A stretch of 64,000 nucleotides of DNA, taken from sequence record SRR22947725_833; one strand, written 5' to 3'. Shown in pieces: positions 1 to 64,000 of the stretch (position 1 is its first letter; every line of letters begins with the position of its first letter). The position numbers and the translations under genes are program-made. The notes beneath the pieces were generated by a model. It worked only from the letters and a program-made list of their open reading frames with translations. It did no database searches and was not told the DNA's origin.

Positions 1-549
1 ATTCGCATCTTCATGATCATTTTGATAAGGTCCCCAGCCAAGCTCCAACATATAATCACAAATCTCAGCTATAACATCATATCGCCGCATTATTGCCTGT
101 TGATCATAGCATGGCTTTGTGGCGGTATCATACTCATCCGAAATTTTATCACCTTCTGGCGTCAAAAGAAAAAACTCTGCTTCTATTCCTGTCTTGACAT
201 GCATCCCCTCTGAAGCTGCTGTTTTTATAAGTTTGTTCAAAACATTTCTTGGTGCTTGATCAACTGTTTCACCATCCATCATTAAATTTGCAGGAACCCA
301 AGCCACGTCTCGCTTCCATGGGAGTTGAATAACTGCACTAGTGTCTGGAACAGCAAGCATATCAGGATGAGCCGGCGTAAGATCTAAGTAGGTTGAAAAC
401 CCAGCAAATCCAGCACCTTCATGTTGCATTGCACCTATTGCCTGAGCGGGAACAAGTTTAGCTCTTTGCCCCCCAAAAAGATCAGTATAAGAAACCATAA
501 AGTATTTTACATTTTTTTCTTTTGCGAATGCTGCTAAATCGATTGCCAT
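1..549 (-). CDS. gmaS: Gamma-glutamylmethylamide synthetase / type III glutamate-ammonia ligase (partial, 3' end outside window)
   Basis: Not in the ORF track; read manually. ATG at 549 after RBS AGGGGGA. Translates MAIDLAAFAKEKNVKYFMVSYTDLFGGQRAKLVPA...GAGFAGF...PYQNDHEDAN, the GlnT/GmaS signature. Lies directly downstream of mgsABC. Confidence 0.9.
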   Translation of the reverse strand, partial: MAIDLAAFAKEKNVKYFMVSYTDLFGGQRAKLVPAQAIGAMQHEGAGFAGFSTYLDLTPAHPDMLAVPDTSAVIQLPWKRDVAWVPANLMMDGETVDQAPRNVLNKLIKTAASEGMHVKTGIEAEFFLLTPEGDKISDEYDTATKPCYDQQAIMRRYDVIAEICDYMLELGWGPYQNDHEDAN

Positions 550-594
550 CTATTCCCCCTTAAAATTTTTCAAAGTTAATTAATATGATACTAG

Positions 595-1941
595 TTAAAG
601 AAATTCTCCTGTTTTTCCAGGCCACCACTCTGTCCCTGCCAATGGCACACGTGCCATAGCCGCCGCTTCCAATGTAATTGCACACAAATCCTCAGGCTCC
701 AGATTATGTATATGATTTTTACCACAAGCGCGTGCAATTGTTTGAGCTTCCAGAGTTAAAACCTTTAAATAATTACTAAGCCTTCGGCCTCCCTCAATTG
801 GGTCAAGGCGCAACATTAGATTTGGGTCTTGAGTTGTTATGCCAGCCGGATCTTTTCCCTCATGCCAATCATCATAAGCTCCAGCTGTAGTACCCAGCTT
901 TTGATACTCTTCTTCCCATTTTGGATCGTTATCTCCGATTGCTATCAAGGCCGCTGTACCTATCGAAACTGCGTCGGCTCCTAAAGCAATTGCTTTTGCT
1001 ACATCTGCTCCGTTTCGTATTCCTCCTGACACTACCAACTGCACATCTCGATGAACCCCTAGATCTTGGAGTGCTCTAACCGCCTCTCTGATACATGCGA
1101 GAGTAGGTAAACCGACATGTTCAATAAATACATCTTGAGTGGCGGCCGTCCCACCTTGCATTCCATCCAAGACTACTACATCAGCCCCAGCTTTCACAGC
1201 CAAGGCCGTATCGAAATAAGGACGAGCACCTGCTATTTTAAGATAGATTGGAACTTTCCATGACGTGATTTCTCTTAACTCTAGTATTTTTATTTCCAAA
1301 TCATCAGGACCGGTCCAATCAGGGTGACGACAAGATGAACGCTGATCAATTCCCTTAGGCAAATTTCTCATTTGGGCCACACGATCACTAATTTTTTGTC
1401 CCAACAGCATACCTCCCCCACCAGGTTTTGCTCCTTGACCAACAACGATCTCTATCGCATCTGCTTTTCGAAGATCAACAGGATTCATCCCATATCGAGA
1501 GGGTAAATATTGGTAAACGAGTTTACTAGAATGCTCCCGTTCTTCCTCAGTCATTCCTCCATCTCCAGTCGTTGTCGAAGTCCCTGCTAATGTCGCACCT
1601 CTCCCTAGAGATTCTTTCGCATTACCAGATAAAGCGCCAAAACTCATTCCCGCAATTGTTATTGGAATATCTAATTCCAACGGGTTTTTTGCAAATCTAG
1701 TTCCTAAAATGACCTTAGTTTCACACTTTTCTCGGTAACCCTCCAATGGGTATCGAGAGATTGACGCCCCAAGGAATAGTAAATCATCAAAATGAGGTAC
1801 TTTACGTTTTGCTCCCCCTCCTCTGATATCATATATGCCAGTCGCGGCAGCTCGCCTAATTTCTGAATTTACAGAATTAGAAAATGTTGCTGATTGCACA
1901 GGTTCAGTGCGTGGAGATTCATTATTCTTATTGTCTTTCAC
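595..1941 (-). CDS. mgsC: N-methylglutamate synthase subunit C (FMN-binding glutamate synthase family, GlxD)
   Basis: Motifs GMSFGALS, TTTGDGG, GQGAKPGGGG, DGMQGGT, SGGIRNG. Start moved to GTG at 1941 (RBS GGGGA) because the longer ORF overlaps mgsB. Confidence 0.9.
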   Translation of the reverse strand: MKDNKNNESPRTEPVQSATFSNSVNSEIRRAAATGIYDIRGGGAKRKVPHFDDLLFLGASISRYPLEGYREKCETKVILGTRFAKNPLELDIPITIAGMSFGALSGNAKESLGRGATLAGTSTTTGDGGMTEEEREHSSKLVYQYLPSRYGMNPVDLRKADAIEIVVGQGAKPGGGGMLLGQKISDRVAQMRNLPKGIDQRSSCRHPDWTGPDDLEIKILELREITSWKVPIYLKIAGARPYFDTALAVKAGADVVVLDGMQGGTAATQDVFIEHVGLPTLACIREAVRALQDLGVHRDVQLVVSGGIRNGADVAKAIALGADAVSIGTAALIAIGDNDPKWEEEYQKLGTTAGAYDDWHEGKDPAGITTQDPNLMLRLDPIEGGRRLSNYLKVLTLEAQTIARACGKNHIHNLEPEDLCAITLEAAAMARVPLAGTEWWPGKTGEFL

Positions 1942-1951
1942 TAGTATCCCC

Positions 1952-2629
1952 TTAGTATGCGTTATCGATATTAAAATTATATAGTTTTCTTGCCGAACCG
2001 TAACGCCTGAATTCCTCTGCCTTAACTTTTGATCCCGACGTCGCAAGCAGATTACTGAGGATATCTAAATGTTCTTTCCTCATCTCTTTTTCTATACAAT
2101 CTGCACCTAAAGATTTTACTGACCCCCTTACAAACAATCTGGCTTCATAAAGAGAATCTCCCAACGCATCTCCAGCATCTCCACAAATCACCAAGTTCCC
2201 AGACTGTGCCATGAATGCACTCATATGACCAACATCTCCAAAAACCACTATATCTATACCCTTCATCGATATCCCACAGCGTGACGAAGCATTACCTTTT
2301 ATAACTAACAAACCTCCATGCCCAGTCGCTCCAGCGTACTGGCTAGCATCTCCCTCAACTGTAACAGTGCCCGACATCATATTTTCAGCAACGCCAGGAC
2401 CAACAGAACCATCCACAGTAATGTGTGCTTTCTGATTCATTCCTCCCAAGTAATACCCTGTTGAACCAATCACCCGAACTTCCATTGGTGTGTCTAAGCC
2501 TACAGCTATTGCGTGTTTTCCTCTTGGATTTTGAACTTCCCAATTAACTTTATTGATATCAGATTTTTGTTCATGAAGAGTAGCGTTTAACTCTCTGAGA
2601 GAATTACTTTCTAAATCAAAAACTTTCAT
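1952..2629 (-). CDS. mgsB: N-methylglutamate synthase subunit B (GXGXG domain, GlxC)
   Basis: Gly-rich beta-helix repeats (GSTGYYLGGMN, GVAENMMSG, GDAGDALGDS). ATG at 2629 lies just after the mgsA stop. Confidence 0.9.
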   Translation of the reverse strand: MKVFDLESNSLRELNATLHEQKSDINKVNWEVQNPRGKHAIAVGLDTPMEVRVIGSTGYYLGGMNQKAHITVDGSVGPGVAENMMSGTVTVEGDASQYAGATGHGGLLVIKGNASSRCGISMKGIDIVVFGDVGHMSAFMAQSGNLVICGDAGDALGDSLYEARLFVRGSVKSLGADCIEKEMRKEHLDILSNLLATSGSKVKAEEFRRYGSARKLYNFNIDNAY

Positions 2630-2630
2630 T

Positions 2631-3527
2631 CTAGTGACTCCAAAAATAAACAGTTGCAGGTTCTGGTTCCCAAACCTTCGCATTTTCGATCTCAGGTAAA
2701 TCAACTAACGCTCGATACTCCGAACCAAAAGCAACATATTGATCTGTCTCAGCCATAATCGCAGGTTTACAAGCTATTGGGTCTCGAACAACCCCAAAAC
2801 CATCCTTAGTTCCTACAACAAAAGTAAAAAAGCCATCAAGGTCCTTTAAACAACTTTCCAGTGCTTCCTCCAAAGAACTACCTTGCTGCATTTTATAAGA
2901 TAAATAAGCAGCGCCAACCTCTGTGTCATTTTCTGTCTCAATTAATACACCCTGTCTTTTAAGCTTTCTTCTAAGAGAATTATGGTTAGACAGCGACCCA
3001 TTATGCACCAAACATTGGTCTTGGCCCGTAGAGAATGGGTGCGCACCCATAGTTGTTACAGCGGACTCTGTTGCCATTCGCGTGTGACCAATTCCATGAC
3101 TTCCAGACATTTTTGAAATCGAGAAACGATCAACAACTTCTCTTGGAAGTCCAACTTCTTTATAAATCTCTACTTTTTCTCCAACACTCATGACCCTCAC
3201 AGCAGGGCAAAGTTTAGCTAAAGCTTGACGGGCCAGAGTTATTTTCTCTCCAGACAACTTTATAACAGCGTGTGTATCTTTAACTTCAACAGAAACAGAT
3301 GATTCTATCATCGCCGAGAGATTATCTTTAATTAATCTAAATTCAACTTCAGGATTACCAGACTGCACCGTCAACTTAAAATCTTTGTTTGAAGTAGAAT
3401 CATAAATTGCAATACCAGCACTATCGGGTCCCCTTTCAGTCATAGTTATAAGCATGTTTGTAAGCATTAGTCCCAAACTTGGCATCAAGGATTGATCCTT
3501 AAGAAACAGCCCAACTATTCCACACAT
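2631..3527 (-). CDS. mgsA: N-methylglutamate synthase subunit A (class II glutamine amidotransferase, GlxB)
   Basis: N-terminal MCGIVG (Ntn Cys), RGPDSAG, GHTRMAT, HNG, TENDTEV. Confidence 0.9.
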   Translation of the reverse strand: MCGIVGLFLKDQSLMPSLGLMLTNMLITMTERGPDSAGIAIYDSTSNKDFKLTVQSGNPEVEFRLIKDNLSAMIESSVSVEVKDTHAVIKLSGEKITLARQALAKLCPAVRVMSVGEKVEIYKEVGLPREVVDRFSISKMSGSHGIGHTRMATESAVTTMGAHPFSTGQDQCLVHNGSLSNHNSLRRKLKRQGVLIETENDTEVGAAYLSYKMQQGSSLEEALESCLKDLDGFFTFVVGTKDGFGVVRDPIACKPAIMAETDQYVAFGSEYRALVDLPEIENAKVWEPEPATVYFWSH

Positions 3528-3770
3528 AATTTATTTTCCTCGACTAATTTGACCTGACTTCGTAATACCAAGACTTATCCGAGTTCACAATATCACCAAT
3601 GATAAAAGCACTCTCTGATAAAAAGGGCCTGGGAGTGATTTGGCTCTAAAGCTATAAGCCTTAATATTTAATTTAGTGACATCTAAACTTAAGATGCTCT
3701 CTGTGAAGTAATCTAAACTCCTCAAATAATACACCTATTATTTCATACTAAGAACACTTATGGTATTCGG

Positions 3771-4946
3771 ATGACTATTAAAAACAAACATGTAGCGGAT
3801 ATTTACCTAAATATCAGTCACTTCATCGACCATTTTATAATGCTTATTTTTGCAAAAGCAGCATACGATGCGGGAAGGGAGTTTGGCCTAGGTTACGAAG
3901 AAATAATTGTTTCTGGTGTCTTAGGTTTCATTCTTTTTGGTGCGGCTGCGCCAATAGCGTCAATATTAGCTAATAAATACTCACGATCAGTAATGATGGT
4001 CATCTTCCACTTTGGCATCGGAATTTCAGCTATAATTTGCAGTTTTGCCAGCACTCCTTGGGAATTATCAATAGGCTTGGGCCTAATTGGAGTTTTTGCA
4101 GCAATATTCCATCCTGTGGGAATTGCTATGCTGCTAAAAAATAGTAAGAAATTAGGTTATCGATTAGGAATAAATGGGGTTTTTGGAAATATGGGTGTGG
4201 CCGCAGCACCTCTAATAACTGGGTTTTTACTACTAATATCAGATTGGAAACTTTCTTTTATATTACCAGGAATTGCATGTATTTTATACGGAGTTATCTT
4301 TCTACTAGCATTAAGGGATGAACCGAAAGCTGTTCAAACAGAAAAAACAAATGAACGCGACGATGTGTTTGCACCTCAATGGCGTCGAGCTCTATTGGCT
4401 CTTGCTTTAACAACTACGAGTGGTGGGTTCATCTTCGGTGCAATGACGTTTATTATTCCTAGGTACTTTGAACTTCAATTAACAGGAATAACTAGTTCAG
4501 TTGCGGTTACTGGCCTTATAGCCTCAATGGTTTATGCAATAGCGGGGTTTACGCAAATAGGGGCTGGGTTATTAATTGACCGCTTTCCCGCAAAGCCAAT
4601 TTTATTTGTTATTGGGGTTGGACAAGTAATATTCATATTTCTTGCCTCAACAGTCTCTGACCTTCAATTATTTTTTGTAACATTAGTAGCAACTAGCTTT
4701 GTTTTTGGTCAAATACCTATAATCGATACTATTATGTCTAGATATATTCCTGATAAGGCACGAGGAAATGTTTTAAGTGTGAAGTTCGCTTTAAACTTGG
4801 GCGCAGGCGCAAGTGTCCTGCCCATTTCTAGCTTAATGCTTAAAAATGGTTATGATTTATCGAGCTTATTCACGGTTATGAGTTTTATGGCTATGTTTGT
4901 AGTTCTTGCATCGCTGATCCTACCTTCCGGGCAGAGAACTCAATAA
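3771..4946 (+). CDS. MFS transporter
   Basis: About 12 hydrophobic segments, HFIDH near the N-terminus, motif-A-like GLLIDRFP in the second half. Confidence 0.85.
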   Translation: MTIKNKHVADIYLNISHFIDHFIMLIFAKAAYDAGREFGLGYEEIIVSGVLGFILFGAAAPIASILANKYSRSVMMVIFHFGIGISAIICSFASTPWELSIGLGLIGVFAAIFHPVGIAMLLKNSKKLGYRLGINGVFGNMGVAAAPLITGFLLLISDWKLSFILPGIACILYGVIFLLALRDEPKAVQTEKTNERDDVFAPQWRRALLALALTTTSGGFIFGAMTFIIPRYFELQLTGITSSVAVTGLIASMVYAIAGFTQIGAGLLIDRFPAKPILFVIGVGQVIFIFLASTVSDLQLFFVTLVATSFVFGQIPIIDTIMSRYIPDKARGNVLSVKFALNLGAGASVLPISSLMLKNGYDLSSLFTVMSFMAMFVVLASLILPSGQRTQ

Positions 4947-4967
4947 TGATAAAAACTTATACTATTG

Positions 4968-5279
4968 CTAGTGGGTCCATACTACTTTTCGGTTAGTATC
5001 AAAGTTTTCAGCATAGCCCCCGCTTCGTATTATAGGTTTCCTTTTTTTAGGATCTACAATTATAGCTTCTATGCCATGCTTATTCGCATATTTTACTGCT
5101 GATTCTTTATCTGGAAAACTTAACTTTACTTGAGCCTGCATCTCGCCAGATGATGTCCACCCCATTAGAGGATCAATTTTTCTGGACATTTCAGGGTTAA
5201 ACTCTAAAACCCAGCCTTGAGACTTAGCATTGCCGGACTGGGTAGCTGGTCTACTTGGTTGAAAAATTCTAGCACTCAT
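4968..5279 (-). CDS. ETC complex I subunit (NDUFS4-like)
   Basis: ARIFQP..ATQSG, W.LEF, DPLMGWTSS, KLSF...E.A..YA. Confidence 0.9.
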   Translation of the reverse strand: MSARIFQPSRPATQSGNAKSQGWVLEFNPEMSRKIDPLMGWTSSGEMQAQVKLSFPDKESAVKYANKHGIEAIIVDPKKRKPIIRSGGYAENFDTNRKVVWTH

Positions 5280-5379
5280 GTCTTGTCTCCATTGATGACA
5301 TCTTTATATCTAAAAAATTAAGGCTATTTGCAAGAGGGCAAAGTAACTAAAAGTAATTTAAAAGGAAAAGATCTTACTT

Positions 5380-7572
5380 ATGCATAATAACTCTCCAATA
5401 AATATCCCCTTAATAACGCAATCGCCAATGGAGCTTACAAAAAGAGAAAAGCTCGAGGGTGGACAATCTTTTGTATTGGAAACTTCCTTTGATGCAGCAG
5501 GAGATCAACCAGATGCAATAAAAGAGTTAATAAAAGGGTTAAGTGATGGAGAACAAAATCAGGTACTATTAGGAGCAACAGGTACTGGTAAAACTTTTAC
5601 AATGGCTAAAGTTATTGAAGAAACACAACGGCCAGCAATTATTCTAGCACCTAATAAAACATTAGCAGCCCAACTTTATGGAGAATTTAAAAATTTTTTT
5701 CCAAGCAACGCAGTAGAGTATTTCGTCTCCTATTACGATTATTATCAACCCGAAGCCTATGTTGCTCGGTCAGACACTTACATTGAGAAAGAAAGCCAAA
5801 TAAATGAACAAATTGATCGAATGAGGCATTCTGCAACTCGTTCTTTATTAGAGCGAGATGATGTAATAATTGTTGCATCAGTCAGTTGTATTTACGGAAT
5901 CGGTTCTGTAGAAACCTACGGTGCAATGACGCAAGACTTATTTTTAGGGCAAGCTTACGATCAAAGAAAGGTGATGTCCGACCTCGTCGCACAACAATAT
6001 AAACGGAATGATCAAGCTTTTCAAAGAGGAAGTTTTAGAGTGCGTGGGGACTCTTTAGAAGTTTGGCCTGCGCACCTAGAGGACCGCTCATGGCGAATGT
6101 CTTTTTTTGGAGAGGAACTTGAATCTATTACTGAATTTGATCCACTTACAGGAAAAAAAACAGATTCATTTGAGAGAATACGTTTGTACGCAAATTCACA
6201 TTACGTAACTCCTCGACCAACAATGAAGCAAGCAATAACAGGCATTAAAAATGAATTAAAAGTTCGGCTAGACCAATTAAGTAAAGAAAGTAAATTGTTG
6301 GAACTACAACGTTTAGAGCAACGAACTAATTTTGACCTTGAGATGCTTGAAGCAACTGGCGTGTGTAGTGGTATTGAAAATTACTCTCGTTATTTGACAG
6401 GCAGAGCACCAGGTGAACCACCGCCTACATTATTTGAATTTATGCCCGATAACGCAATTGTATTTGCTGATGAGTCTCATGTCTCAGTTCCACAAATTAA
6501 TGGAATGTATAAAGGAGACTTTAGACGGAAATCTACACTTGCTGAGCATGGCTTTCGACTGCCATCATGCATGGATAATAGACCACTAAAGTTTGAGGAA
6601 TGGGACGGGATGAGGCCACAATCTGTTTTTGTTTCTGCTACCCCAGCAGGATGGGAGCTTGAGCAAACTGGTGGAGCTTTCATTGAACAAGTCATCAGAC
6701 CAACTGGCCTGCTAGATCCCATAATCGAAATTCGTCCAGCTACATCTCAAGTCGACGATATACTAGATGAAGTTCGCAAGGTCTCTGCGGATGGTTATCG
6801 CACTCTAATTACAACTCTCACAAAAAGGATGGCAGAGGACCTTACTGAATATTTGCATGAGCAAGGTATAAAAGTGCGGTACATGCACTCTGAAATAGAT
6901 ACTATTGAACGCATCGAAATTCTTCGTGACCTACGGCTTGGCGCTTTTGATGTATTAATAGGAATTAACCTTCTAAGAGAAGGCCTAGATATACCTGAGT
7001 GTCGTTTCGTAGGGATACTAGATGCAGACAAGGAAGGATTCTTGCGATCTGAAACCTCATTAATTCAAACAATCGGTCGAGCAGCTCGAAATGAAGAAGG
7101 AAAGGTAATTATGTACGCTGACAGAATTACTGGTTCAATGGAACGCGCAATTTCTGAAACTGATCGCAGACGAACCAAGCAAATCGCATACAACTCGCTG
7201 CACAATATAAAACCAGAAACAATTAAAAAGAACGTCGAAGATATTCTATCTGGCCTTTATAAGGGAGATGTTGATTTAAACCGTGTTACAGCTAAAATTG
7301 ATAAATCAGTTTCAGGCGCAAATCTAAAAGCTGTCCTTAAAGGACTACGAGAAGACATGTTTAAGGCCGCAGGGAACCTTGAGTTTGAAGAGGCGGCACG
7401 AGTGAGAGACGAAATACAACGGTTAGAAACGGTCGAACTTACCATAGCAGAAGATCCATTAGCGCGACAGTTCAATGTAGAAAATGCCCTCGAAAAAGTG
7501 AAAACCATGGCTGGACGTTCTACTGCAGGTCGGCCTGGACAGCGTGGAGGAGTTAAACGAAAGAAACGGTAG
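5380..7572 (+). CDS. uvrB: Excinuclease ABC subunit B
   Basis: GDQP, GATGTGKT, YYDYYQPEAY, DESH, QTIGRAARN, C-terminal UVR domain LEFEEAA. Confidence 0.98.
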   Translation: MHNNSPINIPLITQSPMELTKREKLEGGQSFVLETSFDAAGDQPDAIKELIKGLSDGEQNQVLLGATGTGKTFTMAKVIEETQRPAIILAPNKTLAAQLYGEFKNFFPSNAVEYFVSYYDYYQPEAYVARSDTYIEKESQINEQIDRMRHSATRSLLERDDVIIVASVSCIYGIGSVETYGAMTQDLFLGQAYDQRKVMSDLVAQQYKRNDQAFQRGSFRVRGDSLEVWPAHLEDRSWRMSFFGEELESITEFDPLTGKKTDSFERIRLYANSHYVTPRPTMKQAITGIKNELKVRLDQLSKESKLLELQRLEQRTNFDLEMLEATGVCSGIENYSRYLTGRAPGEPPPTLFEFMPDNAIVFADESHVSVPQINGMYKGDFRRKSTLAEHGFRLPSCMDNRPLKFEEWDGMRPQSVFVSATPAGWELEQTGGAFIEQVIRPTGLLDPIIEIRPATSQVDDILDEVRKVSADGYRTLITTLTKRMAEDLTEYLHEQGIKVRYMHSEIDTIERIEILRDLRLGAFDVLIGINLLREGLDIPECRFVGILDADKEGFLRSETSLIQTIGRAARNEEGKVIMYADRITGSMERAISETDRRRTKQIAYNSLHNIKPETIKKNVEDILSGLYKGDVDLNRVTAKIDKSVSGANLKAVLKGLREDMFKAAGNLEFEEAARVRDEIQRLETVELTIAEDPLARQFNVENALEKVKTMAGRSTAGRPGQRGGVKRKKR

Positions 7573-7574
7573 GT

Positions 7575-7985
7575 TTATGCTCCTATAGCTGGTGTGGTCA
7601 CTAAGTGCACACCAGCTATTTTCCAACCATCCGAGAACTTAACCATAGCATATTCTAATAAGAAGGGGTTTCCTTTGAAATCTCGTACAAATACTGTTTG
7701 AATGACGTAGTCACCTTCTAACCTAACTTCCATAAATTTTACAGAATTATTCCGCCAAACCATCGGGTAACCTTTTTTTACCATTTTCCCAAAATTCTTT
7801 GAACTTTTAAAAATTGTTTTTATATTCGGGGATGCAAAGGTAAAGGCCTTATCAAAATCATCTTCCAAAAATGCTGTCATCTGACCATTAATTGTGTTTA
7901 CAATTCCTGGAATATGTTTGGTTTCCGCATGTACATTGGCACTACTCAAAAAAATAAATACAAGACTTACTAAAAAATTTCTCAT
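7575..7985 (-). CDS. Secreted DUF4864-like protein
   Basis: ATG at 7985 with RBS GGGAGG. Signal peptide, then Q..AF...D...AF.FASP.I...F....NF..MV..GYPMVW pattern. Confidence 0.75.
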   Translation of the reverse strand: MRNFLVSLVFIFLSSANVHAETKHIPGIVNTINGQMTAFLEDDFDKAFTFASPNIKTIFKSSKNFGKMVKKGYPMVWRNNSVKFMEVRLEGDYVIQTVFVRDFKGNPFLLEYAMVKFSDGWKIAGVHLVTTPAIGA

Positions 7986-8030
7986 TACTAACCTCCCATG
8001 TGGATTACTTTGTCCCAATTAACACCAATA

Positions 8031-9608
8031 CTACTCTACTAGCTCTCCGTTAACCGCTTTGTTTATTAGTTTTATCGTTTCGTTAACACCATAAAGTGCT
8101 ATAAAACCCCCAAATCTTGGGCCCTGAGATGCTCCCAGTAATACTTCATATATAGCTGTAAACCAATTCCTTAAAGGATCAAACCTGTCCCTTCCGCACG
8201 CGTATACTTCTCCCTGCAATCCTTCTGGATCAAGATCACCAGTCCACGCTTTAAGGCGCGTTTCTAAATCTTGAAAAGCAAGTATTTCTAAATCAGTGGC
8301 TAAACGATATTTTTTATGAGGTTTAACAAAATCGTTGTAATAACGGATCGCACATTCTATCGCTCTATCAAGGTCAGGGTGTGTTTCAGGACTAGTGTTC
8401 AGGGCATAACGCTTTACAAACCCCCATAAGTGATCGGTTTCAGAGGCACCAGAAACAGAAGTTAGGTTTAATAACATTGAAAAAGGAATTGGCAAATTTG
8501 GTGCGGGTGCTTCCTGGCCGTGAATATGAAAAATTGGGTTTGATAATTTCTGGGGTACCTCTTGCTCTTGATATGCCCGCAGTTGCTGATAATATTCATC
8601 TGTCATCTTAGGAATAACATCAAAATATAAGCGTTTTGCTGTTTTTGGCTTCTGATACATAAAGTACTGTAAGCTTTCTGGAGATGAGTACGAAAGCCAA
8701 TCCTCCATAGACAGTCCATTCCCTTTTGATTTAGAAATTTTTTGACCATTCTCATCGTTAAATAGCTCGTAAGATAAGCTTTCTGGTGGCGCTTTTCCCA
8801 GAGCCCTACAAATCTTTGACGACTGAGAGACCGATTCAATCAGGTCTTTTCCTGACATTTCATAATCAACACCCAGAGACATCCATCGCATAGCCCAGTC
8901 AGGCTTCCACTGCATTTTCACGTTTCCACCCGTAACTGATATTTCTATTTTCTCACCATCGGGTTCTTGATAGACAATTGTGCCCTTTGAAGGATTTCGT
9001 TCTAAAGTAGGAACTTGTAAAACATGCCCAGTCTTTGGGCTTATAGGTAAAAAACAGGAGTAGGTTGCTCTACGTTCCTCTCCAAGAGTTGGTAACATTA
9101 TTGCTTGAATTTTATCAAAACGTTCCAAAGCAATTTGCAAAGCGTCGTCAAATTTCCCAGAAGTGTAATAATCAGTAGATGAAGCAAACTCATACTCAAA
9201 CCCAAAGGAATCTAAAAACTCTTTGAGGGTGGAGTTATTATGATCTGCAAAACTTTTATGTGTACCAAATGGATCTCTAACCTTAGTGAGTGGTAGATTC
9301 AGGTCTGCGACGAGTTCCTCTTGAAGTGGAACATTATTTGGAACCTTTCGAAAGCCGTCCATATCGTCTGAGAAACATAAAAGTTTGGAGGGTATATCAC
9401 TAATAATATCAAATGCATGTTTGACCATCGTTGTACGTGACACCTCACCAAAGGTACCAATATGCGGCAAACCACTTGGCCCATAACCTGTTTGAAATAG
9501 TACGTAACCTTTATCAGGATAAGAGTTTTTATATCGTTTTAAAACTCTGCGAGCCTCTTCAAATGGCCAGGCCTTAGAATTAACTCCCTCTTCCCTCAGA
9601 TTAAACAT
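8031..9608 (-). CDS. lysS: Class I lysyl-tRNA synthetase
   Basis: GYGPSGLPHIGTFGE (HIGH-like), KISKSKGN (KMSKS-like), GPRFG. Confidence 0.97.
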   Translation of the reverse strand: MFNLREEGVNSKAWPFEEARRVLKRYKNSYPDKGYVLFQTGYGPSGLPHIGTFGEVSRTTMVKHAFDIISDIPSKLLCFSDDMDGFRKVPNNVPLQEELVADLNLPLTKVRDPFGTHKSFADHNNSTLKEFLDSFGFEYEFASSTDYYTSGKFDDALQIALERFDKIQAIMLPTLGEERRATYSCFLPISPKTGHVLQVPTLERNPSKGTIVYQEPDGEKIEISVTGGNVKMQWKPDWAMRWMSLGVDYEMSGKDLIESVSQSSKICRALGKAPPESLSYELFNDENGQKISKSKGNGLSMEDWLSYSSPESLQYFMYQKPKTAKRLYFDVIPKMTDEYYQQLRAYQEQEVPQKLSNPIFHIHGQEAPAPNLPIPFSMLLNLTSVSGASETDHLWGFVKRYALNTSPETHPDLDRAIECAIRYYNDFVKPHKKYRLATDLEILAFQDLETRLKAWTGDLDPEGLQGEVYACGRDRFDPLRNWFTAIYEVLLGASQGPRFGGFIALYGVNETIKLINKAVNGELVE

Positions 9609-9719
9609 TATATTTCCAAATTTGTTAAAATATTGATATATTACTAAGAACTAGTTAAGTATTATGCTAAGTCAACCCGGTCAATGTTTCGTATTGCGAC
9701 ATTTTAGATTGAGATTTTA

Positions 9720-10142
9720 ATGGACAACAAACTAAACATACTTTCACCTCAGGACTCATTAGTTGCAATCATGATTGCAATATCAATTTCAGACGAAAAC
9801 ATTAGAACCTCTGAACTAATTACAATTCAACAGGTTGTTAATCATTTACCTATTTTTTCTGAATATGACCCTCAAACAATTAGACTGGTCGCTGAAATAA
9901 CATTTGGATTATTCGAGGAAGAAGATGGTCTAGACTCTTTCTTTAAGCTAATAAAACAATCACTGCCTGATAGATTATACGAAACTGCATATGCGCTTGC
10001 CTGCGACGTCGCGGCAGCAGATGGAAAATTAGAGCAACCTGAGCTACGGTTACTTGAAGAAATCAGGTACGAATTGAATATTGATAGGTTAAATGCTGTG
10101 GCTATTGAAGTGGGGGCCAGAGCGCGTCACGCCACCCTCTAA
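9720..10142 (+). CDS. TerB-family (tellurite resistance-like) protein
   Basis: ETAYALACDVAAADG...E.RLL motif; usual neighbour of lysS in Rhodobacteraceae. Confidence 0.8.
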   Translation: MDNKLNILSPQDSLVAIMIAISISDENIRTSELITIQQVVNHLPIFSEYDPQTIRLVAEITFGLFEEEDGLDSFFKLIKQSLPDRLYETAYALACDVAAADGKLEQPELRLLEEIRYELNIDRLNAVAIEVGARARHATL

Positions 10143-10152
10143 AATTTATTAT

Positions 10153-11628
10153 TTAAAACCTGCACCATCGATTAATTAATAACCTTTGAAAGTATCGCGC
10201 ACTATTCATCCAGGAAGTAGAGCCTCGCGGGTTTTCCTTTTGATGATTTTCTAAATTACGTCTCTTTCTCATATCGGAAACAAATATAGCAAATGCTAAG
10301 TTCCTCCCTTTTGTATTGTCAATATATCCAGCTAAGGCACTAACATAATGTAAAGTTCCTGTTTTCCCAACAATCTTAATATCGTCCCCAAATATTTTCT
10401 GACCTTTCTTTCTTCTATATGGTATTTTTTTTAGTAGCGGCTTAATTAATATTTGCATTCGGCTGTCTCGTAAAATGTTTACCATTGAATTAGCACTGAT
10501 GGTCGATTGATCATTTAAGCCAGAATGATCAACCAAACTCACACCATTCAATGAACACCTTTCTTCTAACCATCGTACCATCCGAAGTGATGATGCATCT
10601 AGACTGCTGATTGGCCTAAAGTTAGAAGATGCCGTGACACCGAGCATCTCAGCAGTTAAATTAGTTGAATGCTTGAGCATACTTTTTGTCATACCTTTAA
10701 GAGTTTCACTTTCGTGAGAAACTAAAATTTTCCCTTTAGGCTTTGAGTAAATGACCGTTGGGGTGGGTAAATCAATACCGGCATCTATAGCTAACTTTTG
10801 GAACACTTGCCCTGCATATAGTGTTGGATTCCTTACCGGCAGCCATCGCCCACCTGTTTGCCCTAACGAGGATCTCGCAACAGTCCAACTTTCATTGTTC
10901 TGTAGTTTTTTATATTCAAAAACTGGTGAAGCTCGGTCAGAAAGTTTAACCTTGATACCATCTATACTTGGCCTTGCCTTTAACCCTCTAGCCTCTAAAG
11001 TGAGAGAGTACCCCGCTTGCTTACGCTTCCATTCTAAAAAAATTCTATTAAAATTTAAATTTAATCCAGATATAGAGGGATTATAACTGAGATGGCTTGG
11101 CTGATCAGGGTCAATACTATTAATTGAAGGCCAGTCACTGCTATAAACCTTAAAATCACCCGTCAAGTTTTTTAAGTTAGAGTCACTCAATAGTTTACAA
11201 AGATCGTACAGAGCATCAGTGTCTAGCGTTGGGTCCCCCCCTCCAACTAAAATAAGATCACCTTCTAAAGTTCCATTATTAATGGGGCCATTTATCATTA
11301 AACGAGTTTGAAAACTAAATTCTGGACCAAGTATATCAAGTGCATAGAAACCGGTTATAGCTTTCATTACGCTCGCTGGAGGGAGAGACCTCAAGGGGTT
11401 AAGGTTTTCCAGCTCTTCACCGGTATCTGTATCACATACAACAAACGTAATATCACTTCCTACTGGCGCAAACTTTAATAACTCCCTGATCTCTCTACCA
11501 GACCGGTTAACAACAAAGTTTGGTCTCAGAATAGGCTTAGGGGTGCCAAGCAACCTATCGGGAAGCCCAATGCTCGCCACAGTCGCCAGTAAAAAAGATA
11601 TTGTATGTCGTCTGGAAACTTTAATCAT
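10153..11628 (-). CDS. dacB: D-Ala-D-Ala carboxypeptidase/endopeptidase (PBP4, peptidase S13)
   Basis: PASVMK (SxxK), STN (SxN), DHSGL, KTGTL. Twin-arginine-like N-terminus SRRH. Confidence 0.92.
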   Translation of the reverse strand: MIKVSRRHTISFLLATVASIGLPDRLLGTPKPILRPNFVVNRSGREIRELLKFAPVGSDITFVVCDTDTGEELENLNPLRSLPPASVMKAITGFYALDILGPEFSFQTRLMINGPINNGTLEGDLILVGGGDPTLDTDALYDLCKLLSDSNLKNLTGDFKVYSSDWPSINSIDPDQPSHLSYNPSISGLNLNFNRIFLEWKRKQAGYSLTLEARGLKARPSIDGIKVKLSDRASPVFEYKKLQNNESWTVARSSLGQTGGRWLPVRNPTLYAGQVFQKLAIDAGIDLPTPTVIYSKPKGKILVSHESETLKGMTKSMLKHSTNLTAEMLGVTASSNFRPISSLDASSLRMVRWLEERCSLNGVSLVDHSGLNDQSTISANSMVNILRDSRMQILIKPLLKKIPYRRKKGQKIFGDDIKIVGKTGTLHYVSALAGYIDNTKGRNLAFAIFVSDMRKRRNLENHQKENPRGSTSWMNSARYFQRLLINRWCRF

Positions 11629-11639
11629 AGAATATTACT

Positions 11640-12251
11640 TTAATTTTTATTAATAAGTGAGTGCTTCACTAATCTTATTTGGGATGAAGAAATATGATTC
11701 AAATGAGTATTAATATAGCACCAGACTGGTGGTTCCATAAGTGCCAAAAGTTTACTGTGTGCCCCAGGTATCTTTTTATTCTTAAAACTCTCTGTCATTT
11801 TATTTTTACGTGTAGCATAATTATTTCCAGGTCGATCCACCACCCCTATAGGCACCTCTCTCATAATCTTTTTCCAATTTTTCCACAAATTAAATGTTGG
11901 TATATTATCAGCCCCCATCAACCAAACAAAGGAAACCCTAGGATATAATCTCTTAAGTTTTAAAATAGTATCTGAAGTATACTGAGTCGAAAGTTGAATT
12001 TCTAAATCTGTTACTACAACTCTTGGGTGACTTAATAAAAGGTTTGCTTCTTTTATACGATCACCCACCAAGTCTGGATTTCTTTCTTTAAGTGGATTTT
12101 TGGGTGAAATTAACCACCATACTCTATCTAATTTGAAACGTTTAAGAGCTTCTTTTGTTATATGAACATGACCTTCATGTGCTGGATCAAAAGAACCACC
12201 CAGTAGGCCAATTCTCTGACCTGGAGTTGCATATGGAAAATTATATCTCAC
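11640..12251 (-). CDS. nadD: Nicotinate-nucleotide adenylyltransferase
   Basis: GLLGGSFDPAHEGH, WLMGADN, ISSSQIR. Confidence 0.95.
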   Translation of the reverse strand: MRYNFPYATPGQRIGLLGGSFDPAHEGHVHITKEALKRFKLDRVWWLISPKNPLKERNPDLVGDRIKEANLLLSHPRVVVTDLEIQLSTQYTSDTILKLKRLYPRVSFVWLMGADNIPTFNLWKNWKKIMREVPIGVVDRPGNNYATRKNKMTESFKNKKIPGAHSKLLALMEPPVWCYINTHLNHISSSQIRLVKHSLINKN

Positions 12252-12334
12252 AAACTCTTTTAACTCAGCTTTCTAAGCATTGCCACCAATCAAAGCCTTC
12301 GTTACATCATATGTTAAAAATATAGGAGAAAAAT

Positions 12335-13990
12335 ATGTCAGCTTATCAATACGTTTATCACATGGACGGAGTGTCTAAAACTTACCCTGGAGGAAAAAAG
12401 TGTTTTGAAAATATACACTTGTCTTTTTTACCAGGCGTAAAAATTGGAGTTGTTGGCGTAAATGGGTCTGGAAAGTCAACACTAATGAAGATTATGGCTG
12501 GCTTAGATAAAGATTTTACAGGTGAAGCTTGGGCAGCAAAAGGTGCACGGGTGGGGTATTTACCCCAAGAACCATTCCTAGATGAAAGTTTGGATGTTCG
12601 CGGAAATGTAATGCTAGGCGTAAAAGATAAAAAAGAGATCTTAGATAAATATAATGAACTTGCTATGAATTATTCTGAAGAAACAGCAGACGAAATGGCG
12701 AAATTACAAGACGAAATTGATACTCAAAACCTATGGGATCTAGATTCACAAATAGATATTGCCTTGGAGGCACTAAGGTGCCCCGCCGATGATGCCAAAG
12801 TAGAAACTTTATCCGGGGGAGAGAAAAGGCGAGTGGCTTTATGCAAACTCTTACTTGAAGAGCCAGAAATGTTGCTACTCGATGAGCCCACCAATCACTT
12901 AGATGCTGAAACTATTTCTTGGCTACAAAAACATCTTATTGATTACAAAGGTACTTGTTTAATAGTTACTCACGATCGTTATTTTTTAGATGACATTACA
13001 AGTTGGATACTTGAACTAGATCGGGGCCGTGGAATACCCTGTGAGGGAAATTACTCAGCTTGGCTTGAACAAAAAGCAAAGCGACTTGAGCACGAAGCTA
13101 AAGGTGATAAAACAAAACAAAAAACACTAGAGCGAGAACTAGAGTGGATCAGAGCAGGAGCAAAAGCTCGACAAGCAAAACAAAAAGCACGAATAAATGC
13201 TTATGAGGAGATGGCAAACCAATCTGAAAGAGAGAAACTAGGGCGTGCTCAAATAATTATTCCAAATGGGGCTCGTTTAGGCTCAAAAGTAATTGAGGTA
13301 GAAAATATGTCCAAGGCATATGGAGAAAAGCTGTTAATTGAAAACCTAAGTTTTTCATTACCACCTGGAGGGATTGTCGGCGTCATAGGTCCCAATGGAG
13401 CTGGTAAGTCTACTTTATTTAGAATGTTAACTTCTCAAGAGACACCAGACTCTGGAGACTTAAGTTACGGCGATACAGTTGATCTCTCTTATGTAGATCA
13501 ATCTAGAGACTCTTTAAAAGCTGAGAAAACAGTCTGGGAAGAGATTTCTGGGGGCTCAGAAATTATTGAGCTTGGCGACGCGCAGATGAATTCTAGAGGA
13601 TATTGTTCCTCTTTTAACTTTAAGGGTGGCGACCAACAAAAGAAAGTGGGGCTTCTCTCAGGTGGAGAGAGAAATCGAGTTCATATGGCCAAACTACTAA
13701 GAGCTGGCGGCAATGTACTTCTACTCGACGAACCAACCAATGACTTAGATGTTGAGACCCTACGCGCATTAGAAGATGCTCTTGAGAATTTTGCTGGTTG
13801 CGCAGTCATAATAAGCCATGACAGGTTTTTCTTAGATCGTTTATGTACTCATATATTGGCCTTTGAAGGCGATGCACATGTTGAGTGGTTCGAAGGAAAT
13901 TTTGAGTCATACGAAGAAGACAAAATAAGACGGTTAGGACCAGATTCAATAGAACCAAAAAGAATAAAATATAAGAAATTTACTCGTTAA
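12335..13990 (+). CDS. ettA: Energy-dependent translational throttle ABC-F protein
   Basis: Two ABC cassettes, no transmembrane helices, ELEWIR..KARQAK linker. Confidence 0.95.
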   Translation: MSAYQYVYHMDGVSKTYPGGKKCFENIHLSFLPGVKIGVVGVNGSGKSTLMKIMAGLDKDFTGEAWAAKGARVGYLPQEPFLDESLDVRGNVMLGVKDKKEILDKYNELAMNYSEETADEMAKLQDEIDTQNLWDLDSQIDIALEALRCPADDAKVETLSGGEKRRVALCKLLLEEPEMLLLDEPTNHLDAETISWLQKHLIDYKGTCLIVTHDRYFLDDITSWILELDRGRGIPCEGNYSAWLEQKAKRLEHEAKGDKTKQKTLERELEWIRAGAKARQAKQKARINAYEEMANQSEREKLGRAQIIIPNGARLGSKVIEVENMSKAYGEKLLIENLSFSLPPGGIVGVIGPNGAGKSTLFRMLTSQETPDSGDLSYGDTVDLSYVDQSRDSLKAEKTVWEEISGGSEIIELGDAQMNSRGYCSSFNFKGGDQQKKVGLLSGGERNRVHMAKLLRAGGNVLLLDEPTNDLDVETLRALEDALENFAGCAVIISHDRFFLDRLCTHILAFEGDAHVEWFEGNFESYEEDKIRRLGPDSIEPKRIKYKKFTR

Positions 13991-14267
13991 TTAAGTAAAT
14001 ATGGCATTTAGAATAAAGCTTTACTCCGTCCTCTTCTTTTTCAAGGTGTACATATTTCTTTAACTCGATTGCAAATACTTAAAACTGTTTTGCCAGTTTT
14101 AGTATCTGATATTCTTACAAACTTTAACTTTAAGGTTTACTTGAAATAAAACAACTGGGTTCCAGCTCCCTACCTTAGCCCAGCACAAAATCTATTCATT
14201 AACCGTTAAATACTAATGCAGAATCACGTGTTATATTAATCAATTATTTAATAAATTTGAGTTAATA

Positions 14268-15104
14268 TTAAACCTTCTTTTTGTCATCTATAATTTTTAA
14301 ATGAGCCATACCACTTTCTCCCATAGGTGTACTTGCAAAAGGTCCCCCATGACACATCTGAGCTAAATCCTGTGGATCAGCAAGCGGTGCATTGGCAAGA
14401 ACTTCACTAGCAAAAACTTCCGCATTATCTTTAGGCCGATAACCTAAATAAGTTGCAGCTGAATTATCTACAACCGCTCGATCATTATTGGATATGCCAT
14501 AAGAAATTGTAAAACCTACTGTAGGAGTATCGATTGCTCGAGTTACTAATTGAATCAAGTCATCGTAGGATAACCAAGTGCTAAGAGAGCGCGGACTCAC
14601 AACGGCGGCTGCTGAATAAATTCGTAAACATACTGATTCTACACCTGATTTTTCCCAGTACATTCTGCCTAGATCTTCTGTAAAACACTTTGCAAGACCA
14701 TAAAATCCATCCGGTCGATGTGGTACATCAACTCCAATAAATTGATTCTTTGGGTACATCCCAACTGCATGAATCGAAGAGGCATACACTACTCTCTTCA
14801 CACCAAATTTTCTTGCTGATTCCCACACATTATAAGATCCAACAAAGTTTGGCCCCCAAAGTTCTTCAAATGGCCCCTCGTCAACAATAGCGCCAAAATG
14901 TATAACCATATCCGCACCTTCTATTAAAGGTCCTATTTCTGACATCTGTGCAAGATCTGCTTTCACAAAACTTTCATTTTCATAAAGTGAACCTATATCC
15001 TCTGAAATATCTGTACTCAAAAGAGTAGCCGCCATCTTCGATAATGGTTCTCTTAAATACGATCCCAGTCGGCCAGCAGCGCCAGTTAAAACAATCTTTT
15101 TCAT
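14268..15104 (-). CDS. NAD-dependent epimerase/dehydratase family protein, uronate-dehydrogenase-like
   Basis: TGAAGRLG, YASSIHAVG, RPDGFYGLAK (YxxxK), STWLSYDD, LGYRPKDNAE. Confidence 0.8.
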   Translation of the reverse strand: MKKIVLTGAAGRLGSYLREPLSKMAATLLSTDISEDIGSLYENESFVKADLAQMSEIGPLIEGADMVIHFGAIVDEGPFEELWGPNFVGSYNVWESARKFGVKRVVYASSIHAVGMYPKNQFIGVDVPHRPDGFYGLAKCFTEDLGRMYWEKSGVESVCLRIYSAAAVVSPRSLSTWLSYDDLIQLVTRAIDTPTVGFTISYGISNNDRAVVDNSAATYLGYRPKDNAEVFASEVLANAPLADPQDLAQMCHGGPFASTPMGESGMAHLKIIDDKKKV

Positions 15105-16297
15105 ATTATTGCCCTTTCAATAAATGGTTTATTTTCAATAACTCTGTTAAAGTGAAGTGGAGTAAGGTCCAAGCCCCTATATTCTCCATAAATAATTAAG
15201 TCAGCAATACCTCTACCAACTGCTGGACTTTGCTGAAGACCATGTCCAGAAAATCCGTTAGCGAATATAAAATTTGAAACCTTAGGGTGGGGGCCTAAGA
15301 TAGCATTTTGATCGAAAAGGTTATACGAATAATGACCTACCCAAGAATTTATGACCTTTAAAGAGTCAAATTGCGGTATTCTATGAAACAAAGCAGGCCA
15401 AATTTTATTTTCCCAAATGTCATGATCTAATTCAAAATCATCACAATCTACCGCATAATCGTCATCTGGCGGACAGCCTGCAACATAATATTTCCCATCA
15501 CTGCGAACATGAACGCCAGATGGGTCAATCGTTAAGGGTAGAGGTTGATCAAGTGGATTTTCTGCATCAAAAACAAAGCTATAACGTCTTCGCGCCTCTA
15601 CTGGTAAGACAACTCCTATCATTTGAGAAATATTAGCAGCTCTAGTTCCACTGGCATTAACCAAAACTCCACATTCAATTGTTTTGCCAGACAATAAATG
15701 TACTCTTTTTGCCAAACTGCACTGCTCATCGGTATCTATATCTATGACTTCGTCATTAATTACCGTAACACCTAACTCTTTGTTCTTTTTTTGCCACCAA
15801 TTAAAGATTGTTGCACCATCAAAGTAACCTTCATTAAGTGTATTATGACTTCCACAAACAACATCACTAACATTATAGAATGGATAGTCAGACTTTATTT
15901 CGTCTGGTGACATTATCCTTGTTCCAGCACCTAAGCCCACTTGCATGGCTTGATCTTGCATAAAAACTTTTTCAGAAGTTTTTGAGCTTGAAAGATACAA
16001 ATAACCAAAATCCTGTAGTAGTATATTTGGAGCAGCATCATCTTGGATAAATTTCTTAAAATCTCTTATAAATTCGGCACCATACTGTGAAATTTTTACA
16101 TTTAGTTCATTTGAGTATTGCTGCCTTATACAACTATTACTTCTTGAAGTTGACGCAAATTCAAATGTTAAGTCTTTCTCAATTATGCAGATCGTACCGT
16201 TAAAATCCTCATTTGCACTTAAAAACCAGGCGATCGCAGAGCCAATCATAGCTCCACCAATTATTACAACATCATATTTTTCGCTATCATAAGCCAT
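15101..16297 (-). CDS. FAD-dependent oxidoreductase (DAO/sarcosine oxidase family, FOXRED1-like)
   Basis: DVVIIGGAMIG Rossmann motif, STSRS..CIRQQ, NGFSGHGLQQSPAVG. Likely ATG at 16297, overlapping the end of the upstream gene. Confidence 0.85.
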   Translation of the reverse strand: MAYDSEKYDVVIIGGAMIGSAIAWFLSANEDFNGTICIIEKDLTFEFASTSRSNSCIRQQYSNELNVKISQYGAEFIRDFKKFIQDDAAPNILLQDFGYLYLSSSKTSEKVFMQDQAMQVGLGAGTRIMSPDEIKSDYPFYNVSDVVCGSHNTLNEGYFDGATIFNWWQKKNKELGVTVINDEVIDIDTDEQCSLAKRVHLLSGKTIECGVLVNASGTRAANISQMIGVVLPVEARRRYSFVFDAENPLDQPLPLTIDPSGVHVRSDGKYYVAGCPPDDDYAVDCDDFELDHDIWENKIWPALFHRIPQFDSLKVINSWVGHYSYNLFDQNAILGPHPKVSNFIFANGFSGHGLQQSPAVGRGIADLIIYGEYRGLDLTPLHFNRVIENKPFIERAII

Positions 16298-17996
16298 TAG
16301 ATTGTTGACCCAAGCGTATGGCATCCTCAATTAAAGTAATCTCTTCTAAAGTTAAATCATAATATCGTTTTGAGTTTTCAACACTTACATAACCTAAAAC
16401 GACATCTCTGATAATTGCCTGTCGATCTCTATCCAATGGGTAACCATAACCAGCACCACCCGGAAGAGACATTTGCACCCTTCTACCCTCTTCAACTAAT
16501 TGAATACCCTTCCCACGCATTTTAGTACCATCGTCCTTACAAACAACTGTGGCTCCACCAGGCTTTCCACCTTTTCGACCTTGAGCAGGGTGAAAAACAC
16601 GATCAAACATAAGGGAAACATCAAACTCATAGCCGTCGTACGACCCAATCTCTATAAACTGACCTAGGCCACCCCTAAATTTCCCAGCACCCCCACTGTC
16701 AGGCCTAAGTTCTTTTCTCCATATTATTACTGGCCCAGTATGCTCTGTTGCTTCTATTGGCATTGTCATAACCCCAGAAGGGAAAGCCGTCGCGTTCATG
16801 CCATCTAGTTGGGGTCTTGCACCAGAGCCACCTGAATTAAACATCAGGACCTCTGCTCGTTTTCTCTTAATCGATACAGTGTCATTTTGAATTGGGCGCA
16901 ATGAAACCTGAAAGTTACAAAGCGAACCCGCACCCTCAGAGGGAACAGTATCAGGTAATATCTTATCAAGCGCTGAATAAACAGTATCTGGAATTAAATG
17001 ACCTATGACATGGCGTAGAGCTACAGGAGCTGGATGTTTAGCGTTCAGTATAGAGCCTTCTGGTGCAGAAATTTTAAACGGCGCCAGTGAAGCGGCATTA
17101 TTAGGAATTTCTGGCGCAATAGCACATTTTAATGCATAACAAGCATAGGCTTTTGTATAGACTAGTGGAACATTAATTCCCTTCTTATCTACTCCAGAAG
17201 TTCCGTCGAAATCACATAATATCTTATCTTTTACAACAGAAAGCTTAACCTTTAAATCAATGTAGTTTTGATAACCGTCAATCTGCATAAACCCATTCTC
17301 AATCTTTCGAGGCAGAGTATTTATCTTCTCTAAAGTTGCAGACTTTGAGTTTTCGAAAATAAAATCACTAACTCCCTCTAGCTCAGAAAGTTCAAATTCA
17401 TCCATCATTTCAATCAGGCGACGATGTCCAATTTCATTACAAGTTCCTAATGCAAAAATATCTCCCACTACCTGATCAGGTTCTCTTACATTACCTCTCA
17501 CAATTGCTATTAAAGTCTGATTAACCTCCCCCTTATCTACAAATTTCATAATAGGAAGATATAGACCTTCCTCATAAACTGAGTTTGCATCTGCCCCAAA
17601 CCCTCGACCACCAATATCCACAATATGAGCTGTACAAGCAAAAAAACCGACTAAATGGCCCTCAAAAAAAGATGGCGTTACAACCGTGATATCATGTAGG
17701 TGCCCTGTTCCCTCCCAAGGATCATTAGTTATATATATATCTCCCTCAAACATATTAACTGCTTGAATGCGGCGTATAAAATGTGCGACGGAGTCCGCCA
17801 TAGCATTCACATGACCAGGAGTTCCCGTAACAGCCTGAGCTATCATTTCTCCTTTACGGTTATAGACACCCGCAGACAGGTCTCCTGCTTCCCTAACAGA
17901 CGTAGAAAAAGCCGTTCTAACTAAAGCCTGAGCTTGCTCTTCAACTATAGAAATCAGACGATTCCACATTACTTGAAAAGAGACCTTTGATGTCAT
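16287..17996 (-). CDS. Hydantoinase B / oxoprolinase family subunit
   Basis: RTAFSTSVREAGD, TNDPW.GTGHLHD, HIVDIGG, DSGGAGKFRGG, PGGAGYG. Confidence 0.9.
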   Translation of the reverse strand: MTSKVSFQVMWNRLISIVEEQAQALVRTAFSTSVREAGDLSAGVYNRKGEMIAQAVTGTPGHVNAMADSVAHFIRRIQAVNMFEGDIYITNDPWEGTGHLHDITVVTPSFFEGHLVGFFACTAHIVDIGGRGFGADANSVYEEGLYLPIMKFVDKGEVNQTLIAIVRGNVREPDQVVGDIFALGTCNEIGHRRLIEMMDEFELSELEGVSDFIFENSKSATLEKINTLPRKIENGFMQIDGYQNYIDLKVKLSVVKDKILCDFDGTSGVDKKGINVPLVYTKAYACYALKCAIAPEIPNNAASLAPFKISAPEGSILNAKHPAPVALRHVIGHLIPDTVYSALDKILPDTVPSEGAGSLCNFQVSLRPIQNDTVSIKRKRAEVLMFNSGGSGARPQLDGMNATAFPSGVMTMPIEATEHTGPVIIWRKELRPDSGGAGKFRGGLGQFIEIGSYDGYEFDVSLMFDRVFHPAQGRKGGKPGGATVVCKDDGTKMRGKGIQLVEEGRRVQMSLPGGAGYGYPLDRDRQAIIRDVVLGYVSVENSKRYYDLTLEEITLIEDAIRLGQQSNGL

Positions 17997-20080
17997 TGAC
18001 CCACCCTCTTAACAACTATGCTACCATCTTCCCTTCCTTCTGATATAAAATTTGTTGGAATTATAATTGTTGTTTCATCCTCAACCAACACAGCTGGCCC
18101 AGTAAAATAATTAGAGCTATTCATCACTTTTCGGTCAGCTATTTTTGCCTCGGTAAATTTTCCTAAGGCTGGATCAAATACATCACGAAAGCTGGTACTT
18201 TCCAGCTCAGTTTTTGATTTATTGGAAACAAAAGTAGAATCAGGATAATCTAAAACTGTATTCGTCACAGCATTTACTGACCAAACAGTAATCTCAACAT
18301 CTAACCCTTGCACTAAGCGACCAAATAAAGATTTGTATTGTAGTTCGAATGCTTCTTGAAACTTATTTTTGGTAGGGGCAACCATTTGAATGTTATCAAT
18401 AATCACAGGTATCTCCCAACCCTGCCCAGAATATCGCATATAAGCTTTCGCCTCGATGACTATTTTTTCTTCAGTGCCGCATTTTTTTACGAAGCTTGTA
18501 GATTCATTGGTTAACTCTCCTAAAATCTTTAAAACAATTTCTTGATCAAACTTCCCTAGTGGCATAAAAACACTTTTGGTTGCTTCAAAGCTAAATGGAG
18601 CACGTAAGAAACCGATAGCTGAACCCACACCCGCTCCCGGAGGAACAATAAACTTTTTGATGCCTAACTTTTGACACAATCTAGCGGCATGTAAGGGAGC
18701 AGCACCACCAAAAGCAATCATTGTGAATTCTGCTAAATCCTCACCATTTTCTACAGCATGCATTCTTGCAGCGTTTGCCATATTTTCGTCTACAACCTCG
18801 GAAACACCGAACGCACTTTCAATGGGCTCCATAGAAAGTGCTTCTCCAATTTCCTTTCTCAATGCAACTTTTGATTTTTCTACGTTAAGAGTTATGGACC
18901 CTCCAGCAAAATTATCACCATCCAAACGACCTAGTAATAAATCAGCATCCGTAACAGCCGGTCGATTTCCACCAAGATCATAGCAAGCGGGGCCTGGTTT
19001 CGAGCCCGCACTTTCTGGTCCAACTCGGATTTGATTCATCGAGTCGATATTTGCTAATGACCCACCACCTGCCCCAATCTCAACCATGTCAATTACAGGT
19101 ATCGAAATTGGCATACCTGATCCTTTTTTAAATCGATACGTCCTGGCTACTTCAAATACCCTAGCAGTCTTTGGCGATTTATCCTTAATCAAACAAATTT
19201 TTGCCGTGGTTCCCCCCATATCAAAAGAAAGAACCTTATCAAGGCCATGTTTTTCAGCAATTTTTGCTGCAAAAATCGCTCCACCAGCTGGCCCACTTTC
19301 AATTAGGCGGACTGGAAATTCAGTAGCACTATCAAGGGAAATAATCCCTCCCCCAGAATGCATCAAAAATACTGGACAATTAATTTCTTGTTCTAACAAC
19401 CGGCTTGTCAAACGATCTAAATAGCTCTTCATCATAGGCTTCACGAAAGCATTAGCACAAACAGTATTGAAACGTTCATACTCTCGCATTTGTGGTGACA
19501 CCGCCGATGATAACGACACACTTACATGCGGAAGTCTCTCTTTTAAAGATTTCTCTAACATACGCTCGTGGCTTGGGTTTAAGTAAGAGTGGATAAAGCC
19601 AACTGCTACACTTTCAAAATTTGCCACTTGAATTACATCAATCAATTGATCAACGTCTTCTTGCCTTAATTCTTTTAGAATACTTCCTTTTGAATCAACT
19701 CTCTCGTTTAATGTATATCGACAGTTTCTGGGAACTAATGGTGTCGGTAAAACTAAGTTTAAATCATATTGTTCAAAACGACTTTCCGTACGCATTTCGA
19801 TTACATCTCGAAAACCCTCTGTCGTAATCAAAGCTATTTTAGCTCCACGCCTTTCAATCAAAGAGTTCGTAGCTAAAGTAGTACCATGGATTATCTGCTC
19901 TATCTCACTAGGAAGTATACCAGACTTCTGACAAACGCCTTTGACACCCTCTATTATAGCATCTTCTGGAATGTCAAAAGTAGTTAACACTTTATTAGAG
20001 TATAGTTTTCCTTGATGCTCTAAAACAACGTCGGTAAACGTGCCGCCTATGTCTACGCCTAATCTAGATCTTTTTTTCAT
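17993..20080 (-). CDS. Hydantoinase A / oxoprolinase ATP-binding subunit
   Basis: GVDIGGTFTD, HGTTLATN, ESGPAGG, DMGGTT, GAGGGS, AFGGAAPLH. Confidence 0.92.
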   Translation of the reverse strand: MKKRSRLGVDIGGTFTDVVLEHQGKLYSNKVLTTFDIPEDAIIEGVKGVCQKSGILPSEIEQIIHGTTLATNSLIERRGAKIALITTEGFRDVIEMRTESRFEQYDLNLVLPTPLVPRNCRYTLNERVDSKGSILKELRQEDVDQLIDVIQVANFESVAVGFIHSYLNPSHERMLEKSLKERLPHVSVSLSSAVSPQMREYERFNTVCANAFVKPMMKSYLDRLTSRLLEQEINCPVFLMHSGGGIISLDSATEFPVRLIESGPAGGAIFAAKIAEKHGLDKVLSFDMGGTTAKICLIKDKSPKTARVFEVARTYRFKKGSGMPISIPVIDMVEIGAGGGSLANIDSMNQIRVGPESAGSKPGPACYDLGGNRPAVTDADLLLGRLDGDNFAGGSITLNVEKSKVALRKEIGEALSMEPIESAFGVSEVVDENMANAARMHAVENGEDLAEFTMIAFGGAAPLHAARLCQKLGIKKFIVPPGAGVGSAIGFLRAPFSFEATKSVFMPLGKFDQEIVLKILGELTNESTSFVKKCGTEEKIVIEAKAYMRYSGQGWEIPVIIDNIQMVAPTKNKFQEAFELQYKSLFGRLVQGLDVEITVWSVNAVTNTVLDYPDSTFVSNKSKTELESTSFRDVFDPALGKFTEAKIADRKVMNSSNYFTGPAVLVEDETTIIIPTNFISEGREDGSIVVKRVGQ

Positions 20081-20268
20081 AATGAGAACTCTTAATGAGA
20101 AATTTTAATAAGTAAATACTTCGTATTGATAGTTAACATTTGCTTTTATTATCGGGACTAAATTTCTTAAGATACTGACACCTTTTGTTAAAACAACAAT
20201 TCTAACTTAACACAAAACAACTTACACCCCTTAATTACACTTCCTAAATTTTTTGCATGTAAACTGAT

Positions 20269-20301
20269 GAGTCATGACTCGCGTAGACTAAAAAGTCATG
20301 A
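20269..20301. promoter_or_regulatory. Candidate operator: perfect 12-bp palindrome GAGTCATGACTC plus a second AGTCATGA copy
   Basis: Palindrome at 20269-20280. AGTCATGA occurs at 20270 and again at 20294. Lies in the divergent promoter region between hydantoinase A and tauA. Confidence 0.4.
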
Positions 20302-20384
20302 TATGAGACTCTTCTATAAAAAATGATTCTAATTTTTATAAAATTTTTTTGAATCATAATATTAAACAAAACCAAGGGGGGAAT

Positions 20385-21356
20385 ATGAAAAATATTTTTA
20401 AAAAGGTTACTACCTTAGTAGCAACCACGGTAACACTAGCGGCTACATCTGCTTCATACGCAGCAGACAGCGTAAATGTGGCTTTCTTTTTAGAATGGGG
20501 TACACCAAACCAAATCTCTAAAGTCGACAAAGCTTATGACGATGCTATGGGTGTCGATGTGAACTGGACTGACTTCTCAACAGGCGTTCAAATGACAGAA
20601 GCAATGTTAGCTGGTGATATAGATATCGCTTACTCACAAGGGCTAGCGCCATTTGTTACTGCAATCCAACAAGGGCATCCTCTGAAGATGGTTGGTGTGG
20701 CAATGGTCTACGAAGCAAATGATTGCTTCGTGAAAAATGGTCTAGGGATAGACTCATCAAATGCTTCTGAGCTTGAAGGAAAAACTGTTGCTGTACCTTT
20801 AAACACAATGGCAGACTTTGCGTTCAAAAGCTACATGAACGCTTTGAATGTTGACATGTCAACAATGACGATTGTTGATCAAGCACCAGCGGACGGCGCA
20901 AAATCTCTTGCAGATGGTGCAGTTGATATGGCTTGTATTTTCGGTGGCAACTCGTCAAAAGCAGCTGGAGAAGTTGGAACACCAATTATGACTTCTGCCC
21001 AAAAAGTAGAAATGGGAATTGGGTCTTTTGATGTCATCTCAGTAACTGAAAAATTTGCAACAGAAAACGGTGATCTTCTAAGAACTTTCCTTGACGTTAC
21101 CGCCGAGGCAAATGCAGCATGGAAAGCTACTGATGCACAACTTGCAAAAGTTGCAGCCGACGCTGGAATGAGTGTTGAAGACGTAACTTCTCAAATGGCT
21201 GGAATGATTTTCATGACAGAGGCAGATCAGCTCAAAAACTATTTTGGAAAAGACGGTATTGCCGCTAGTGCTGCTGCTGCTCTAGGTACTCTGTTCTCAG
21301 ATTCTTCTGATGGAGTTACTATAGCAAAAACAATAGACGGTTCATTCCTAGACTAA
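20385..21356 (+). CDS. tauA: Taurine ABC transporter substrate-binding protein
   Basis: ATG at 20385 with RBS GGGGGG. Signal peptide ending ASYA; VAFFLEWGTP, W..F.TG..M..A...GDIDIAYSQG. Upstream of tauB, tauC, tpa, xsc. Confidence 0.88.
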   Translation: MKNIFKKVTTLVATTVTLAATSASYAADSVNVAFFLEWGTPNQISKVDKAYDDAMGVDVNWTDFSTGVQMTEAMLAGDIDIAYSQGLAPFVTAIQQGHPLKMVGVAMVYEANDCFVKNGLGIDSSNASELEGKTVAVPLNTMADFAFKSYMNALNVDMSTMTIVDQAPADGAKSLADGAVDMACIFGGNSSKAAGEVGTPIMTSAQKVEMGIGSFDVISVTEKFATENGDLLRTFLDVTAEANAAWKATDAQLAKVAADAGMSVEDVTSQMAGMIFMTEADQLKNYFGKDGIAASAAAALGTLFSDSSDGVTIAKTIDGSFLD

Positions 21357-21379
21357 ACGTCTAAGGGAACTAAATAAGT

Positions 21380-21406
21380 GAGCAAGGCCTTCCCAAGGCC
21401 TTGCTC
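21380..21406 (+). terminator. Intergenic stem-loop after tauA (partial terminator or mRNA stabiliser)
   Basis: GAGCAAGGCCTT-CCC-AAGGCCTTGCTC, a perfect 12-bp stem followed by a weak U-tract (CATTT). Confidence 0.7.
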
Positions 21407-21453
21407 CATTTAATAGAAATAATTATTAAATTTATTCTTATCGGTGGTTTAAA

Positions 21454-22251
21454 ATGTCAGATTTGATTTGTAAAAACCTAAATATGACTTTTACAAACCC
21501 TCAAACTGGCTCTAAAATTGAGGCTCTGAAGGATATAAACTTCTCTCTAAAAAAAGGTGAGTTGTTATCTGTGTTAGGTCCATCTGGTTGTGGCAAAACT
21601 ACACTTCTAAACATGATTGCTGGGTTTCTAAACCCAACTGCGGGAAGTATGTCCTTGGGAGGCAACCTTATTGAAGGTCCAAGTGTCGAAAGAGGTATGG
21701 TCTTTCAACAAGGAGCATTATTTGAATGGTTAACAGTATCAAAAAATGTAGATTTCGGTTTAAGAATGAAAAAAACACCTAAGGCTGAAGCCACGAAGCT
21801 TGTTGATAAATGGCTTAATATCGTTGGCCTGCAGGGATTTGGAGATACCCCAACTTATCAATTATCAGGAGGCATGCAACAACGTGTTGCTCTTGCCAGA
21901 TGTCTAGTAAATGATCCCGATGTCATTTTAATGGATGAGCCACTTGGAGCTCTAGACGCACTTACTAGAGAGAAAATGCAATCCCTAATATTAGAGTTAT
22001 GGAAAGAAACTGGAAAAACTATTTTGATAATTACTCACTCTGTGGAGGAGGCACTCCTACTGGGAGAGCGTCTCTTCGTTATGGCCCCTCGACCTGGACG
22101 CATTCATAAAGAGTATAAGCTACCATTTGCGGAAGAGGGACTAACCAAACCACTAAGAGAAATAAAACATGATACTCGTTTTGGGGATGTAAGAGAAGAG
22201 ATCCTTTCTATGATTTGGGATATGGAAGAGGAGATAATGGGCGGTGCTTAG
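21454..22251 (+). CDS. tauB: Taurine ABC transporter ATP-binding protein
   Basis: GPSGCGKT, LSGGMQQR, MDEPLGALD, ITHSVEEA; NitT/TauT family. Confidence 0.92.
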   Translation: MSDLICKNLNMTFTNPQTGSKIEALKDINFSLKKGELLSVLGPSGCGKTTLLNMIAGFLNPTAGSMSLGGNLIEGPSVERGMVFQQGALFEWLTVSKNVDFGLRMKKTPKAEATKLVDKWLNIVGLQGFGDTPTYQLSGGMQQRVALARCLVNDPDVILMDEPLGALDALTREKMQSLILELWKETGKTILIITHSVEEALLLGERLFVMAPRPGRIHKEYKLPFAEEGLTKPLREIKHDTRFGDVREEILSMIWDMEEEIMGGA

Positions 22252-24172
22252 TTGGGTTTCTGAAGAGAGAGCTTTCATTGCCGCTATAGTAATAATTTTA
22301 TTACTTTTATGCTTTACAATATCTATTTTCATCGGCGTGAAACAAACAGCTTTTAGAGAAAAAGATGAGGTTTTTGGCGATCCTGAACGAACTTTGGGAG
22401 GGTGGTATTGGACTGTAACAGGTGTTTCTTCAGTTTTGTTACTGTGGTTTTATTTTTCTTGGGGAATTGGAAGAGCATTCTTTCCTGAAGCTGGAAATGA
22501 AATGTGTCAGATCGCTAAGTTGGAAACTGCTATTGCCCCAATAACTGCTACCTTACCAATAAACACTCGGTACTTTAAATCAACAACATTAACTAGAAGA
22601 AATTCTGAACAGCTAGAAATATTACTATCTAGCATGCCTACTAGCATTTTTACCAAAATCGAACAAACCGAGTTAATAGAAATTATTGAAAACTCAAAGG
22701 CTATAATTGGAATCTTTTCAAATCAGAAAAACCAAAGCAAAGAATCAGTATCTTCTTTAAAAAAAATCAGTTCCGATTTAAGAAACCTTAGCGTAGAGCT
22801 TCGTTTGGGTTTTGATGGTTACTTACCCTCCAAAGAAGCATTAGCTCAACCAAATTGGGGAACAACAAACATAGAAATTCCATTACTTCCGATCACATCC
22901 AAGGGGGTATTATTTGATTCAATTAGTAATCAAGCCAGTATTATAACAAAAACTTTTCTTAAAACTCGTAACAACTCTAATGCTGGAGATACCCTTATAG
23001 AATCCACTAAAAAGAAAATCTCTTTACTTAAGGCCACCAATAAGTCCTCTATCTTTGATGAGGACATTTTAATTAGAAGAAAAGCCTATGTTAAGGCAGT
23101 TGAAAGAATATTTAAAAGATTAGATGATGGAACAATTTTCCCACCCAAGGCATTTGATGGCTTAAACTATGCTGTAACAGACCTATTCACAGCAATAGAT
23201 GAGACTAAGGGAGGTCTAAAACTAATTGATACACTATTTGTCCCAGGAGCTGGAGTAATCAAGTCTAGGACGCAATGTACTGAGCAAGGTTCTGGAAGAT
23301 GGTTACCCAAACCTACTGACGTAATCGCTTCTTTTTTAAAGTTGGCCAACCCTAATATAGAAGCGGGTGGAGGGTACAAAGGTTCAACGCTCTTTTGGTG
23401 GAAGTGGCTTCCAATTGCCGATTTAATTGGATTTATAATTCCCGATAAAGTTATTGATTTGCTACCTGGGGAATATGGCAGGCATTCAGACACTGGTAAT
23501 TTTCAATCTAATTACAAAGATAATTTGTTGGCTCTAGCACAGGGAGATATATATTTAGGTTCTATCCCTATGCTAGATGGACACATATGGGACTCTGTAT
23601 TTCGGGTATTGGTTGCTCTAATTTTAGGTATTGGTTTAGGGGTCCCCTTAGGCATCTATATGGGGGTGTCTCGTTTTTTTAAATCATTTTTTGATCCAAT
23701 TATTGAACTTTATCGTCCAGTTCCACCACTGGCTTGGGCTCCATTAATTTTAACCATCTTTGGAATAAATGATGATGGAAAAATTTTCCTTTTATTTATG
23801 GTGGCATTTGCAATTATGGTAATTTCTGCACGAACCGGAGCATCAGGTACGCAGCTATCAAAAATTAGAGCTTCGCATTCACTTGGAGCATCTAATCGTC
23901 AAATATTAAGGTATGTTATTTTACCAAATGCCTTGCCAGAAATTTTAACAGGGATAAGAATATCTATTGGTGTTTGCTGGGGAACCTTGGTTGCCGCTGA
24001 AATGTTAGCGGGCACAACCGGAATCGGGTTTATTGAAAACGTAGCCCGTGTTGTATCTAATTATGAGTTAATATGGGTGACAATTTTAATAATGGGGTTA
24101 CTTGGCCTAGCGTTTGACATTATGATGCGACGAATAATTAATAAAACCATTCCATGGCGCGGTAAGGGTTGA
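22244..24172 (+). CDS. tauC: Taurine ABC transporter permease with a very large soluble insertion
   Basis: The C-terminal ~200 aa is a canonical NitT/TauT permease (HIWDSVFR, RPVPPLAW, EAA-loop ASHSLGAS). The N-terminal ~440 aa has two hydrophobic helices and a long hydrophilic region. Confidence 0.88.
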   Translation: MLSWVSEERAFIAAIVIILLLLCFTISIFIGVKQTAFREKDEVFGDPERTLGGWYWTVTGVSSVLLLWFYFSWGIGRAFFPEAGNEMCQIAKLETAIAPITATLPINTRYFKSTTLTRRNSEQLEILLSSMPTSIFTKIEQTELIEIIENSKAIIGIFSNQKNQSKESVSSLKKISSDLRNLSVELRLGFDGYLPSKEALAQPNWGTTNIEIPLLPITSKGVLFDSISNQASIITKTFLKTRNNSNAGDTLIESTKKKISLLKATNKSSIFDEDILIRRKAYVKAVERIFKRLDDGTIFPPKAFDGLNYAVTDLFTAIDETKGGLKLIDTLFVPGAGVIKSRTQCTEQGSGRWLPKPTDVIASFLKLANPNIEAGGGYKGSTLFWWKWLPIADLIGFIIPDKVIDLLPGEYGRHSDTGNFQSNYKDNLLALAQGDIYLGSIPMLDGHIWDSVFRVLVALILGIGLGVPLGIYMGVSRFFKSFFDPIIELYRPVPPLAWAPLILTIFGINDDGKIFLLFMVAFAIMVISARTGASGTQLSKIRASHSLGASNRQILRYVILPNALPEILTGIRISIGVCWGTLVAAEMLAGTTGIGFIENVARVVSNYELIWVTILIMGLLGLAFDIMMRRIINKTIPWRGKG

Positions 24173-24278
24173 TAAGATCTCATCTTCCTAATAGAAATTA
24201 AAAATAAAAAGTGTCAGACAGTAATCGAAGAAACACATATACCTAGTTTTAAAGCTTATATTGGAAAGGATTAAAGTT

Positions 24279-25664
24279 ATGGATGGAAATTTAAATAGTA
24301 ACGATATTTCAAAAATTGTTGAAGCAGACCGTGCTCACGTATGGCACCACTTAATACAACATAAGCCATTTGAAACTATTGATCCGCGTATAATTGTTGA
24401 AGGCAAAGGAATTAAAGTCTGGGACCAACATGGTAAAGAACATTTGGATGGCGTTTCTGGGGGTGTTTGGACAGTAAACGTAGGGTATGGTCGTGAAAGC
24501 ATTGCAAATGCTGTGAGAGATCAACTCGTTAAACTCAACTACTTTGCTGGTTCCGCAGGATCAATTCCAGGAGCACTCTTTTCAGAAAAGCTTATTGAGA
24601 AAATGCCAGGTATGAGCAGAGTATATTTTTCAAACTCTGGATCAGAAGCTAACGAGAAAGGCTTCAAAATGATCCGCCAAATTGCTCACAAAAAATACGG
24701 TGGTATTAAAAATAAAATATTATTCCGTGAAAGAGACTACCATGGAACGACAATAGCTTGTCTATCGGCAGGAGGTCAGCCTGAACGAGGAGCCCAATAT
24801 GGTCCTTATACGCCAGGTTTTGTAGAAGTGCCTCATTGTCTTGAATATAGAAACCAATATGGTGTGTGTGAAGAAGGGTATGGAGTACGAGCAGCGAAAG
24901 CTATTGAAGAAGTAATTCTACGAGAGGGACCTGATACTGTTGGTGGCATTTGCTTAGAGCCTGTAACAGCGGGAGGAGGAGTAATAACTCCACCGATCGG
25001 TTACTGGGAAACTGTGCAAGAAATTTGTTCAAAGTATGATATCCTTCTCCATATAGATGAGGTTGTTTGTGGGCTTGGTAGAACTGGAACCTGGTTTGGA
25101 TATCAAAATTATGATGTTAAACCAGATATCGTGACTATGGCAAAAGGTGTTGCATCAGGTTACGCAGCAATCTCTTGTACGGTTACGACTGAAGAGGTTT
25201 TTGAACTATTTAAAGACGACAGCACGGATCCAATGAATTATTTTAGAGATATCTCAACATTTGGAGGGTGTACCGCCGGCCCAGCAGCAGCTATGGAAAA
25301 TATGCGTATCATCGAAGATGAAAACCTTCTGCAAAACACTATAGATATGGGCGCTCGTCTAGTTTCCAATCTAAACAATCTTGCAGAAAAGCATGAAGTC
25401 ATTGGTGATGTTAGGGGTGCGGGCCTATTTTGTGGCGCCGAACTAGTAGCAGATAGAAAAACTAAAGAACCACTAAACGAAAAAATTGTTCAAAGTATAG
25501 TCGGTGACTGCATGCAGCAAGGCGTTATCATTGGGGCTACTAATCGATCGCTTCCTGGATTAAACAATACACTTTGTTTTAGTCCAGCCTTAATTGCAAC
25601 ACCTGATAATATCGACACAATAACTGATGCAGTTGATCAGGCGCTAACACGTATTATAAAATAA
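24279..25664 (+). CDS. tpa: Taurine-pyruvate aminotransferase (class III PLP enzyme)
   Basis: ATG at 24279 with RBS GAAAGGA. DRAHVWHH, NSGSEANE, YHGTT, DEVVCG.GRTG, TMAKG (PLP lysine). Sits between tauC and xsc. Confidence 0.9.
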   Translation: MDGNLNSNDISKIVEADRAHVWHHLIQHKPFETIDPRIIVEGKGIKVWDQHGKEHLDGVSGGVWTVNVGYGRESIANAVRDQLVKLNYFAGSAGSIPGALFSEKLIEKMPGMSRVYFSNSGSEANEKGFKMIRQIAHKKYGGIKNKILFRERDYHGTTIACLSAGGQPERGAQYGPYTPGFVEVPHCLEYRNQYGVCEEGYGVRAAKAIEEVILREGPDTVGGICLEPVTAGGGVITPPIGYWETVQEICSKYDILLHIDEVVCGLGRTGTWFGYQNYDVKPDIVTMAKGVASGYAAISCTVTTEEVFELFKDDSTDPMNYFRDISTFGGCTAGPAAAMENMRIIEDENLLQNTIDMGARLVSNLNNLAEKHEVIGDVRGAGLFCGAELVADRKTKEPLNEKIVQSIVGDCMQQGVIIGATNRSLPGLNNTLCFSPALIATPDNIDTITDAVDQALTRIIK

Positions 25665-25687
25665 GATTTAAGCTGGAGAAATTATTT

Positions 25688-27457
25688 ATGAAAATGACTA
25701 CAGAAGAAGCATTTGTAAAAACATTACAAATGCACGGTATCAGCCAAGCATTTGGTATCATTGGATCAGCGATGATGCCAATATCAGATTTATTTCCAGC
25801 GGCAGGAATCAAGTTCTGGGATTGTGCGCATGAAGGTAGCGCTGGGATGATGGCAGACGGTTACACACGCGTAACTGGGCAGGTTTCAATGATGATTGCT
25901 CAAAATGGTCCTGGAATAACTAACTTTGTTACAGCGGTAAAAACTGCGTACTGGAATCATACACCCCTACTTCTAGTAACACCTCAAGCTGCTAATAAAA
26001 CTATTGGACAAGGTGGTTTTCAAGAGGTTGAGCAGATGAAACTATTTGAAGATATGGTAGCTTATCAAGAAGAGGTTCGTGATCCATCCAGAATTGCAGA
26101 AGTTTTAAATAGAGTAATTCAAAAAGCTAAAAGAGCTAGCGCGCCAGCTCAAATTAATGTTCCAAGAGATTACTGGACTCAAGTGGTTGATATTGAACTT
26201 CCAGCAATCGTTGATTTTGAGCTTCCGTCTGGAGGAAAAAAAGCATTATCAGATGCAGCTCAACTACTGAGTACCGCTTCGTTTCCGGTAATTCTAAATG
26301 GAGCAGGTGTCGTACTTTCAGGTGGGATTAAAGCATCAATGGAATTAGCAGAACGACTAGATGCACCTGTATGTTGTGGTTATCAACACAATGATGCATT
26401 CCCAGGATCTCATCCACTATTTGCGGGGCCATTAGGTTACAACGGGTCTAAAGCAGGTATGGAGTTAATATCAAAAGCGGATGTTGTCTTAGGTCTAGGA
26501 ACACGGTTGAACCCATTCTCTACGCTACCTGGGTATGGCATTGATTATTGGCCAGTAAATGCAAAAATAATTCAGGTAGATTTAAACCCTGATCGAATTG
26601 GCCTAACAAAGCCAGTCTCAATTGGGATTGTTGGAGACGCAAAAAAAGTTGCAGAAGGCATTCTAAATAATCTAACGTCTGAAGCTGGTGATAAAAACAG
26701 AAGTGAACGTAAAGCACTCATTGCACAAACAAAATCCGCATGGGCTCAAGAACTTACTTCATTAGATCATGAAGAGGATGATCCAGGCACAACGTGGAAT
26801 GAACGAGCACGTGATCGTCAACCAAAGCATATGTCTCCAAGACAAGCTTGGCGCGCAATTCAAAGTGCTCTCCCAAAAGATGCCATTATTAGCTCAGACA
26901 TTGGAAACAACTGTGCCATTGGAAATGCCTACCCATCATTTGAGGAAGGAAGGAAATATTTAGCTCCAGGTCTTTTTGGACCTTGTGGCTATGGTTTTCC
27001 AGCAATAGCAGGAGCAAAGATTGGAAAGCCAAATATACCAGTTGTAGGTTTTGCAGGAGATGGCGCATTCGGTATTTCAATGAATGAGATGACAGCTGTT
27101 GGTAGGGGGGACTGGCCTGCGATAACCATGATAATATTTAGAAATTATCAATGGGGCGCAGAGAAAAGAAATACTACCTTATGGTTTGATGATAATTTTG
27201 TAGGGACTGAGCTAAACCTCGATGTGCGTTATGCTGATATAGCTAAGGCATGTGGTTTGTACGGAGTTCAGGTAACAACAATGGAACAATTAACTGAAGA
27301 ACTTGATAAAGCCATAAAAGCACAAATGAATGAGAATAAGACAACATTCTTAGAAGTTGTTTTAAATCAAGAATTAGGTGAGCCTTTCAGAAGAGATGCT
27401 ATGAAAAAGCCATCACATGTGGCAGGTATTTCAATGACAGATATGGCTGCAGAATAA
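25688..27457 (+). CDS. xsc: Sulfoacetaldehyde acetyltransferase
   Basis: MKMTTEEAFVK, GIIGSA, ThDP motif GDGAFG...N, QWGAEKRN, EPFRRDAM. Confidence 0.96.
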   Translation: MKMTTEEAFVKTLQMHGISQAFGIIGSAMMPISDLFPAAGIKFWDCAHEGSAGMMADGYTRVTGQVSMMIAQNGPGITNFVTAVKTAYWNHTPLLLVTPQAANKTIGQGGFQEVEQMKLFEDMVAYQEEVRDPSRIAEVLNRVIQKAKRASAPAQINVPRDYWTQVVDIELPAIVDFELPSGGKKALSDAAQLLSTASFPVILNGAGVVLSGGIKASMELAERLDAPVCCGYQHNDAFPGSHPLFAGPLGYNGSKAGMELISKADVVLGLGTRLNPFSTLPGYGIDYWPVNAKIIQVDLNPDRIGLTKPVSIGIVGDAKKVAEGILNNLTSEAGDKNRSERKALIAQTKSAWAQELTSLDHEEDDPGTTWNERARDRQPKHMSPRQAWRAIQSALPKDAIISSDIGNNCAIGNAYPSFEEGRKYLAPGLFGPCGYGFPAIAGAKIGKPNIPVVGFAGDGAFGISMNEMTAVGRGDWPAITMIIFRNYQWGAEKRNTTLWFDDNFVGTELNLDVRYADIAKACGLYGVQVTTMEQLTEELDKAIKAQMNENKTTFLEVVLNQELGEPFRRDAMKKPSHVAGISMTDMAAE

Positions 27458-27537
27458 ACTTAACAATAAGTTGGTTTTAATTTAAATATACTTAATAGTT
27501 GAGTTTTAAAACTTAGTGGAAACGGAGAAAATCTTCG

Positions 27538-28467
27538 ATGATAAAAGAAACTCCGTTCCTCTCTCAAATTTCACCTATTTGTCCAAAAGACTTACTAAAT
27601 AACGCAAAAAAAAAATTTATTAAGCCAATAATTGCGATAGCAGGAGCAGCTCATAAGTTGCCAATGTTAGCTGCAAAAGAGGCTGTCTTAGAACAAATTA
27701 TGACTCCAATATTTGTTGGTGAAAAGGCTTTAATAAAGTCGTGTGCCAGTGACCTAAATTGGGATATCTCAAACTTTCAAATTATAAATGTAACTGGTGA
27801 AACAGAATCTGCAGAAACTGCCGCTAAGTTATGCGGAGATGGGAAAGCAGATATTCTGATGAAAGGTCAGGTACATACCGACCTTTTTATAAAATCTGTA
27901 CTGGATAAAAAATCTGGGTTACGGACAAAACAAAGGTTAATTCATGTCTTTCATATATCACATCCCAATGGTGGTAATCCTTTATTAATTTCAGATGCCG
28001 CTATTAATGTTTCACCAGATCTGCAAACTCGTAAAGATGCTACAATTCAGATCGTTAAGCTACTCAAATCTCTAGGCAATAAAGAACCCAGAGTCGCATT
28101 TTTATCGGCCACAGAATCAATTCTAAAGTCAGTACCCTCATCTTTAGAAGCTAATATACTGTATGAATGGTGTTCAAAAAATATTAATAATGCACATTTT
28201 TCAGGACCATTAGCTCTAGATACATTACTTTCCTACAACGCGGCTGTCACAAAAGGTCTTCAAGAAAATCCAGTGGTAGGTCAACCTGATGCAATTATTG
28301 TTCCTGATATTGTATCAGGAAATGTTCTTTTTAAATCTCTGGTATATCTTTCTGGAGGTTGCGCAGCCGGATTAGTATTAGGAGCAAAAGTTCCCTTACT
28401 TCTAACAAGTCGGGCAGATCCCCCAGCAGCTAGATTAGCATCAATAGCTCTTGCAACATTAATCTAA
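27538..28467 (+). CDS. pta: Phosphate acetyl/butyryltransferase
   Basis: MKGQVHT, SDAAIN, GPLALD, GNVLFK, LTSRAD. Follows xsc, whose product is acetyl-phosphate. Confidence 0.85.
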   Translation: MIKETPFLSQISPICPKDLLNNAKKKFIKPIIAIAGAAHKLPMLAAKEAVLEQIMTPIFVGEKALIKSCASDLNWDISNFQIINVTGETESAETAAKLCGDGKADILMKGQVHTDLFIKSVLDKKSGLRTKQRLIHVFHISHPNGGNPLLISDAAINVSPDLQTRKDATIQIVKLLKSLGNKEPRVAFLSATESILKSVPSSLEANILYEWCSKNINNAHFSGPLALDTLLSYNAAVTKGLQENPVVGQPDAIIVPDIVSGNVLFKSLVYLSGGCAAGLVLGAKVPLLLTSRADPPAARLASIALATLI

Positions 28468-28571
28468 AAAAGAAAGCTTATCTTACAATTAATGTTCCTA
28501 TTAAAAGAAGATTCCACAACAGTGCGACAACAACACACACCGGTTAACAACTGTAAATTAAAAGGCTTGTA

Positions 28572-28600
28572 TTGACAATTTTTTGTGTTTACCTGATGCT
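28572..28600 (+). promoter_or_regulatory. Putative sigma70 promoter for sat-aprMBA
   Basis: Perfect TTGACA at 28572-28577, 17-bp spacer, weak -10 GATGCT. Confidence 0.4.
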
Positions 28601-28652
28601 TTTTTTCTGAGAAATATACAAAAATAGAGAACCTCCAAAGTGAAATCTTTTA

Positions 28653-29819
28653 ATGTTAGTTAACCCCCACGGCCAAGGTAATTTAATGCCTCTTCTTGTT
28701 TCAGAAGACACTAGGCCCGAAGAATTAAGACGTGCAGAATCATTTGTAAAAGTTCTACTATCGACTAGAGAGCTATCAGATTTATTAATGTTAGCGATGG
28801 GCGCTTATACGCCTTTAAAAGGCTTTATGGGTGAAGAAGATTGGCGCGGTTGCTGTTCAGATATGACTACGTCAGATGGTATATTTTGGCCGATCCCTAT
28901 TACCCTTTCAACATCGGAAGAGATAAGTAGTTCAATAAAGATTGGTGATGAAGTTGCCTTAGTTAATGATAGTTTAAAAATCTTCGGCACCCTAAAAGTT
29001 GAACAAAAATATAACATTGATAAAAATTATGAGTGTTTACATGTTTTTCGTACAGCAGATGCAGCTCACCCAGGGGTGGCGAAGATTTTAGAGCAAGGAA
29101 ATGTAAACTTATCGGGTCCAGTAAAAGTTTTAGACGAAGATCATTATCCAGAAACATATAAAGGATTGTACTATAAACCGAGTCAAACTCGCGCGCTATT
29201 TGAGGAAAACGGTTGGTCAACAGTAGCAGCTTTTCAAACTCGCAACCCTATGCATCGTAGTCACGAATATCTTGCGAAAATTGCTGTTGAGCTCTGTGAT
29301 GGGTTACTAATTCATCAGGTGTTAGGAGCATTAAAGCCGGGAGATATTCCAGCGGATGTTAGAGTTGAATCGATTAACAGCTTAGTTAAGAATTATTTTG
29401 TTCAGGGAACTGTTGTCCAAGCAGGTTACCCAATCGAAATGAGATATGGCGGACCAAGAGAGGCATTATTACACGCAGTTTTTAGACAAAACTTTGGATG
29501 CTCGCATCTAGTAGTTGGGCGTGATCATGCTGGTGCTGGTAAATACTATGGCCCTTTTGATGCTCACAAGATTTTTGATGAAATTCCTTCCGAAAGTTTA
29601 GAGACAAAAGCTATCAAAATTGATATTACTTTCTATTGCTACAAGTGTCATGGGATGGCTACAGGTAGAACTTGTCCACATGGCGAAGAAGACCGATTAA
29701 ATGTTTCAGGTACGAGGTTGAGAGAAATGCTTGCAAATAATGAGGCTGTTCCAACTGAATTTAGTAGACCCGAGGTTCTTGAAGTTTTACAGAAGTATTA
29801 TTATAACGCTGATAACTAA
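28653..29819 (+). CDS. sat: Sulfate adenylyltransferase (single-domain, dissimilatory type)
   Basis: [19 protein letters not shown], Zn site CYKC...CPH, FSRPEV. No APS-kinase domain. Confidence 0.96.
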
Positions 29820-29875
29820 AATAAGAAAACTTAGAAAGTACCAAGCCACAATTTAATGAAGCTAGGAAATACAAT

Positions 29876-30661
29876 ATGTTTGATATAAATCCCTTTGCCC
29901 AACTTTCTTCATCAGTACCACCTATTGTAATGCAATTATTTGTGATAGTGATGATCCTCATGGTTGCTGGTGGTACTTTGTTTGATATCATTCATAAAGG
30001 AAGTGCCAAGTACTTTTTCCAACTTGTCAATAAGAGTAGGACTAATGCCACAATTAACACTAGTGCTGGAGAAAAATTAGCTGTCGTTGTCAAGACAACA
30101 GCTCATGATGTTTTAACATCAGGAGAGTTTTGTAGTACTCGACGAAGAATTGCTCACCTTTTAACAATGTACGGTTTCATTATTTATGTAGTTTCAACAG
30201 TGATAATGGTATTCAGTTATTCATCATTAGATACCCTAACTCCTGCGATTCTGCCCTACCTTTGGTGGTTGGGAGGTGCAATGATTTGTATTGGAGGTTA
30301 CTGGTTTTGGTTTTTTATCAGGGTTGATGTATCTGCAGAGGGAAATTCTCCATTTCGATTAGTTCGAGCCGATTTGTTTGTTGTTTCACTTATGGCAAGT
30401 GTCACTTTTGGTTTAATCTGGGCTTATTTACAAGGTAATGGTAATTCCTGGTCAACTCTCGTTTTAGCCCTATACTTGATTACCACTCTTGTATTTTTTG
30501 GTTCAGTGCCTTGGTCAAAATTCTCACATATGTTTTTTAAACCAGCAGCCGCGTATCAAAAAAACTTAGCTGTCGCAAATGGTGGACGACGTAATTTACC
30601 CCCGCCATCTGATAGTCCGGCAATATACGGCAAAGCTCAACGCCATACCCATAACTATTAA
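29876..30661 (+). CDS. aprM: APS reductase membrane anchor
   Basis: About five hydrophobic helices, RRIAHLLTMYG, VPWSKFSHMFFKP. Sits between sat and aprB. Confidence 0.88.
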   Translation: MFDINPFAQLSSSVPPIVMQLFVIVMILMVAGGTLFDIIHKGSAKYFFQLVNKSRTNATINTSAGEKLAVVVKTTAHDVLTSGEFCSTRRRIAHLLTMYGFIIYVVSTVIMVFSYSSLDTLTPAILPYLWWLGGAMICIGGYWFWFFIRVDVSAEGNSPFRLVRADLFVVSLMASVTFGLIWAYLQGNGNSWSTLVLALYLITTLVFFGSVPWSKFSHMFFKPAAAYQKNLAVANGGRRNLPPPSDSPAIYGKAQRHTHNY

Positions 30662-30711
30662 TCGCTATATTAATTAAAACTGAATAGACCTTTAAACAGG
30701 AGTTAAAACAC

Positions 30712-31173
30712 ATGCCAACATTCGTTTATATGACAAGTTGTGACGGTTGCGGTCACTGTGTAGATATATGTCCCTCAGACATTATGCACATTGATCCAGT
30801 AACTCGTCGCGCAGTAAACATAGAACCAAACTTTTGCTGGGAGTGTTATTCCTGTGTTAAGGCTTGCCCTCAAAATGCTATAGACGTCCGTGGGTATGCA
30901 GACTTTGCGCCGATGGGTCATAGTGTTCGTTGCTTACGGGAAGAAGAAAAAGGTACAATTTCGTGGAAACTTAAGTTTCGTGATGGACGAGTAAAGGATT
31001 TTGTATCTCCAATAAGGACTACACCCTGGGGATCAATCAAAGCTGTGACAGAATATAGTGCACCTAGTGACGCAGCCTTTGATTCGCAAGAACTGGCGCA
31101 TGAGCCAGAATATCTAAAAATTGAAGGTGGCCTTCCAACCTACTCAGGTAAATTTAAAGAAGGAGTCGTATAA
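30712..31173 (+). CDS. aprB: Adenylylsulfate reductase beta subunit
   Basis: MPTFV, two [4Fe-4S] motifs CDGCGHCVDIC and CWECYSCVKAC, PIRTTPWG. Confidence 0.97.
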   Translation: MPTFVYMTSCDGCGHCVDICPSDIMHIDPVTRRAVNIEPNFCWECYSCVKACPQNAIDVRGYADFAPMGHSVRCLREEEKGTISWKLKFRDGRVKDFVSPIRTTPWGSIKAVTEYSAPSDAAFDSQELAHEPEYLKIEGGLPTYSGKFKEGVV

Positions 31174-33008
31174 TGGCTCGAAGAAAGACAATATACGTAG
31201 ATTCAGACATTCTGGTTGTAGGTGGTGGATTTGGTGGTTGTGGAGCAGCATACGAGTCAAGATATTGGGGTCGTGACAAAAAAGTTGTTGTTGTTGAAAA
31301 AGCAAATATCGAACGGAGCGGTGCCGTTGCACAAGGGCTTTATGCGATTAACTGCTACATGGGTATGCAGTGGGGTGAAAACACTCCAGAAGATTACGTC
31401 CGTTATCAACGTAACGACCTAATGGGTTTAGTTCGTGAGGATCTTGGTTACGACATCGGTCGACATGTTGATTCAACAGTACATATGTTTGAAGAATGGG
31501 GTTTGCCAATCATGACGGACCCAGAAACTGGTCGCTATCAAAGAGAAGGTAAGTGGCAAATCATGATACATGGTGAAAGCTACAAACCTATCGTCGCTGA
31601 GGCTGCCCGCAAAGCAGCAACAGAAGTCTATAATCGTATAATGGTTACACATTTACTTATGGACAAGAAAAAGAAAAACCGAGTTGCAGGAGCAGTTGGC
31701 TTTAACGTGCGTACAGGGGATTTTTATGTATTTAGATCTAAAGCAGTAATTATAGCAGCTGGTGGAGCGTCCCATATCTTTAAACCTCACTCAGCAGGAG
31801 AAGGCATGGGTAGGACATGGTATGCGCCATGGAGTAGTGCATCCGCGTACGCATTGCCCATCTTAACTGGGGCAAAAATGACTCAAATGGAAAACCGAAT
31901 TGTGTTAACACGGTTTAAAGACGGTTATGGTCCCGTAGGAGCATACTTTCTTCACTTGAAAACAACTACAGAAAATGCCTATGGGGAAGCTTATGAGGCA
32001 AAATGGCGGTCTTCAATTGAAGATATGGTAGGAGATTATGTAAATCATGAACCTACCCCTACTTGTCTACGAAACCACGCATTCTTAAAGGAAGTGGAGG
32101 CTGGAAGAGGACCGATCAGGATGGTAACGAAGGAGGCCTTTAAGGATCCCCATAAAGAAGTAATTGGTTGGGAAAATTTCTTAGGTATGACAATTGGCCA
32201 AGCGGTTGTATGGGCAGCAAACAATATTGACCCCAAAGAAACAAACCCTGAGCTGGTAATGTCTGAACCATACGTTATGGGATCTCACGCCACATGTTCT
32301 GGAGCTTGGGCGAGTGGCCCAGAAGATTATGCTCCAGATGAATACCAGTGGGGATATAATAGAATGATGACTGTTGATGGACTATTTGGAGCAGGTGATA
32401 CCCTTGGAGGGACACCCCATAAGTTTTCTTCAGGCTCCTTTACTGAAGGACGAATAGCAGGGAAGGCCGCAAATAAATACATAAATGATTTAGGCACAGA
32501 TCAACCAGAAGTCAGTGAGCAGGAATATGAAACTCTAAAGCAAATTATATATCAGCCTCTAGAAACTTATCGTGTTGGTCGTAATGAAATAACTGCAGGT
32601 ACAGTGTCACCAAGCTATTTGCTACCGCTTTCAGGTTTACAGAGGCTCGAAAAAATTATGGATGAATATGTTGGTGGTGCTGGCACACGATATATGACTA
32701 ATGAGCCAATGCTTACACGAGGTTTAGAACTTCTAAAAATGCTTAAAGAGGATTTAGCGTTCTTGGGAGCAGATAGTCTTCATCAACTCCAGAGATCTTG
32801 GGAGCTCCATCACAGGGTAATCGCGTCTGAATGTGTAACTCATCACACAATGTATAGAAAAGAGACGCGTTGGCCAGGATACTATTATCGTGGTGATCAT
32901 CCGCAACTTGATGATAAAGACTGGCATTGCTTCACTTTATCTAGCTACAATCAGGAGGCCGACGAATATTCTATGGAGAGCGCACCAGTGCATCATATTG
33001 TAGACTAA
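31173..33008 (+). CDS. aprA: Adenylylsulfate reductase alpha subunit (FAD)
   Basis: RSGAVAQGL.AINCY, WQIMIHGESYK, RFKDGYGPVGA, HKFSSGS, ETRWPGYY. TAATG overlap with aprB. Confidence 0.97.
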   Translation: MARRKTIYVDSDILVVGGGFGGCGAAYESRYWGRDKKVVVVEKANIERSGAVAQGLYAINCYMGMQWGENTPEDYVRYQRNDLMGLVREDLGYDIGRHVDSTVHMFEEWGLPIMTDPETGRYQREGKWQIMIHGESYKPIVAEAARKAATEVYNRIMVTHLLMDKKKKNRVAGAVGFNVRTGDFYVFRSKAVIIAAGGASHIFKPHSAGEGMGRTWYAPWSSASAYALPILTGAKMTQMENRIVLTRFKDGYGPVGAYFLHLKTTTENAYGEAYEAKWRSSIEDMVGDYVNHEPTPTCLRNHAFLKEVEAGRGPIRMVTKEAFKDPHKEVIGWENFLGMTIGQAVVWAANNIDPKETNPELVMSEPYVMGSHATCSGAWASGPEDYAPDEYQWGYNRMMTVDGLFGAGDTLGGTPHKFSSGSFTEGRIAGKAANKYINDLGTDQPEVSEQEYETLKQIIYQPLETYRVGRNEITAGTVSPSYLLPLSGLQRLEKIMDEYVGGAGTRYMTNEPMLTRGLELLKMLKEDLAFLGADSLHQLQRSWELHHRVIASECVTHHTMYRKETRWPGYYYRGDHPQLDDKDWHCFTLSSYNQEADEYSMESAPVHHIVD

Positions 33009-33018
33009 GGTACAATAA

Positions 33019-33780
33019 ATGTTGGTAGCACATATTTCCGACACACATATTATGGCACCAAAAGAACCTAACGAACGGTCACTAGAACGTATAAATTTCT
33101 TTCAGAGATGCGTAGACGATATTAATTCTTTAGGAACTATCCCAGATGTTGTTATACATACGGGTGACTTAACTGATAATGGTTTGCCGCGCGAATATAT
33201 TGTAGCTAAAGATATTTTAAAGAGCTTAAATGTCCCCTTTTTTCTAACACCAGGGAATCGAGATGGGAGCATGAGTATGATGGATTCTTGCGCTGAGGAT
33301 CTTAATATTTCTAAAAACCATGATTCTATGGTTTATGCAGTTAATGAGTTTTCAATTCGACTCATCTCCGTAGACACATCATCAACTCGAGGACCAAAAG
33401 GGGACTTAAGCACAAAGAAATTACAAAAATTAAAGAACCTCTTAAACGATTACCGAGATCAACCTACACTTCTGTTTATGCATCATCCCCCATTTAGTAT
33501 CTCATTAGGGGACAGTTCATATTTTGAATATGATCAACCAGATTCCATAAGGAAGTTCTGCAATCTTATACAAAATTACAAACAGGTAATAGGTATTTTT
33601 TGTGGACATATTCATAGAACTTATAACACTACGCTTGGCAATATTGAAGCTAACGTCATGCCTTCAATAGCGTTAGATTTGTCACAAGAAAGAATTACTA
33701 ACAAAGTACACTTACCTGTATATCACCTTCATAAGTTTTATGATGGGCTTAGATATGAAACTGAAATACGAAACACATAG
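33019..33780 (+). CDS. Calcineurin-like metallophosphoesterase (CpdA/GpdQ-like)
   Basis: HISDTH, TGDL, PGNRD (variant of GNHD), MHHPP, CGHIH. Confidence 0.85.
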   Translation: MLVAHISDTHIMAPKEPNERSLERINFFQRCVDDINSLGTIPDVVIHTGDLTDNGLPREYIVAKDILKSLNVPFFLTPGNRDGSMSMMDSCAEDLNISKNHDSMVYAVNEFSIRLISVDTSSTRGPKGDLSTKKLQKLKNLLNDYRDQPTLLFMHHPPFSISLGDSSYFEYDQPDSIRKFCNLIQNYKQVIGIFCGHIHRTYNTTLGNIEANVMPSIALDLSQERITNKVHLPVYHLHKFYDGLRYETEIRNT

Positions 33781-33822
33781 CTTTTTAACTAACCAAACAT
33801 CTCTCTTAAAAGGAAATTGAAC

Positions 33823-34173
33823 ATGCAGGAAACAGAGGAAGTAATTTTTAACACAATAAAAGATAATGGTGGGAATCGTTTAACACACTGTAGTATGGAG
33901 GATCATCCAGATATTGCTCTTGCAATTATGGGAGAAGACTTACCGCCTAACTATGTTGGTCCTCCTGATTTATTAGGAAAATTTAATGTAGAAATTCCTT
34001 CTGAGGCTGGAGAGATTGGTATTACTATCTGGTTTTCCACTCAAGAAGATAATGATAAAATGTCTATGATAATTCAAAAATTTATCGAATGGAGATTTCC
34101 AAAACTAGTTATTACTAAAGATACCACTATGGGTGTCTATGAACCTGGAAAACTTACAGTTAAAGTAGATTAA
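33823..34173 (+). CDS. Hypothetical protein (116 aa)
   Basis: Open frame with AAGGA upstream, co-directional with the apr operon. No motif recognised. Confidence 0.6.
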   Translation: MQETEEVIFNTIKDNGGNRLTHCSMEDHPDIALAIMGEDLPPNYVGPPDLLGKFNVEIPSEAGEIGITIWFSTQEDNDKMSMIIQKFIEWRFPKLVITKDTTMGVYEPGKLTVKVD

Positions 34174-34181
34174 GCTAAAAG

Positions 34182-34799
34182 TTAATCCGTATCAATTAAA
34201 CCAGCACCAGCTCCAAAACGGCGTGATATTTCGGAGGACGGAACATAGGTTTTTTTTGCAAGTATATCTAAGGCATCTATAACAAGGTCAGGAACAAGCT
34301 TCGGATCACCCAAATTAGATAAAACCTTCGTATTAGAGTGGCTGATTACTATTGAACTATCTATTATCTTGAATGAAAAAAAACACTTATATCTATTTTG
34401 AGCGTTAATAAGAAGAGGAAGGACTAATCTGTTCCATGGCATATCTCGTAAAACTACTGTTTGTACCCCACTGATTAGAGCATCAATAGCCATCGGTCCG
34501 CTAATAATAAACTTGGCCCGATTAATTGTGAGTATTTTATTATCCAAGCTTATTACAGGTTCATCCAAGGTATCGTATAAGGCTCCAACAAAAAAGCCCA
34601 TCCAAACCTGATCTGACATAAGTACTGATGCCAGTGAGGCCATTTCAAATGCGTGTCCGTTAGGTAAACCTCTCCCTCGACAAGCCTTAGAAATCAATGT
34701 GCTGACTTCATTCACAGAGTAGGATTTAACTGGCCATGTTCCCTCTTGATCAAGAAAGGTTTTCATCCAGTTTGTAATATACTTAGTATTTTTTTTCAT
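34182..34799 (-). CDS. DUF3726-like protein
   Basis: S.NEV.....KA.RG.GLP.G.A N-terminal motif and C-terminal TYVPSSE.SRR.GAGAGLIDTD. ATG at 34799 overlaps the upstream stop (ATGA). Confidence 0.75.
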   Translation of the reverse strand: MKKNTKYITNWMKTFLDQEGTWPVKSYSVNEVSTLISKACRGRGLPNGHAFEMASLASVLMSDQVWMGFFVGALYDTLDEPVISLDNKILTINRAKFIISGPMAIDALISGVQTVVLRDMPWNRLVLPLLINAQNRYKCFFSFKIIDSSIVISHSNTKVLSNLGDPKLVPDLVIDALDILAKKTYVPSSEISRRFGAGAGLIDTD

Positions 34800-36439
34800 G
34801 AAGAAAATACAGGAAGCCACCAATCATCTCGTCCATCGAGTTCATCAAATAGAGGAGCTCCCTGAGCTAAAGTAATACGCACCCAGCGGTCAGATTTAGG
34901 GTCAAATTTAGCAGCTCCAAAATATGACAATTTGCACCGTAACATATCTATAGGACGACAACTTTCACTAATCATATTATCTTGAATTTCAGAGTAAGGA
35001 TAAGAAGCCATTACCTGTACCCTGCGGAGTACAGACCGGTGTTCAGGGAAATGCCTTAAAAACTCAGCTACGTTCGTAAAGTCCTCTGTTAAGTCTAGTC
35101 GCAATTTCTCTATCTGGCGAGCAATATCTAATGGGTTTTCCAACTCACTCCCTGGCTCTTCATATCTTAGACCCAGTCTAGGCTCCAATTTTTCCTCACT
35201 CACATACCAAAATTGTGCTGTTTCCTTCTTGGACTTAAAATCAAATTTAAGCGACCAGTGCCAATCTTTTTGAATAAATTCTCTAAGCTCACTGATGTCC
35301 ATGATAGGGTTTAAGGGCATAGAACCGTCTGAGTCCATACAACATGTCAAACCATCAACTAAATCTCCAAATGGTTCTATAACAAAGGCTATCACAAGCT
35401 CTTGGCAATCAAGACTAAATTTTTTGGAAAAATTAACCAGTGTATTGATCGGTTTTTCTTTAACCATTAGACAACGTAAGTTCTTACTTATCTCTACCCA
35501 TTCAGTTCTTAAAAGGCTGATGCGAAGTTGGTACTCTTCATCAGAGACCTCCCAATCATTTAAATGATTTACGACCCTATCAGCTAACTCTAAAAATTGG
35601 TTCTGTTGACGTTGTGACAAACTAGGTATTGCTCTAACTCTTGCTAGCCCAGTTTCTCGAGCCATCATCCAGTTACTCAATAACTCAGGATGAGTAACTA
35701 AAAATGGGGCCATTCCCAATCCCGTAGCATTCCCGACCCCTAAGTATGTTTTAATATTTTTATCAAGTTTGGAACCTCCCAAATGTTCTACAAGGTCATG
35801 GGTAAACCCCCTAATCATCCAAACTGTAAGCATTTCTGCCATAAAAGGACCTGAAAGAATATCCCGATTCATTAATATCTTTCTGTCAGCGATGCCAAAT
35901 TTTCCATTGCCATAAACTGCAGTCGTACGCATTAGATAACCAATGTCTTTTATCATCTTGGTATCTGGCTGTTTACCATTTTTTAAGGCTTCAACAACAT
36001 GGGCAAATAACCTTAGTGACTTATTTGCTCTACTCAAAACTAACTCTTTAGCACTAAACCGCCCAACTTCCTGCCGAGGAACACTTTTTTGCAAACGATT
36101 GATTTCGGTAATATCAGGTACTCCATCGTATAGCACGTAGGATGAGTCCCAAGCAGTAGCTATTACCCGATCTGTTCTATCACTTGGATCTAGATCATTG
36201 GTAAAGGCGACAAGTGAGTACTCTTGATCACCAATCTTAATTGTATACACGGCATGGCCGAACCCAGTATCATCTATCTCCCAAACCGGTCTCGAAATAA
36301 CTGCCTGTTTTTGAGAAAGATTTCTAAGTAGTGTTCTCATAAATGACATGCGGGTTGGAAACATCGCCCCCAACCTATTAAGCTTCATTACTGTCTTTGG
36401 TTCTCTAAGGGGTATTCCACTCATAAAGATTTTATTCAT
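34796..36439 (-). CDS. Soluble hypothetical protein (547 aa)
   Basis: ATG at 36439 overlaps the end of the dipeptidase-like gene. Enzyme-like blocks RTDRVIA.AWD, GYLMRTTAVYGNGKFG, LGVGNATGLGMAPFL, WYVSEEKLEPRLG, FDPKSDRWVR. Confidence 0.85.
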   Translation of the reverse strand: MNKIFMSGIPLREPKTVMKLNRLGAMFPTRMSFMRTLLRNLSQKQAVISRPVWEIDDTGFGHAVYTIKIGDQEYSLVAFTNDLDPSDRTDRVIATAWDSSYVLYDGVPDITEINRLQKSVPRQEVGRFSAKELVLSRANKSLRLFAHVVEALKNGKQPDTKMIKDIGYLMRTTAVYGNGKFGIADRKILMNRDILSGPFMAEMLTVWMIRGFTHDLVEHLGGSKLDKNIKTYLGVGNATGLGMAPFLVTHPELLSNWMMARETGLARVRAIPSLSQRQQNQFLELADRVVNHLNDWEVSDEEYQLRISLLRTEWVEISKNLRCLMVKEKPINTLVNFSKKFSLDCQELVIAFVIEPFGDLVDGLTCCMDSDGSMPLNPIMDISELREFIQKDWHWSLKFDFKSKKETAQFWYVSEEKLEPRLGLRYEEPGSELENPLDIARQIEKLRLDLTEDFTNVAEFLRHFPEHRSVLRRVQVMASYPYSEIQDNMISESCRPIDMLRCKLSYFGAAKFDPKSDRWVRITLAQGAPLFDELDGRDDWWLPVFSS

Positions 36440-37415
36440 TTTTAAGCCCACCAAAAGAGTTTTTATAGAACTGTACCCAATTTTCACCCATTATACCATT
36501 TACTTCAGAAGGCGAAAACCCAGCATTCCTTAACCCATCGGCTATTTTACTAAAGTCTGTATTATCTCTAAACCAGCTAGGCTGAATTGGAAAACCTGGA
36601 TTCTCGGCTGAACCTTCTCCATAATCCATTTCTTTTGACCATCTACCAGTTCTCATCCAGGTCACTACACTATCTGGCTGATCTTGACACAAATCTGAAC
36701 CAATACCCAAACGATCTGAACCATATTTCAAGGCTGCTTCAGATATCATCTCACAAAAGTTTTTAAGAGAGCAATCAGTTCCATCCCTTAAGTGATGTGG
36801 ATATAATGAAAAACCGAGCATCCCATTCGATGATGTCAATTCAGACAAAACTTGATGAGATTTATTTCTCAACGCAGGATGCCAATAATGTGGGTTCGCA
36901 TGAGTGATTGCAATAGGTCTGTCAGAATACTGAATAGCTTCTAAAGTAGAACGTTCGGCAGAGTGGCTCATATCAATTACCATACCCAATCTATTCATTT
37001 CTTTTACTGCTTGAACTCCAAACCTAGTCAGACCAGGGTCCTCATCTTCATAACATCCTGTGGCTAATAAAGATTGATTATTATAACTTAATTGCATAAA
37101 CCGAACACCTAATTGATAAAAAACTTCCAAAAGACCAATATCATCTTCGATAGGGCTTGGGTTTTGAAAGCCAAAAAATATCGCTGTTTTTTTCAACTGA
37201 TGCGCCAGCACAATATCATCTGAAGTCTTTCCATTCATTATTAAATTAGGAAACCGTTCAAACCACGTATTCCATTGTTCAAGATTGAGGATCGTTTCTC
37301 TAAAATTTTCATGATAAGCTATCGTAACATGGACGGCATCAACGCCTCCCTTGTTCATTTCCAGAAAAATTTTTTCTGACCAGTTAGCATATTGAAGGTT
37401 ATCAACTATTATCAC
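36432..37415 (-). CDS. Membrane dipeptidase (peptidase M19) family amidohydrolase with atypical metal ligands
   Basis: LGVRFMQLSYN, EMNRLGMVIDMSHS, THAN, RNKS, GIGSD. GTG start with RBS GGGGA. Confidence 0.85.
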   Translation of the reverse strand: MIIVDNLQYANWSEKIFLEMNKGGVDAVHVTIAYHENFRETILNLEQWNTWFERFPNLIMNGKTSDDIVLAHQLKKTAIFFGFQNPSPIEDDIGLLEVFYQLGVRFMQLSYNNQSLLATGCYEDEDPGLTRFGVQAVKEMNRLGMVIDMSHSAERSTLEAIQYSDRPIAITHANPHYWHPALRNKSHQVLSELTSSNGMLGFSLYPHHLRDGTDCSLKNFCEMISEAALKYGSDRLGIGSDLCQDQPDSVVTWMRTGRWSKEMDYGEGSAENPGFPIQPSWFRDNTDFSKIADGLRNAGFSPSEVNGIMGENWVQFYKNSFGGLKNE

Positions 37416-37457
37416 CTTAACATCCCCTAAAAATCTTTTAATTTACAAGTTTTCATT

Positions 37458-38900
37458 TCAAAAATCTAGCGCAGTATATTTAGTATCTAAGTAATCTTCT
37501 AACCCCTGGCTACCCCCCTCTTTTCCTAAACCACTTTCTTTAACTCCCCCAAATGGCGCCTCTACCGTTGTAATCAAACCTGAATTAATACCAATCATTC
37601 CATACTCAAGTTTAGAGTTTAGCCTCATAATACGTCCAACATCACGAGTATAGGCGTAAGAGCATAGTCCAAAATTAGTATCATTTGCCATTTTAATGGC
37701 CTCATCTTCAGTTTCAAATTTAAATACTGGAGCTAAAGGCCCAAAGATTTCTTCTTTAGAAAACCTCATGGATTGGGTAGCGTCAGTAACTATTGTAGGC
37801 TCAAAAAATGTCTTGCCCTTTTCATGCCTTTTACCACCAAGAATAACTTTTGCACCTTTGCTAACAGCATCACTTAGAAGTTCCTCTACCTTTTCAACTG
37901 CAGGCATATCTATTAAGGGGCCCTGTTCAACCCCTTCTTCTCGTCCATCACCAACTTTCATTTTGGCTGTCATATCTTTAAACTTTGAAAGGAATTTTTC
38001 ATATACCCCAGCCTGCACATATATTCTATTAGCGCACACACATGTCTGACCAGAGTTTCTAAATTTAGATACCACTGCTCCCTCAACGGCCTTATCAATA
38101 TCCGCATCATTAAACACTATAAATGGTGCGTTACCACCTAACTCCATACTAACTTTTTTAACAGTATCAGCTGATTTCTTAATAAGCTCTTTGCCAACCT
38201 CGGTGGATCCAGTAAAAGTGACCTTCCTTACTAATGGACTACTCATAATTGCATTGCCAATCTCCCTAGCAGAGCCAGTTAAAATGTTAACAACACCCTT
38301 AGGAAACCCAACTTCCTCACATAAGGCACCCCAAGCTAAACCAGAGTATGGAGTGGCTGATGCTGGCTTAGCTACTACTGTGCAGCCCGCTGCCAGCGCA
38401 GGACCAAGTTTACGTGCTAACATCGAGGATGGGAAATTCCATGGCGTTATCATGCCAACCACTCCAACAGGATGTCTTGTCACAAGTATCCTGCGATCTG
38501 GAGCTGAAGCTGGGACTATCTCTCCCTTATTTCTTCTTATTTCCTCGGCGAACCAGCGGATATATGCTGCCCCAATAACTATTTCTCCAGTAGCTTCCGT
38601 CAAAGATTTCCCTTGCTCGATTGTAAGCAGCTCAGCTAAGGATTTCTGATTATCCAAAAGAGCATCGTGTAATTTCCATAACAATGCTACCCGTTCTAGT
38701 AATGGTTTAGTTGAGTAGCTTGGAAATGCAGCGGCAGCAGCAGCTATTGCTTTTTGTGTTTCATCATAACCACTTGCCGGAACAGAACCAATTATTTCAC
38801 CCGTAGCAGGGTTTAAAACATTAAAAGATTTTCTATTATCAGCATGTACCCAGTCACCATTAATTAAATTACTTTGCTTCATAAATTTTTGATAACCCAT
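37458..38900 (-). CDS. gabD: NAD(P)-dependent succinate-semialdehyde dehydrogenase
   Basis: ITPWNFP, FTGSTEVG, MELGGNAP, KFRNSGQTCVC, EEIFGP, PFGGVKESG. Confidence 0.88.
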   Translation of the reverse strand: MGYQKFMKQSNLINGDWVHADNRKSFNVLNPATGEIIGSVPASGYDETQKAIAAAAAAFPSYSTKPLLERVALLWKLHDALLDNQKSLAELLTIEQGKSLTEATGEIVIGAAYIRWFAEEIRRNKGEIVPASAPDRRILVTRHPVGVVGMITPWNFPSSMLARKLGPALAAGCTVVAKPASATPYSGLAWGALCEEVGFPKGVVNILTGSAREIGNAIMSSPLVRKVTFTGSTEVGKELIKKSADTVKKVSMELGGNAPFIVFNDADIDKAVEGAVVSKFRNSGQTCVCANRIYVQAGVYEKFLSKFKDMTAKMKVGDGREEGVEQGPLIDMPAVEKVEELLSDAVSKGAKVILGGKRHEKGKTFFEPTIVTDATQSMRFSKEEIFGPLAPVFKFETEDEAIKMANDTNFGLCSYAYTRDVGRIMRLNSKLEYGMIGINSGLITTVEAPFGGVKESGLGKEGGSQGLEDYLDTKYTALDF

Positions 38901-38978
38901 TATCTTTTACCTTTCAAAAATCTTAAAATAATAAAGCCATGCCTTAATTTACTGACTCACACTAATCGATAAAAACTG

Positions 38979-41402
<2,424 letters not shown>

Positions 41403-41420
41403 TTATTTTGATTAAGACTA

Positions 41421-41449
41421 AATATAGCATTTTTTTGGCTGAATGTCAC
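41421..41449 (-). promoter_or_regulatory. Putative sigma70 promoter of gyrB
   Basis: Minus strand GTGACA-N17-TATATT, with the -10 ending 27 nt before the ATG. Confidence 0.55.
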
Positions 41450-41469
41450 GCAATTGCACAAGCCATTGT

Positions 41470-41504
41470 ATGATTATTTAACTAAATTTTGACTAAATAA
41501 TCAT
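41470..41504. repeat. AT-rich inverted repeat between recF and gyrB
   Basis: ATGATTATTTA (41470-41480) and TAAATAATCAT (41494-41504): perfect 11-bp arms with a 13-nt spacer. Confidence 0.75.
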
Positions 41505-41523
41505 CATATTTTTTTAAAAAAAT

Positions 41524-42630
41524 TTACTGGATTAGAACGGAAGATTTCCCATTCTTATCAATAACCTTAAACTGTTGGGAAATATTTAAAATTTCCTTGA
41601 ATAAATCTACATCTGTCCCCGTCATCCAGGCTTGAGCACCTAAAGAAGAAATCTCTTCATATAAATCCTGCCTCCGTTTATAATCTAGATGAGCAGACAC
41701 TTCATCCAAAAGCATAATAGGTGGAACGCCCTCTTCCCGAAGCAAACCTCTAGCATTTGCCAAAATCAAAGAGATTAAAAGAGCTTTTTGCTCTCCAGTT
41801 GAACAGTACTTCGCATCAATTCCTTTTTCTTTGTACTGAACCTTAAGATCCGTTTTATGAGGGCCAACAGATGTTCGCCCTAAATATAAGTCTTCTGACC
41901 TCTTAATCTCTAAAACTTCTCTGAACTGATCGGCTGAAAAAATATTTAAATCTTTTTCTTCATTTATTAATGATAGATCTGCAACTGGGAAAGAAGTTTG
42001 TGAGCTTTTCATTGAAAGACTTAGTTTTGTTAAAGCAGTATTCCTATTTTTAATAATTTCTGCACCGGCAATAGCCATCTGATTTTCGATAGCACGGTAC
42101 CAATCCGAGTTTCGACTTGCCTCTTTAAGAAGCCTATTACGTTCTCTCATAGCTTTTTCATAACTTAGGATTTCTTGTGCGTGACGTGGGATAAAGGAGT
42201 GCGTAATGCGATCGACAAAACGTCGCCGAACTTCTGGCCCATCAACCCACAACCTATCCATACTCGGGGCTAACCAGATAATTTTCACTAATTCACCTAA
42301 AGCTACCTGGGAAGTAGGCTTATCATCAATAAATATAAGTCTATTTAAGTTCGGCCCAGTTCTTGTTTCAATCTTATGTGTCAAGTTACCAATTTTTAAA
42401 ACAGCTGAAATTTTCCAACCTATTTCTTCTGGGTATCTAACCATCTCTGCAACTTTAGATCGCCTCATACCTCTACCGGGCGACAGCAATGATATCGCCT
42501 CTAATATATTGGTTTTTCCAGCACCATTTAATCCAAAAATAGCTACAGAGCGCCCATCTAAATTTATCCGAGTATCTAAATGGGACCTAAAGTGCGAGAG
42601 CGACAGCTCAGATAGTGCAGAAACTGACAT
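41524..42630 (-). CDS. recF: DNA replication/repair protein RecF
   Basis: FRSH, GLNGAGKTN.LEA, GPHKTD, STGEQK, LLDEV.AHLD. Confidence 0.97.
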   Translation of the reverse strand: MSVSALSELSLSHFRSHLDTRINLDGRSVAIFGLNGAGKTNILEAISLLSPGRGMRRSKVAEMVRYPEEIGWKISAVLKIGNLTHKIETRTGPNLNRLIFIDDKPTSQVALGELVKIIWLAPSMDRLWVDGPEVRRRFVDRITHSFIPRHAQEILSYEKAMRERNRLLKEASRNSDWYRAIENQMAIAGAEIIKNRNTALTKLSLSMKSSQTSFPVADLSLINEEKDLNIFSADQFREVLEIKRSEDLYLGRTSVGPHKTDLKVQYKEKGIDAKYCSTGEQKALLISLILANARGLLREEGVPPIMLLDEVSAHLDYKRRQDLYEEISSLGAQAWMTGTDVDLFKEILNISQQFKVIDKNGKSSVLIQ

Positions 42631-42639
42631 ACATCACTT

Positions 42640-43758
42640 TCAAACCCGCATTGGCATTACCACATATATTGCGGTTTCATCGTTTCCCTCTCTCATAAGG
42701 GTAGGATCTCCAGCTGAATTAAACATAAAAACTGCTCGCTCTTCATTAACCTGACCAGAAATTTCTAGTAAATACTTTGCATTAAACCCTATCTCAAGAT
42801 CTTCATCTGCATAATCTACTAACAATTCTTCCTCGGCTGCTCCACTATCTGGAGAGTTAACAGACAAAACCAACTTATTCTCAGATATTGAAAGCTTTAC
42901 CGTCCTAGATCTTTCAGAACTAACCGTAGATACCCTATCCACAGCCTGAGAAAACATTGCTGCATCTACCTCAAGTTTTTTGCTATGATCATTTGGAATA
43001 ACTCTGTTGTAATCTGGAAATGTTCCATCAATTACTTTAGAGGTCAGTGTAATATCCACAGTTGCAAATCTTATTTTTGTCTCACTCACTGAAACCGCAA
43101 TCTGCAAATCGTCATCGTCTAAAAGTTTTCTAAGCTCAGAGACTGTCTTTTTTGGGACTATAACACCCGGCATTTCATTCGCTCCTGAAGGTAGAGGTCC
43201 GTCAATACGGGCTAATCTATGACCATCAGTGGCTACGCACCTAAACACTTTTTTACCCTTAGAATCGGCTATATGCATATAGACGCCATTTAAATAGTAA
43301 CGAGTCTCTTCATTCGAAATCGCAAATTTTGATTTATCAAATAGTTTTCTAAGAAGACTCGAAGATGCATAAAAATTTGAATGATAATCAGAAGAAGCCA
43401 TTATAGGGAAGTCTTCTTTAGGAAGAGTCGCCAATGAAAAGTTTGATCTACCCGCTTCAACAATTAATCTTCCTGAAATTCCATCATCAGCCAACGACAC
43501 AGAGGAACCATCTGGTAGTTTTCTAACTATCTCATGTAACGTTGTAGCAGAAACTGTAGTAGCTCCATTTTTTTCTACTTGAGCAGCTGCATGATCAATA
43601 ATTTCAATATCTAAGTCCGTGGCACGAAAACTTACTTTATTATTTTCTGCTTCTATTAAAACATTTCCAAGTATTGGAATCGTATTTCTTCTCTCCACAA
43701 CTGACTGTGTCTGACTAACCGCTTTTAGAAGCGCGCCTCTTTCAATACTAAACTTCAT
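42640..43758 (-). CDS. dnaN: DNA polymerase III beta clamp
   Basis: RRNTIPIL, ATDL, ETRYYLNG, ATDGHRL, VVMPMRV. Confidence 0.98.
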   Translation of the reverse strand: MKFSIERGALLKAVSQTQSVVERRNTIPILGNVLIEAENNKVSFRATDLDIEIIDHAAAQVEKNGATTVSATTLHEIVRKLPDGSSVSLADDGISGRLIVEAGRSNFSLATLPKEDFPIMASSDYHSNFYASSSLLRKLFDKSKFAISNEETRYYLNGVYMHIADSKGKKVFRCVATDGHRLARIDGPLPSGANEMPGVIVPKKTVSELRKLLDDDDLQIAVSVSETKIRFATVDITLTSKVIDGTFPDYNRVIPNDHSKKLEVDAAMFSQAVDRVSTVSSERSRTVKLSISENKLVLSVNSPDSGAAEEELLVDYADEDLEIGFNAKYLLEISGQVNEERAVFMFNSAGDPTLMREGNDETAIYVVMPMRV

Positions 43759-43842
43759 CACTAATCTCTCTTAAACCGTCGGGTATCAAATGCTACAGAT
43801 ATATTTAAGCAATGCAATAACTTTTCGAATATAAAAAAATTA

Positions 43843-45201
43843 TTAAGCCTCTAACATTCTTCTCAAGAGCTCAGCATCATCTGACACCTGACTATCTTGA
43901 GATTTTAATTCCTCTATTTTTTTGACTGCGTGCATGACAGTTGTGTGATCTCTATTACCAAATTGTTTTCCAATTTCAGGATAAGAGCGTGACGTCATGT
44001 TTTTTGAAAGATACATTGCCATCTGTCTTGGTCGCGCAATATTCCTAGATCTCCTAGGTGAGAGAAGGTCAGACATCCTCACATTATAATAGTGACATAT
44101 TTTTTTCATAATCTCGTCCATAGTCACTTTGCGATCTGATGCCCTTAGAATATCGGCTAAGCTTTCTTGAGCCATATCTAAAGTAATTTGTCGTCCAACT
44201 AGTGAAGAAAATGCGAACAATCTAGTTAATGCACCTTCCAATACACGGACATTAGTTGTAATTTTATGTGCTAAAAACTCCAAAACTCCATTCGCTATGT
44301 CTAAGTCGGTGTATTTTAAACGATAATTTTGAACTTTTTCTTGAAGAATCCCTAGACGTAACTCGTAGTCCGTTGGATGTAAATCTACCACTAAACCACA
44401 CTGTAATCTTGATCTAATTCGTTCTTCTAATCCATCAATCTCACCAGGAGCACGATCAGCTGAAATTACAATCTGCTTTTTTTGATCGATCAGTGCGTTA
44501 AAAGTATGAAAGAATTCATCTTGTGTGCTCTCTTTACCAGCAATAAACTGAACATCATCAACCATAAGAACATCCACAGACCTAAAGATCTCTTTGAAAT
44601 TCATCATTTGTTTGTCACGCAATGCTTGAATGAACCTATACATAAATTGTTCAGCACTAAGATAAACAACTTTTAAATCAGGTGACATGTGTGTCAACTC
44701 GACCGAGATAGCATGCATCAAGTGAGTTTTACCTAAACCAACACCTCCATAAAGAAAAAGTGGGTTAAAAGCAGCTGAGTCACCTGTAGAAACTCTCCGC
44801 GCTGCTGCATGAGCAAGTTCATTTGGTTTTCCAACTACAAAACGCTCAAAAGTAAATCTAGAATCTAAAGAAGCTCCTAAGGTATTCTTATTCGATAAAG
44901 TTTGTACTTTGGTCGGCACCTGAGGGAGAGATTTCTCTGGTTCAGTCAGGGATATTTGATTATCTTTTATCTTAAACTCAATTCGATCAATTTTTAGGCC
45001 TAAACGCATAGCTTGAACCTTGATCTCGTCTCCGTAATTCCTTGACACCCAATCACCCTGAAAGCGAGTTGTAACGGTAAGCTCTAACAGTCCATCTTCA
45101 TATGATATAAAATTCAAAGGCTTTATCCAGGTTTGAAAGCTGTTTTTACCAACTATCTTCTCTAAACGTTCACTTAATTGGGCCCAAATTTTCTTTGTCA
45201 T
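43843..45201 (-). CDS. dnaA: Chromosomal replication initiator
   Basis: FNPLFLYGGVGLGKTH, DDVQF, NVRVLEGA, RDHTTV. Likely ATG at 45201 (MTKKIW). Confidence 0.98.
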   Translation of the reverse strand: MTKKIWAQLSERLEKIVGKNSFQTWIKPLNFISYEDGLLELTVTTRFQGDWVSRNYGDEIKVQAMRLGLKIDRIEFKIKDNQISLTEPEKSLPQVPTKVQTLSNKNTLGASLDSRFTFERFVVGKPNELAHAAARRVSTGDSAAFNPLFLYGGVGLGKTHLMHAISVELTHMSPDLKVVYLSAEQFMYRFIQALRDKQMMNFKEIFRSVDVLMVDDVQFIAGKESTQDEFFHTFNALIDQKKQIVISADRAPGEIDGLEERIRSRLQCGLVVDLHPTDYELRLGILQEKVQNYRLKYTDLDIANGVLEFLAHKITTNVRVLEGALTRLFAFSSLVGRQITLDMAQESLADILRASDRKVTMDEIMKKICHYYNVRMSDLLSPRRSRNIARPRQMAMYLSKNMTSRSYPEIGKQFGNRDHTTVMHAVKKIEELKSQDSQVSDDAELLRRMLEA

Positions 45202-45489
45202 AAAAATTCCATTAATAACTTTTAAATAATGTTTCCGAAAAAACACCACCGTATTTACTGAAATCACTTAAAGAATATTCAACCTAGACAGACTTAATGC
45301 CCTACGAAATGCTTAGCTTTAGTATACATACCCATATACTCGCTAAAACTAGCGTCCATGATTGATTCTCTCCCCAGATGAATTCAATTTGTCAATTTGT
45401 GACATCGTATCTAGGTTCAATCAAGTGAACTTTGCTCTTGACTGTAAAAAAAAACAATCGAATCTATTTTTTAGATTAATTTGTCACGC

Positions 45490-45520
45490 AAAAAAAAACA
45501 CGCCCACTAAGAGGCGCGTC
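45490..45520 (-). terminator. Rho-independent terminator of rpsT
   Basis: Minus strand GACGCGCCTCTTAGTGGGCGTG followed by a run of about nine T. Confidence 0.8.
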
Positions 45521-45551
45521 GAATAATAGCTAAAATACTTAAAATGGCTTA

Positions 45552-45818
45552 CTAATCTACTAGGGCCTTAACTCTAGAAGACAATCTAGACATTTTCCTT
45601 GAAGCAGTATTTTTGTGCATTATGCCTTTAGAAACACCCCTCATCAACTCTGGTTGCACAACCTTAAGAGCTTGCTGAGCAATACCCTTATCTCCCGACT
45701 CTAAGGCTTCATCAACTTTCTTCAAATAAGTTCTTATTCTAGATCTACGTGCTTTGTTTACTTCTGTTCGTCTTTCTATCTGACGAGCACGTTTTTTTGC
45801 CTGAGCCGAATTTGCCAT
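45552..45818 (-). CDS. rpsT: 30S ribosomal protein S20
   Basis: [25 protein letters not shown]. Confidence 0.98.
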
Positions 45819-45859
45819 TTATATGTTCCTGATTGTGATAGTACATCGCTAAAGTCAGG

Positions 45860-45888
45860 CTTTTAAGCCTTCATACTTGACAAGTCAA
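45860..45888 (-). promoter_or_regulatory. Putative sigma70 promoter of rpsT
   Basis: Minus strand TTGACT-N17-TAAAAG. The -10 lacks the final T, as is common in alphaproteobacteria. Confidence 0.55.
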
Positions 45889-45900
45889 CGGACAACTTAG

Positions 45901-46677
45901 TTATTTATCTCTAAATCTTGGTTCTCTTTTTTCAACAAAAGCATTCATTCCTTCTGTCTGATCATCAGTTGCAAATAATGAATGGAATAGGCGTCTTTCA
46001 AATAACAACCCCTCACTCAAAGAAACTTCAAAACTCCGGTTAACAGACTCCTTAATCATCCTAGAAGAGGTAAGTGGTTTCTCAGCTATTTTTGCAGCTA
46101 TTGCGAAAGCCTCTTTCATCAAAGTCTTTTTTGGAAAAACCTGGCTCACTAAACCGCACCGTTCAGCCTCATCACTATTCATAAAGCGTCCTGTTAAGTT
46201 CATATCCATAGATTTTGATTTTCCAATAAAACGAGTAAGCCTTTGACTACCACCCAAGCCTGCCATTACACCTAAATTAATTTCAGGTTGGCCAAACTGA
46301 GCATTATCAGACGCTATTATAAAATCACACATCATAGCAAGTTCGCAACCACCACCGAGAGCGTAACCGGAAACAGCCCCAATAATTGGTTTGCGAATTC
46401 TTAAGAAATTATTTTGAAAGTCCCCCATAAAGTCTTCGTTAGATACTGAATTGAAGTCTTTCTTTGCCATCTCAGTTATGTCAGCACCAGCAGCAAAAGC
46501 CTTTTCAGAGCCTGTTAAAATAATCACTCTAACTTTATTATTACCATCAAACTCTCTTAAAGAGTCTCCTAATTCTTTTATGAGTTCAGCATTAAGAGAA
46601 TTTAATGCGTCTGGTCTGTTCAATCTAATTAACCCTATATTATCTCGAGTTTCTGTAATGATAGTCTTATATGGCAT
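45901..46677 (-). CDS. Enoyl-CoA hydratase
   Basis: LNRP.ALN, AFAAGADI, ALGGGCELA, FGQPEINLG. Confidence 0.93.
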   Translation of the reverse strand: MPYKTIITETRDNIGLIRLNRPDALNSLNAELIKELGDSLREFDGNNKVRVIILTGSEKAFAAGADITEMAKKDFNSVSNEDFMGDFQNNFLRIRKPIIGAVSGYALGGGCELAMMCDFIIASDNAQFGQPEINLGVMAGLGGSQRLTRFIGKSKSMDMNLTGRFMNSDEAERCGLVSQVFPKKTLMKEAFAIAAKIAEKPLTSSRMIKESVNRSFEVSLSEGLLFERRLFHSLFATDDQTEGMNAFVEKREPRFRDK

Positions 46678-46734
46678 GTCATCCCCTTAACATTTTTGAA
46701 TTCTTTACTTAACAGTTATATTTTAAAATTCAAA

Positions 46735-47586
46735 TTACCTTTGACACTTTGAACAATAGAAAGTTGATCTGCCTGATTGAATTACTCTTTTTATAATAAT
46801 TGGACAATTATCGCTAATACAATTTTCACCCTCACGACCATATACGTTAAAGTTATGCTGAAAGTAACCTAGTTCACCATTAGTTTGACGATGATCTTTC
46901 AACGATGATCCCCCCGCCTCGATTGCCTCAATTAAAACAGATCTAATAAATTTAACTAACCTTTCAATTTCTTTCATTTCTAATTTATTAGTATTTTTTT
47001 GTGGTGAAACACCCGAACTAAACAAAATTTCACAAACGTATATATTACCCAGTCCAGCTACAATTAGTTGATCAAGAAGTGTGGTTTTTATAGAAGTACT
47101 TTTGTTCTTAAAACGATTAAACAAATACTCCGCATTCAAGCCGTTTCCTAATGGCTCAGGTCCTAAACGTTTTAAAAGCCAATGCTTGTCTAGGGCTTTA
47201 GTTGGCGCCATGTCCATAGCACCAAATCGACGTGCATCATTAAAAGTAATAAGGGTTCCATTCTGCATATAAAAAATCACATGGTCATGTTTTTCAAATA
47301 TATTGGAATTGTAATTAAAAATTCCTTTATTAGTAGTATCAATTAAAATTCTTCCTGACATTCCTAAGTGAATTATGATTGTTTGATCTGAGCTTAAGTC
47401 AATTAATATGTATTTCGCTCGTCTTCGGACACCTATTACTCTATTACCATTTACTCTATCTGCCATATCTTTAGGAAAAGGCCATCTCAAATCATTTCTT
47501 CGAAGCTCTAACTTATTTATAATATTTCCTTCCATAGCTGGCCTTAATCCACTACAGACAGTCTCTACTTCAGGTAATTCGGGCAT
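46735..47586 (-). CDS. mutM: Formamidopyrimidine-DNA glycosylase
   Basis: MPELPEVE, HLGMSG, GLGNIY, C-terminal zinc finger ending RSTFYCSKCQ. Confidence 0.98.
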   Translation of the reverse strand: MPELPEVETVCSGLRPAMEGNIINKLELRRNDLRWPFPKDMADRVNGNRVIGVRRRAKYILIDLSSDQTIIIHLGMSGRILIDTTNKGIFNYNSNIFEKHDHVIFYMQNGTLITFNDARRFGAMDMAPTKALDKHWLLKRLGPEPLGNGLNAEYLFNRFKNKSTSIKTTLLDQLIVAGLGNIYVCEILFSSGVSPQKNTNKLEMKEIERLVKFIRSVLIEAIEAGGSSLKDHRQTNGELGYFQHNFNVYGREGENCISDNCPIIIKRVIQSGRSTFYCSKCQR

Positions 47587-47672
47587 TTTCTCTCCATAAG
47601 TTTTACCTGATGCATTGTATCCTCGCCGTGGAGAACTATAAAGAGGGTTGTTAATTTAAATAGCGAAGTGAC

Positions 47673-48425
47673 ATGTCTGAGAGTAAAAGTGCATATACAC
47701 ATTTTGGTTACCAGAACGTACCTGAGGAAAATAAGTCAGGTTTAGTTAAAGAGGTGTTCAATAATGTCTCCTCAAAATATGATGTTATGAATGACTTAAT
47801 GTCTGTTGGGATACACAGGGTTTGGAAAAATACCCTGATCAATTGGCTAGCGCCTAAAGAAAATCAAAACCTTTTAGATGTTGCCGGGGGAACAGGGGAT
47901 ATAGCCACTCGTTTTTTAAAGCAGGCAAAAGGTGGAAACGCAACTATTCTTGATATGACGGAATCTATGCTTCAGGAGGGAACAAAAAGAGTTACTAATA
48001 GCGCGCTTAGCTCTAGAATGAGGTGGGTGGTAGGTGATGCAATGGCTTTACCATTCAAAAAAAATACCTTTGATATTTACACTATTAGTTTTGGCATACG
48101 AAATGTTACAAAAATAGATAGGGCATTATCAGAAGCTTTTAGGGTACTCAAACCTGGAGGAAGAATTATGATTTTAGAGTTCTCAAAACTACCAAATCCG
48201 ATGATGCAAAAAGCATACGACCTGTACTCTTTTAATGTGATCCCAAAAATTGGTGAAATAGTGGTGGGGGACAAAGATAGTTACCAATATTTAGTCGAAT
48301 CGATAAGGAAATTCCCAGACCAAGTATCTTTTGCTAACATGATGATCGAAGCAGGGTTTGAGAACGTAAAGTTTCGTAATTTAACCTTTGGTGTTGCGGC
48401 GTTACATTCAGGATGGAAAATATAA
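47673..48425 (+). CDS. ubiE: Ubiquinone/menaquinone C-methyltransferase
   Basis: [33 protein letters not shown]. Confidence 0.97.
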
Positions 48426-49958
48426 ATGAGAGGTCCACACAACATTTGGAGATTGGTTAGGACCGGAGCGACCTTAGAACGCACAGGGGCAATGCACGTT
48501 ATATTAGATGCGTTTAGTGCCCCTACTTCTCTAAGAATTTTGGCTATAGTTCTTGGGTGGCCGTTCAAATGGTTTGGTCTAAAAGGAGATTTAAATTTAC
48601 CTCCCGCAACACGCGCACTTACTGCTCTTGGTCCTGCTTACATAAAGTTTGGACAGATCTTATCAACCAGGCCAGATGTGGTTGGCGTTGTCTTAGCAAA
48701 GCAACTACGAGTACTTCAAGACAGGCTTCCACCATTTTCTTCAGAAATAGCAAAAAAAACAATTGAGTCTGAACTAGGAAAACCAGTAGACAAGTTATTT
48801 AGTAATTTTTCTGATCCCGTTGCAGCAGCTTCAATTGCTCAAGTTCATAAGGCAAAAATAGTAGATACTAATGAATTGGTTGCTATTAAAGTTTTAAGGC
48901 CTGGAATAGAAAGAGCCTTCCGAAAAGACATAGATGCATTTTACTTAGCTGCAAAAATTATTGAACTTATCTCTCCTTCTGCAAGGAGACTAAAACCAAC
49001 AGAAGTAATTAAACATTTTGACTATGTAGTCCAAGGTGAGCTCGATTTGAAGTTAGAGGCTGCCGCTGCCGGAGAGTATAAATCAACAGCCAGCCAAGAC
49101 GTTGGCTTTAGTGTTCCCAAAACTCATTTTTTTTACACCTCTAGGAGGGTACTGACTATGGACTGGGTCAGTGGAATCCCTTTTGGTGATACAAAAGCGA
49201 TAAGTGATGCAGGACATAATAAGAAAGTTTTAAGTGAACGTTTACTGCAAGTCTTCTTACGGCAAGCTCTAAATGATGGGTACTTTCATGCAGACCTACA
49301 TCAAGGGAATATGAAAATAAGTCCATCGGGTGATATAGTTGCTTATGATTTTGGAATAATGGGTAGAATAGACGAATACACTCGCCGAGTTTATGCAGAA
49401 ATACTCATTGGATTTATAAAAAAAGACTACATGAGGGTTGCAGAAGTCCATTTTGAAGCTGGCTATGTCTCAAATGATCAAGATATAAATGAATTTTCAC
49501 AAGCATTACGCGCTGCTGGAGAACCAATATTTGGAATGGATGCTAATCAAATCTCTATGGGTAAATTACTAACATATTTATTTGAGGTTACCCAACGTTT
49601 TGGAATGGAAACCAGAACTGAATTAATTTTATTACAACGAACTATGATTGTGGTGGAGGGAGTCTGCAGATCCCTGTACCCTCAAATTAATATCTGGGAG
49701 GTTGCCCAACCAGTTGTACAAGACTACATCAACAAAAGTGTGGGGCCAAAAGCACTCCTTAATGATATAATAAAAACTGGGAAAGTGATGGCTAGGTTTG
49801 GACCAAAGCTCCCAAAATTAATAGAAAATTTGTTAAATAATCAAGTTAATAGTTCCAAACAAAAACAAACTTCGTATAAAAGCAAAAAAACTTTAAATGT
49901 CTTTGTACTGGGGGCCTTTTTTGGAACTTTGGTGGCAATAGGCCTCGGCCTCATTTAA
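48426..49958 (+). CDS. ubiB: Ubiquinone biosynthesis kinase-like protein
   Basis: GPAYIKFGQ, AAASIAQVH, FHADLHQGN, DFGIMG. Confidence 0.96.
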   Translation: MRGPHNIWRLVRTGATLERTGAMHVILDAFSAPTSLRILAIVLGWPFKWFGLKGDLNLPPATRALTALGPAYIKFGQILSTRPDVVGVVLAKQLRVLQDRLPPFSSEIAKKTIESELGKPVDKLFSNFSDPVAAASIAQVHKAKIVDTNELVAIKVLRPGIERAFRKDIDAFYLAAKIIELISPSARRLKPTEVIKHFDYVVQGELDLKLEAAAAGEYKSTASQDVGFSVPKTHFFYTSRRVLTMDWVSGIPFGDTKAISDAGHNKKVLSERLLQVFLRQALNDGYFHADLHQGNMKISPSGDIVAYDFGIMGRIDEYTRRVYAEILIGFIKKDYMRVAEVHFEAGYVSNDQDINEFSQALRAAGEPIFGMDANQISMGKLLTYLFEVTQRFGMETRTELILLQRTMIVVEGVCRSLYPQINIWEVAQPVVQDYINKSVGPKALLNDIIKTGKVMARFGPKLPKLIENLLNNQVNSSKQKQTSYKSKKTLNVFVLGAFFGTLVAIGLGLI

Positions 49959-49985
49959 GTAGTGATAGAGAATATAAATTATCAA

Positions 49986-51116
49986 TCACAAAATTGATGC
50001 TAAATAGAGCTCGTGAGCCTTATTGACATTTTCGTGATTAATTTCGAAACCTAATCCAGAACCAGAAAGAACTGCCATTTTTCCATTTTTTAAATCAAGG
50101 ATTGAGTTATCAATAATATCCCATTCTAGGAAATGATTCATAAATTGATTTCCATCATCCAAATTGGGTAAAACAGAGGCTACTTGATTGGCCGCACATG
50201 TAGTAATTCCTGTTTCATAAAGCCCGTGGATATTTATATTTATCCGAGCTGTTTCAGCAATTCTACCGCATGTTACAAATTTATTAAGACCTCCTGTTTC
50301 ATGCAAGCCCAAAACAATCAAATCTGCTGCTTCTTCTTTACAGACATCGAAACAGTCTTGTGGAGTAAATACTAACTGGTCTGCCGCAATTGGAATCGAA
50401 CACTGATTGCGGGCCTGCCTTAAAGCTGAAATACTTTCACAATGAGTTGGTTGTTCAATGCATTCTATGTTGCAATCTACAACTTCAGGAAGAATTTGCC
50501 TCATTTCAGAAGCACCCCAATGTTCATTTGGGTCCACTCGTAATCTTTTATTAGGCCCAATTGCCGCCCGAACTGCCTTTATAATTTCTATATCATTTTT
50601 AACTCCAGTACCTACTTTGATATAGATTACATCATGACCCTTTTCAGTAAAACTTTTGGCGTTAGTAGCAATTTCTTTAGGGCTCTTACCTTGAGGAAAT
50701 CCAAAATAACTGATTTCATCACGTACTGCTCCACCAAAAAAATGATTTACTGGACACTCATACGCTTTTCCGAGGATATCCCAAAGAGCCATATCAAGCC
50801 CTGCCATCACTTGAGCTCCGAATCGTGGAGAACTACATGTCCCTCTTGCTTGAAACAAAGCATGATAAACCTTTTCCATAATCTTCGAAATGTGAAAAGG
50901 GTTTTCTCCAATTAAAAATTTTGATGCTTCTTTTATAAAAGCATGAACACCTTGCGGAGATGGTGTTGAAATACTTTCTCCATACCCTATTAAACCGGAG
51001 TCTGTTTTAATTTCAACAAGTAACACCCCCGCACCATCGATAACTCCATGCGCCCAATAGTACGGCTCTTTATAAGGAACAATCAGTGGAGTAACCTTAA
51101 TATCAGTAATTATCAT
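49986..51116 (-). CDS. Mandelate racemase / muconate lactonizing enzyme family protein
   Basis: G.IGYGE, DMALWDI.GK, metal ligands in VDPNE, IEQP, AADQ; C-terminal GSGLG. Confidence 0.88.
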   Translation of the reverse strand: MIITDIKVTPLIVPYKEPYYWAHGVIDGAGVLLVEIKTDSGLIGYGESISTPSPQGVHAFIKEASKFLIGENPFHISKIMEKVYHALFQARGTCSSPRFGAQVMAGLDMALWDILGKAYECPVNHFFGGAVRDEISYFGFPQGKSPKEIATNAKSFTEKGHDVIYIKVGTGVKNDIEIIKAVRAAIGPNKRLRVDPNEHWGASEMRQILPEVVDCNIECIEQPTHCESISALRQARNQCSIPIAADQLVFTPQDCFDVCKEEAADLIVLGLHETGGLNKFVTCGRIAETARININIHGLYETGITTCAANQVASVLPNLDDGNQFMNHFLEWDIIDNSILDLKNGKMAVLSGSGLGFEINHENVNKAHELYLASIL

Positions 51117-51218
51117 CAGCCATAATTCCTTTATTTTCTGTCTTTAAATTATTAATACCACTAAGGATTTTTTCATTGCAACTCAAAAAAAATGCATTTT
51201 TTTATAATTGAAAATTTT

Positions 51219-52724
51219 CTATAATAAACTTCTTAATTCTTTTTTTAGTACTTTTCCGTAATTATTTTTAGGTAAGGAATCTAAAAATATGTATTCTCTT
51301 GGTCTCTTGAATCGAGATATTTTTTCAATACAAAATGAGTCTAAATCATTAATAGTTATTTTTTTTGCAACAATAAATGCAACTACAATCTCACCCCATT
51401 CAGGATCTATTTTTCCAACAACAGAGGCCTCAAATACGTTTGGACATTGAAGAAGTACATCCTCCACCTCCCTTGGATAGATATTTGAACCACCAGAAAT
51501 TATCAAATCTTTAGACCGACCTTCCAAAATAATATACCCATCAGAGCCAATACGTCCCAAGTCTCCAGTTTTTAACCATCCATCGATTAAAGTACTTTCT
51601 GTTTCAGTAGGGTTCTTCCAATACCCTAACATTACTGGGGCGCCATAAACGCATATTTCTCCAATGTGGTTTACTGGAAGCACATTTCCATTAGGGTCTT
51701 TTATAGCAACATCTACTACGCTTTGTTTTCTTCCAACGCTAGATACTCGCTCTCTCCAATTCCAGCTCTCTCTATCCGAAATTTCATCTCTTTTTAGTGA
51801 GGAAATAGCCATAGGGCACTCACCTTGACCAAATATTTGTACAAATCGTGGGCCCATAATTTTTACAGCATGAATAATATCTGCGAGATACATTGGGCCA
51901 CCCCCATAGATGATGGTTCTAATACCTTCCATAGAACTCATACTTTTTTCGGCTTGTCTTACCAATCTATTAACCATGGTAGGAGCTAAAAACATACAAA
52001 CACTTTTTAACTTTAAGCTTAGCTTAAGGACTTCTAATGGATCAAACCTACCTGAAACAGGGACCGAATGTCTGGCTCCAAGCTTAACAAATATTACATT
52101 ATACAAACCCGCACCATGAGACATTGGGGCCGAATACAATGCTGTATCAGAGGAACTTACAGAGTCCACATCGGACAAGTAACCGTCGACCATAGCCTGT
52201 AAGTTTTTAGATGAAAGCATTACACCTTTAGGACTTCCAGTAGTACCGGATGTGTAAAATAACCATATTAGATCATTTTTACTTATTTTTATAGGACTTC
52301 GATTTGGCAAAAACGAATATAATTTAAAAAAACTCTTCTCTGTAGTTGAAATGATTGTAAGTTTTAATTGTTTATATGTCCGGTCATTAAAAATGCTTTT
52401 TTCGTCTGTAAAAAGAACTTTAGAACCAGAGTCGTTTATAATCCATAAAGCTTCTTCTATATGAAGTTTTGAGTTTATAGGAACTACAACTCCCCCTAAA
52501 AACCAAACCGCATAAATGATTTCTAGGTATTCAGTTGAATTAGCCAAAAAAATTGCGACTCTATCACCTTTTTTAATTCCTAAGCTATTTTCCAAATATT
52601 CTGAAATAGAGGATGACCTAGCTCTAAAAGTAGCATAATCAGCACTGCAGTACTCTCCCTTTAATAAAGCTTCTTTGTTAGGATGCTTATCAGCTGTATC
52701 TACTAACCAGTTCGCTAAATTCAT
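51219..52724 (-). CDS. AMP-forming acyl-CoA ligase
   Basis: YTSGTTGSPKG, FGQGE, GWLKTGD, GRSKD.IISGG.NIYP.EVE, LPKN.YGKV. Confidence 0.92.
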   Translation of the reverse strand: MNLANWLVDTADKHPNKEALLKGEYCSADYATFRARSSSISEYLENSLGIKKGDRVAIFLANSTEYLEIIYAVWFLGGVVVPINSKLHIEEALWIINDSGSKVLFTDEKSIFNDRTYKQLKLTIISTTEKSFFKLYSFLPNRSPIKISKNDLIWLFYTSGTTGSPKGVMLSSKNLQAMVDGYLSDVDSVSSSDTALYSAPMSHGAGLYNVIFVKLGARHSVPVSGRFDPLEVLKLSLKLKSVCMFLAPTMVNRLVRQAEKSMSSMEGIRTIIYGGGPMYLADIIHAVKIMGPRFVQIFGQGECPMAISSLKRDEISDRESWNWRERVSSVGRKQSVVDVAIKDPNGNVLPVNHIGEICVYGAPVMLGYWKNPTETESTLIDGWLKTGDLGRIGSDGYIILEGRSKDLIISGGSNIYPREVEDVLLQCPNVFEASVVGKIDPEWGEIVVAFIVAKKITINDLDSFCIEKISRFKRPREYIFLDSLPKNNYGKVLKKELRSLL

Positions 52725-52870
52725 AGCATTGCCATTTTCAACATATTGCCCATCATCTGTTTATAGTTAAAATCTAGTTAGGTTTTGATGTACTAACAAT
52801 CTTTAAATTTTATAAATTCACCTATAAGTTAGCTCAAAATAATAATTAATTATAATTTAAGGAAGTTTTC

Positions 52871-54187
52871 ATGTCTAATGCAAAAGAAATAGGCCTAAAA
52901 GGCTCGGCAACTTCAGTAATAGAAAATTTTAGGAATCTTTCTCCTTCTGAGAGAATCTATCACATATCAAAAATAACTCATCTTTCTAATTATGAGCTAT
53001 CAAACTTATTAGAATCAAACCGCTTACCCTTAGATACCGCAAATGCAATGATTGAAAATGTAATAGGGAAAATTGAAATACCCTTAGGCATTGCAACAAA
53101 CTTTAAAATAAATCTAAAAGATTATCTAATCCCAATGGCCATAGAAGAACCATCTGTAGTTGCAGCAGCATCTAATATGGCAAAATTAATTAGAAGTTCT
53201 GGAGGTTTTACAGCTTCTAGTGATGAACCAATAATGAGAGCTCAAATACAAATTCTAGATGTAGCTGAAAGTGAAAAAGCGACGTTAAGTTTAAAAAAGC
53301 TTGAGGAACAGATCATTAAATTAGCAAACTCAAAGGATAAAACTTTAATTAAGTTGGGAGGAGGATGCAAAGCAGTTGAAGTTCACTCTTTTAGTGATAC
53401 CAAGGTTGGTCCAATGATTGTTTTACACCTATTAGTGGATGTGCGTGATGCAATGGGTGCGAATACTGTCAATACAATGGCTGAGACAGTGTCTCCCCTG
53501 ATAGAGAAAATTACTGGTGGCCGTGTACGATTAAGAATCTTATCTAATTTAGCTGATAGGCGACTTGCAAAAGCATCTGTAAAAATACCTTTTTCAACGT
53601 TAGGCCATCGCCATTTCTCTGGTGAAGAAGTTGCTAACGGAATTATCGAGGCCTGTGCTCTCGCCGAAGTGGACCCCTACCGAGCAGCCACCCATAATAA
53701 GGGTATCATGAATGGAATTGATTCTGTTGTTTTAGCGACAGGAAACGATTGGCGAGCAATTGAAGCAGGCGCTCATGCATGGGCAGCCAGGAACGGTCGA
53801 TATTCTTCTTTAACAAATTGGGAAATAGATGACTTTGGGTACTTACTTGGATCGATAGAAATACCTATGGCAGTAGGGTTAGTCGGTGGAGCAACAGCAA
53901 CACACCCTACTTCAAAATCATGTATAAATTTATTAGGTGTCCGCTCTTCCAGTGAGTTTGGACAAGTTCTTGCTGCTGTTGGATTGGCTCAAAACCTGGG
54001 TGCACTACGTGCGTTAGCAACGGAAGGTATTCAAAGGGGTCATATGACGTTGCATGCTAAGAATATAGCTATTGCCGCTGGTGCTGTAGGCTCAGAAATT
54101 GATTCTGTTTCTAAAGAAATGATTCACAAAAAAGATATTTCTCTGGATATAGCGGCCTCATTGTTAGTAAAAAAAACTGTATACTAG
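52871..54187 (+). CDS. mvaA: Class II hydroxymethylglutaryl-CoA reductase (degradative, NAD-type)
   Basis: ENVIG, MAIEEPSVVAA, DAMGAN, THNKGIMNG, GNDWRA, EGIQRGHM.LH. Confidence 0.93.
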   Translation: MSNAKEIGLKGSATSVIENFRNLSPSERIYHISKITHLSNYELSNLLESNRLPLDTANAMIENVIGKIEIPLGIATNFKINLKDYLIPMAIEEPSVVAAASNMAKLIRSSGGFTASSDEPIMRAQIQILDVAESEKATLSLKKLEEQIIKLANSKDKTLIKLGGGCKAVEVHSFSDTKVGPMIVLHLLVDVRDAMGANTVNTMAETVSPLIEKITGGRVRLRILSNLADRRLAKASVKIPFSTLGHRHFSGEEVANGIIEACALAEVDPYRAATHNKGIMNGIDSVVLATGNDWRAIEAGAHAWAARNGRYSSLTNWEIDDFGYLLGSIEIPMAVGLVGGATATHPTSKSCINLLGVRSSSEFGQVLAAVGLAQNLGALRALATEGIQRGHMTLHAKNIAIAAGAVGSEIDSVSKEMIHKKDISLDIAASLLVKKTVY

Positions 54188-54254
54188 TATGAGGCGGTTA
54201 TGAACTACTTAGAAACACATACAGGTACTAAAATAGTTATTTTTTTGATGGTAA

Positions 54255-55070
54255 TTAATTAAACTTAACCTCTATACCTCTAAGTCTAATACCATGTAAC
54301 TCTGTACTCCATACTTCATCACCCTTAATACTAAAAGCTCCTGTCAATGTGCCAGTAGTAACTAAATCTCCTGGATTAAGGGTGACCTGACGTCCTAAAT
54401 TTCTGCTATCTAGTAAAATATGCCGAAGTGCCTCTAACGGCCCAAATTCAAGAACGTTGGAAGCATGACCTTTATCTACCTCCTTTCCATTACAGGACAA
54501 GGTAATATTAAAGCTAGATAGCTCTTCAAGCCATATACTTTTTTCGACTTTTAATATCTCAAAAAACGGACCGCATAATAAAGCCCCATGCAGTCCAAAA
54601 GCAGCAATAGTATCCACCGTTGTAAACTGCCAATCTTTAAAGATAGAATGCACAATTTCAAATCCATGCGAAACATGAGAGATACAGTCTATTAATTCGT
54701 CATTACTCATGTTAGCTTGAGGAGTCTTTTTTAACTTGAAAATAATTTCTGGCTCTATTTTAGGTTCTAATAGCCCCTCTATAGAGAAGGTTTTGTTAAT
54801 AGGCTTAACAGTGCTGTTATAAATCGTTCCAACAATGGGAGCGGAAGCATTATACTCTTTCCAAATATTTCTATTTGTGAAACCCACCTTCAATCCAACA
54901 GCATACTCTTTTCTATCTGCCCTTAGGCGTTCAATTTCTTGAGCGATACTATAGGCATCTGGAAGTGTTAAAAATGGGAATTTATTAGAAATTAAATCAA
55001 TCTGTTTGGTCGCGTCTAAAGCCGCAAGGATCTTCACAGAAAGCTCTTTTATTTTAATTTCGTCTAACAA
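54255..55070 (-). CDS. Fumarylacetoacetate-hydrolase family hydratase/decarboxylase (MhpD-like)
   Basis: DAY.I, GLKVGFTN, PKIEPEI.F, FEIVHS, L.PGDLVTTGTLT. Confidence 0.85.
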   Translation of the reverse strand: MLDEIKIKELSVKILAALDATKQIDLISNKFPFLTLPDAYSIAQEIERLRADRKEYAVGLKVGFTNRNIWKEYNASAPIVGTIYNSTVKPINKTFSIEGLLEPKIEPEIIFKLKKTPQANMSNDELIDCISHVSHGFEIVHSIFKDWQFTTVDTIAAFGLHGALLCGPFFEILKVEKSIWLEELSSFNITLSCNGKEVDKGHASNVLEFGPLEALRHILLDSRNLGRQVTLNPGDLVTTGTLTGAFSIKGDEVWSTELHGIRLRGIEVKFN

Positions 55071-55160
55071 TTATAAACACCTTTATAAATCAACAAAAAT
55101 TTAATCTAAGAGACATTAAAATCATAAATATTTACCGCGATTTGACAGCAAAAATCTTTA

Positions 55161-55856
55161 TTAACGACCTCTAATTTTTCGTAATAATGTCCCTATTCCA
55201 TACTTAGGTGATGGATCATATAGATGACATAAAAATGTCAACCTGCTCTCACTTTTTTCAGACACATAGTTATTCCCATGGAGGGTGGTAGTCCCAAAAA
55301 AAGCCAATGGCCTATAATCATCAAAGTATTCTGTCAGTACCTGTGTCTTTTTTGAAATCAAATCAAAACCAACTTCTGAAGCATATCGTTTCCAATATAC
55401 TTTTTGAAGAATATTAGTGATTTCATATTTTGGAAATTTACGAGCATTTGGTGCTGCCTTTAATTCTCCCCTTTCTACCAAACCGTCTTTTGCACTAGGT
55501 ATTCTTATAGGCAGAACTATCGTAAGCAAATGAGAGTCAAAATGTGCACGATATTTCTCAGATGATTGACCAGGGTTAACTTTTCTAGCTACAAAATATC
55601 GATCAGATTTTTTAATTTTAACTTTTAAATCTTTTGTTGCTTTCTCATATACTCTTTCAAATAAAGGTTCTAGGTTCATAAGTCCAACCAACTTTTTATG
55701 TGACACATTATTTGTTGAATAAGTTTTTAATCCAATTTCCTCAAAAGCCTCATTAATAATATTATTTTGATCAAGAAGTTTCTTTATTGGGGGAAGATAT
55801 GAAAATCCCTGGTCAAAAATTTCTTTACAAGAACCATCAATATCATATTCGTACAT
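55161..55856 (-). CDS. Hypothetical protein, possible 2OG-Fe(II) oxygenase fold
   Basis: HxD in RAHFDSH, distal His in TLHGN, downstream Arg in SRLT. Confidence 0.55.
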   Translation of the reverse strand: MYEYDIDGSCKEIFDQGFSYLPPIKKLLDQNNIINEAFEEIGLKTYSTNNVSHKKLVGLMNLEPLFERVYEKATKDLKVKIKKSDRYFVARKVNPGQSSEKYRAHFDSHLLTIVLPIRIPSAKDGLVERGELKAAPNARKFPKYEITNILQKVYWKRYASEVGFDLISKKTQVLTEYFDDYRPLAFFGTTTLHGNNYVSEKSESRLTFLCHLYDPSPKYGIGTLLRKIRGR

Positions 55857-56008
55857 AAAGCTACCTCATTAAACTATTTAATAGAAAAACTTTTTTAACC
55901 ATCCAAAATAAGTAATAGAGTTATATTCTGTGTTATTCCATAGAAAAAAGATAAGTATTCTTCTTAAAAGTAGTTCAAAACCTTAAAAAATGTTTTAGAG
56001 AAAGTTTA

Positions 56009-57418
56009 TTAAACTTTACCCAAATTAATTTTTATAAGGTGTGTCACCTCTTTCAACTTTTCCACGACTAACTGCTTATTTGCGATACTCTCAATATTTA
56101 ATCTAAGTAAGGGCTCTGTATTAGATGCTCTTAAATTCATTCTCCAGTTCTTCATACTTATGCTCACACCATCAGTTGTATCGATTGAAGCTTGATCCTT
56201 TTTATAATAATTCGAAATAAATTCGATCATTTCTTTTGTATCATTCACAATAAAATTGTGTTCTCCAGACGAGGGAAAAGCGCTAACCTGAGCACCCACC
56301 AATAATGATAGTGATTGTTCGGCTTGACTCATCATGGAGCAGACCAAAAGCCAAGGGACCATCCCACTATCGCAGAAGAAAAAGTCCCTAAAATAATGAT
56401 GAGCGGATATTTCTCCCCCATAGATTGCATTATGCTGACGCATAGATTTTTTAATAAATGCGTGCCCTGTTCTGGATTGGACACATTTCCCATTTAACTT
56501 TTTTACAATGTCCTCAATATTCCAAATAATACGAGGATCATGAACAATGGTGGCCTCTGCCTCTTTATTAAGGAATGTAGATGCCAATAATCCAATAATA
56601 TGTTCGCCAGAAACAAACTTTCCCTTCTCGTCAAAGAAAAAACATCGGTCAAAATCACCATCAAAAGCTATACCTAAATCAGCACCCTCTCTAAGCACTG
56701 CGTTACTTGTAATAATCTGGTTTTCTAAAATCATTGGATTTGGAATTCCGTTTGGAAAGGTTCCATCTGGCTTGTAAAAAAGTTTAATAAATTTAAGTTT
56801 TTTTGTTTTAAAGGCCCCTTGCTTTACTATTGAATCGAAAGTTGGTCCCGCGGCGCCATTTCCAAAATTAACTACTATTTTTAATGGTCGGAAAGTACAG
56901 TCATCAACAAATGAAATAATCTTTGAGCAATACGCACTTCTATTCAAAGAAGATATATCTTTTACATTTCTCTCCTTTGGGTTGATAGAAAGTTGATCTA
57001 AGCGCTCAGCTACTCGTTTTATTTCGAAAAACTCATTTTCTTGATCAAGAGGCCTTGATTTTGACTTAACCATTTTCAAACCGTTATAATCAATCGGATT
57101 GTGTGACCCAGTAACAATTATTCCACCGTCAGCATCAAAGTGACTGGTAGCAAAATACATTTCTTCAGTCCCACAAAGCCCTAGATATAAAACTTTTGTT
57201 CCTTCATCATTTAACCCTTTAACAAGACTTTGGGCCAATTTATGAGATGACAACCTAGCGTCATAACCAACAACAACACAACTAGCTTTAAGAACCTTTG
57301 AAAATGAAATTCCTATTCGATAGCAAACATCTCCATCAAATTCAGTGTCTATTTTTCCGCGCACGTCATATGCGTTAAAACAACTTAATTCACGTACTAT
57401 AGGCTCACTCTTGGTCAT
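56009..57418 (-). CDS. manB: Phosphomannomutase / phosphoglucomutase
   Basis: AYDVRG, TGSHNP, AFDGDFDR, GEISAH, RASNTEP. Confidence 0.93.
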   Translation of the reverse strand: MTKSEPIVRELSCFNAYDVRGKIDTEFDGDVCYRIGISFSKVLKASCVVVGYDARLSSHKLAQSLVKGLNDEGTKVLYLGLCGTEEMYFATSHFDADGGIIVTGSHNPIDYNGLKMVKSKSRPLDQENEFFEIKRVAERLDQLSINPKERNVKDISSLNRSAYCSKIISFVDDCTFRPLKIVVNFGNGAAGPTFDSIVKQGAFKTKKLKFIKLFYKPDGTFPNGIPNPMILENQIITSNAVLREGADLGIAFDGDFDRCFFFDEKGKFVSGEHIIGLLASTFLNKEAEATIVHDPRIIWNIEDIVKKLNGKCVQSRTGHAFIKKSMRQHNAIYGGEISAHHYFRDFFFCDSGMVPWLLVCSMMSQAEQSLSLLVGAQVSAFPSSGEHNFIVNDTKEMIEFISNYYKKDQASIDTTDGVSISMKNWRMNLRASNTEPLLRLNIESIANKQLVVEKLKEVTHLIKINLGKV

Positions 57419-58248
57419 GAAGCTAGGAAACCAGCTTTTTTTGCAGCATATATAATCGCCTCCAGATAACCCTGAAAAGAACCGCAGTCAAATCGATGTT
57501 CATTAAATAAAACTGAACCTAAAATCTTACTTTCTGCCATACTATTCAGGGCATCTGCTAGCTGAATTTCTTCATTATATCCTGCTTTTTGTATTCTTAA
57601 GATGTCGAATATTTCGGGAACTAGTAAGTAACGCCCTATGGAAGCTAAATTAGAGGTAGCATCTTTATAATTAGGTTTTTCTATTACTCCCAAAACTTGA
57701 TCGCCTCCTTTTTGAACTTCAACCACCCCATAATTTGAAATTTTTGGCCCATTAACCTCCATTACTGAAAGCTGAGGGTTTTGAGTTCTATCGTAGACGT
57801 CTACCAAATCTTTTGATGCACTGACCCCATCAGTTAATAGAAAATCATCCGGCAACAAAACTAAGAAAGGTTCATCGCCAACTACTCCTTCTGCACACAT
57901 AATAGCGTGACCGAGACCAAGCTGTTGGGATTGGTGGACAAAAATACATTCAACATTTTTAGGAAGAATATTGCGTATAATATCTAACTGTTTATACTTT
58001 TGAGCCTTTTCTAAGGCTAACTCCAAGTCAGAATTCTTATTAAAATATTCTTCAATTGCTCGCTTATTCTTACCAGTAATAAATATTAATGTGTCACATC
58101 CTGCATCAATAGCTTCTTCAACAGCATATTGTATTAATGGTTTATTTATAACTGGCAGCAACTCTTTTGGCATCGTTTTTGTAACTGGTAAGAAACGAGT
58201 TCCGAACCCTGCTACTGGGAATACCGCTTTTCGGACTCTTATTACCAT
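57415..58248 (-). CDS. galU: UTP-glucose-1-phosphate uridylyltransferase
   Basis: KAVFPVAGFGTRFLP.TK..PKE, LGLGHA, EKP, IQLADA, FDCGS. Confidence 0.95.
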   Translation of the reverse strand: MVIRVRKAVFPVAGFGTRFLPVTKTMPKELLPVINKPLIQYAVEEAIDAGCDTLIFITGKNKRAIEEYFNKNSDLELALEKAQKYKQLDIIRNILPKNVECIFVHQSQQLGLGHAIMCAEGVVGDEPFLVLLPDDFLLTDGVSASKDLVDVYDRTQNPQLSVMEVNGPKISNYGVVEVQKGGDQVLGVIEKPNYKDATSNLASIGRYLLVPEIFDILRIQKAGYNEEIQLADALNSMAESKILGSVLFNEHRFDCGSFQGYLEAIIYAAKKAGFLAS

Positions 58249-58317
58249 TCTATAGATTCCTCATGAATATTTTATGTTTGTTAAGCTCTAAACTTTAATT
58301 GTTAATGCCTCAATCAA

Positions 58318-59391
58318 TTATGTAATTCTACCAGTTCGTACTAATTTACGCGAACGAAGTAGGTATACCAAGAGATGATAAATAAGTAGAAATAGAAAAC
58401 TAATTAAGGTTACGGTACAAAGAGAATAATAATTATCTTGAATAAATAAAATACCAAGAAAGATAGGTGTAGCAGCCATAGGTAAAACAATTATAGTTGC
58501 AATCGGGTTTGCAAGATTTTGTTGAATTTTTCCTCGGGAAATTAATTGAATCCCCCGCATAATCACATGATGGAAATGCATTTGATCAGGTTGATCAATA
58601 GCTACGTTGCTGACCCAACGTCGTAAAATTGAAAATACTGTATCAATAATCGGCCATAAAAAAATACACAGGATAGCCCAAGCAGAGATTTCAGGGTGTC
58701 GTGATATAAGTATAATTGCCACCCAGACTGTTATATGACCAAGCGTGTAAGCACCAGAATCACCAAGAAAAATTAGACCCTTGGGGAAATTCCATATTAA
58801 AAAACCCATTGTAGATATAGAAATTATTAAAGAGAAAAAGCCAAGGTCTTTCTCCCCTACGGAGAAGGATATTATTGATAACCCTATTGATATTAGTAAA
58901 ATAATGCCTGAGGCTAAACCATTCATCCCATCTATTAGGTTAATAGACTGAGAAACTCCACAGGATGCAAAAGCTGTAAATAAAATTGCAAACGGTGAGT
59001 AGGTCAACAAAAAACTAATAACACTTAAATCTATGTCAGTTAACCAAACACTTGTTAAGAAAACTGCTATTAGTCCCGACATCAACCCGAACAGTAACCT
59101 TATATAAGGTTTAATGGAATAACCAAAGTCCTCTAGGGCACCTACTAAAAAAATTGGAAAGGAGGAAATCATAATAAAAACTGATATGGAGTTCTGATCA
59201 TATAAAACAAATAGCGTAACTGATAAAAGGATAGCAAAACCACCCCATCTAGTGGTTACCTTCGAGTGCGTAGCCTGTTTCGCAGAAATAGCCTCGTGAG
59301 ATTTTTGAGAGACGGTTAAAGCAGATTTACAGAGTATGCCTGTCAATCCAGTTGAAAAAATAAACACAATTAAACTAATAATAAAAAACAA
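58318..59391 (-). CDS. MraY/WecA-family polyprenyl-phosphate HexNAc-1-phosphate transferase
   Basis: Polytopic membrane protein; NLIDGMNGL, IFLGDSGA, D.MHFHH. The start codon is uncertain (TTG). Confidence 0.88.
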   Translation of the reverse strand: MFFIISLIVFIFSTGLTGILCKSALTVSQKSHEAISAKQATHSKVTTRWGGFAILLSVTLFVLYDQNSISVFIMISSFPIFLVGALEDFGYSIKPYIRLLFGLMSGLIAVFLTSVWLTDIDLSVISFLLTYSPFAILFTAFASCGVSQSINLIDGMNGLASGIILLISIGLSIISFSVGEKDLGFFSLIISISTMGFLIWNFPKGLIFLGDSGAYTLGHITVWVAIILISRHPEISAWAILCIFLWPIIDTVFSILRRWVSNVAIDQPDQMHFHHVIMRGIQLISRGKIQQNLANPIATIIVLPMAATPIFLGILFIQDNYYSLCTVTLISFLFLLIYHLLVYLLRSRKLVRTGRIT

Positions 59392-59484
59392 ACCAATATT
59401 CCATAAAACTATTACCTCTCATATAGATTATTAATTTAAAGTGTTACACTTATAAATTAATAATCTAAGGAAATAAGGATAGAA

Positions 59485-60315
59485 TTAGTTATTTTTTTTT
59501 CTTAGAAATAGCCTGTAAATTAATGATAATCCAATTTTTGGCATTAAAACTGAGATAATACTAATAAAAATATTTGTGACTAAATAGTATGAATTAATAA
59601 AGCCTAAACGGTATATTGTTACAAAAGTATTTATTTGGTCCTTAGCGTTTCTAAATTTTTTTCTTTTACCTAACATTTTCGCACCTGCTCGTACTTGAAC
59701 TAAAACTTCTGGTATATTGTCTATGATTGCTCCAACACTTAGCATTCTTATAATTAAATCCCAATCTTCCGAGTGTCGTTTTGAAGGATATCCACCGGCC
59801 ATTAGATACATCTCTTTTTTGAACATTAATGTTACATGATTTGTGGGGTTTCGTCTTTTAGTAAATTTTAAAATATTATCCATGCCCAACGGAACACTAC
59901 GAACAATACCTAGGTCTCCTGGAGACCTTTCAAATTCTTCTATAAGCCCCCCAATTACATCAATATCTTTAACCAAAAACTCCTCTAATTGCCTTTCAAA
60001 TCTTTTTGGTGATGAAATATCATCTGCATCCATAACAGCAATCAGCGAGTTTCTTGATGAAAGGACAGCATGGTGTTTTGCCGTACCAGGTCCAACATTT
60101 ATCTTCAATTTTATAATCCGTATCAAACAATTCATAGAAATCTTATCTAAGAATTTTCTTAGCTCAGGGCCTAAAGGCCCATCAGCAACAATAATTATTT
60201 CGTCCGGAGGACAAGTTTGGACCAACAGACTATCAACCGCCTGGTTAAATGGATCAACTAAATCTCCAGAAAACACAGACATTACAGCACTAAATTTTTG
60301 CGACTCTACTTCCAT
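59485..60315 (-). CDS. Glycosyltransferase family 2 (AmsE-like)
   Basis: FSAVMSVF, QT.PPDEII.V.DGP, MDADD, NHVTLMF, SED..L. Confidence 0.9.
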   Translation of the reverse strand: MEVESQKFSAVMSVFSGDLVDPFNQAVDSLLVQTCPPDEIIIVADGPLGPELRKFLDKISMNCLIRIIKLKINVGPGTAKHHAVLSSRNSLIAVMDADDISSPKRFERQLEEFLVKDIDVIGGLIEEFERSPGDLGIVRSVPLGMDNILKFTKRRNPTNHVTLMFKKEMYLMAGGYPSKRHSEDWDLIIRMLSVGAIIDNIPEVLVQVRAGAKMLGKRKKFRNAKDQINTFVTIYRLGFINSYYLVTNIFISIISVLMPKIGLSLIYRLFLRKKNN

Positions 60316-60490
60316 TTTCTAAATACTCACTAACACCTGCATGTCTCAGAGCTTTTCAGTAATCCTACCTTTAAGATCAGTACATCAATTAAATTTCTAG
60401 GATTACTTGCTTGCTCTATTTTATTTATAATGTAAACGTTTTTTAAAAACTTGGTTACTATTCCAATTGAGATTAACTATTTTGAAAGTG

Positions 60491-61795
60491 ATGTTAAAAA
60501 TGGGAGACGTAATTCAAAAAAAAAACATTGTTCTCTTAAGCTCTTTCGCTTTAGCCCCTTTATTGGGCTCCACTGTGCTTCTTTTTGTTCTATTTTTAGT
60601 CTTATACACGGCAAAAAATTTTACCTTTAATAAACCCTGGTTTAGAGCGTATTTACCAATTAGAATAATTGGGTTAGCTTTGATCGCGTATTTTTGCTGT
60701 TTTGCAATATTAGAACTTATTCATTCAGAAAATTTACAAACTACCACAATAGCTCTTGGAAAAATATTTCCAATTTTTGTAATAGGTCTGCTTGGACTAT
60801 TCCTAGATATTAAAAAATGTACTATAAAATATCTAGATATAGGGAATGCTGCTATTATAGGAGTATATTTGACTATTTTCTGCGCTTTATTTTTTAAGTT
60901 TTTGTTCAGTGAGTATGGCTTTGTAATAAATGACCTAGATGCTCACGGTCGTCTCACTATGTTTTCAGGTAACGCCCTTCCATTTGGGACAATGTTTATC
61001 ACTCTATCTTTTTTAACATTGGTAGGATTTACCGGTAAGTCACCACCAAAGAAACTTATAGCTGTATTTGCATTTATAATTGGTATTCTAACAGTTTGGC
61101 TATGGAATCAGTCTAGAGGACCTAGCTTATCGACTCTACCACTACTTTTTGTAACCCTTTGTATTATAATTATCTATTTTAACTTCTACAGAAAAATATT
61201 ATTTTATTTAATTTTAGCCCTACTAACCATAATCTTATCAATGGTATTTTATTATCTCAACGATTCCATAATTAATTTCTTACACGTTTCACCCCCTATG
61301 GGAATGATAGATTCTGCAACCACTTACGAGAAGTGGTGGTACGCATACAAAACTTTTTTGGATGGCAAACCATACGATATTTCAGTTTACACGAGAATGG
61401 TAATGTATTCAGCAAGTATGCAAACATTTTTTGCATCTCCCCTCATTGGACACGGACTAGACGGAATGGGCGTAGCCATATTACCATTCTTGCCTCCAGA
61501 ATGGGCAGAACTTACCTATCGGCATTTTCATAATGTATTTATTAACCATTTACTGGCAGGGGGAATATTTGGTCTAATAGCTCTCATAATCTTGTTAGTT
61601 AGCCCATTGATAACTTTATATTACAATAAAAATGAAAAACATATTGATGCGATCCTTTGTTCTTTTATCATAATAACCGCAATGATTTTCAACGGATTGA
61701 CTAATCTGATTTTTTTCCATGATTTAATGGGAGCTTTTTTTGCCATTTTAATTTTAATAAATAGTATTGCCAGCTACAATAAAAAGTATACTTAA
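60491..61795 (+). CDS. O-antigen ligase / Wzy_C family membrane protein
   Basis: Many TM helices; QSRG motif, S...R..MY, SPLIGHG, HFHN.FI..L..GG.FG. Confidence 0.85.
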   Translation: MLKMGDVIQKKNIVLLSSFALAPLLGSTVLLFVLFLVLYTAKNFTFNKPWFRAYLPIRIIGLALIAYFCCFAILELIHSENLQTTTIALGKIFPIFVIGLLGLFLDIKKCTIKYLDIGNAAIIGVYLTIFCALFFKFLFSEYGFVINDLDAHGRLTMFSGNALPFGTMFITLSFLTLVGFTGKSPPKKLIAVFAFIIGILTVWLWNQSRGPSLSTLPLLFVTLCIIIIYFNFYRKILFYLILALLTIILSMVFYYLNDSIINFLHVSPPMGMIDSATTYEKWWYAYKTFLDGKPYDISVYTRMVMYSASMQTFFASPLIGHGLDGMGVAILPFLPPEWAELTYRHFHNVFINHLLAGGIFGLIALIILLVSPLITLYYNKNEKHIDAILCSFIIITAMIFNGLTNLIFFHDLMGAFFAILILINSIASYNKKYT

Positions 61796-61801
61796 TGAAA
61801 A

Positions 61802-62818
61802 TTAAGATTTATTAAATATACTTTTTGCTAACTCTTTTGAAGAGCCTTTACCAAGCACTGTTAATAAGCATAATATTAACCCCTTTACGCCCCCCCAAAA
61901 GAAGCCAATTGACCGACGATCTCCTCTAACACTCATCAGCATGTAGGCAACCAACTGACCTAATGTCATCCATATGAATAAAAACCTCGATAAGTCTCTA
62001 TTGAGGCTTACAAAGTAAAACCTCATAATAACTAAACTTAAGCCATAGTATATTCCTGTTTTTAATGACATTTCTGAGTATGTTTGATTATGATTCACGT
62101 GAGCATCCTTCGCTACTATTAAGCGGTAGGAATGATGTAATGGATAACTATAGATTAAATCTTCACATGCAGCCCAATTAGTAGAAAAATCAATTGGGTG
62201 CTCGTGGTTTTCGATTATAGATCTTTCCCAACCAGTTGCTCCTCCAATTAGCCACTCTGTTTCTATTACTTTCAAAGTAGGGAAGTATGTTGCGGCATAA
62301 CCGGCTTTACTTACACCACCTTTTTCAGAAATACCCATGTAAAATATTTTTCTATAAATTGAATCTTTAGGGATCTCTGCATCTACCACATTTAAACTCA
62401 TTCCACCTAACGGAAGACCAGGCTTCGATTTTTCTAGATTCCAACATATAAGAAAATTTTCTAACGAGTCCTCGTGAAGTGTTATATCGTCATCCAAATT
62501 GATAACCACCTTTATTTTTTTATCAAGGTAACTGTATGCATAATTCCTTTGCAAAACTTGACCCATGTAAGGTGACTTAAGATATATTATATTTAGATCA
62601 CTTATATATTTTTCCATGATCTCTGGAGCAAAAGTTCCGCTCTCACAAACAATTATTTGAAACGGTTTTTTTGTTTGTTTCCTTAAACTATCTAGTAGGC
62701 GGTCTACATTTCTATGTTGATTTTTTGTTGGACACACTATTGCAATTTCCGAGAAAAAAATTTTCGAACTTTTTGAGATTATTCTCAAATTATTTTTTTC
62801 TGATTTAATTACATTCAT
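61802..62818 (-). CDS. Glycosyltransferase family 2
   Basis: IAIVCPTKN, SL.KQT, QRN, NLDDD (DxD), ED..YS. Confidence 0.85.
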   Translation of the reverse strand: MNVIKSEKNNLRIISKSSKIFFSEIAIVCPTKNQHRNVDRLLDSLRKQTKKPFQIIVCESGTFAPEIMEKYISDLNIIYLKSPYMGQVLQRNYAYSYLDKKIKVVINLDDDITLHEDSLENFLICWNLEKSKPGLPLGGMSLNVVDAEIPKDSIYRKIFYMGISEKGGVSKAGYAATYFPTLKVIETEWLIGGATGWERSIIENHEHPIDFSTNWAACEDLIYSYPLHHSYRLIVAKDAHVNHNQTYSEMSLKTGIYYGLSLVIMRFYFVSLNRDLSRFLFIWMTLGQLVAYMLMSVRGDRRSIGFFWGGVKGLILCLLTVLGKGSSKELAKSIFNKS

Positions 62819-62877
62819 TATTTATAACAGTTTACATTGTTTTTAAATTTAAAACTTACTTTTTACTTTTCTGCAAT

Positions 62878-64000
62878 CTAGTGATCCATTCCCTGGACAA
62901 AATCGACTATAACAGACGGCTTCAAAGGAGTATAATACTCATTAGCAAAAGTAATCGACTTTTCTTTTTCAGGATTTTTTTTCAATGCCGAACCAGAAAT
63001 ATCACATTTTATTAAATCTGCGAGTTGAGAGCTCGAATCCACAATTTTTCGATAAGTAATTGAGTTTGGCACCGGATCATTAACTTTAATACTTTCATCC
63101 CCATTGAAGTATATTGGCCTTAAACCATGAGACATACCATAAAATACAACACTTGACGCTCGGTATAGCAACCAAGTTGCACTTTCAATATCTTTCTCTA
63201 AAGGGTCTGCTGATATCAAAAAATTTTTAGGTAGACTCGTAAGTTTCGGAATATAGCGTTTTATTTTATTTATAGTTATCAAGGGATGAAGACGTAGAAC
63301 AAACTTTACCCAAGGTAAAGTTTTTGCAGTTTCAATTCCAACTTCTGCCATAATACGAACTTCATTTATATCGCCTTCTGGGATTATCAAACACAAATTG
63401 TATTTTAATTTAAAAGGTAAATCTTGATTTACTTTAACATGCTTAACACTCCCAAGCACTGCAATACACTCAGGTTTATACTCTGATTCGTTTCTAAAAA
63501 TTTGTTGCGTAGTCTTTCCCGCCATCATTATTATATCTGGGTCAGCACCATTTCCATAAGTAAAATCTATTGCCCTAGGACCAGGAAATAAAACAGCGTG
63601 GTGGTAACCAATTACCTTTATTGGTTTTGATTGGGAATGTGCGGAAAGCGCATTCATCCTCTCCCAACCATGACCCTCAAATGTTTGCACTAAAACTTTT
63701 GGATTTAACTTTAATAACATAGTATTGACTTGCTCGTGTATCCTGGCATTGGCAATGGCTCTATGGTCAAATTGAGATAAGCTTGCACATTTAAAAAACT
63801 TCCTATTTCCAAGGTTAGGTAAAGAAAATGAAGCCAAAAATAACTTCATAAATATTTTCAGCTCTTCCAGTGGGGACAAATATGCTAAGAGTATAGATGA
63901 ATCTTTATTTTTATAGTTTTTTATAGTTTTTCTTGTTGCCTTACAGTGGTTTATTAAAAGCGTATATGGTTTTAAACCATTATCTCTACAAACAGAACTA
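62878..64000 (-). CDS. Hypothetical polysaccharide-locus protein (partial, 5' end outside window)
   Basis: The frame stays open from 63879 to the window edge (SSVCRDNGLKPYTLL...). LRLHP and SSVV..G..G.RP resemble GT-B capsule-biosynthesis proteins. Confidence 0.65.
   Translation of the reverse strand, partial: SSVCRDNGLKPYTLLINHCKATRKTIKNYKNKDSSILLAYLSPLEELKIFMKLFLASFSLPNLGNRKFFKCASLSQFDHRAIANARIHEQVNTMLLKLNPKVLVQTFEGHGWERMNALSAHSQSKPIKVIGYHHAVLFPGPRAIDFTYGNGADPDIIMMAGKTTQQIFRNESEYKPECIAVLGSVKHVKVNQDLPFKLKYNLCLIIPEGDINEVRIMAEVGIETAKTLPWVKFVLRLHPLITINKIKRYIPKLTSLPKNFLISADPLEKDIESATWLLYRASSVVFYGMSHGLRPIYFNGDESIKVNDPVPNSITYRKIVDSSSQLADLIKCDISGSALKKNPEKEKSITFANEYYTPLKPSVIVDFVQGMDH

Follow-up and report, generated by a model that had tools for sequence, protein, structure and literature searches.

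The window analysed here, the whole stretch of 64,000 nucleotides from sequence record SRR22947725_833, carries a set of taurine degradation genes directly followed, on the same strand, by genes for ATP sulfurylase and APS reductase. The explanation that we favour, as a reasonably likely one, is that a native taurine set has been joined to a laterally acquired, SAR116-like sulfite-oxidation module which converts the sulfite released by Xsc to APS and then to sulfate with formation of ATP; the borrowed genes thus probably turn a toxic by-product of taurine breakdown into sulfate and ATP. The 12 co-directional genes would form a chromosomal unit in a pelagic roseobacter, in which taurine would be imported by TauABC and converted by Tpa to sulfoacetaldehyde, and Xsc, whose products are sulfite and acetyl phosphate, would split the latter compound and release the sulfite in the cytoplasm. 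Acetyl phosphate would then give acetyl-CoA via Pta, AprBA would form APS from sulfite and AMP with withdrawal of two electrons, AprM would hand these electrons to ubiquinone, and Sat would convert APS and pyrophosphate to sulfate and ATP. The sat-aprM-aprB-aprA-phosphoesterase-o118 block would have moved whole from a SAR116-like marine alphaproteobacterial lineage and would now lie directly after pta, in the slot of soeCBA in Ruegeria pomeroyi, where it would be co-regulated with the taurine genes and replace Soe functionally.

Ten co-directional genes in the order tauABC-tpa-xsc-pta-sat-aprM-aprB-aprA are found on the + strand at 20386-33008 (Table 1), as the sequence-only reading had described them, and that description is borne out by the ORF listing (ten + strand ORFs in a row, 20349 to 33008) and by the NCBIfam and Pfam gene identities. 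The cluster start given there, 20385, matches the likely tauA start, an ATG at 20386 with a G-rich ribosome-binding site ahead of it; the end given, at aprA, has to be moved, as genes for a GpdQ-like phosphoesterase and for o118, a rare protein of 118 aa, follow and extend the unit by two genes to 34173. All genes lie on one strand with intergenic gaps of at most 97 bp, the sole exception being the pta-sat gap, which is the widest at 185 bp.

Xsc, Sat, AprB and AprA pass curated NCBIfam cut-offs; TauA, TauB, TauC, Tpa and Pta score below cut-off and owe their names partly to context. Taurine ABC models rank best or near-best for TauA, TauB and TauC, with every score below cut-off, and the taurine specificity of TauA is suggested by its gene context. 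The permease domain of TauC covers residues about 444-641 and is preceded by a helix at the N-terminus and by some 420 residues without known family. The Tpa-like protein, whose solved relatives are generic omega-transaminases, is presumed from its gene position to be a taurine:pyruvate aminotransferase. Sat contains the Pfam domains PUA_2 and ATP-sulfurylase only, without any APS-kinase domain detected by Pfam. As stated earlier for soeABC, sorAB, tauE, tauZ and dsr, no Soe (molybdopterin-oxidoreductase), SorA, TauE/SafE, YeiH (TauZ) or Dsr (sulfite-reductase) domain was found by Pfam in the 51 non-overlapping window ORFs of at least 90 aa.

Table 1. Features of the taurine and sat-apr gene cluster and its upstream region
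Feature	Position	Strand	Basis or remark
Perfect palindrome, 12 bp (20269-20280), with an incomplete second copy at about 20294-20301	20269..20301	.	about 100 bp before tauA
tauA-like periplasmic substrate-binding protein (NitT/TauT family)	20386..21356	+	SsuA_fam 90.8 bits, taurine_ABC_bnd 86.7 bits, both below cut-off; NMT1 Pfam
tauB-like ABC ATPase	21454..22251	+	top match PRK11248, taurine ABC ATP-binding subunit, 274 bits (cut-off 357)
tauC-like permease, 642 aa	22244..24172	+	NCBIfam/Pfam
tpa-like class-III (omega) aminotransferase	24261..25664	+	Aminotran_3; PRK07678 456.7 bits (cut-off 488); below every cut-off
xsc, sulfoacetaldehyde acetyltransferase	25688..27457	+	TIGR03457 921.9 bits (cut-off 676.4)
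pta-like phosphate acyltransferase	27538..28467	+	PTA_PTB, PRK11890/PRK08190 type, below cut-off
pta-sat spacer, 185 bp	28468..28652	.	putative junction of native taurine genes and acquired module
sat, single-domain ATP sulfurylase	28653..29819	+	TIGR00339 391 bits (cut-off 323)
aprM, membrane protein	29876..30661	+	weak QmoC/TcuB membrane-domain matches; position upstream of aprB
aprB, APS reductase iron-sulfur subunit	30712..31173	+	TIGR02060 189.9 (cut-off 135.65)
aprA, APS reductase flavoprotein subunit	31173..33008	+	TIGR02061 953.8 (cut-off 641.75)
Metallophosphoesterase, CpdA/GpdQ-like	33019..33780	+	10 bp after aprA; accompanies sat/apr in relatives
o118, small soluble protein, 118 aa, last gene of module	33817..34173	+	36 bp after phosphoesterase; accompanies sat-apr in relatives

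AprM belongs to no Pfam family, but in 76 of 80 related loci the gene that precedes aprB encodes a protein with 40-69% identity to it; its matches to QmoC/TcuB have E values of about 1e-10, a hydrophobicity scan reveals four strongly hydrophobic stretches, and the predicted model is mostly helical (pLDDT 79.5), with no significant likeness to the NarI/EtfD fold. Two histidines, H94 and H218, are invariant across 45 sequences, and AprM presumably couples AprBA to the quinone pool. A phosphoesterase homologue lies at most 600 bp from sat/apr genes in 23 of the 80 loci. The o118 protein matches no Pfam or NCBIfam family and is rare (a search of 1.84 billion gave 15 representatives with E <= 0.001). 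Its homologues take up the corresponding position in the two SAR116 loci and occur in no other of the 80.

The host is a low-GC member of the Rhodobacteraceae, probably from the pelagic 'AAR' cluster, judging from Xsc names, G+C content and one paper, and probably a marine roseobacter with a small, streamlined genome. Xsc is 100% identical to proteins named by NCBI from Rhodobacteraceae/Paracoccaceae MAGs and has Litoreibacter as its nearest cultured relative (85-88% identity), in support of the roseobacter host assumed earlier. The window has a G+C content of about 38%, the mean of the AAR cluster being 38.3% in a 2025 survey, and the presence of ubiE and ubiB in the window fits a ubiquinone organism. 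According to table S17 of that survey, aprAB is present in 19 of 20 AAR MAGs, all of them without soeABC, the one MAG with soeABC is the single aprAB-negative one, and sox is found in none of the 20, so that apr in this lineage stands outside thiosulfate lithotrophy. The same table scores soeABC in just 3 of 38 AAPR MAGs and, since it is scored absent in the other 35 too, the lack of soe from a MAG table counts for little.

The sat-aprMBA-phosphoesterase-o118 block seems to have been acquired. In an AprA tree of 77 rows (quick search, without bootstrap), the window AprA is sister to that of a SAR116 single-cell genome locus, L006 (SH-aLRT 99), a second SAR116 locus, L001, comes next (85), and all three fall inside a starred five-row alphaproteobacterial clade. 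In the Sat tree, also a quick search without bootstrap and one in which L001 and L006 are long branches, Sat belongs to a 97-supported clade of 19 rows with L001, and L006 lies just outside; Allochromatium vinosum sequences are absent from both trees. The order sat-aprM-aprB-aprA-phosphoesterase-o118 is common to both SAR116 loci, and synteny with them extends from sat on the left to o118 on the right and no further. AprA shares 74-76% identity with its counterparts from Thiogranum and Ca. Thioglobus, both also with aprM upstream, and the best solved relatives of Sat are 4dnx, the A. vinosum enzyme, which ranks first, and 1jhd; the earlier assignment to the AprM-linked Apr and Sat of sulfur oxidisers is therefore upheld. 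In GC3 and codon usage, the module genes fall inside the spread of the other 45 window ORFs. The 80 loci nearest by AprA, with SAR11 not among them and with 3 kb or more of upstream sequence in 70, encode no real Xsc, Pta, TauA or TauC beside apr; their sole Xsc/Tpa matches are paralogues of 22-29% identity, and the junction of taurine and sat-apr genes would thus have arisen in this lineage.

An affinity to SAR116 rather than to roseobacters could also arise if the DNA beyond about 28468-28652 on the right, or a 5.7-kb segment of it (28653-34173), came from another low-GC marine bacterium, e.g. SAR116, by an assembly or binning error. The homologue search returned no AprA representative above 87% identity, against many at 99-100% for Xsc, and tetranucleotide signatures fail to separate the window from a low-GC SAR116 locus, so that composition is no safeguard. 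We nevertheless consider such a chimera very improbable: aprAB occurs in 19 of 20 independent MAGs of the 38% G+C roseobacter cluster, codon usage is uniform across module and window, and an inserted block would require two false joins, as SAR116 synteny stops at both sat and o118. Moreover, the phosphoesterase and o118 are just 38-43% identical to the SAR116 copies, so no close SAR116 donor is in view, and the Sat representative at 98% identity heads a 213-member cluster, which points to a module from an abundant population; the lack of a closer AprA representative beside it may be a clustering effect.

A more serious alternative, though still an unlikely one, is that sat-apr is a general sulfite-detoxification module, merely adjacent to the taurine genes: it would have a separate promoter within the 185-bp gap, its position after pta would be without regulatory meaning, and it would oxidise sulfite from any source, be it DHPS, cysteate, sulfolactate, methanesulfonate or taurine. 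The same module stands amid unrelated genes in both SAR116 loci, not beside the sulfonate genes queried, and hence needs no taurine genes, and published views see apr of SAR11 and SAR116 as general sulfite detoxification. The palindrome pair upstream of tauA, a candidate operator, is absent from the pta-sat gap, which shares no motif with the tauA upstream region and, as the largest gap of the cluster, may hold a promoter of its own; no regulator gene lies inside the tauA-to-o118 cluster. On the other hand, no terminator-like or promoter-like consensus site was found on the + strand within 28468-28652, sat-apr follows on the same strand directly after the sole sulfite-producing enzyme in the window, and the sulfite dehydrogenase of R. 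pomeroyi fills the same slot (available part of PMC4334477). A back-of-envelope estimate for about 2000 genes puts a chance landing, co-directional and directly downstream of xsc-pta, at about 1/4000. A reductive role, from sulfate via APS to sulfite, whether for sulfur assimilation or as 'dissimilatory sulfate reduction to sulfite', seems most improbable, even if the 2025 survey annotates sat and aprAB in this way and an APS kinase is encoded two genes past the phosphoesterase in SAR116 locus L001, a link to sulfate activation. The Apr is of the AprM type, with the sulfur oxidisers Thiogranum and Ca. Thioglobus among its relatives, no dsr or sulfite reductase was found in the window, and the module adjoins a producer of sulfite, not a consumer. 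With the APS/sulfite couple near -60 mV and ubiquinone at about +100 mV, electrons would run downhill from sulfite to the quinone and uphill the other way; on these values, quinol could not readily reduce APS in an aerobic ubiquinone-type host. The SAR116 paper and a global metatranscriptome paper also take the same genes as oxidative.

The oxidative route itself, from taurine through Tpa/Xsc and sulfite to AprAB/Sat, has already been proposed in print for SAR11 and sponge symbionts, as has a role of apr genes in dealing with cytoplasmic sulfite in heterotrophs of the oxic ocean, and the 2025 survey has published that one pelagic roseobacter cluster carries aprAB; the tau-xsc-pta-sat-apr gene order was not found in print. 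The proposal that apr here handles sulfonate-derived sulfite stands as far as gene identities, roseobacter host, Apr type and the R. pomeroyi parallel are concerned, but the route is not new and the premise that SoeABC is usual was overstated, given the 3 of 38 AAPR MAGs above and its absence from all six plasmid-borne Rhodobacterales xsc loci compared.

Among known systems, the available part of PMC4334477 gives the R. pomeroyi DSS-3 locus as tauR-xsc-pta-soeABC (SPO3557-3562), with soeCBA (SPO3557-3559) adjoining pta (SPO3560), which confirms the positional parallel drawn earlier: in both roseobacters a cytoplasmic, membrane-linked sulfite oxidiser is encoded directly after pta. It is the molybdoenzyme SoeABC in R. 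pomeroyi and Sat, AprM and AprBA here, with predicted ATP formation by substrate-level phosphorylation; in addition, tauABC-tpa lie within the present cluster and tauR is absent. 'Ca. Taurinisymbion ianthellae', as described in the available part of PMC10356861, likewise has tauABC, tpa, xsc and pta, then AprAB and Sat for sulfite oxidation, using AMP and sulfite and gaining ATP and quinone-bound electrons, a route that its authors call 'infrequently detected in taurine degraders'. By contrast, this sponge gammaproteobacterial symbiont relies on QmoAB-HdrBC for electron transfer, not on AprM, and that part of the source does not say that its taurine genes and apr lie in a single cluster. SAR11 (Pelagibacter), in the source portions available, resembles the present host as a streamlined pelagic alphaproteobacterial heterotroph with Tpa-Xsc and an AprM-type Apr proposed for organosulfur-derived sulfite, but most SAR11 lack Sat (PMC10356861). 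SAR116, in which the published paper reports aprABM and sat for the genera HGC2-C, HGC2-D and LGC1, provides the closest sequence relatives and the shared six-gene order including phosphoesterase and o118, but has no taurine, xsc or pta genes beside the module in the two loci examined.

The plasmid-borne Rhodobacterales loci (TRAP-tauXY-xsc-tauZ-pta) encode an Xsc 76-80% identical to the present one and also place a sulfur-disposal gene directly after xsc, but with TRAP uptake, taurine dehydrogenase instead of Tpa and, in 6/6 loci, with or without pta, a putative sulfate exporter of the YeiH type in place of an oxidiser; no soe- or apr-like gene lies within 7-8 kb of xsc in these six, and their pta is of another type (sole match 24% over 133 aa). 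Purple sulfur bacteria such as A. vinosum, finally, share both the sat-aprM-aprB-aprA order and the oxidative role predicted here, but their sulfite comes from the lithotrophic rDsr pathway, whereas in the present cluster, without dsr or sox, the proposed source is an organosulfonate.

The sequence-only reading had proposed a cluster of ten co-directional genes, and the ORF list, together with NCBIfam and Pfam profile searches, bears this out: ten consecutive genes lie on the + strand from about 20386 to 33008, in the order tauABC-tpa-xsc-pta-sat-aprM-aprB-aprA. The identities given to these genes hold for four products that score above curated cut-offs. Xsc matches TIGR03457 at 921.9 bits (cut-off 676.4) over residues 2-578 of 589 and carries the three ThDP-enzyme domains PF02776, PF00205 and PF02775. 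AprA (TIGR02061, 953.8 bits, cut-off 641.75) and AprB (TIGR02060, 189.9 bits, cut-off 135.65) are both matched at full length, are encoded by adjacent genes that overlap by 1 base, and have solved relatives in 2fja/1jnr (E 1e-203). Sat, of 388 aa, matches the equivalog TIGR00339 at 391 bits (cut-off 322.95) and consists of PUA_2 and ATP-sulfurylase domains with no APS-kinase domain, in agreement with its description as a single-domain enzyme. By contrast, the names TauABC, Tpa and Pta rest on context, as these products belong to the right superfamilies yet fall below the specific cut-offs. TauA, TauB and TauC score 86.7, 274 and 182 bits against taurine-specific models with cut-offs of 304, 357 and 342; they form a NitT/TauT-family transporter, the substrate of which, judging from the neighbouring genes, would be taurine. 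Tpa is a class-III aminotransferase below every specific cut-off in profile libraries that hold no taurine-specific model, and the solved taurine:2-oxoglutarate aminotransferase 6jix appears only as a mid-list match (E 6e-53). Pta has a PTA_PTB domain and scores under the cut-offs of PRK11890 (259 bits against 413) and PRK08190 (273.5 against 282), and its position after xsc suggests that it acts on acetyl phosphate.

Several features of these genes and their surroundings can be recorded here. The best profiles of the pta-like gene are PRK08190/PRK11890 and phosphate butyryltransferase, and it differs in type from the pta genes in the taurine loci on Rhodobacterales plasmids (L082, L083 and L086), the sole match being 24% over 133 aa. 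The TauC-like permease is 642 aa long, its usual permease domain being preceded by a hydrophobic helix at the N-terminus and by some 420 residues; these 420 residues have no match in Pfam or NCBIfam at E <= 1, nor in the PDB, and may be a fused periplasmic domain. Divergent from tauA lies a hydantoinase/oxoprolinase A-B pair that is caprolactamase-like, far below cut-off. The ORFs o118, o213 and o563 have no Pfam or NCBIfam match at E <= 1. A Pfam scan of the 51 non-overlapping window ORFs of at least 90 aa found no Soe-, SorA-, TauE-, YeiH- or Dsr-type domain, which upholds the reported lack of soeABC, sorAB, tauE, tauZ and dsr genes in the window.

Between sat and aprB is encoded a 261-aa membrane protein with four strongly hydrophobic stretches in a hydrophobicity scan, which belongs to no Pfam family and weakly resembles the membrane domain of QmoC/TcuB (E 3.6e-10 for the NCBIfam QmoC model, with a score well under its cut-off). 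This gene can be named aprM since 76 of the 80 nearest AprA loci, among the matches listed, have a homologue of 40-69% identity at the same position; the AprA tree rows for Thiogranum, Ca. Thioglobus and Chromatiales and Burkholderiales MAGs likewise have aprM. In 45 AprM sequences H94 and H218 are invariant and H40 is near-invariant. The predicted model (pLDDT 79.5) has EtfD and NarI as its best fold matches (TM 0.35-0.40), with no match at E <= 0.001. As aprM stands directly upstream of aprBA and the Pfam scan detected no Qmo/Hdr-type ORF, including qmoABC, within the 64-kb window, the assignment to an AprM-linked, lineage-I-type Apr is supported.

Two further + strand genes come after aprA, a metallophosphoesterase behind a gap of 10 bp and then o118 behind one of 36 bp, and the gene after o118 is convergent on the opposite strand. 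Among the matches listed, 23 of the 80 AprA loci have a CpdA/GpdQ-like metallophosphoesterase no more than 600 bp away from sat/apr genes (L001, L003-L008, L010, L012, L014, L015, L017, L019, L020, L029, L034, L050, L053, L054, L057, L062, L063 and L073); these loci belong to Alpha- and Gammaproteobacteria and unclassified proteobacterial MAGs. We know of no role for such an enzyme in the APS pathway; possible substrates are APS, PAP(S) or an AMP-supplying nucleotide. Homologues of o118 occur in only two of the 80 AprA loci examined, among the matches listed, namely the SAR116 single-cell-genome loci L001 and L006; o118 has just 15 representatives at E <= 0.001 among 1.84 billion proteins and no usable match in a protein-atlas look-up. 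In L001 an APS kinase gene directly follows o118, which links the module also to PAPS formation.

Coordinates of features in the window and in the two SAR116 loci
Feature	Location	Strand	Remarks
Hydantoinase/oxoprolinase A-B pair	16287-20080	-	
Perfect 12-bp palindrome and partial repeat	20269-20301		about 100 bp upstream of tauA
Hairpin	21380-21406		12 pairs, GC-rich, in the 97-bp tauA-tauB spacer
TauC-like permease	22244-24172	+	
pta-like gene	27538-28467	+	
Metallophosphoesterase, CpdA/GpdQ-like	33019-33780	+	best solved relatives 2dxl/2zo9/3d03, E 2e-27
o118, 118-aa ORF	33817-34173	+	small, acidic, soluble; no family
dnaA-dnaN-recF-gyrB	38979-45267		
o118 homologues	L001 12674-13033; L006 12649-13026		always last gene of the SAR116-type module
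APS kinase gene	L001 13101-13736		

The window has a G+C content of about 38% and also encodes a class-I lysyl-tRNA synthetase and ubiE/ubiB. About 6 kb separate the dnaA-dnaN-recF-gyrB genes from the end of the cluster, which therefore probably lies close to the replication origin; 19 DnaA-box matches were counted in the window, where 20.8 would be expected. Xsc has many 99-100% identical entries from MAGs named "Rhodobacteraceae bacterium" or "Paracoccaceae bacterium", on contigs of up to 1.9 Mb, and its nearest cultured relatives are Litoreibacter species (85-88%). Three pelagic clusters that branch deeply, have streamlined genomes and fall below 39% G+C are described in a 2025 survey covering 653 roseobacter MAGs and SAGs; one of them, the Arctic-Atlantic Roseobacter cluster (AAR), has about 38.3% (PMC12661815). 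G+C content, the names attached to the Xsc relatives, the presence of aprAB and these published low-GC clusters together fit an AAR-type roseobacter as the probable host.

For the relatives of AprA, species-representative genomes were scanned and the 80 nearest loci among at least 601 stretches were examined, a set outside which SAR11 and other roseobacter loci may fall; in 70 of them the sequence extends 3 kb or more beyond the leftmost sat/apr gene on its upstream side. Among the matches listed, no genuine Xsc, Pta, TauA or TauC is encoded beside AprA in any of the 80, and the Xsc and Tpa matches found nearby are paralogues of 22-29% identity. In L001 and L006 the module is flanked by unrelated genes. 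The absence from the nearest AprA loci listed and these unrelated SAR116 neighbours suggest that the join between xsc-pta and sat-apr arose in the present lineage. A search of the full-text literature, a coverage outside which most subscription journals lie, found no prior description of xsc-pta joined to sat-apr.

Such a join could also be produced by a chimeric assembly, which we consider very improbable. No AprA representative exceeds 87% identity, as might be expected of a chimera, a gap that we attribute to clustering at 90%; Sat, however, has a 98% representative that heads a cluster of 213 members. Tetranucleotide signatures do not discriminate, the left and right flanks correlating at r = 0.86-0.87 and the window and L001 at r = 0.85-0.88, so that the window is separable neither from this low-GC SAR116 locus nor from a Ca. 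Thioglobus locus. Against a chimera, codon usage is uniform, synteny with SAR116 stops at both edges of the module, and aprAB is scored in 19 of 20 independent AAR MAGs in Table S17 of the survey (PMC12661815).

The module itself points to SAR116. The best AprA matches listed are the two SAR116 single-cell genomes (86% and 89% identity) and not roseobacters. In an unrooted AprA tree of 77 sequences (quick search, SH-aLRT support), built without A. vinosum or Pelagibacter lineage-I references, the window is sister to L006 (support 99) with L001 next (85), all inside a starred five-row alphaproteobacterial clade. In the Sat tree, also unrooted and to which 21 metagenomic relatives were added, the window falls with L001 in a 19-row clade supported at 97 and L006 lies just outside; both SAR116 sequences are on long branches. 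The six-gene order sat-aprM-aprB-aprA-phosphoesterase-o118 is common to both SAR116 loci, and a comparative paper on SAR116 records aprABM and sat in three genera of the group, interpreted as sulfite oxidation. The nesting in these unrooted trees and the rarity of aprAB among roseobacters suggest that transfer would have run from a SAR116-like donor to a roseobacter. Any transfer would be old or from a compositionally similar donor, given that the phosphoesterase and o118 are 38-43% identical to the SAR116 copies (AprA, 86-89%) and that the module resembles the remaining window genes in GC3 and codon usage. No flanking repeats, tRNA or integrase were found around the module, the repeats within 27400-35200 being short two-copy matches (14-27 nt, 74-94% identity) with no insertion signature, and the 64-kb window has no tRNA or Rfam family. 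None of 72,556 plasmids searched carries a lineage-I AprA (best match 48.7% identity), so a plasmid vehicle for the module was not identified. That best match, H1, is an unannotated 21.8-kb record from an enterobacterial isolate, encoding a full-length AprA-like protein in an odd setting.

Xsc releases sulfite and acetyl phosphate, AprBA interconverts sulfite plus AMP with APS plus two electrons, and Sat interconverts APS plus PPi with ATP plus sulfate. Redox values make the oxidative direction favourable in an aerobic ubiquinone organism, and the accepted hypothesis on AprM-type Apr has electrons pass from AprB to quinone by way of AprM. Sulfite derived from Xsc would thus be converted by AprBA to APS, which Sat would turn into sulfate and ATP. 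We hold this oxidation of taurine-derived sulfite through Apr and Sat to be the most likely function of the cluster, with reasonable though not high confidence. A consensus scan of the 185-bp pta-sat spacer (28468-28652) revealed no + strand terminator or promoter, and from the sequence a single transcript from tauA to o118 is possible. The region upstream of tauA and the pta-sat gap share no operator, their longest common word being 9 nt, a length matched in 362 of 500 shuffles. The cluster encodes neither a regulator nor a sulfate exporter, and the 64-kb window contains no tauR-like regulator. The palindrome upstream of tauA is a candidate operator, and the tauA-tauB hairpin may determine how much binding protein is made relative to transporter.

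SoeABC had been taken as usual after xsc-pta. This is true of Ruegeria pomeroyi, the re-annotation of which places soeC/soeB/soeA at SPO3557-3559, pta at SPO3560 and tauR at SPO3562 (PMC4334477), so that soeCBA stands next to pta where the window has sat-apr in the matching slot. It does not extend to the other loci compared. Xsc was found on 172 plasmid records, and all six Rhodobacterales plasmid loci inspected have a TRAP transporter, tauXY-like genes, xsc and then a YeiH-type "putative sulfate exporter", with pta following in three; none of the six has soe-, sat- or apr-like genes within 7-8 kb of xsc in the PLSDB tables, which can be incomplete. The window, unlike these loci, has ABC-type tau genes and no sulfate exporter in the cluster. 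Table S17 credits soeABC to 3 of the 38 AAPR MAGs and to 1 of the 20 AAR MAGs, and aprAB is 0 in all the non-AAR rows covered, namely the 38 AAPR rows, the Ascidiaceihabitans rows and the COR rows of part 8 (PMC12661815). Within AAR the two are exactly complementary, 19 MAGs being aprAB-positive and soe-negative and one soe-positive and aprAB-negative, and sox is absent from all 20, which speaks against apr serving thiosulfate lithotrophy in this lineage (PMC12661815, Table S17). A further, rather doubtful proposal is that in a pelagic-roseobacter ancestor a SAR116-like six-gene block displaced soeABC in situ after xsc-pta, giving a taurine-to-sulfate operon that gains ATP at Sat and drops the need for molybdenum cofactor. 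If so, a streamlined genome would have been freed from its last such need, and the single aprAB-negative, soeABC-positive AAR species would keep the ancestral state.

Taurine and other sulfonates are major currencies among phytoplankton, zooplankton and bacteria. To our knowledge, ideas on how heterotrophs dispose of the resulting sulfite have relied mostly on which genes are present, and the joining of a sulfite producer to the APS route is the clearest genomic argument so far for oxidative apr acting on organosulfur-derived sulfite. Soe and Sat/Apr would be a tidy case of non-homologous modules sharing one slot, and the locus would also exemplify gene flow between the two alphaproteobacterial groups with streamlined genomes that dominate the surface ocean. 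Transcripts of aprAB are reported to be abundant in oxic surface water, where surveys still label them "dissimilatory sulfate reduction"; a global metatranscriptome study ascribes the expression of aprAB in the oxic ocean to SAR11 and SAR116 detoxifying sulfite in the cytoplasm. The roseobacter survey, the first to list aprAB in AAR, applies the label "dissimilatory sulfate reduction to sulfite" to both sat and aprAB and, in the passages covered, draws no link between these and taurine genes (PMC12661815). New here are the gene order, the occurrence in a roseobacter of an AprM-type module related to that of SAR116, and the correction to a published annotation that these imply. As the pathway is already known, the gain lies in evidence and annotation and not in principle: the route from taurine through Tpa/Xsc and sulfite to AprAB/Sat has been described in a sponge symbiont, in an article that cites it also for other sponge symbionts, for an oligochaete symbiont and for SAR11, whose members mostly lack Sat, and calls it "infrequently detected in taurine degraders" (PMC10356861). 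That sponge symbiont uses QmoAB-HdrBC with its Apr, whereas the Apr encoded in the window is of the AprM type.
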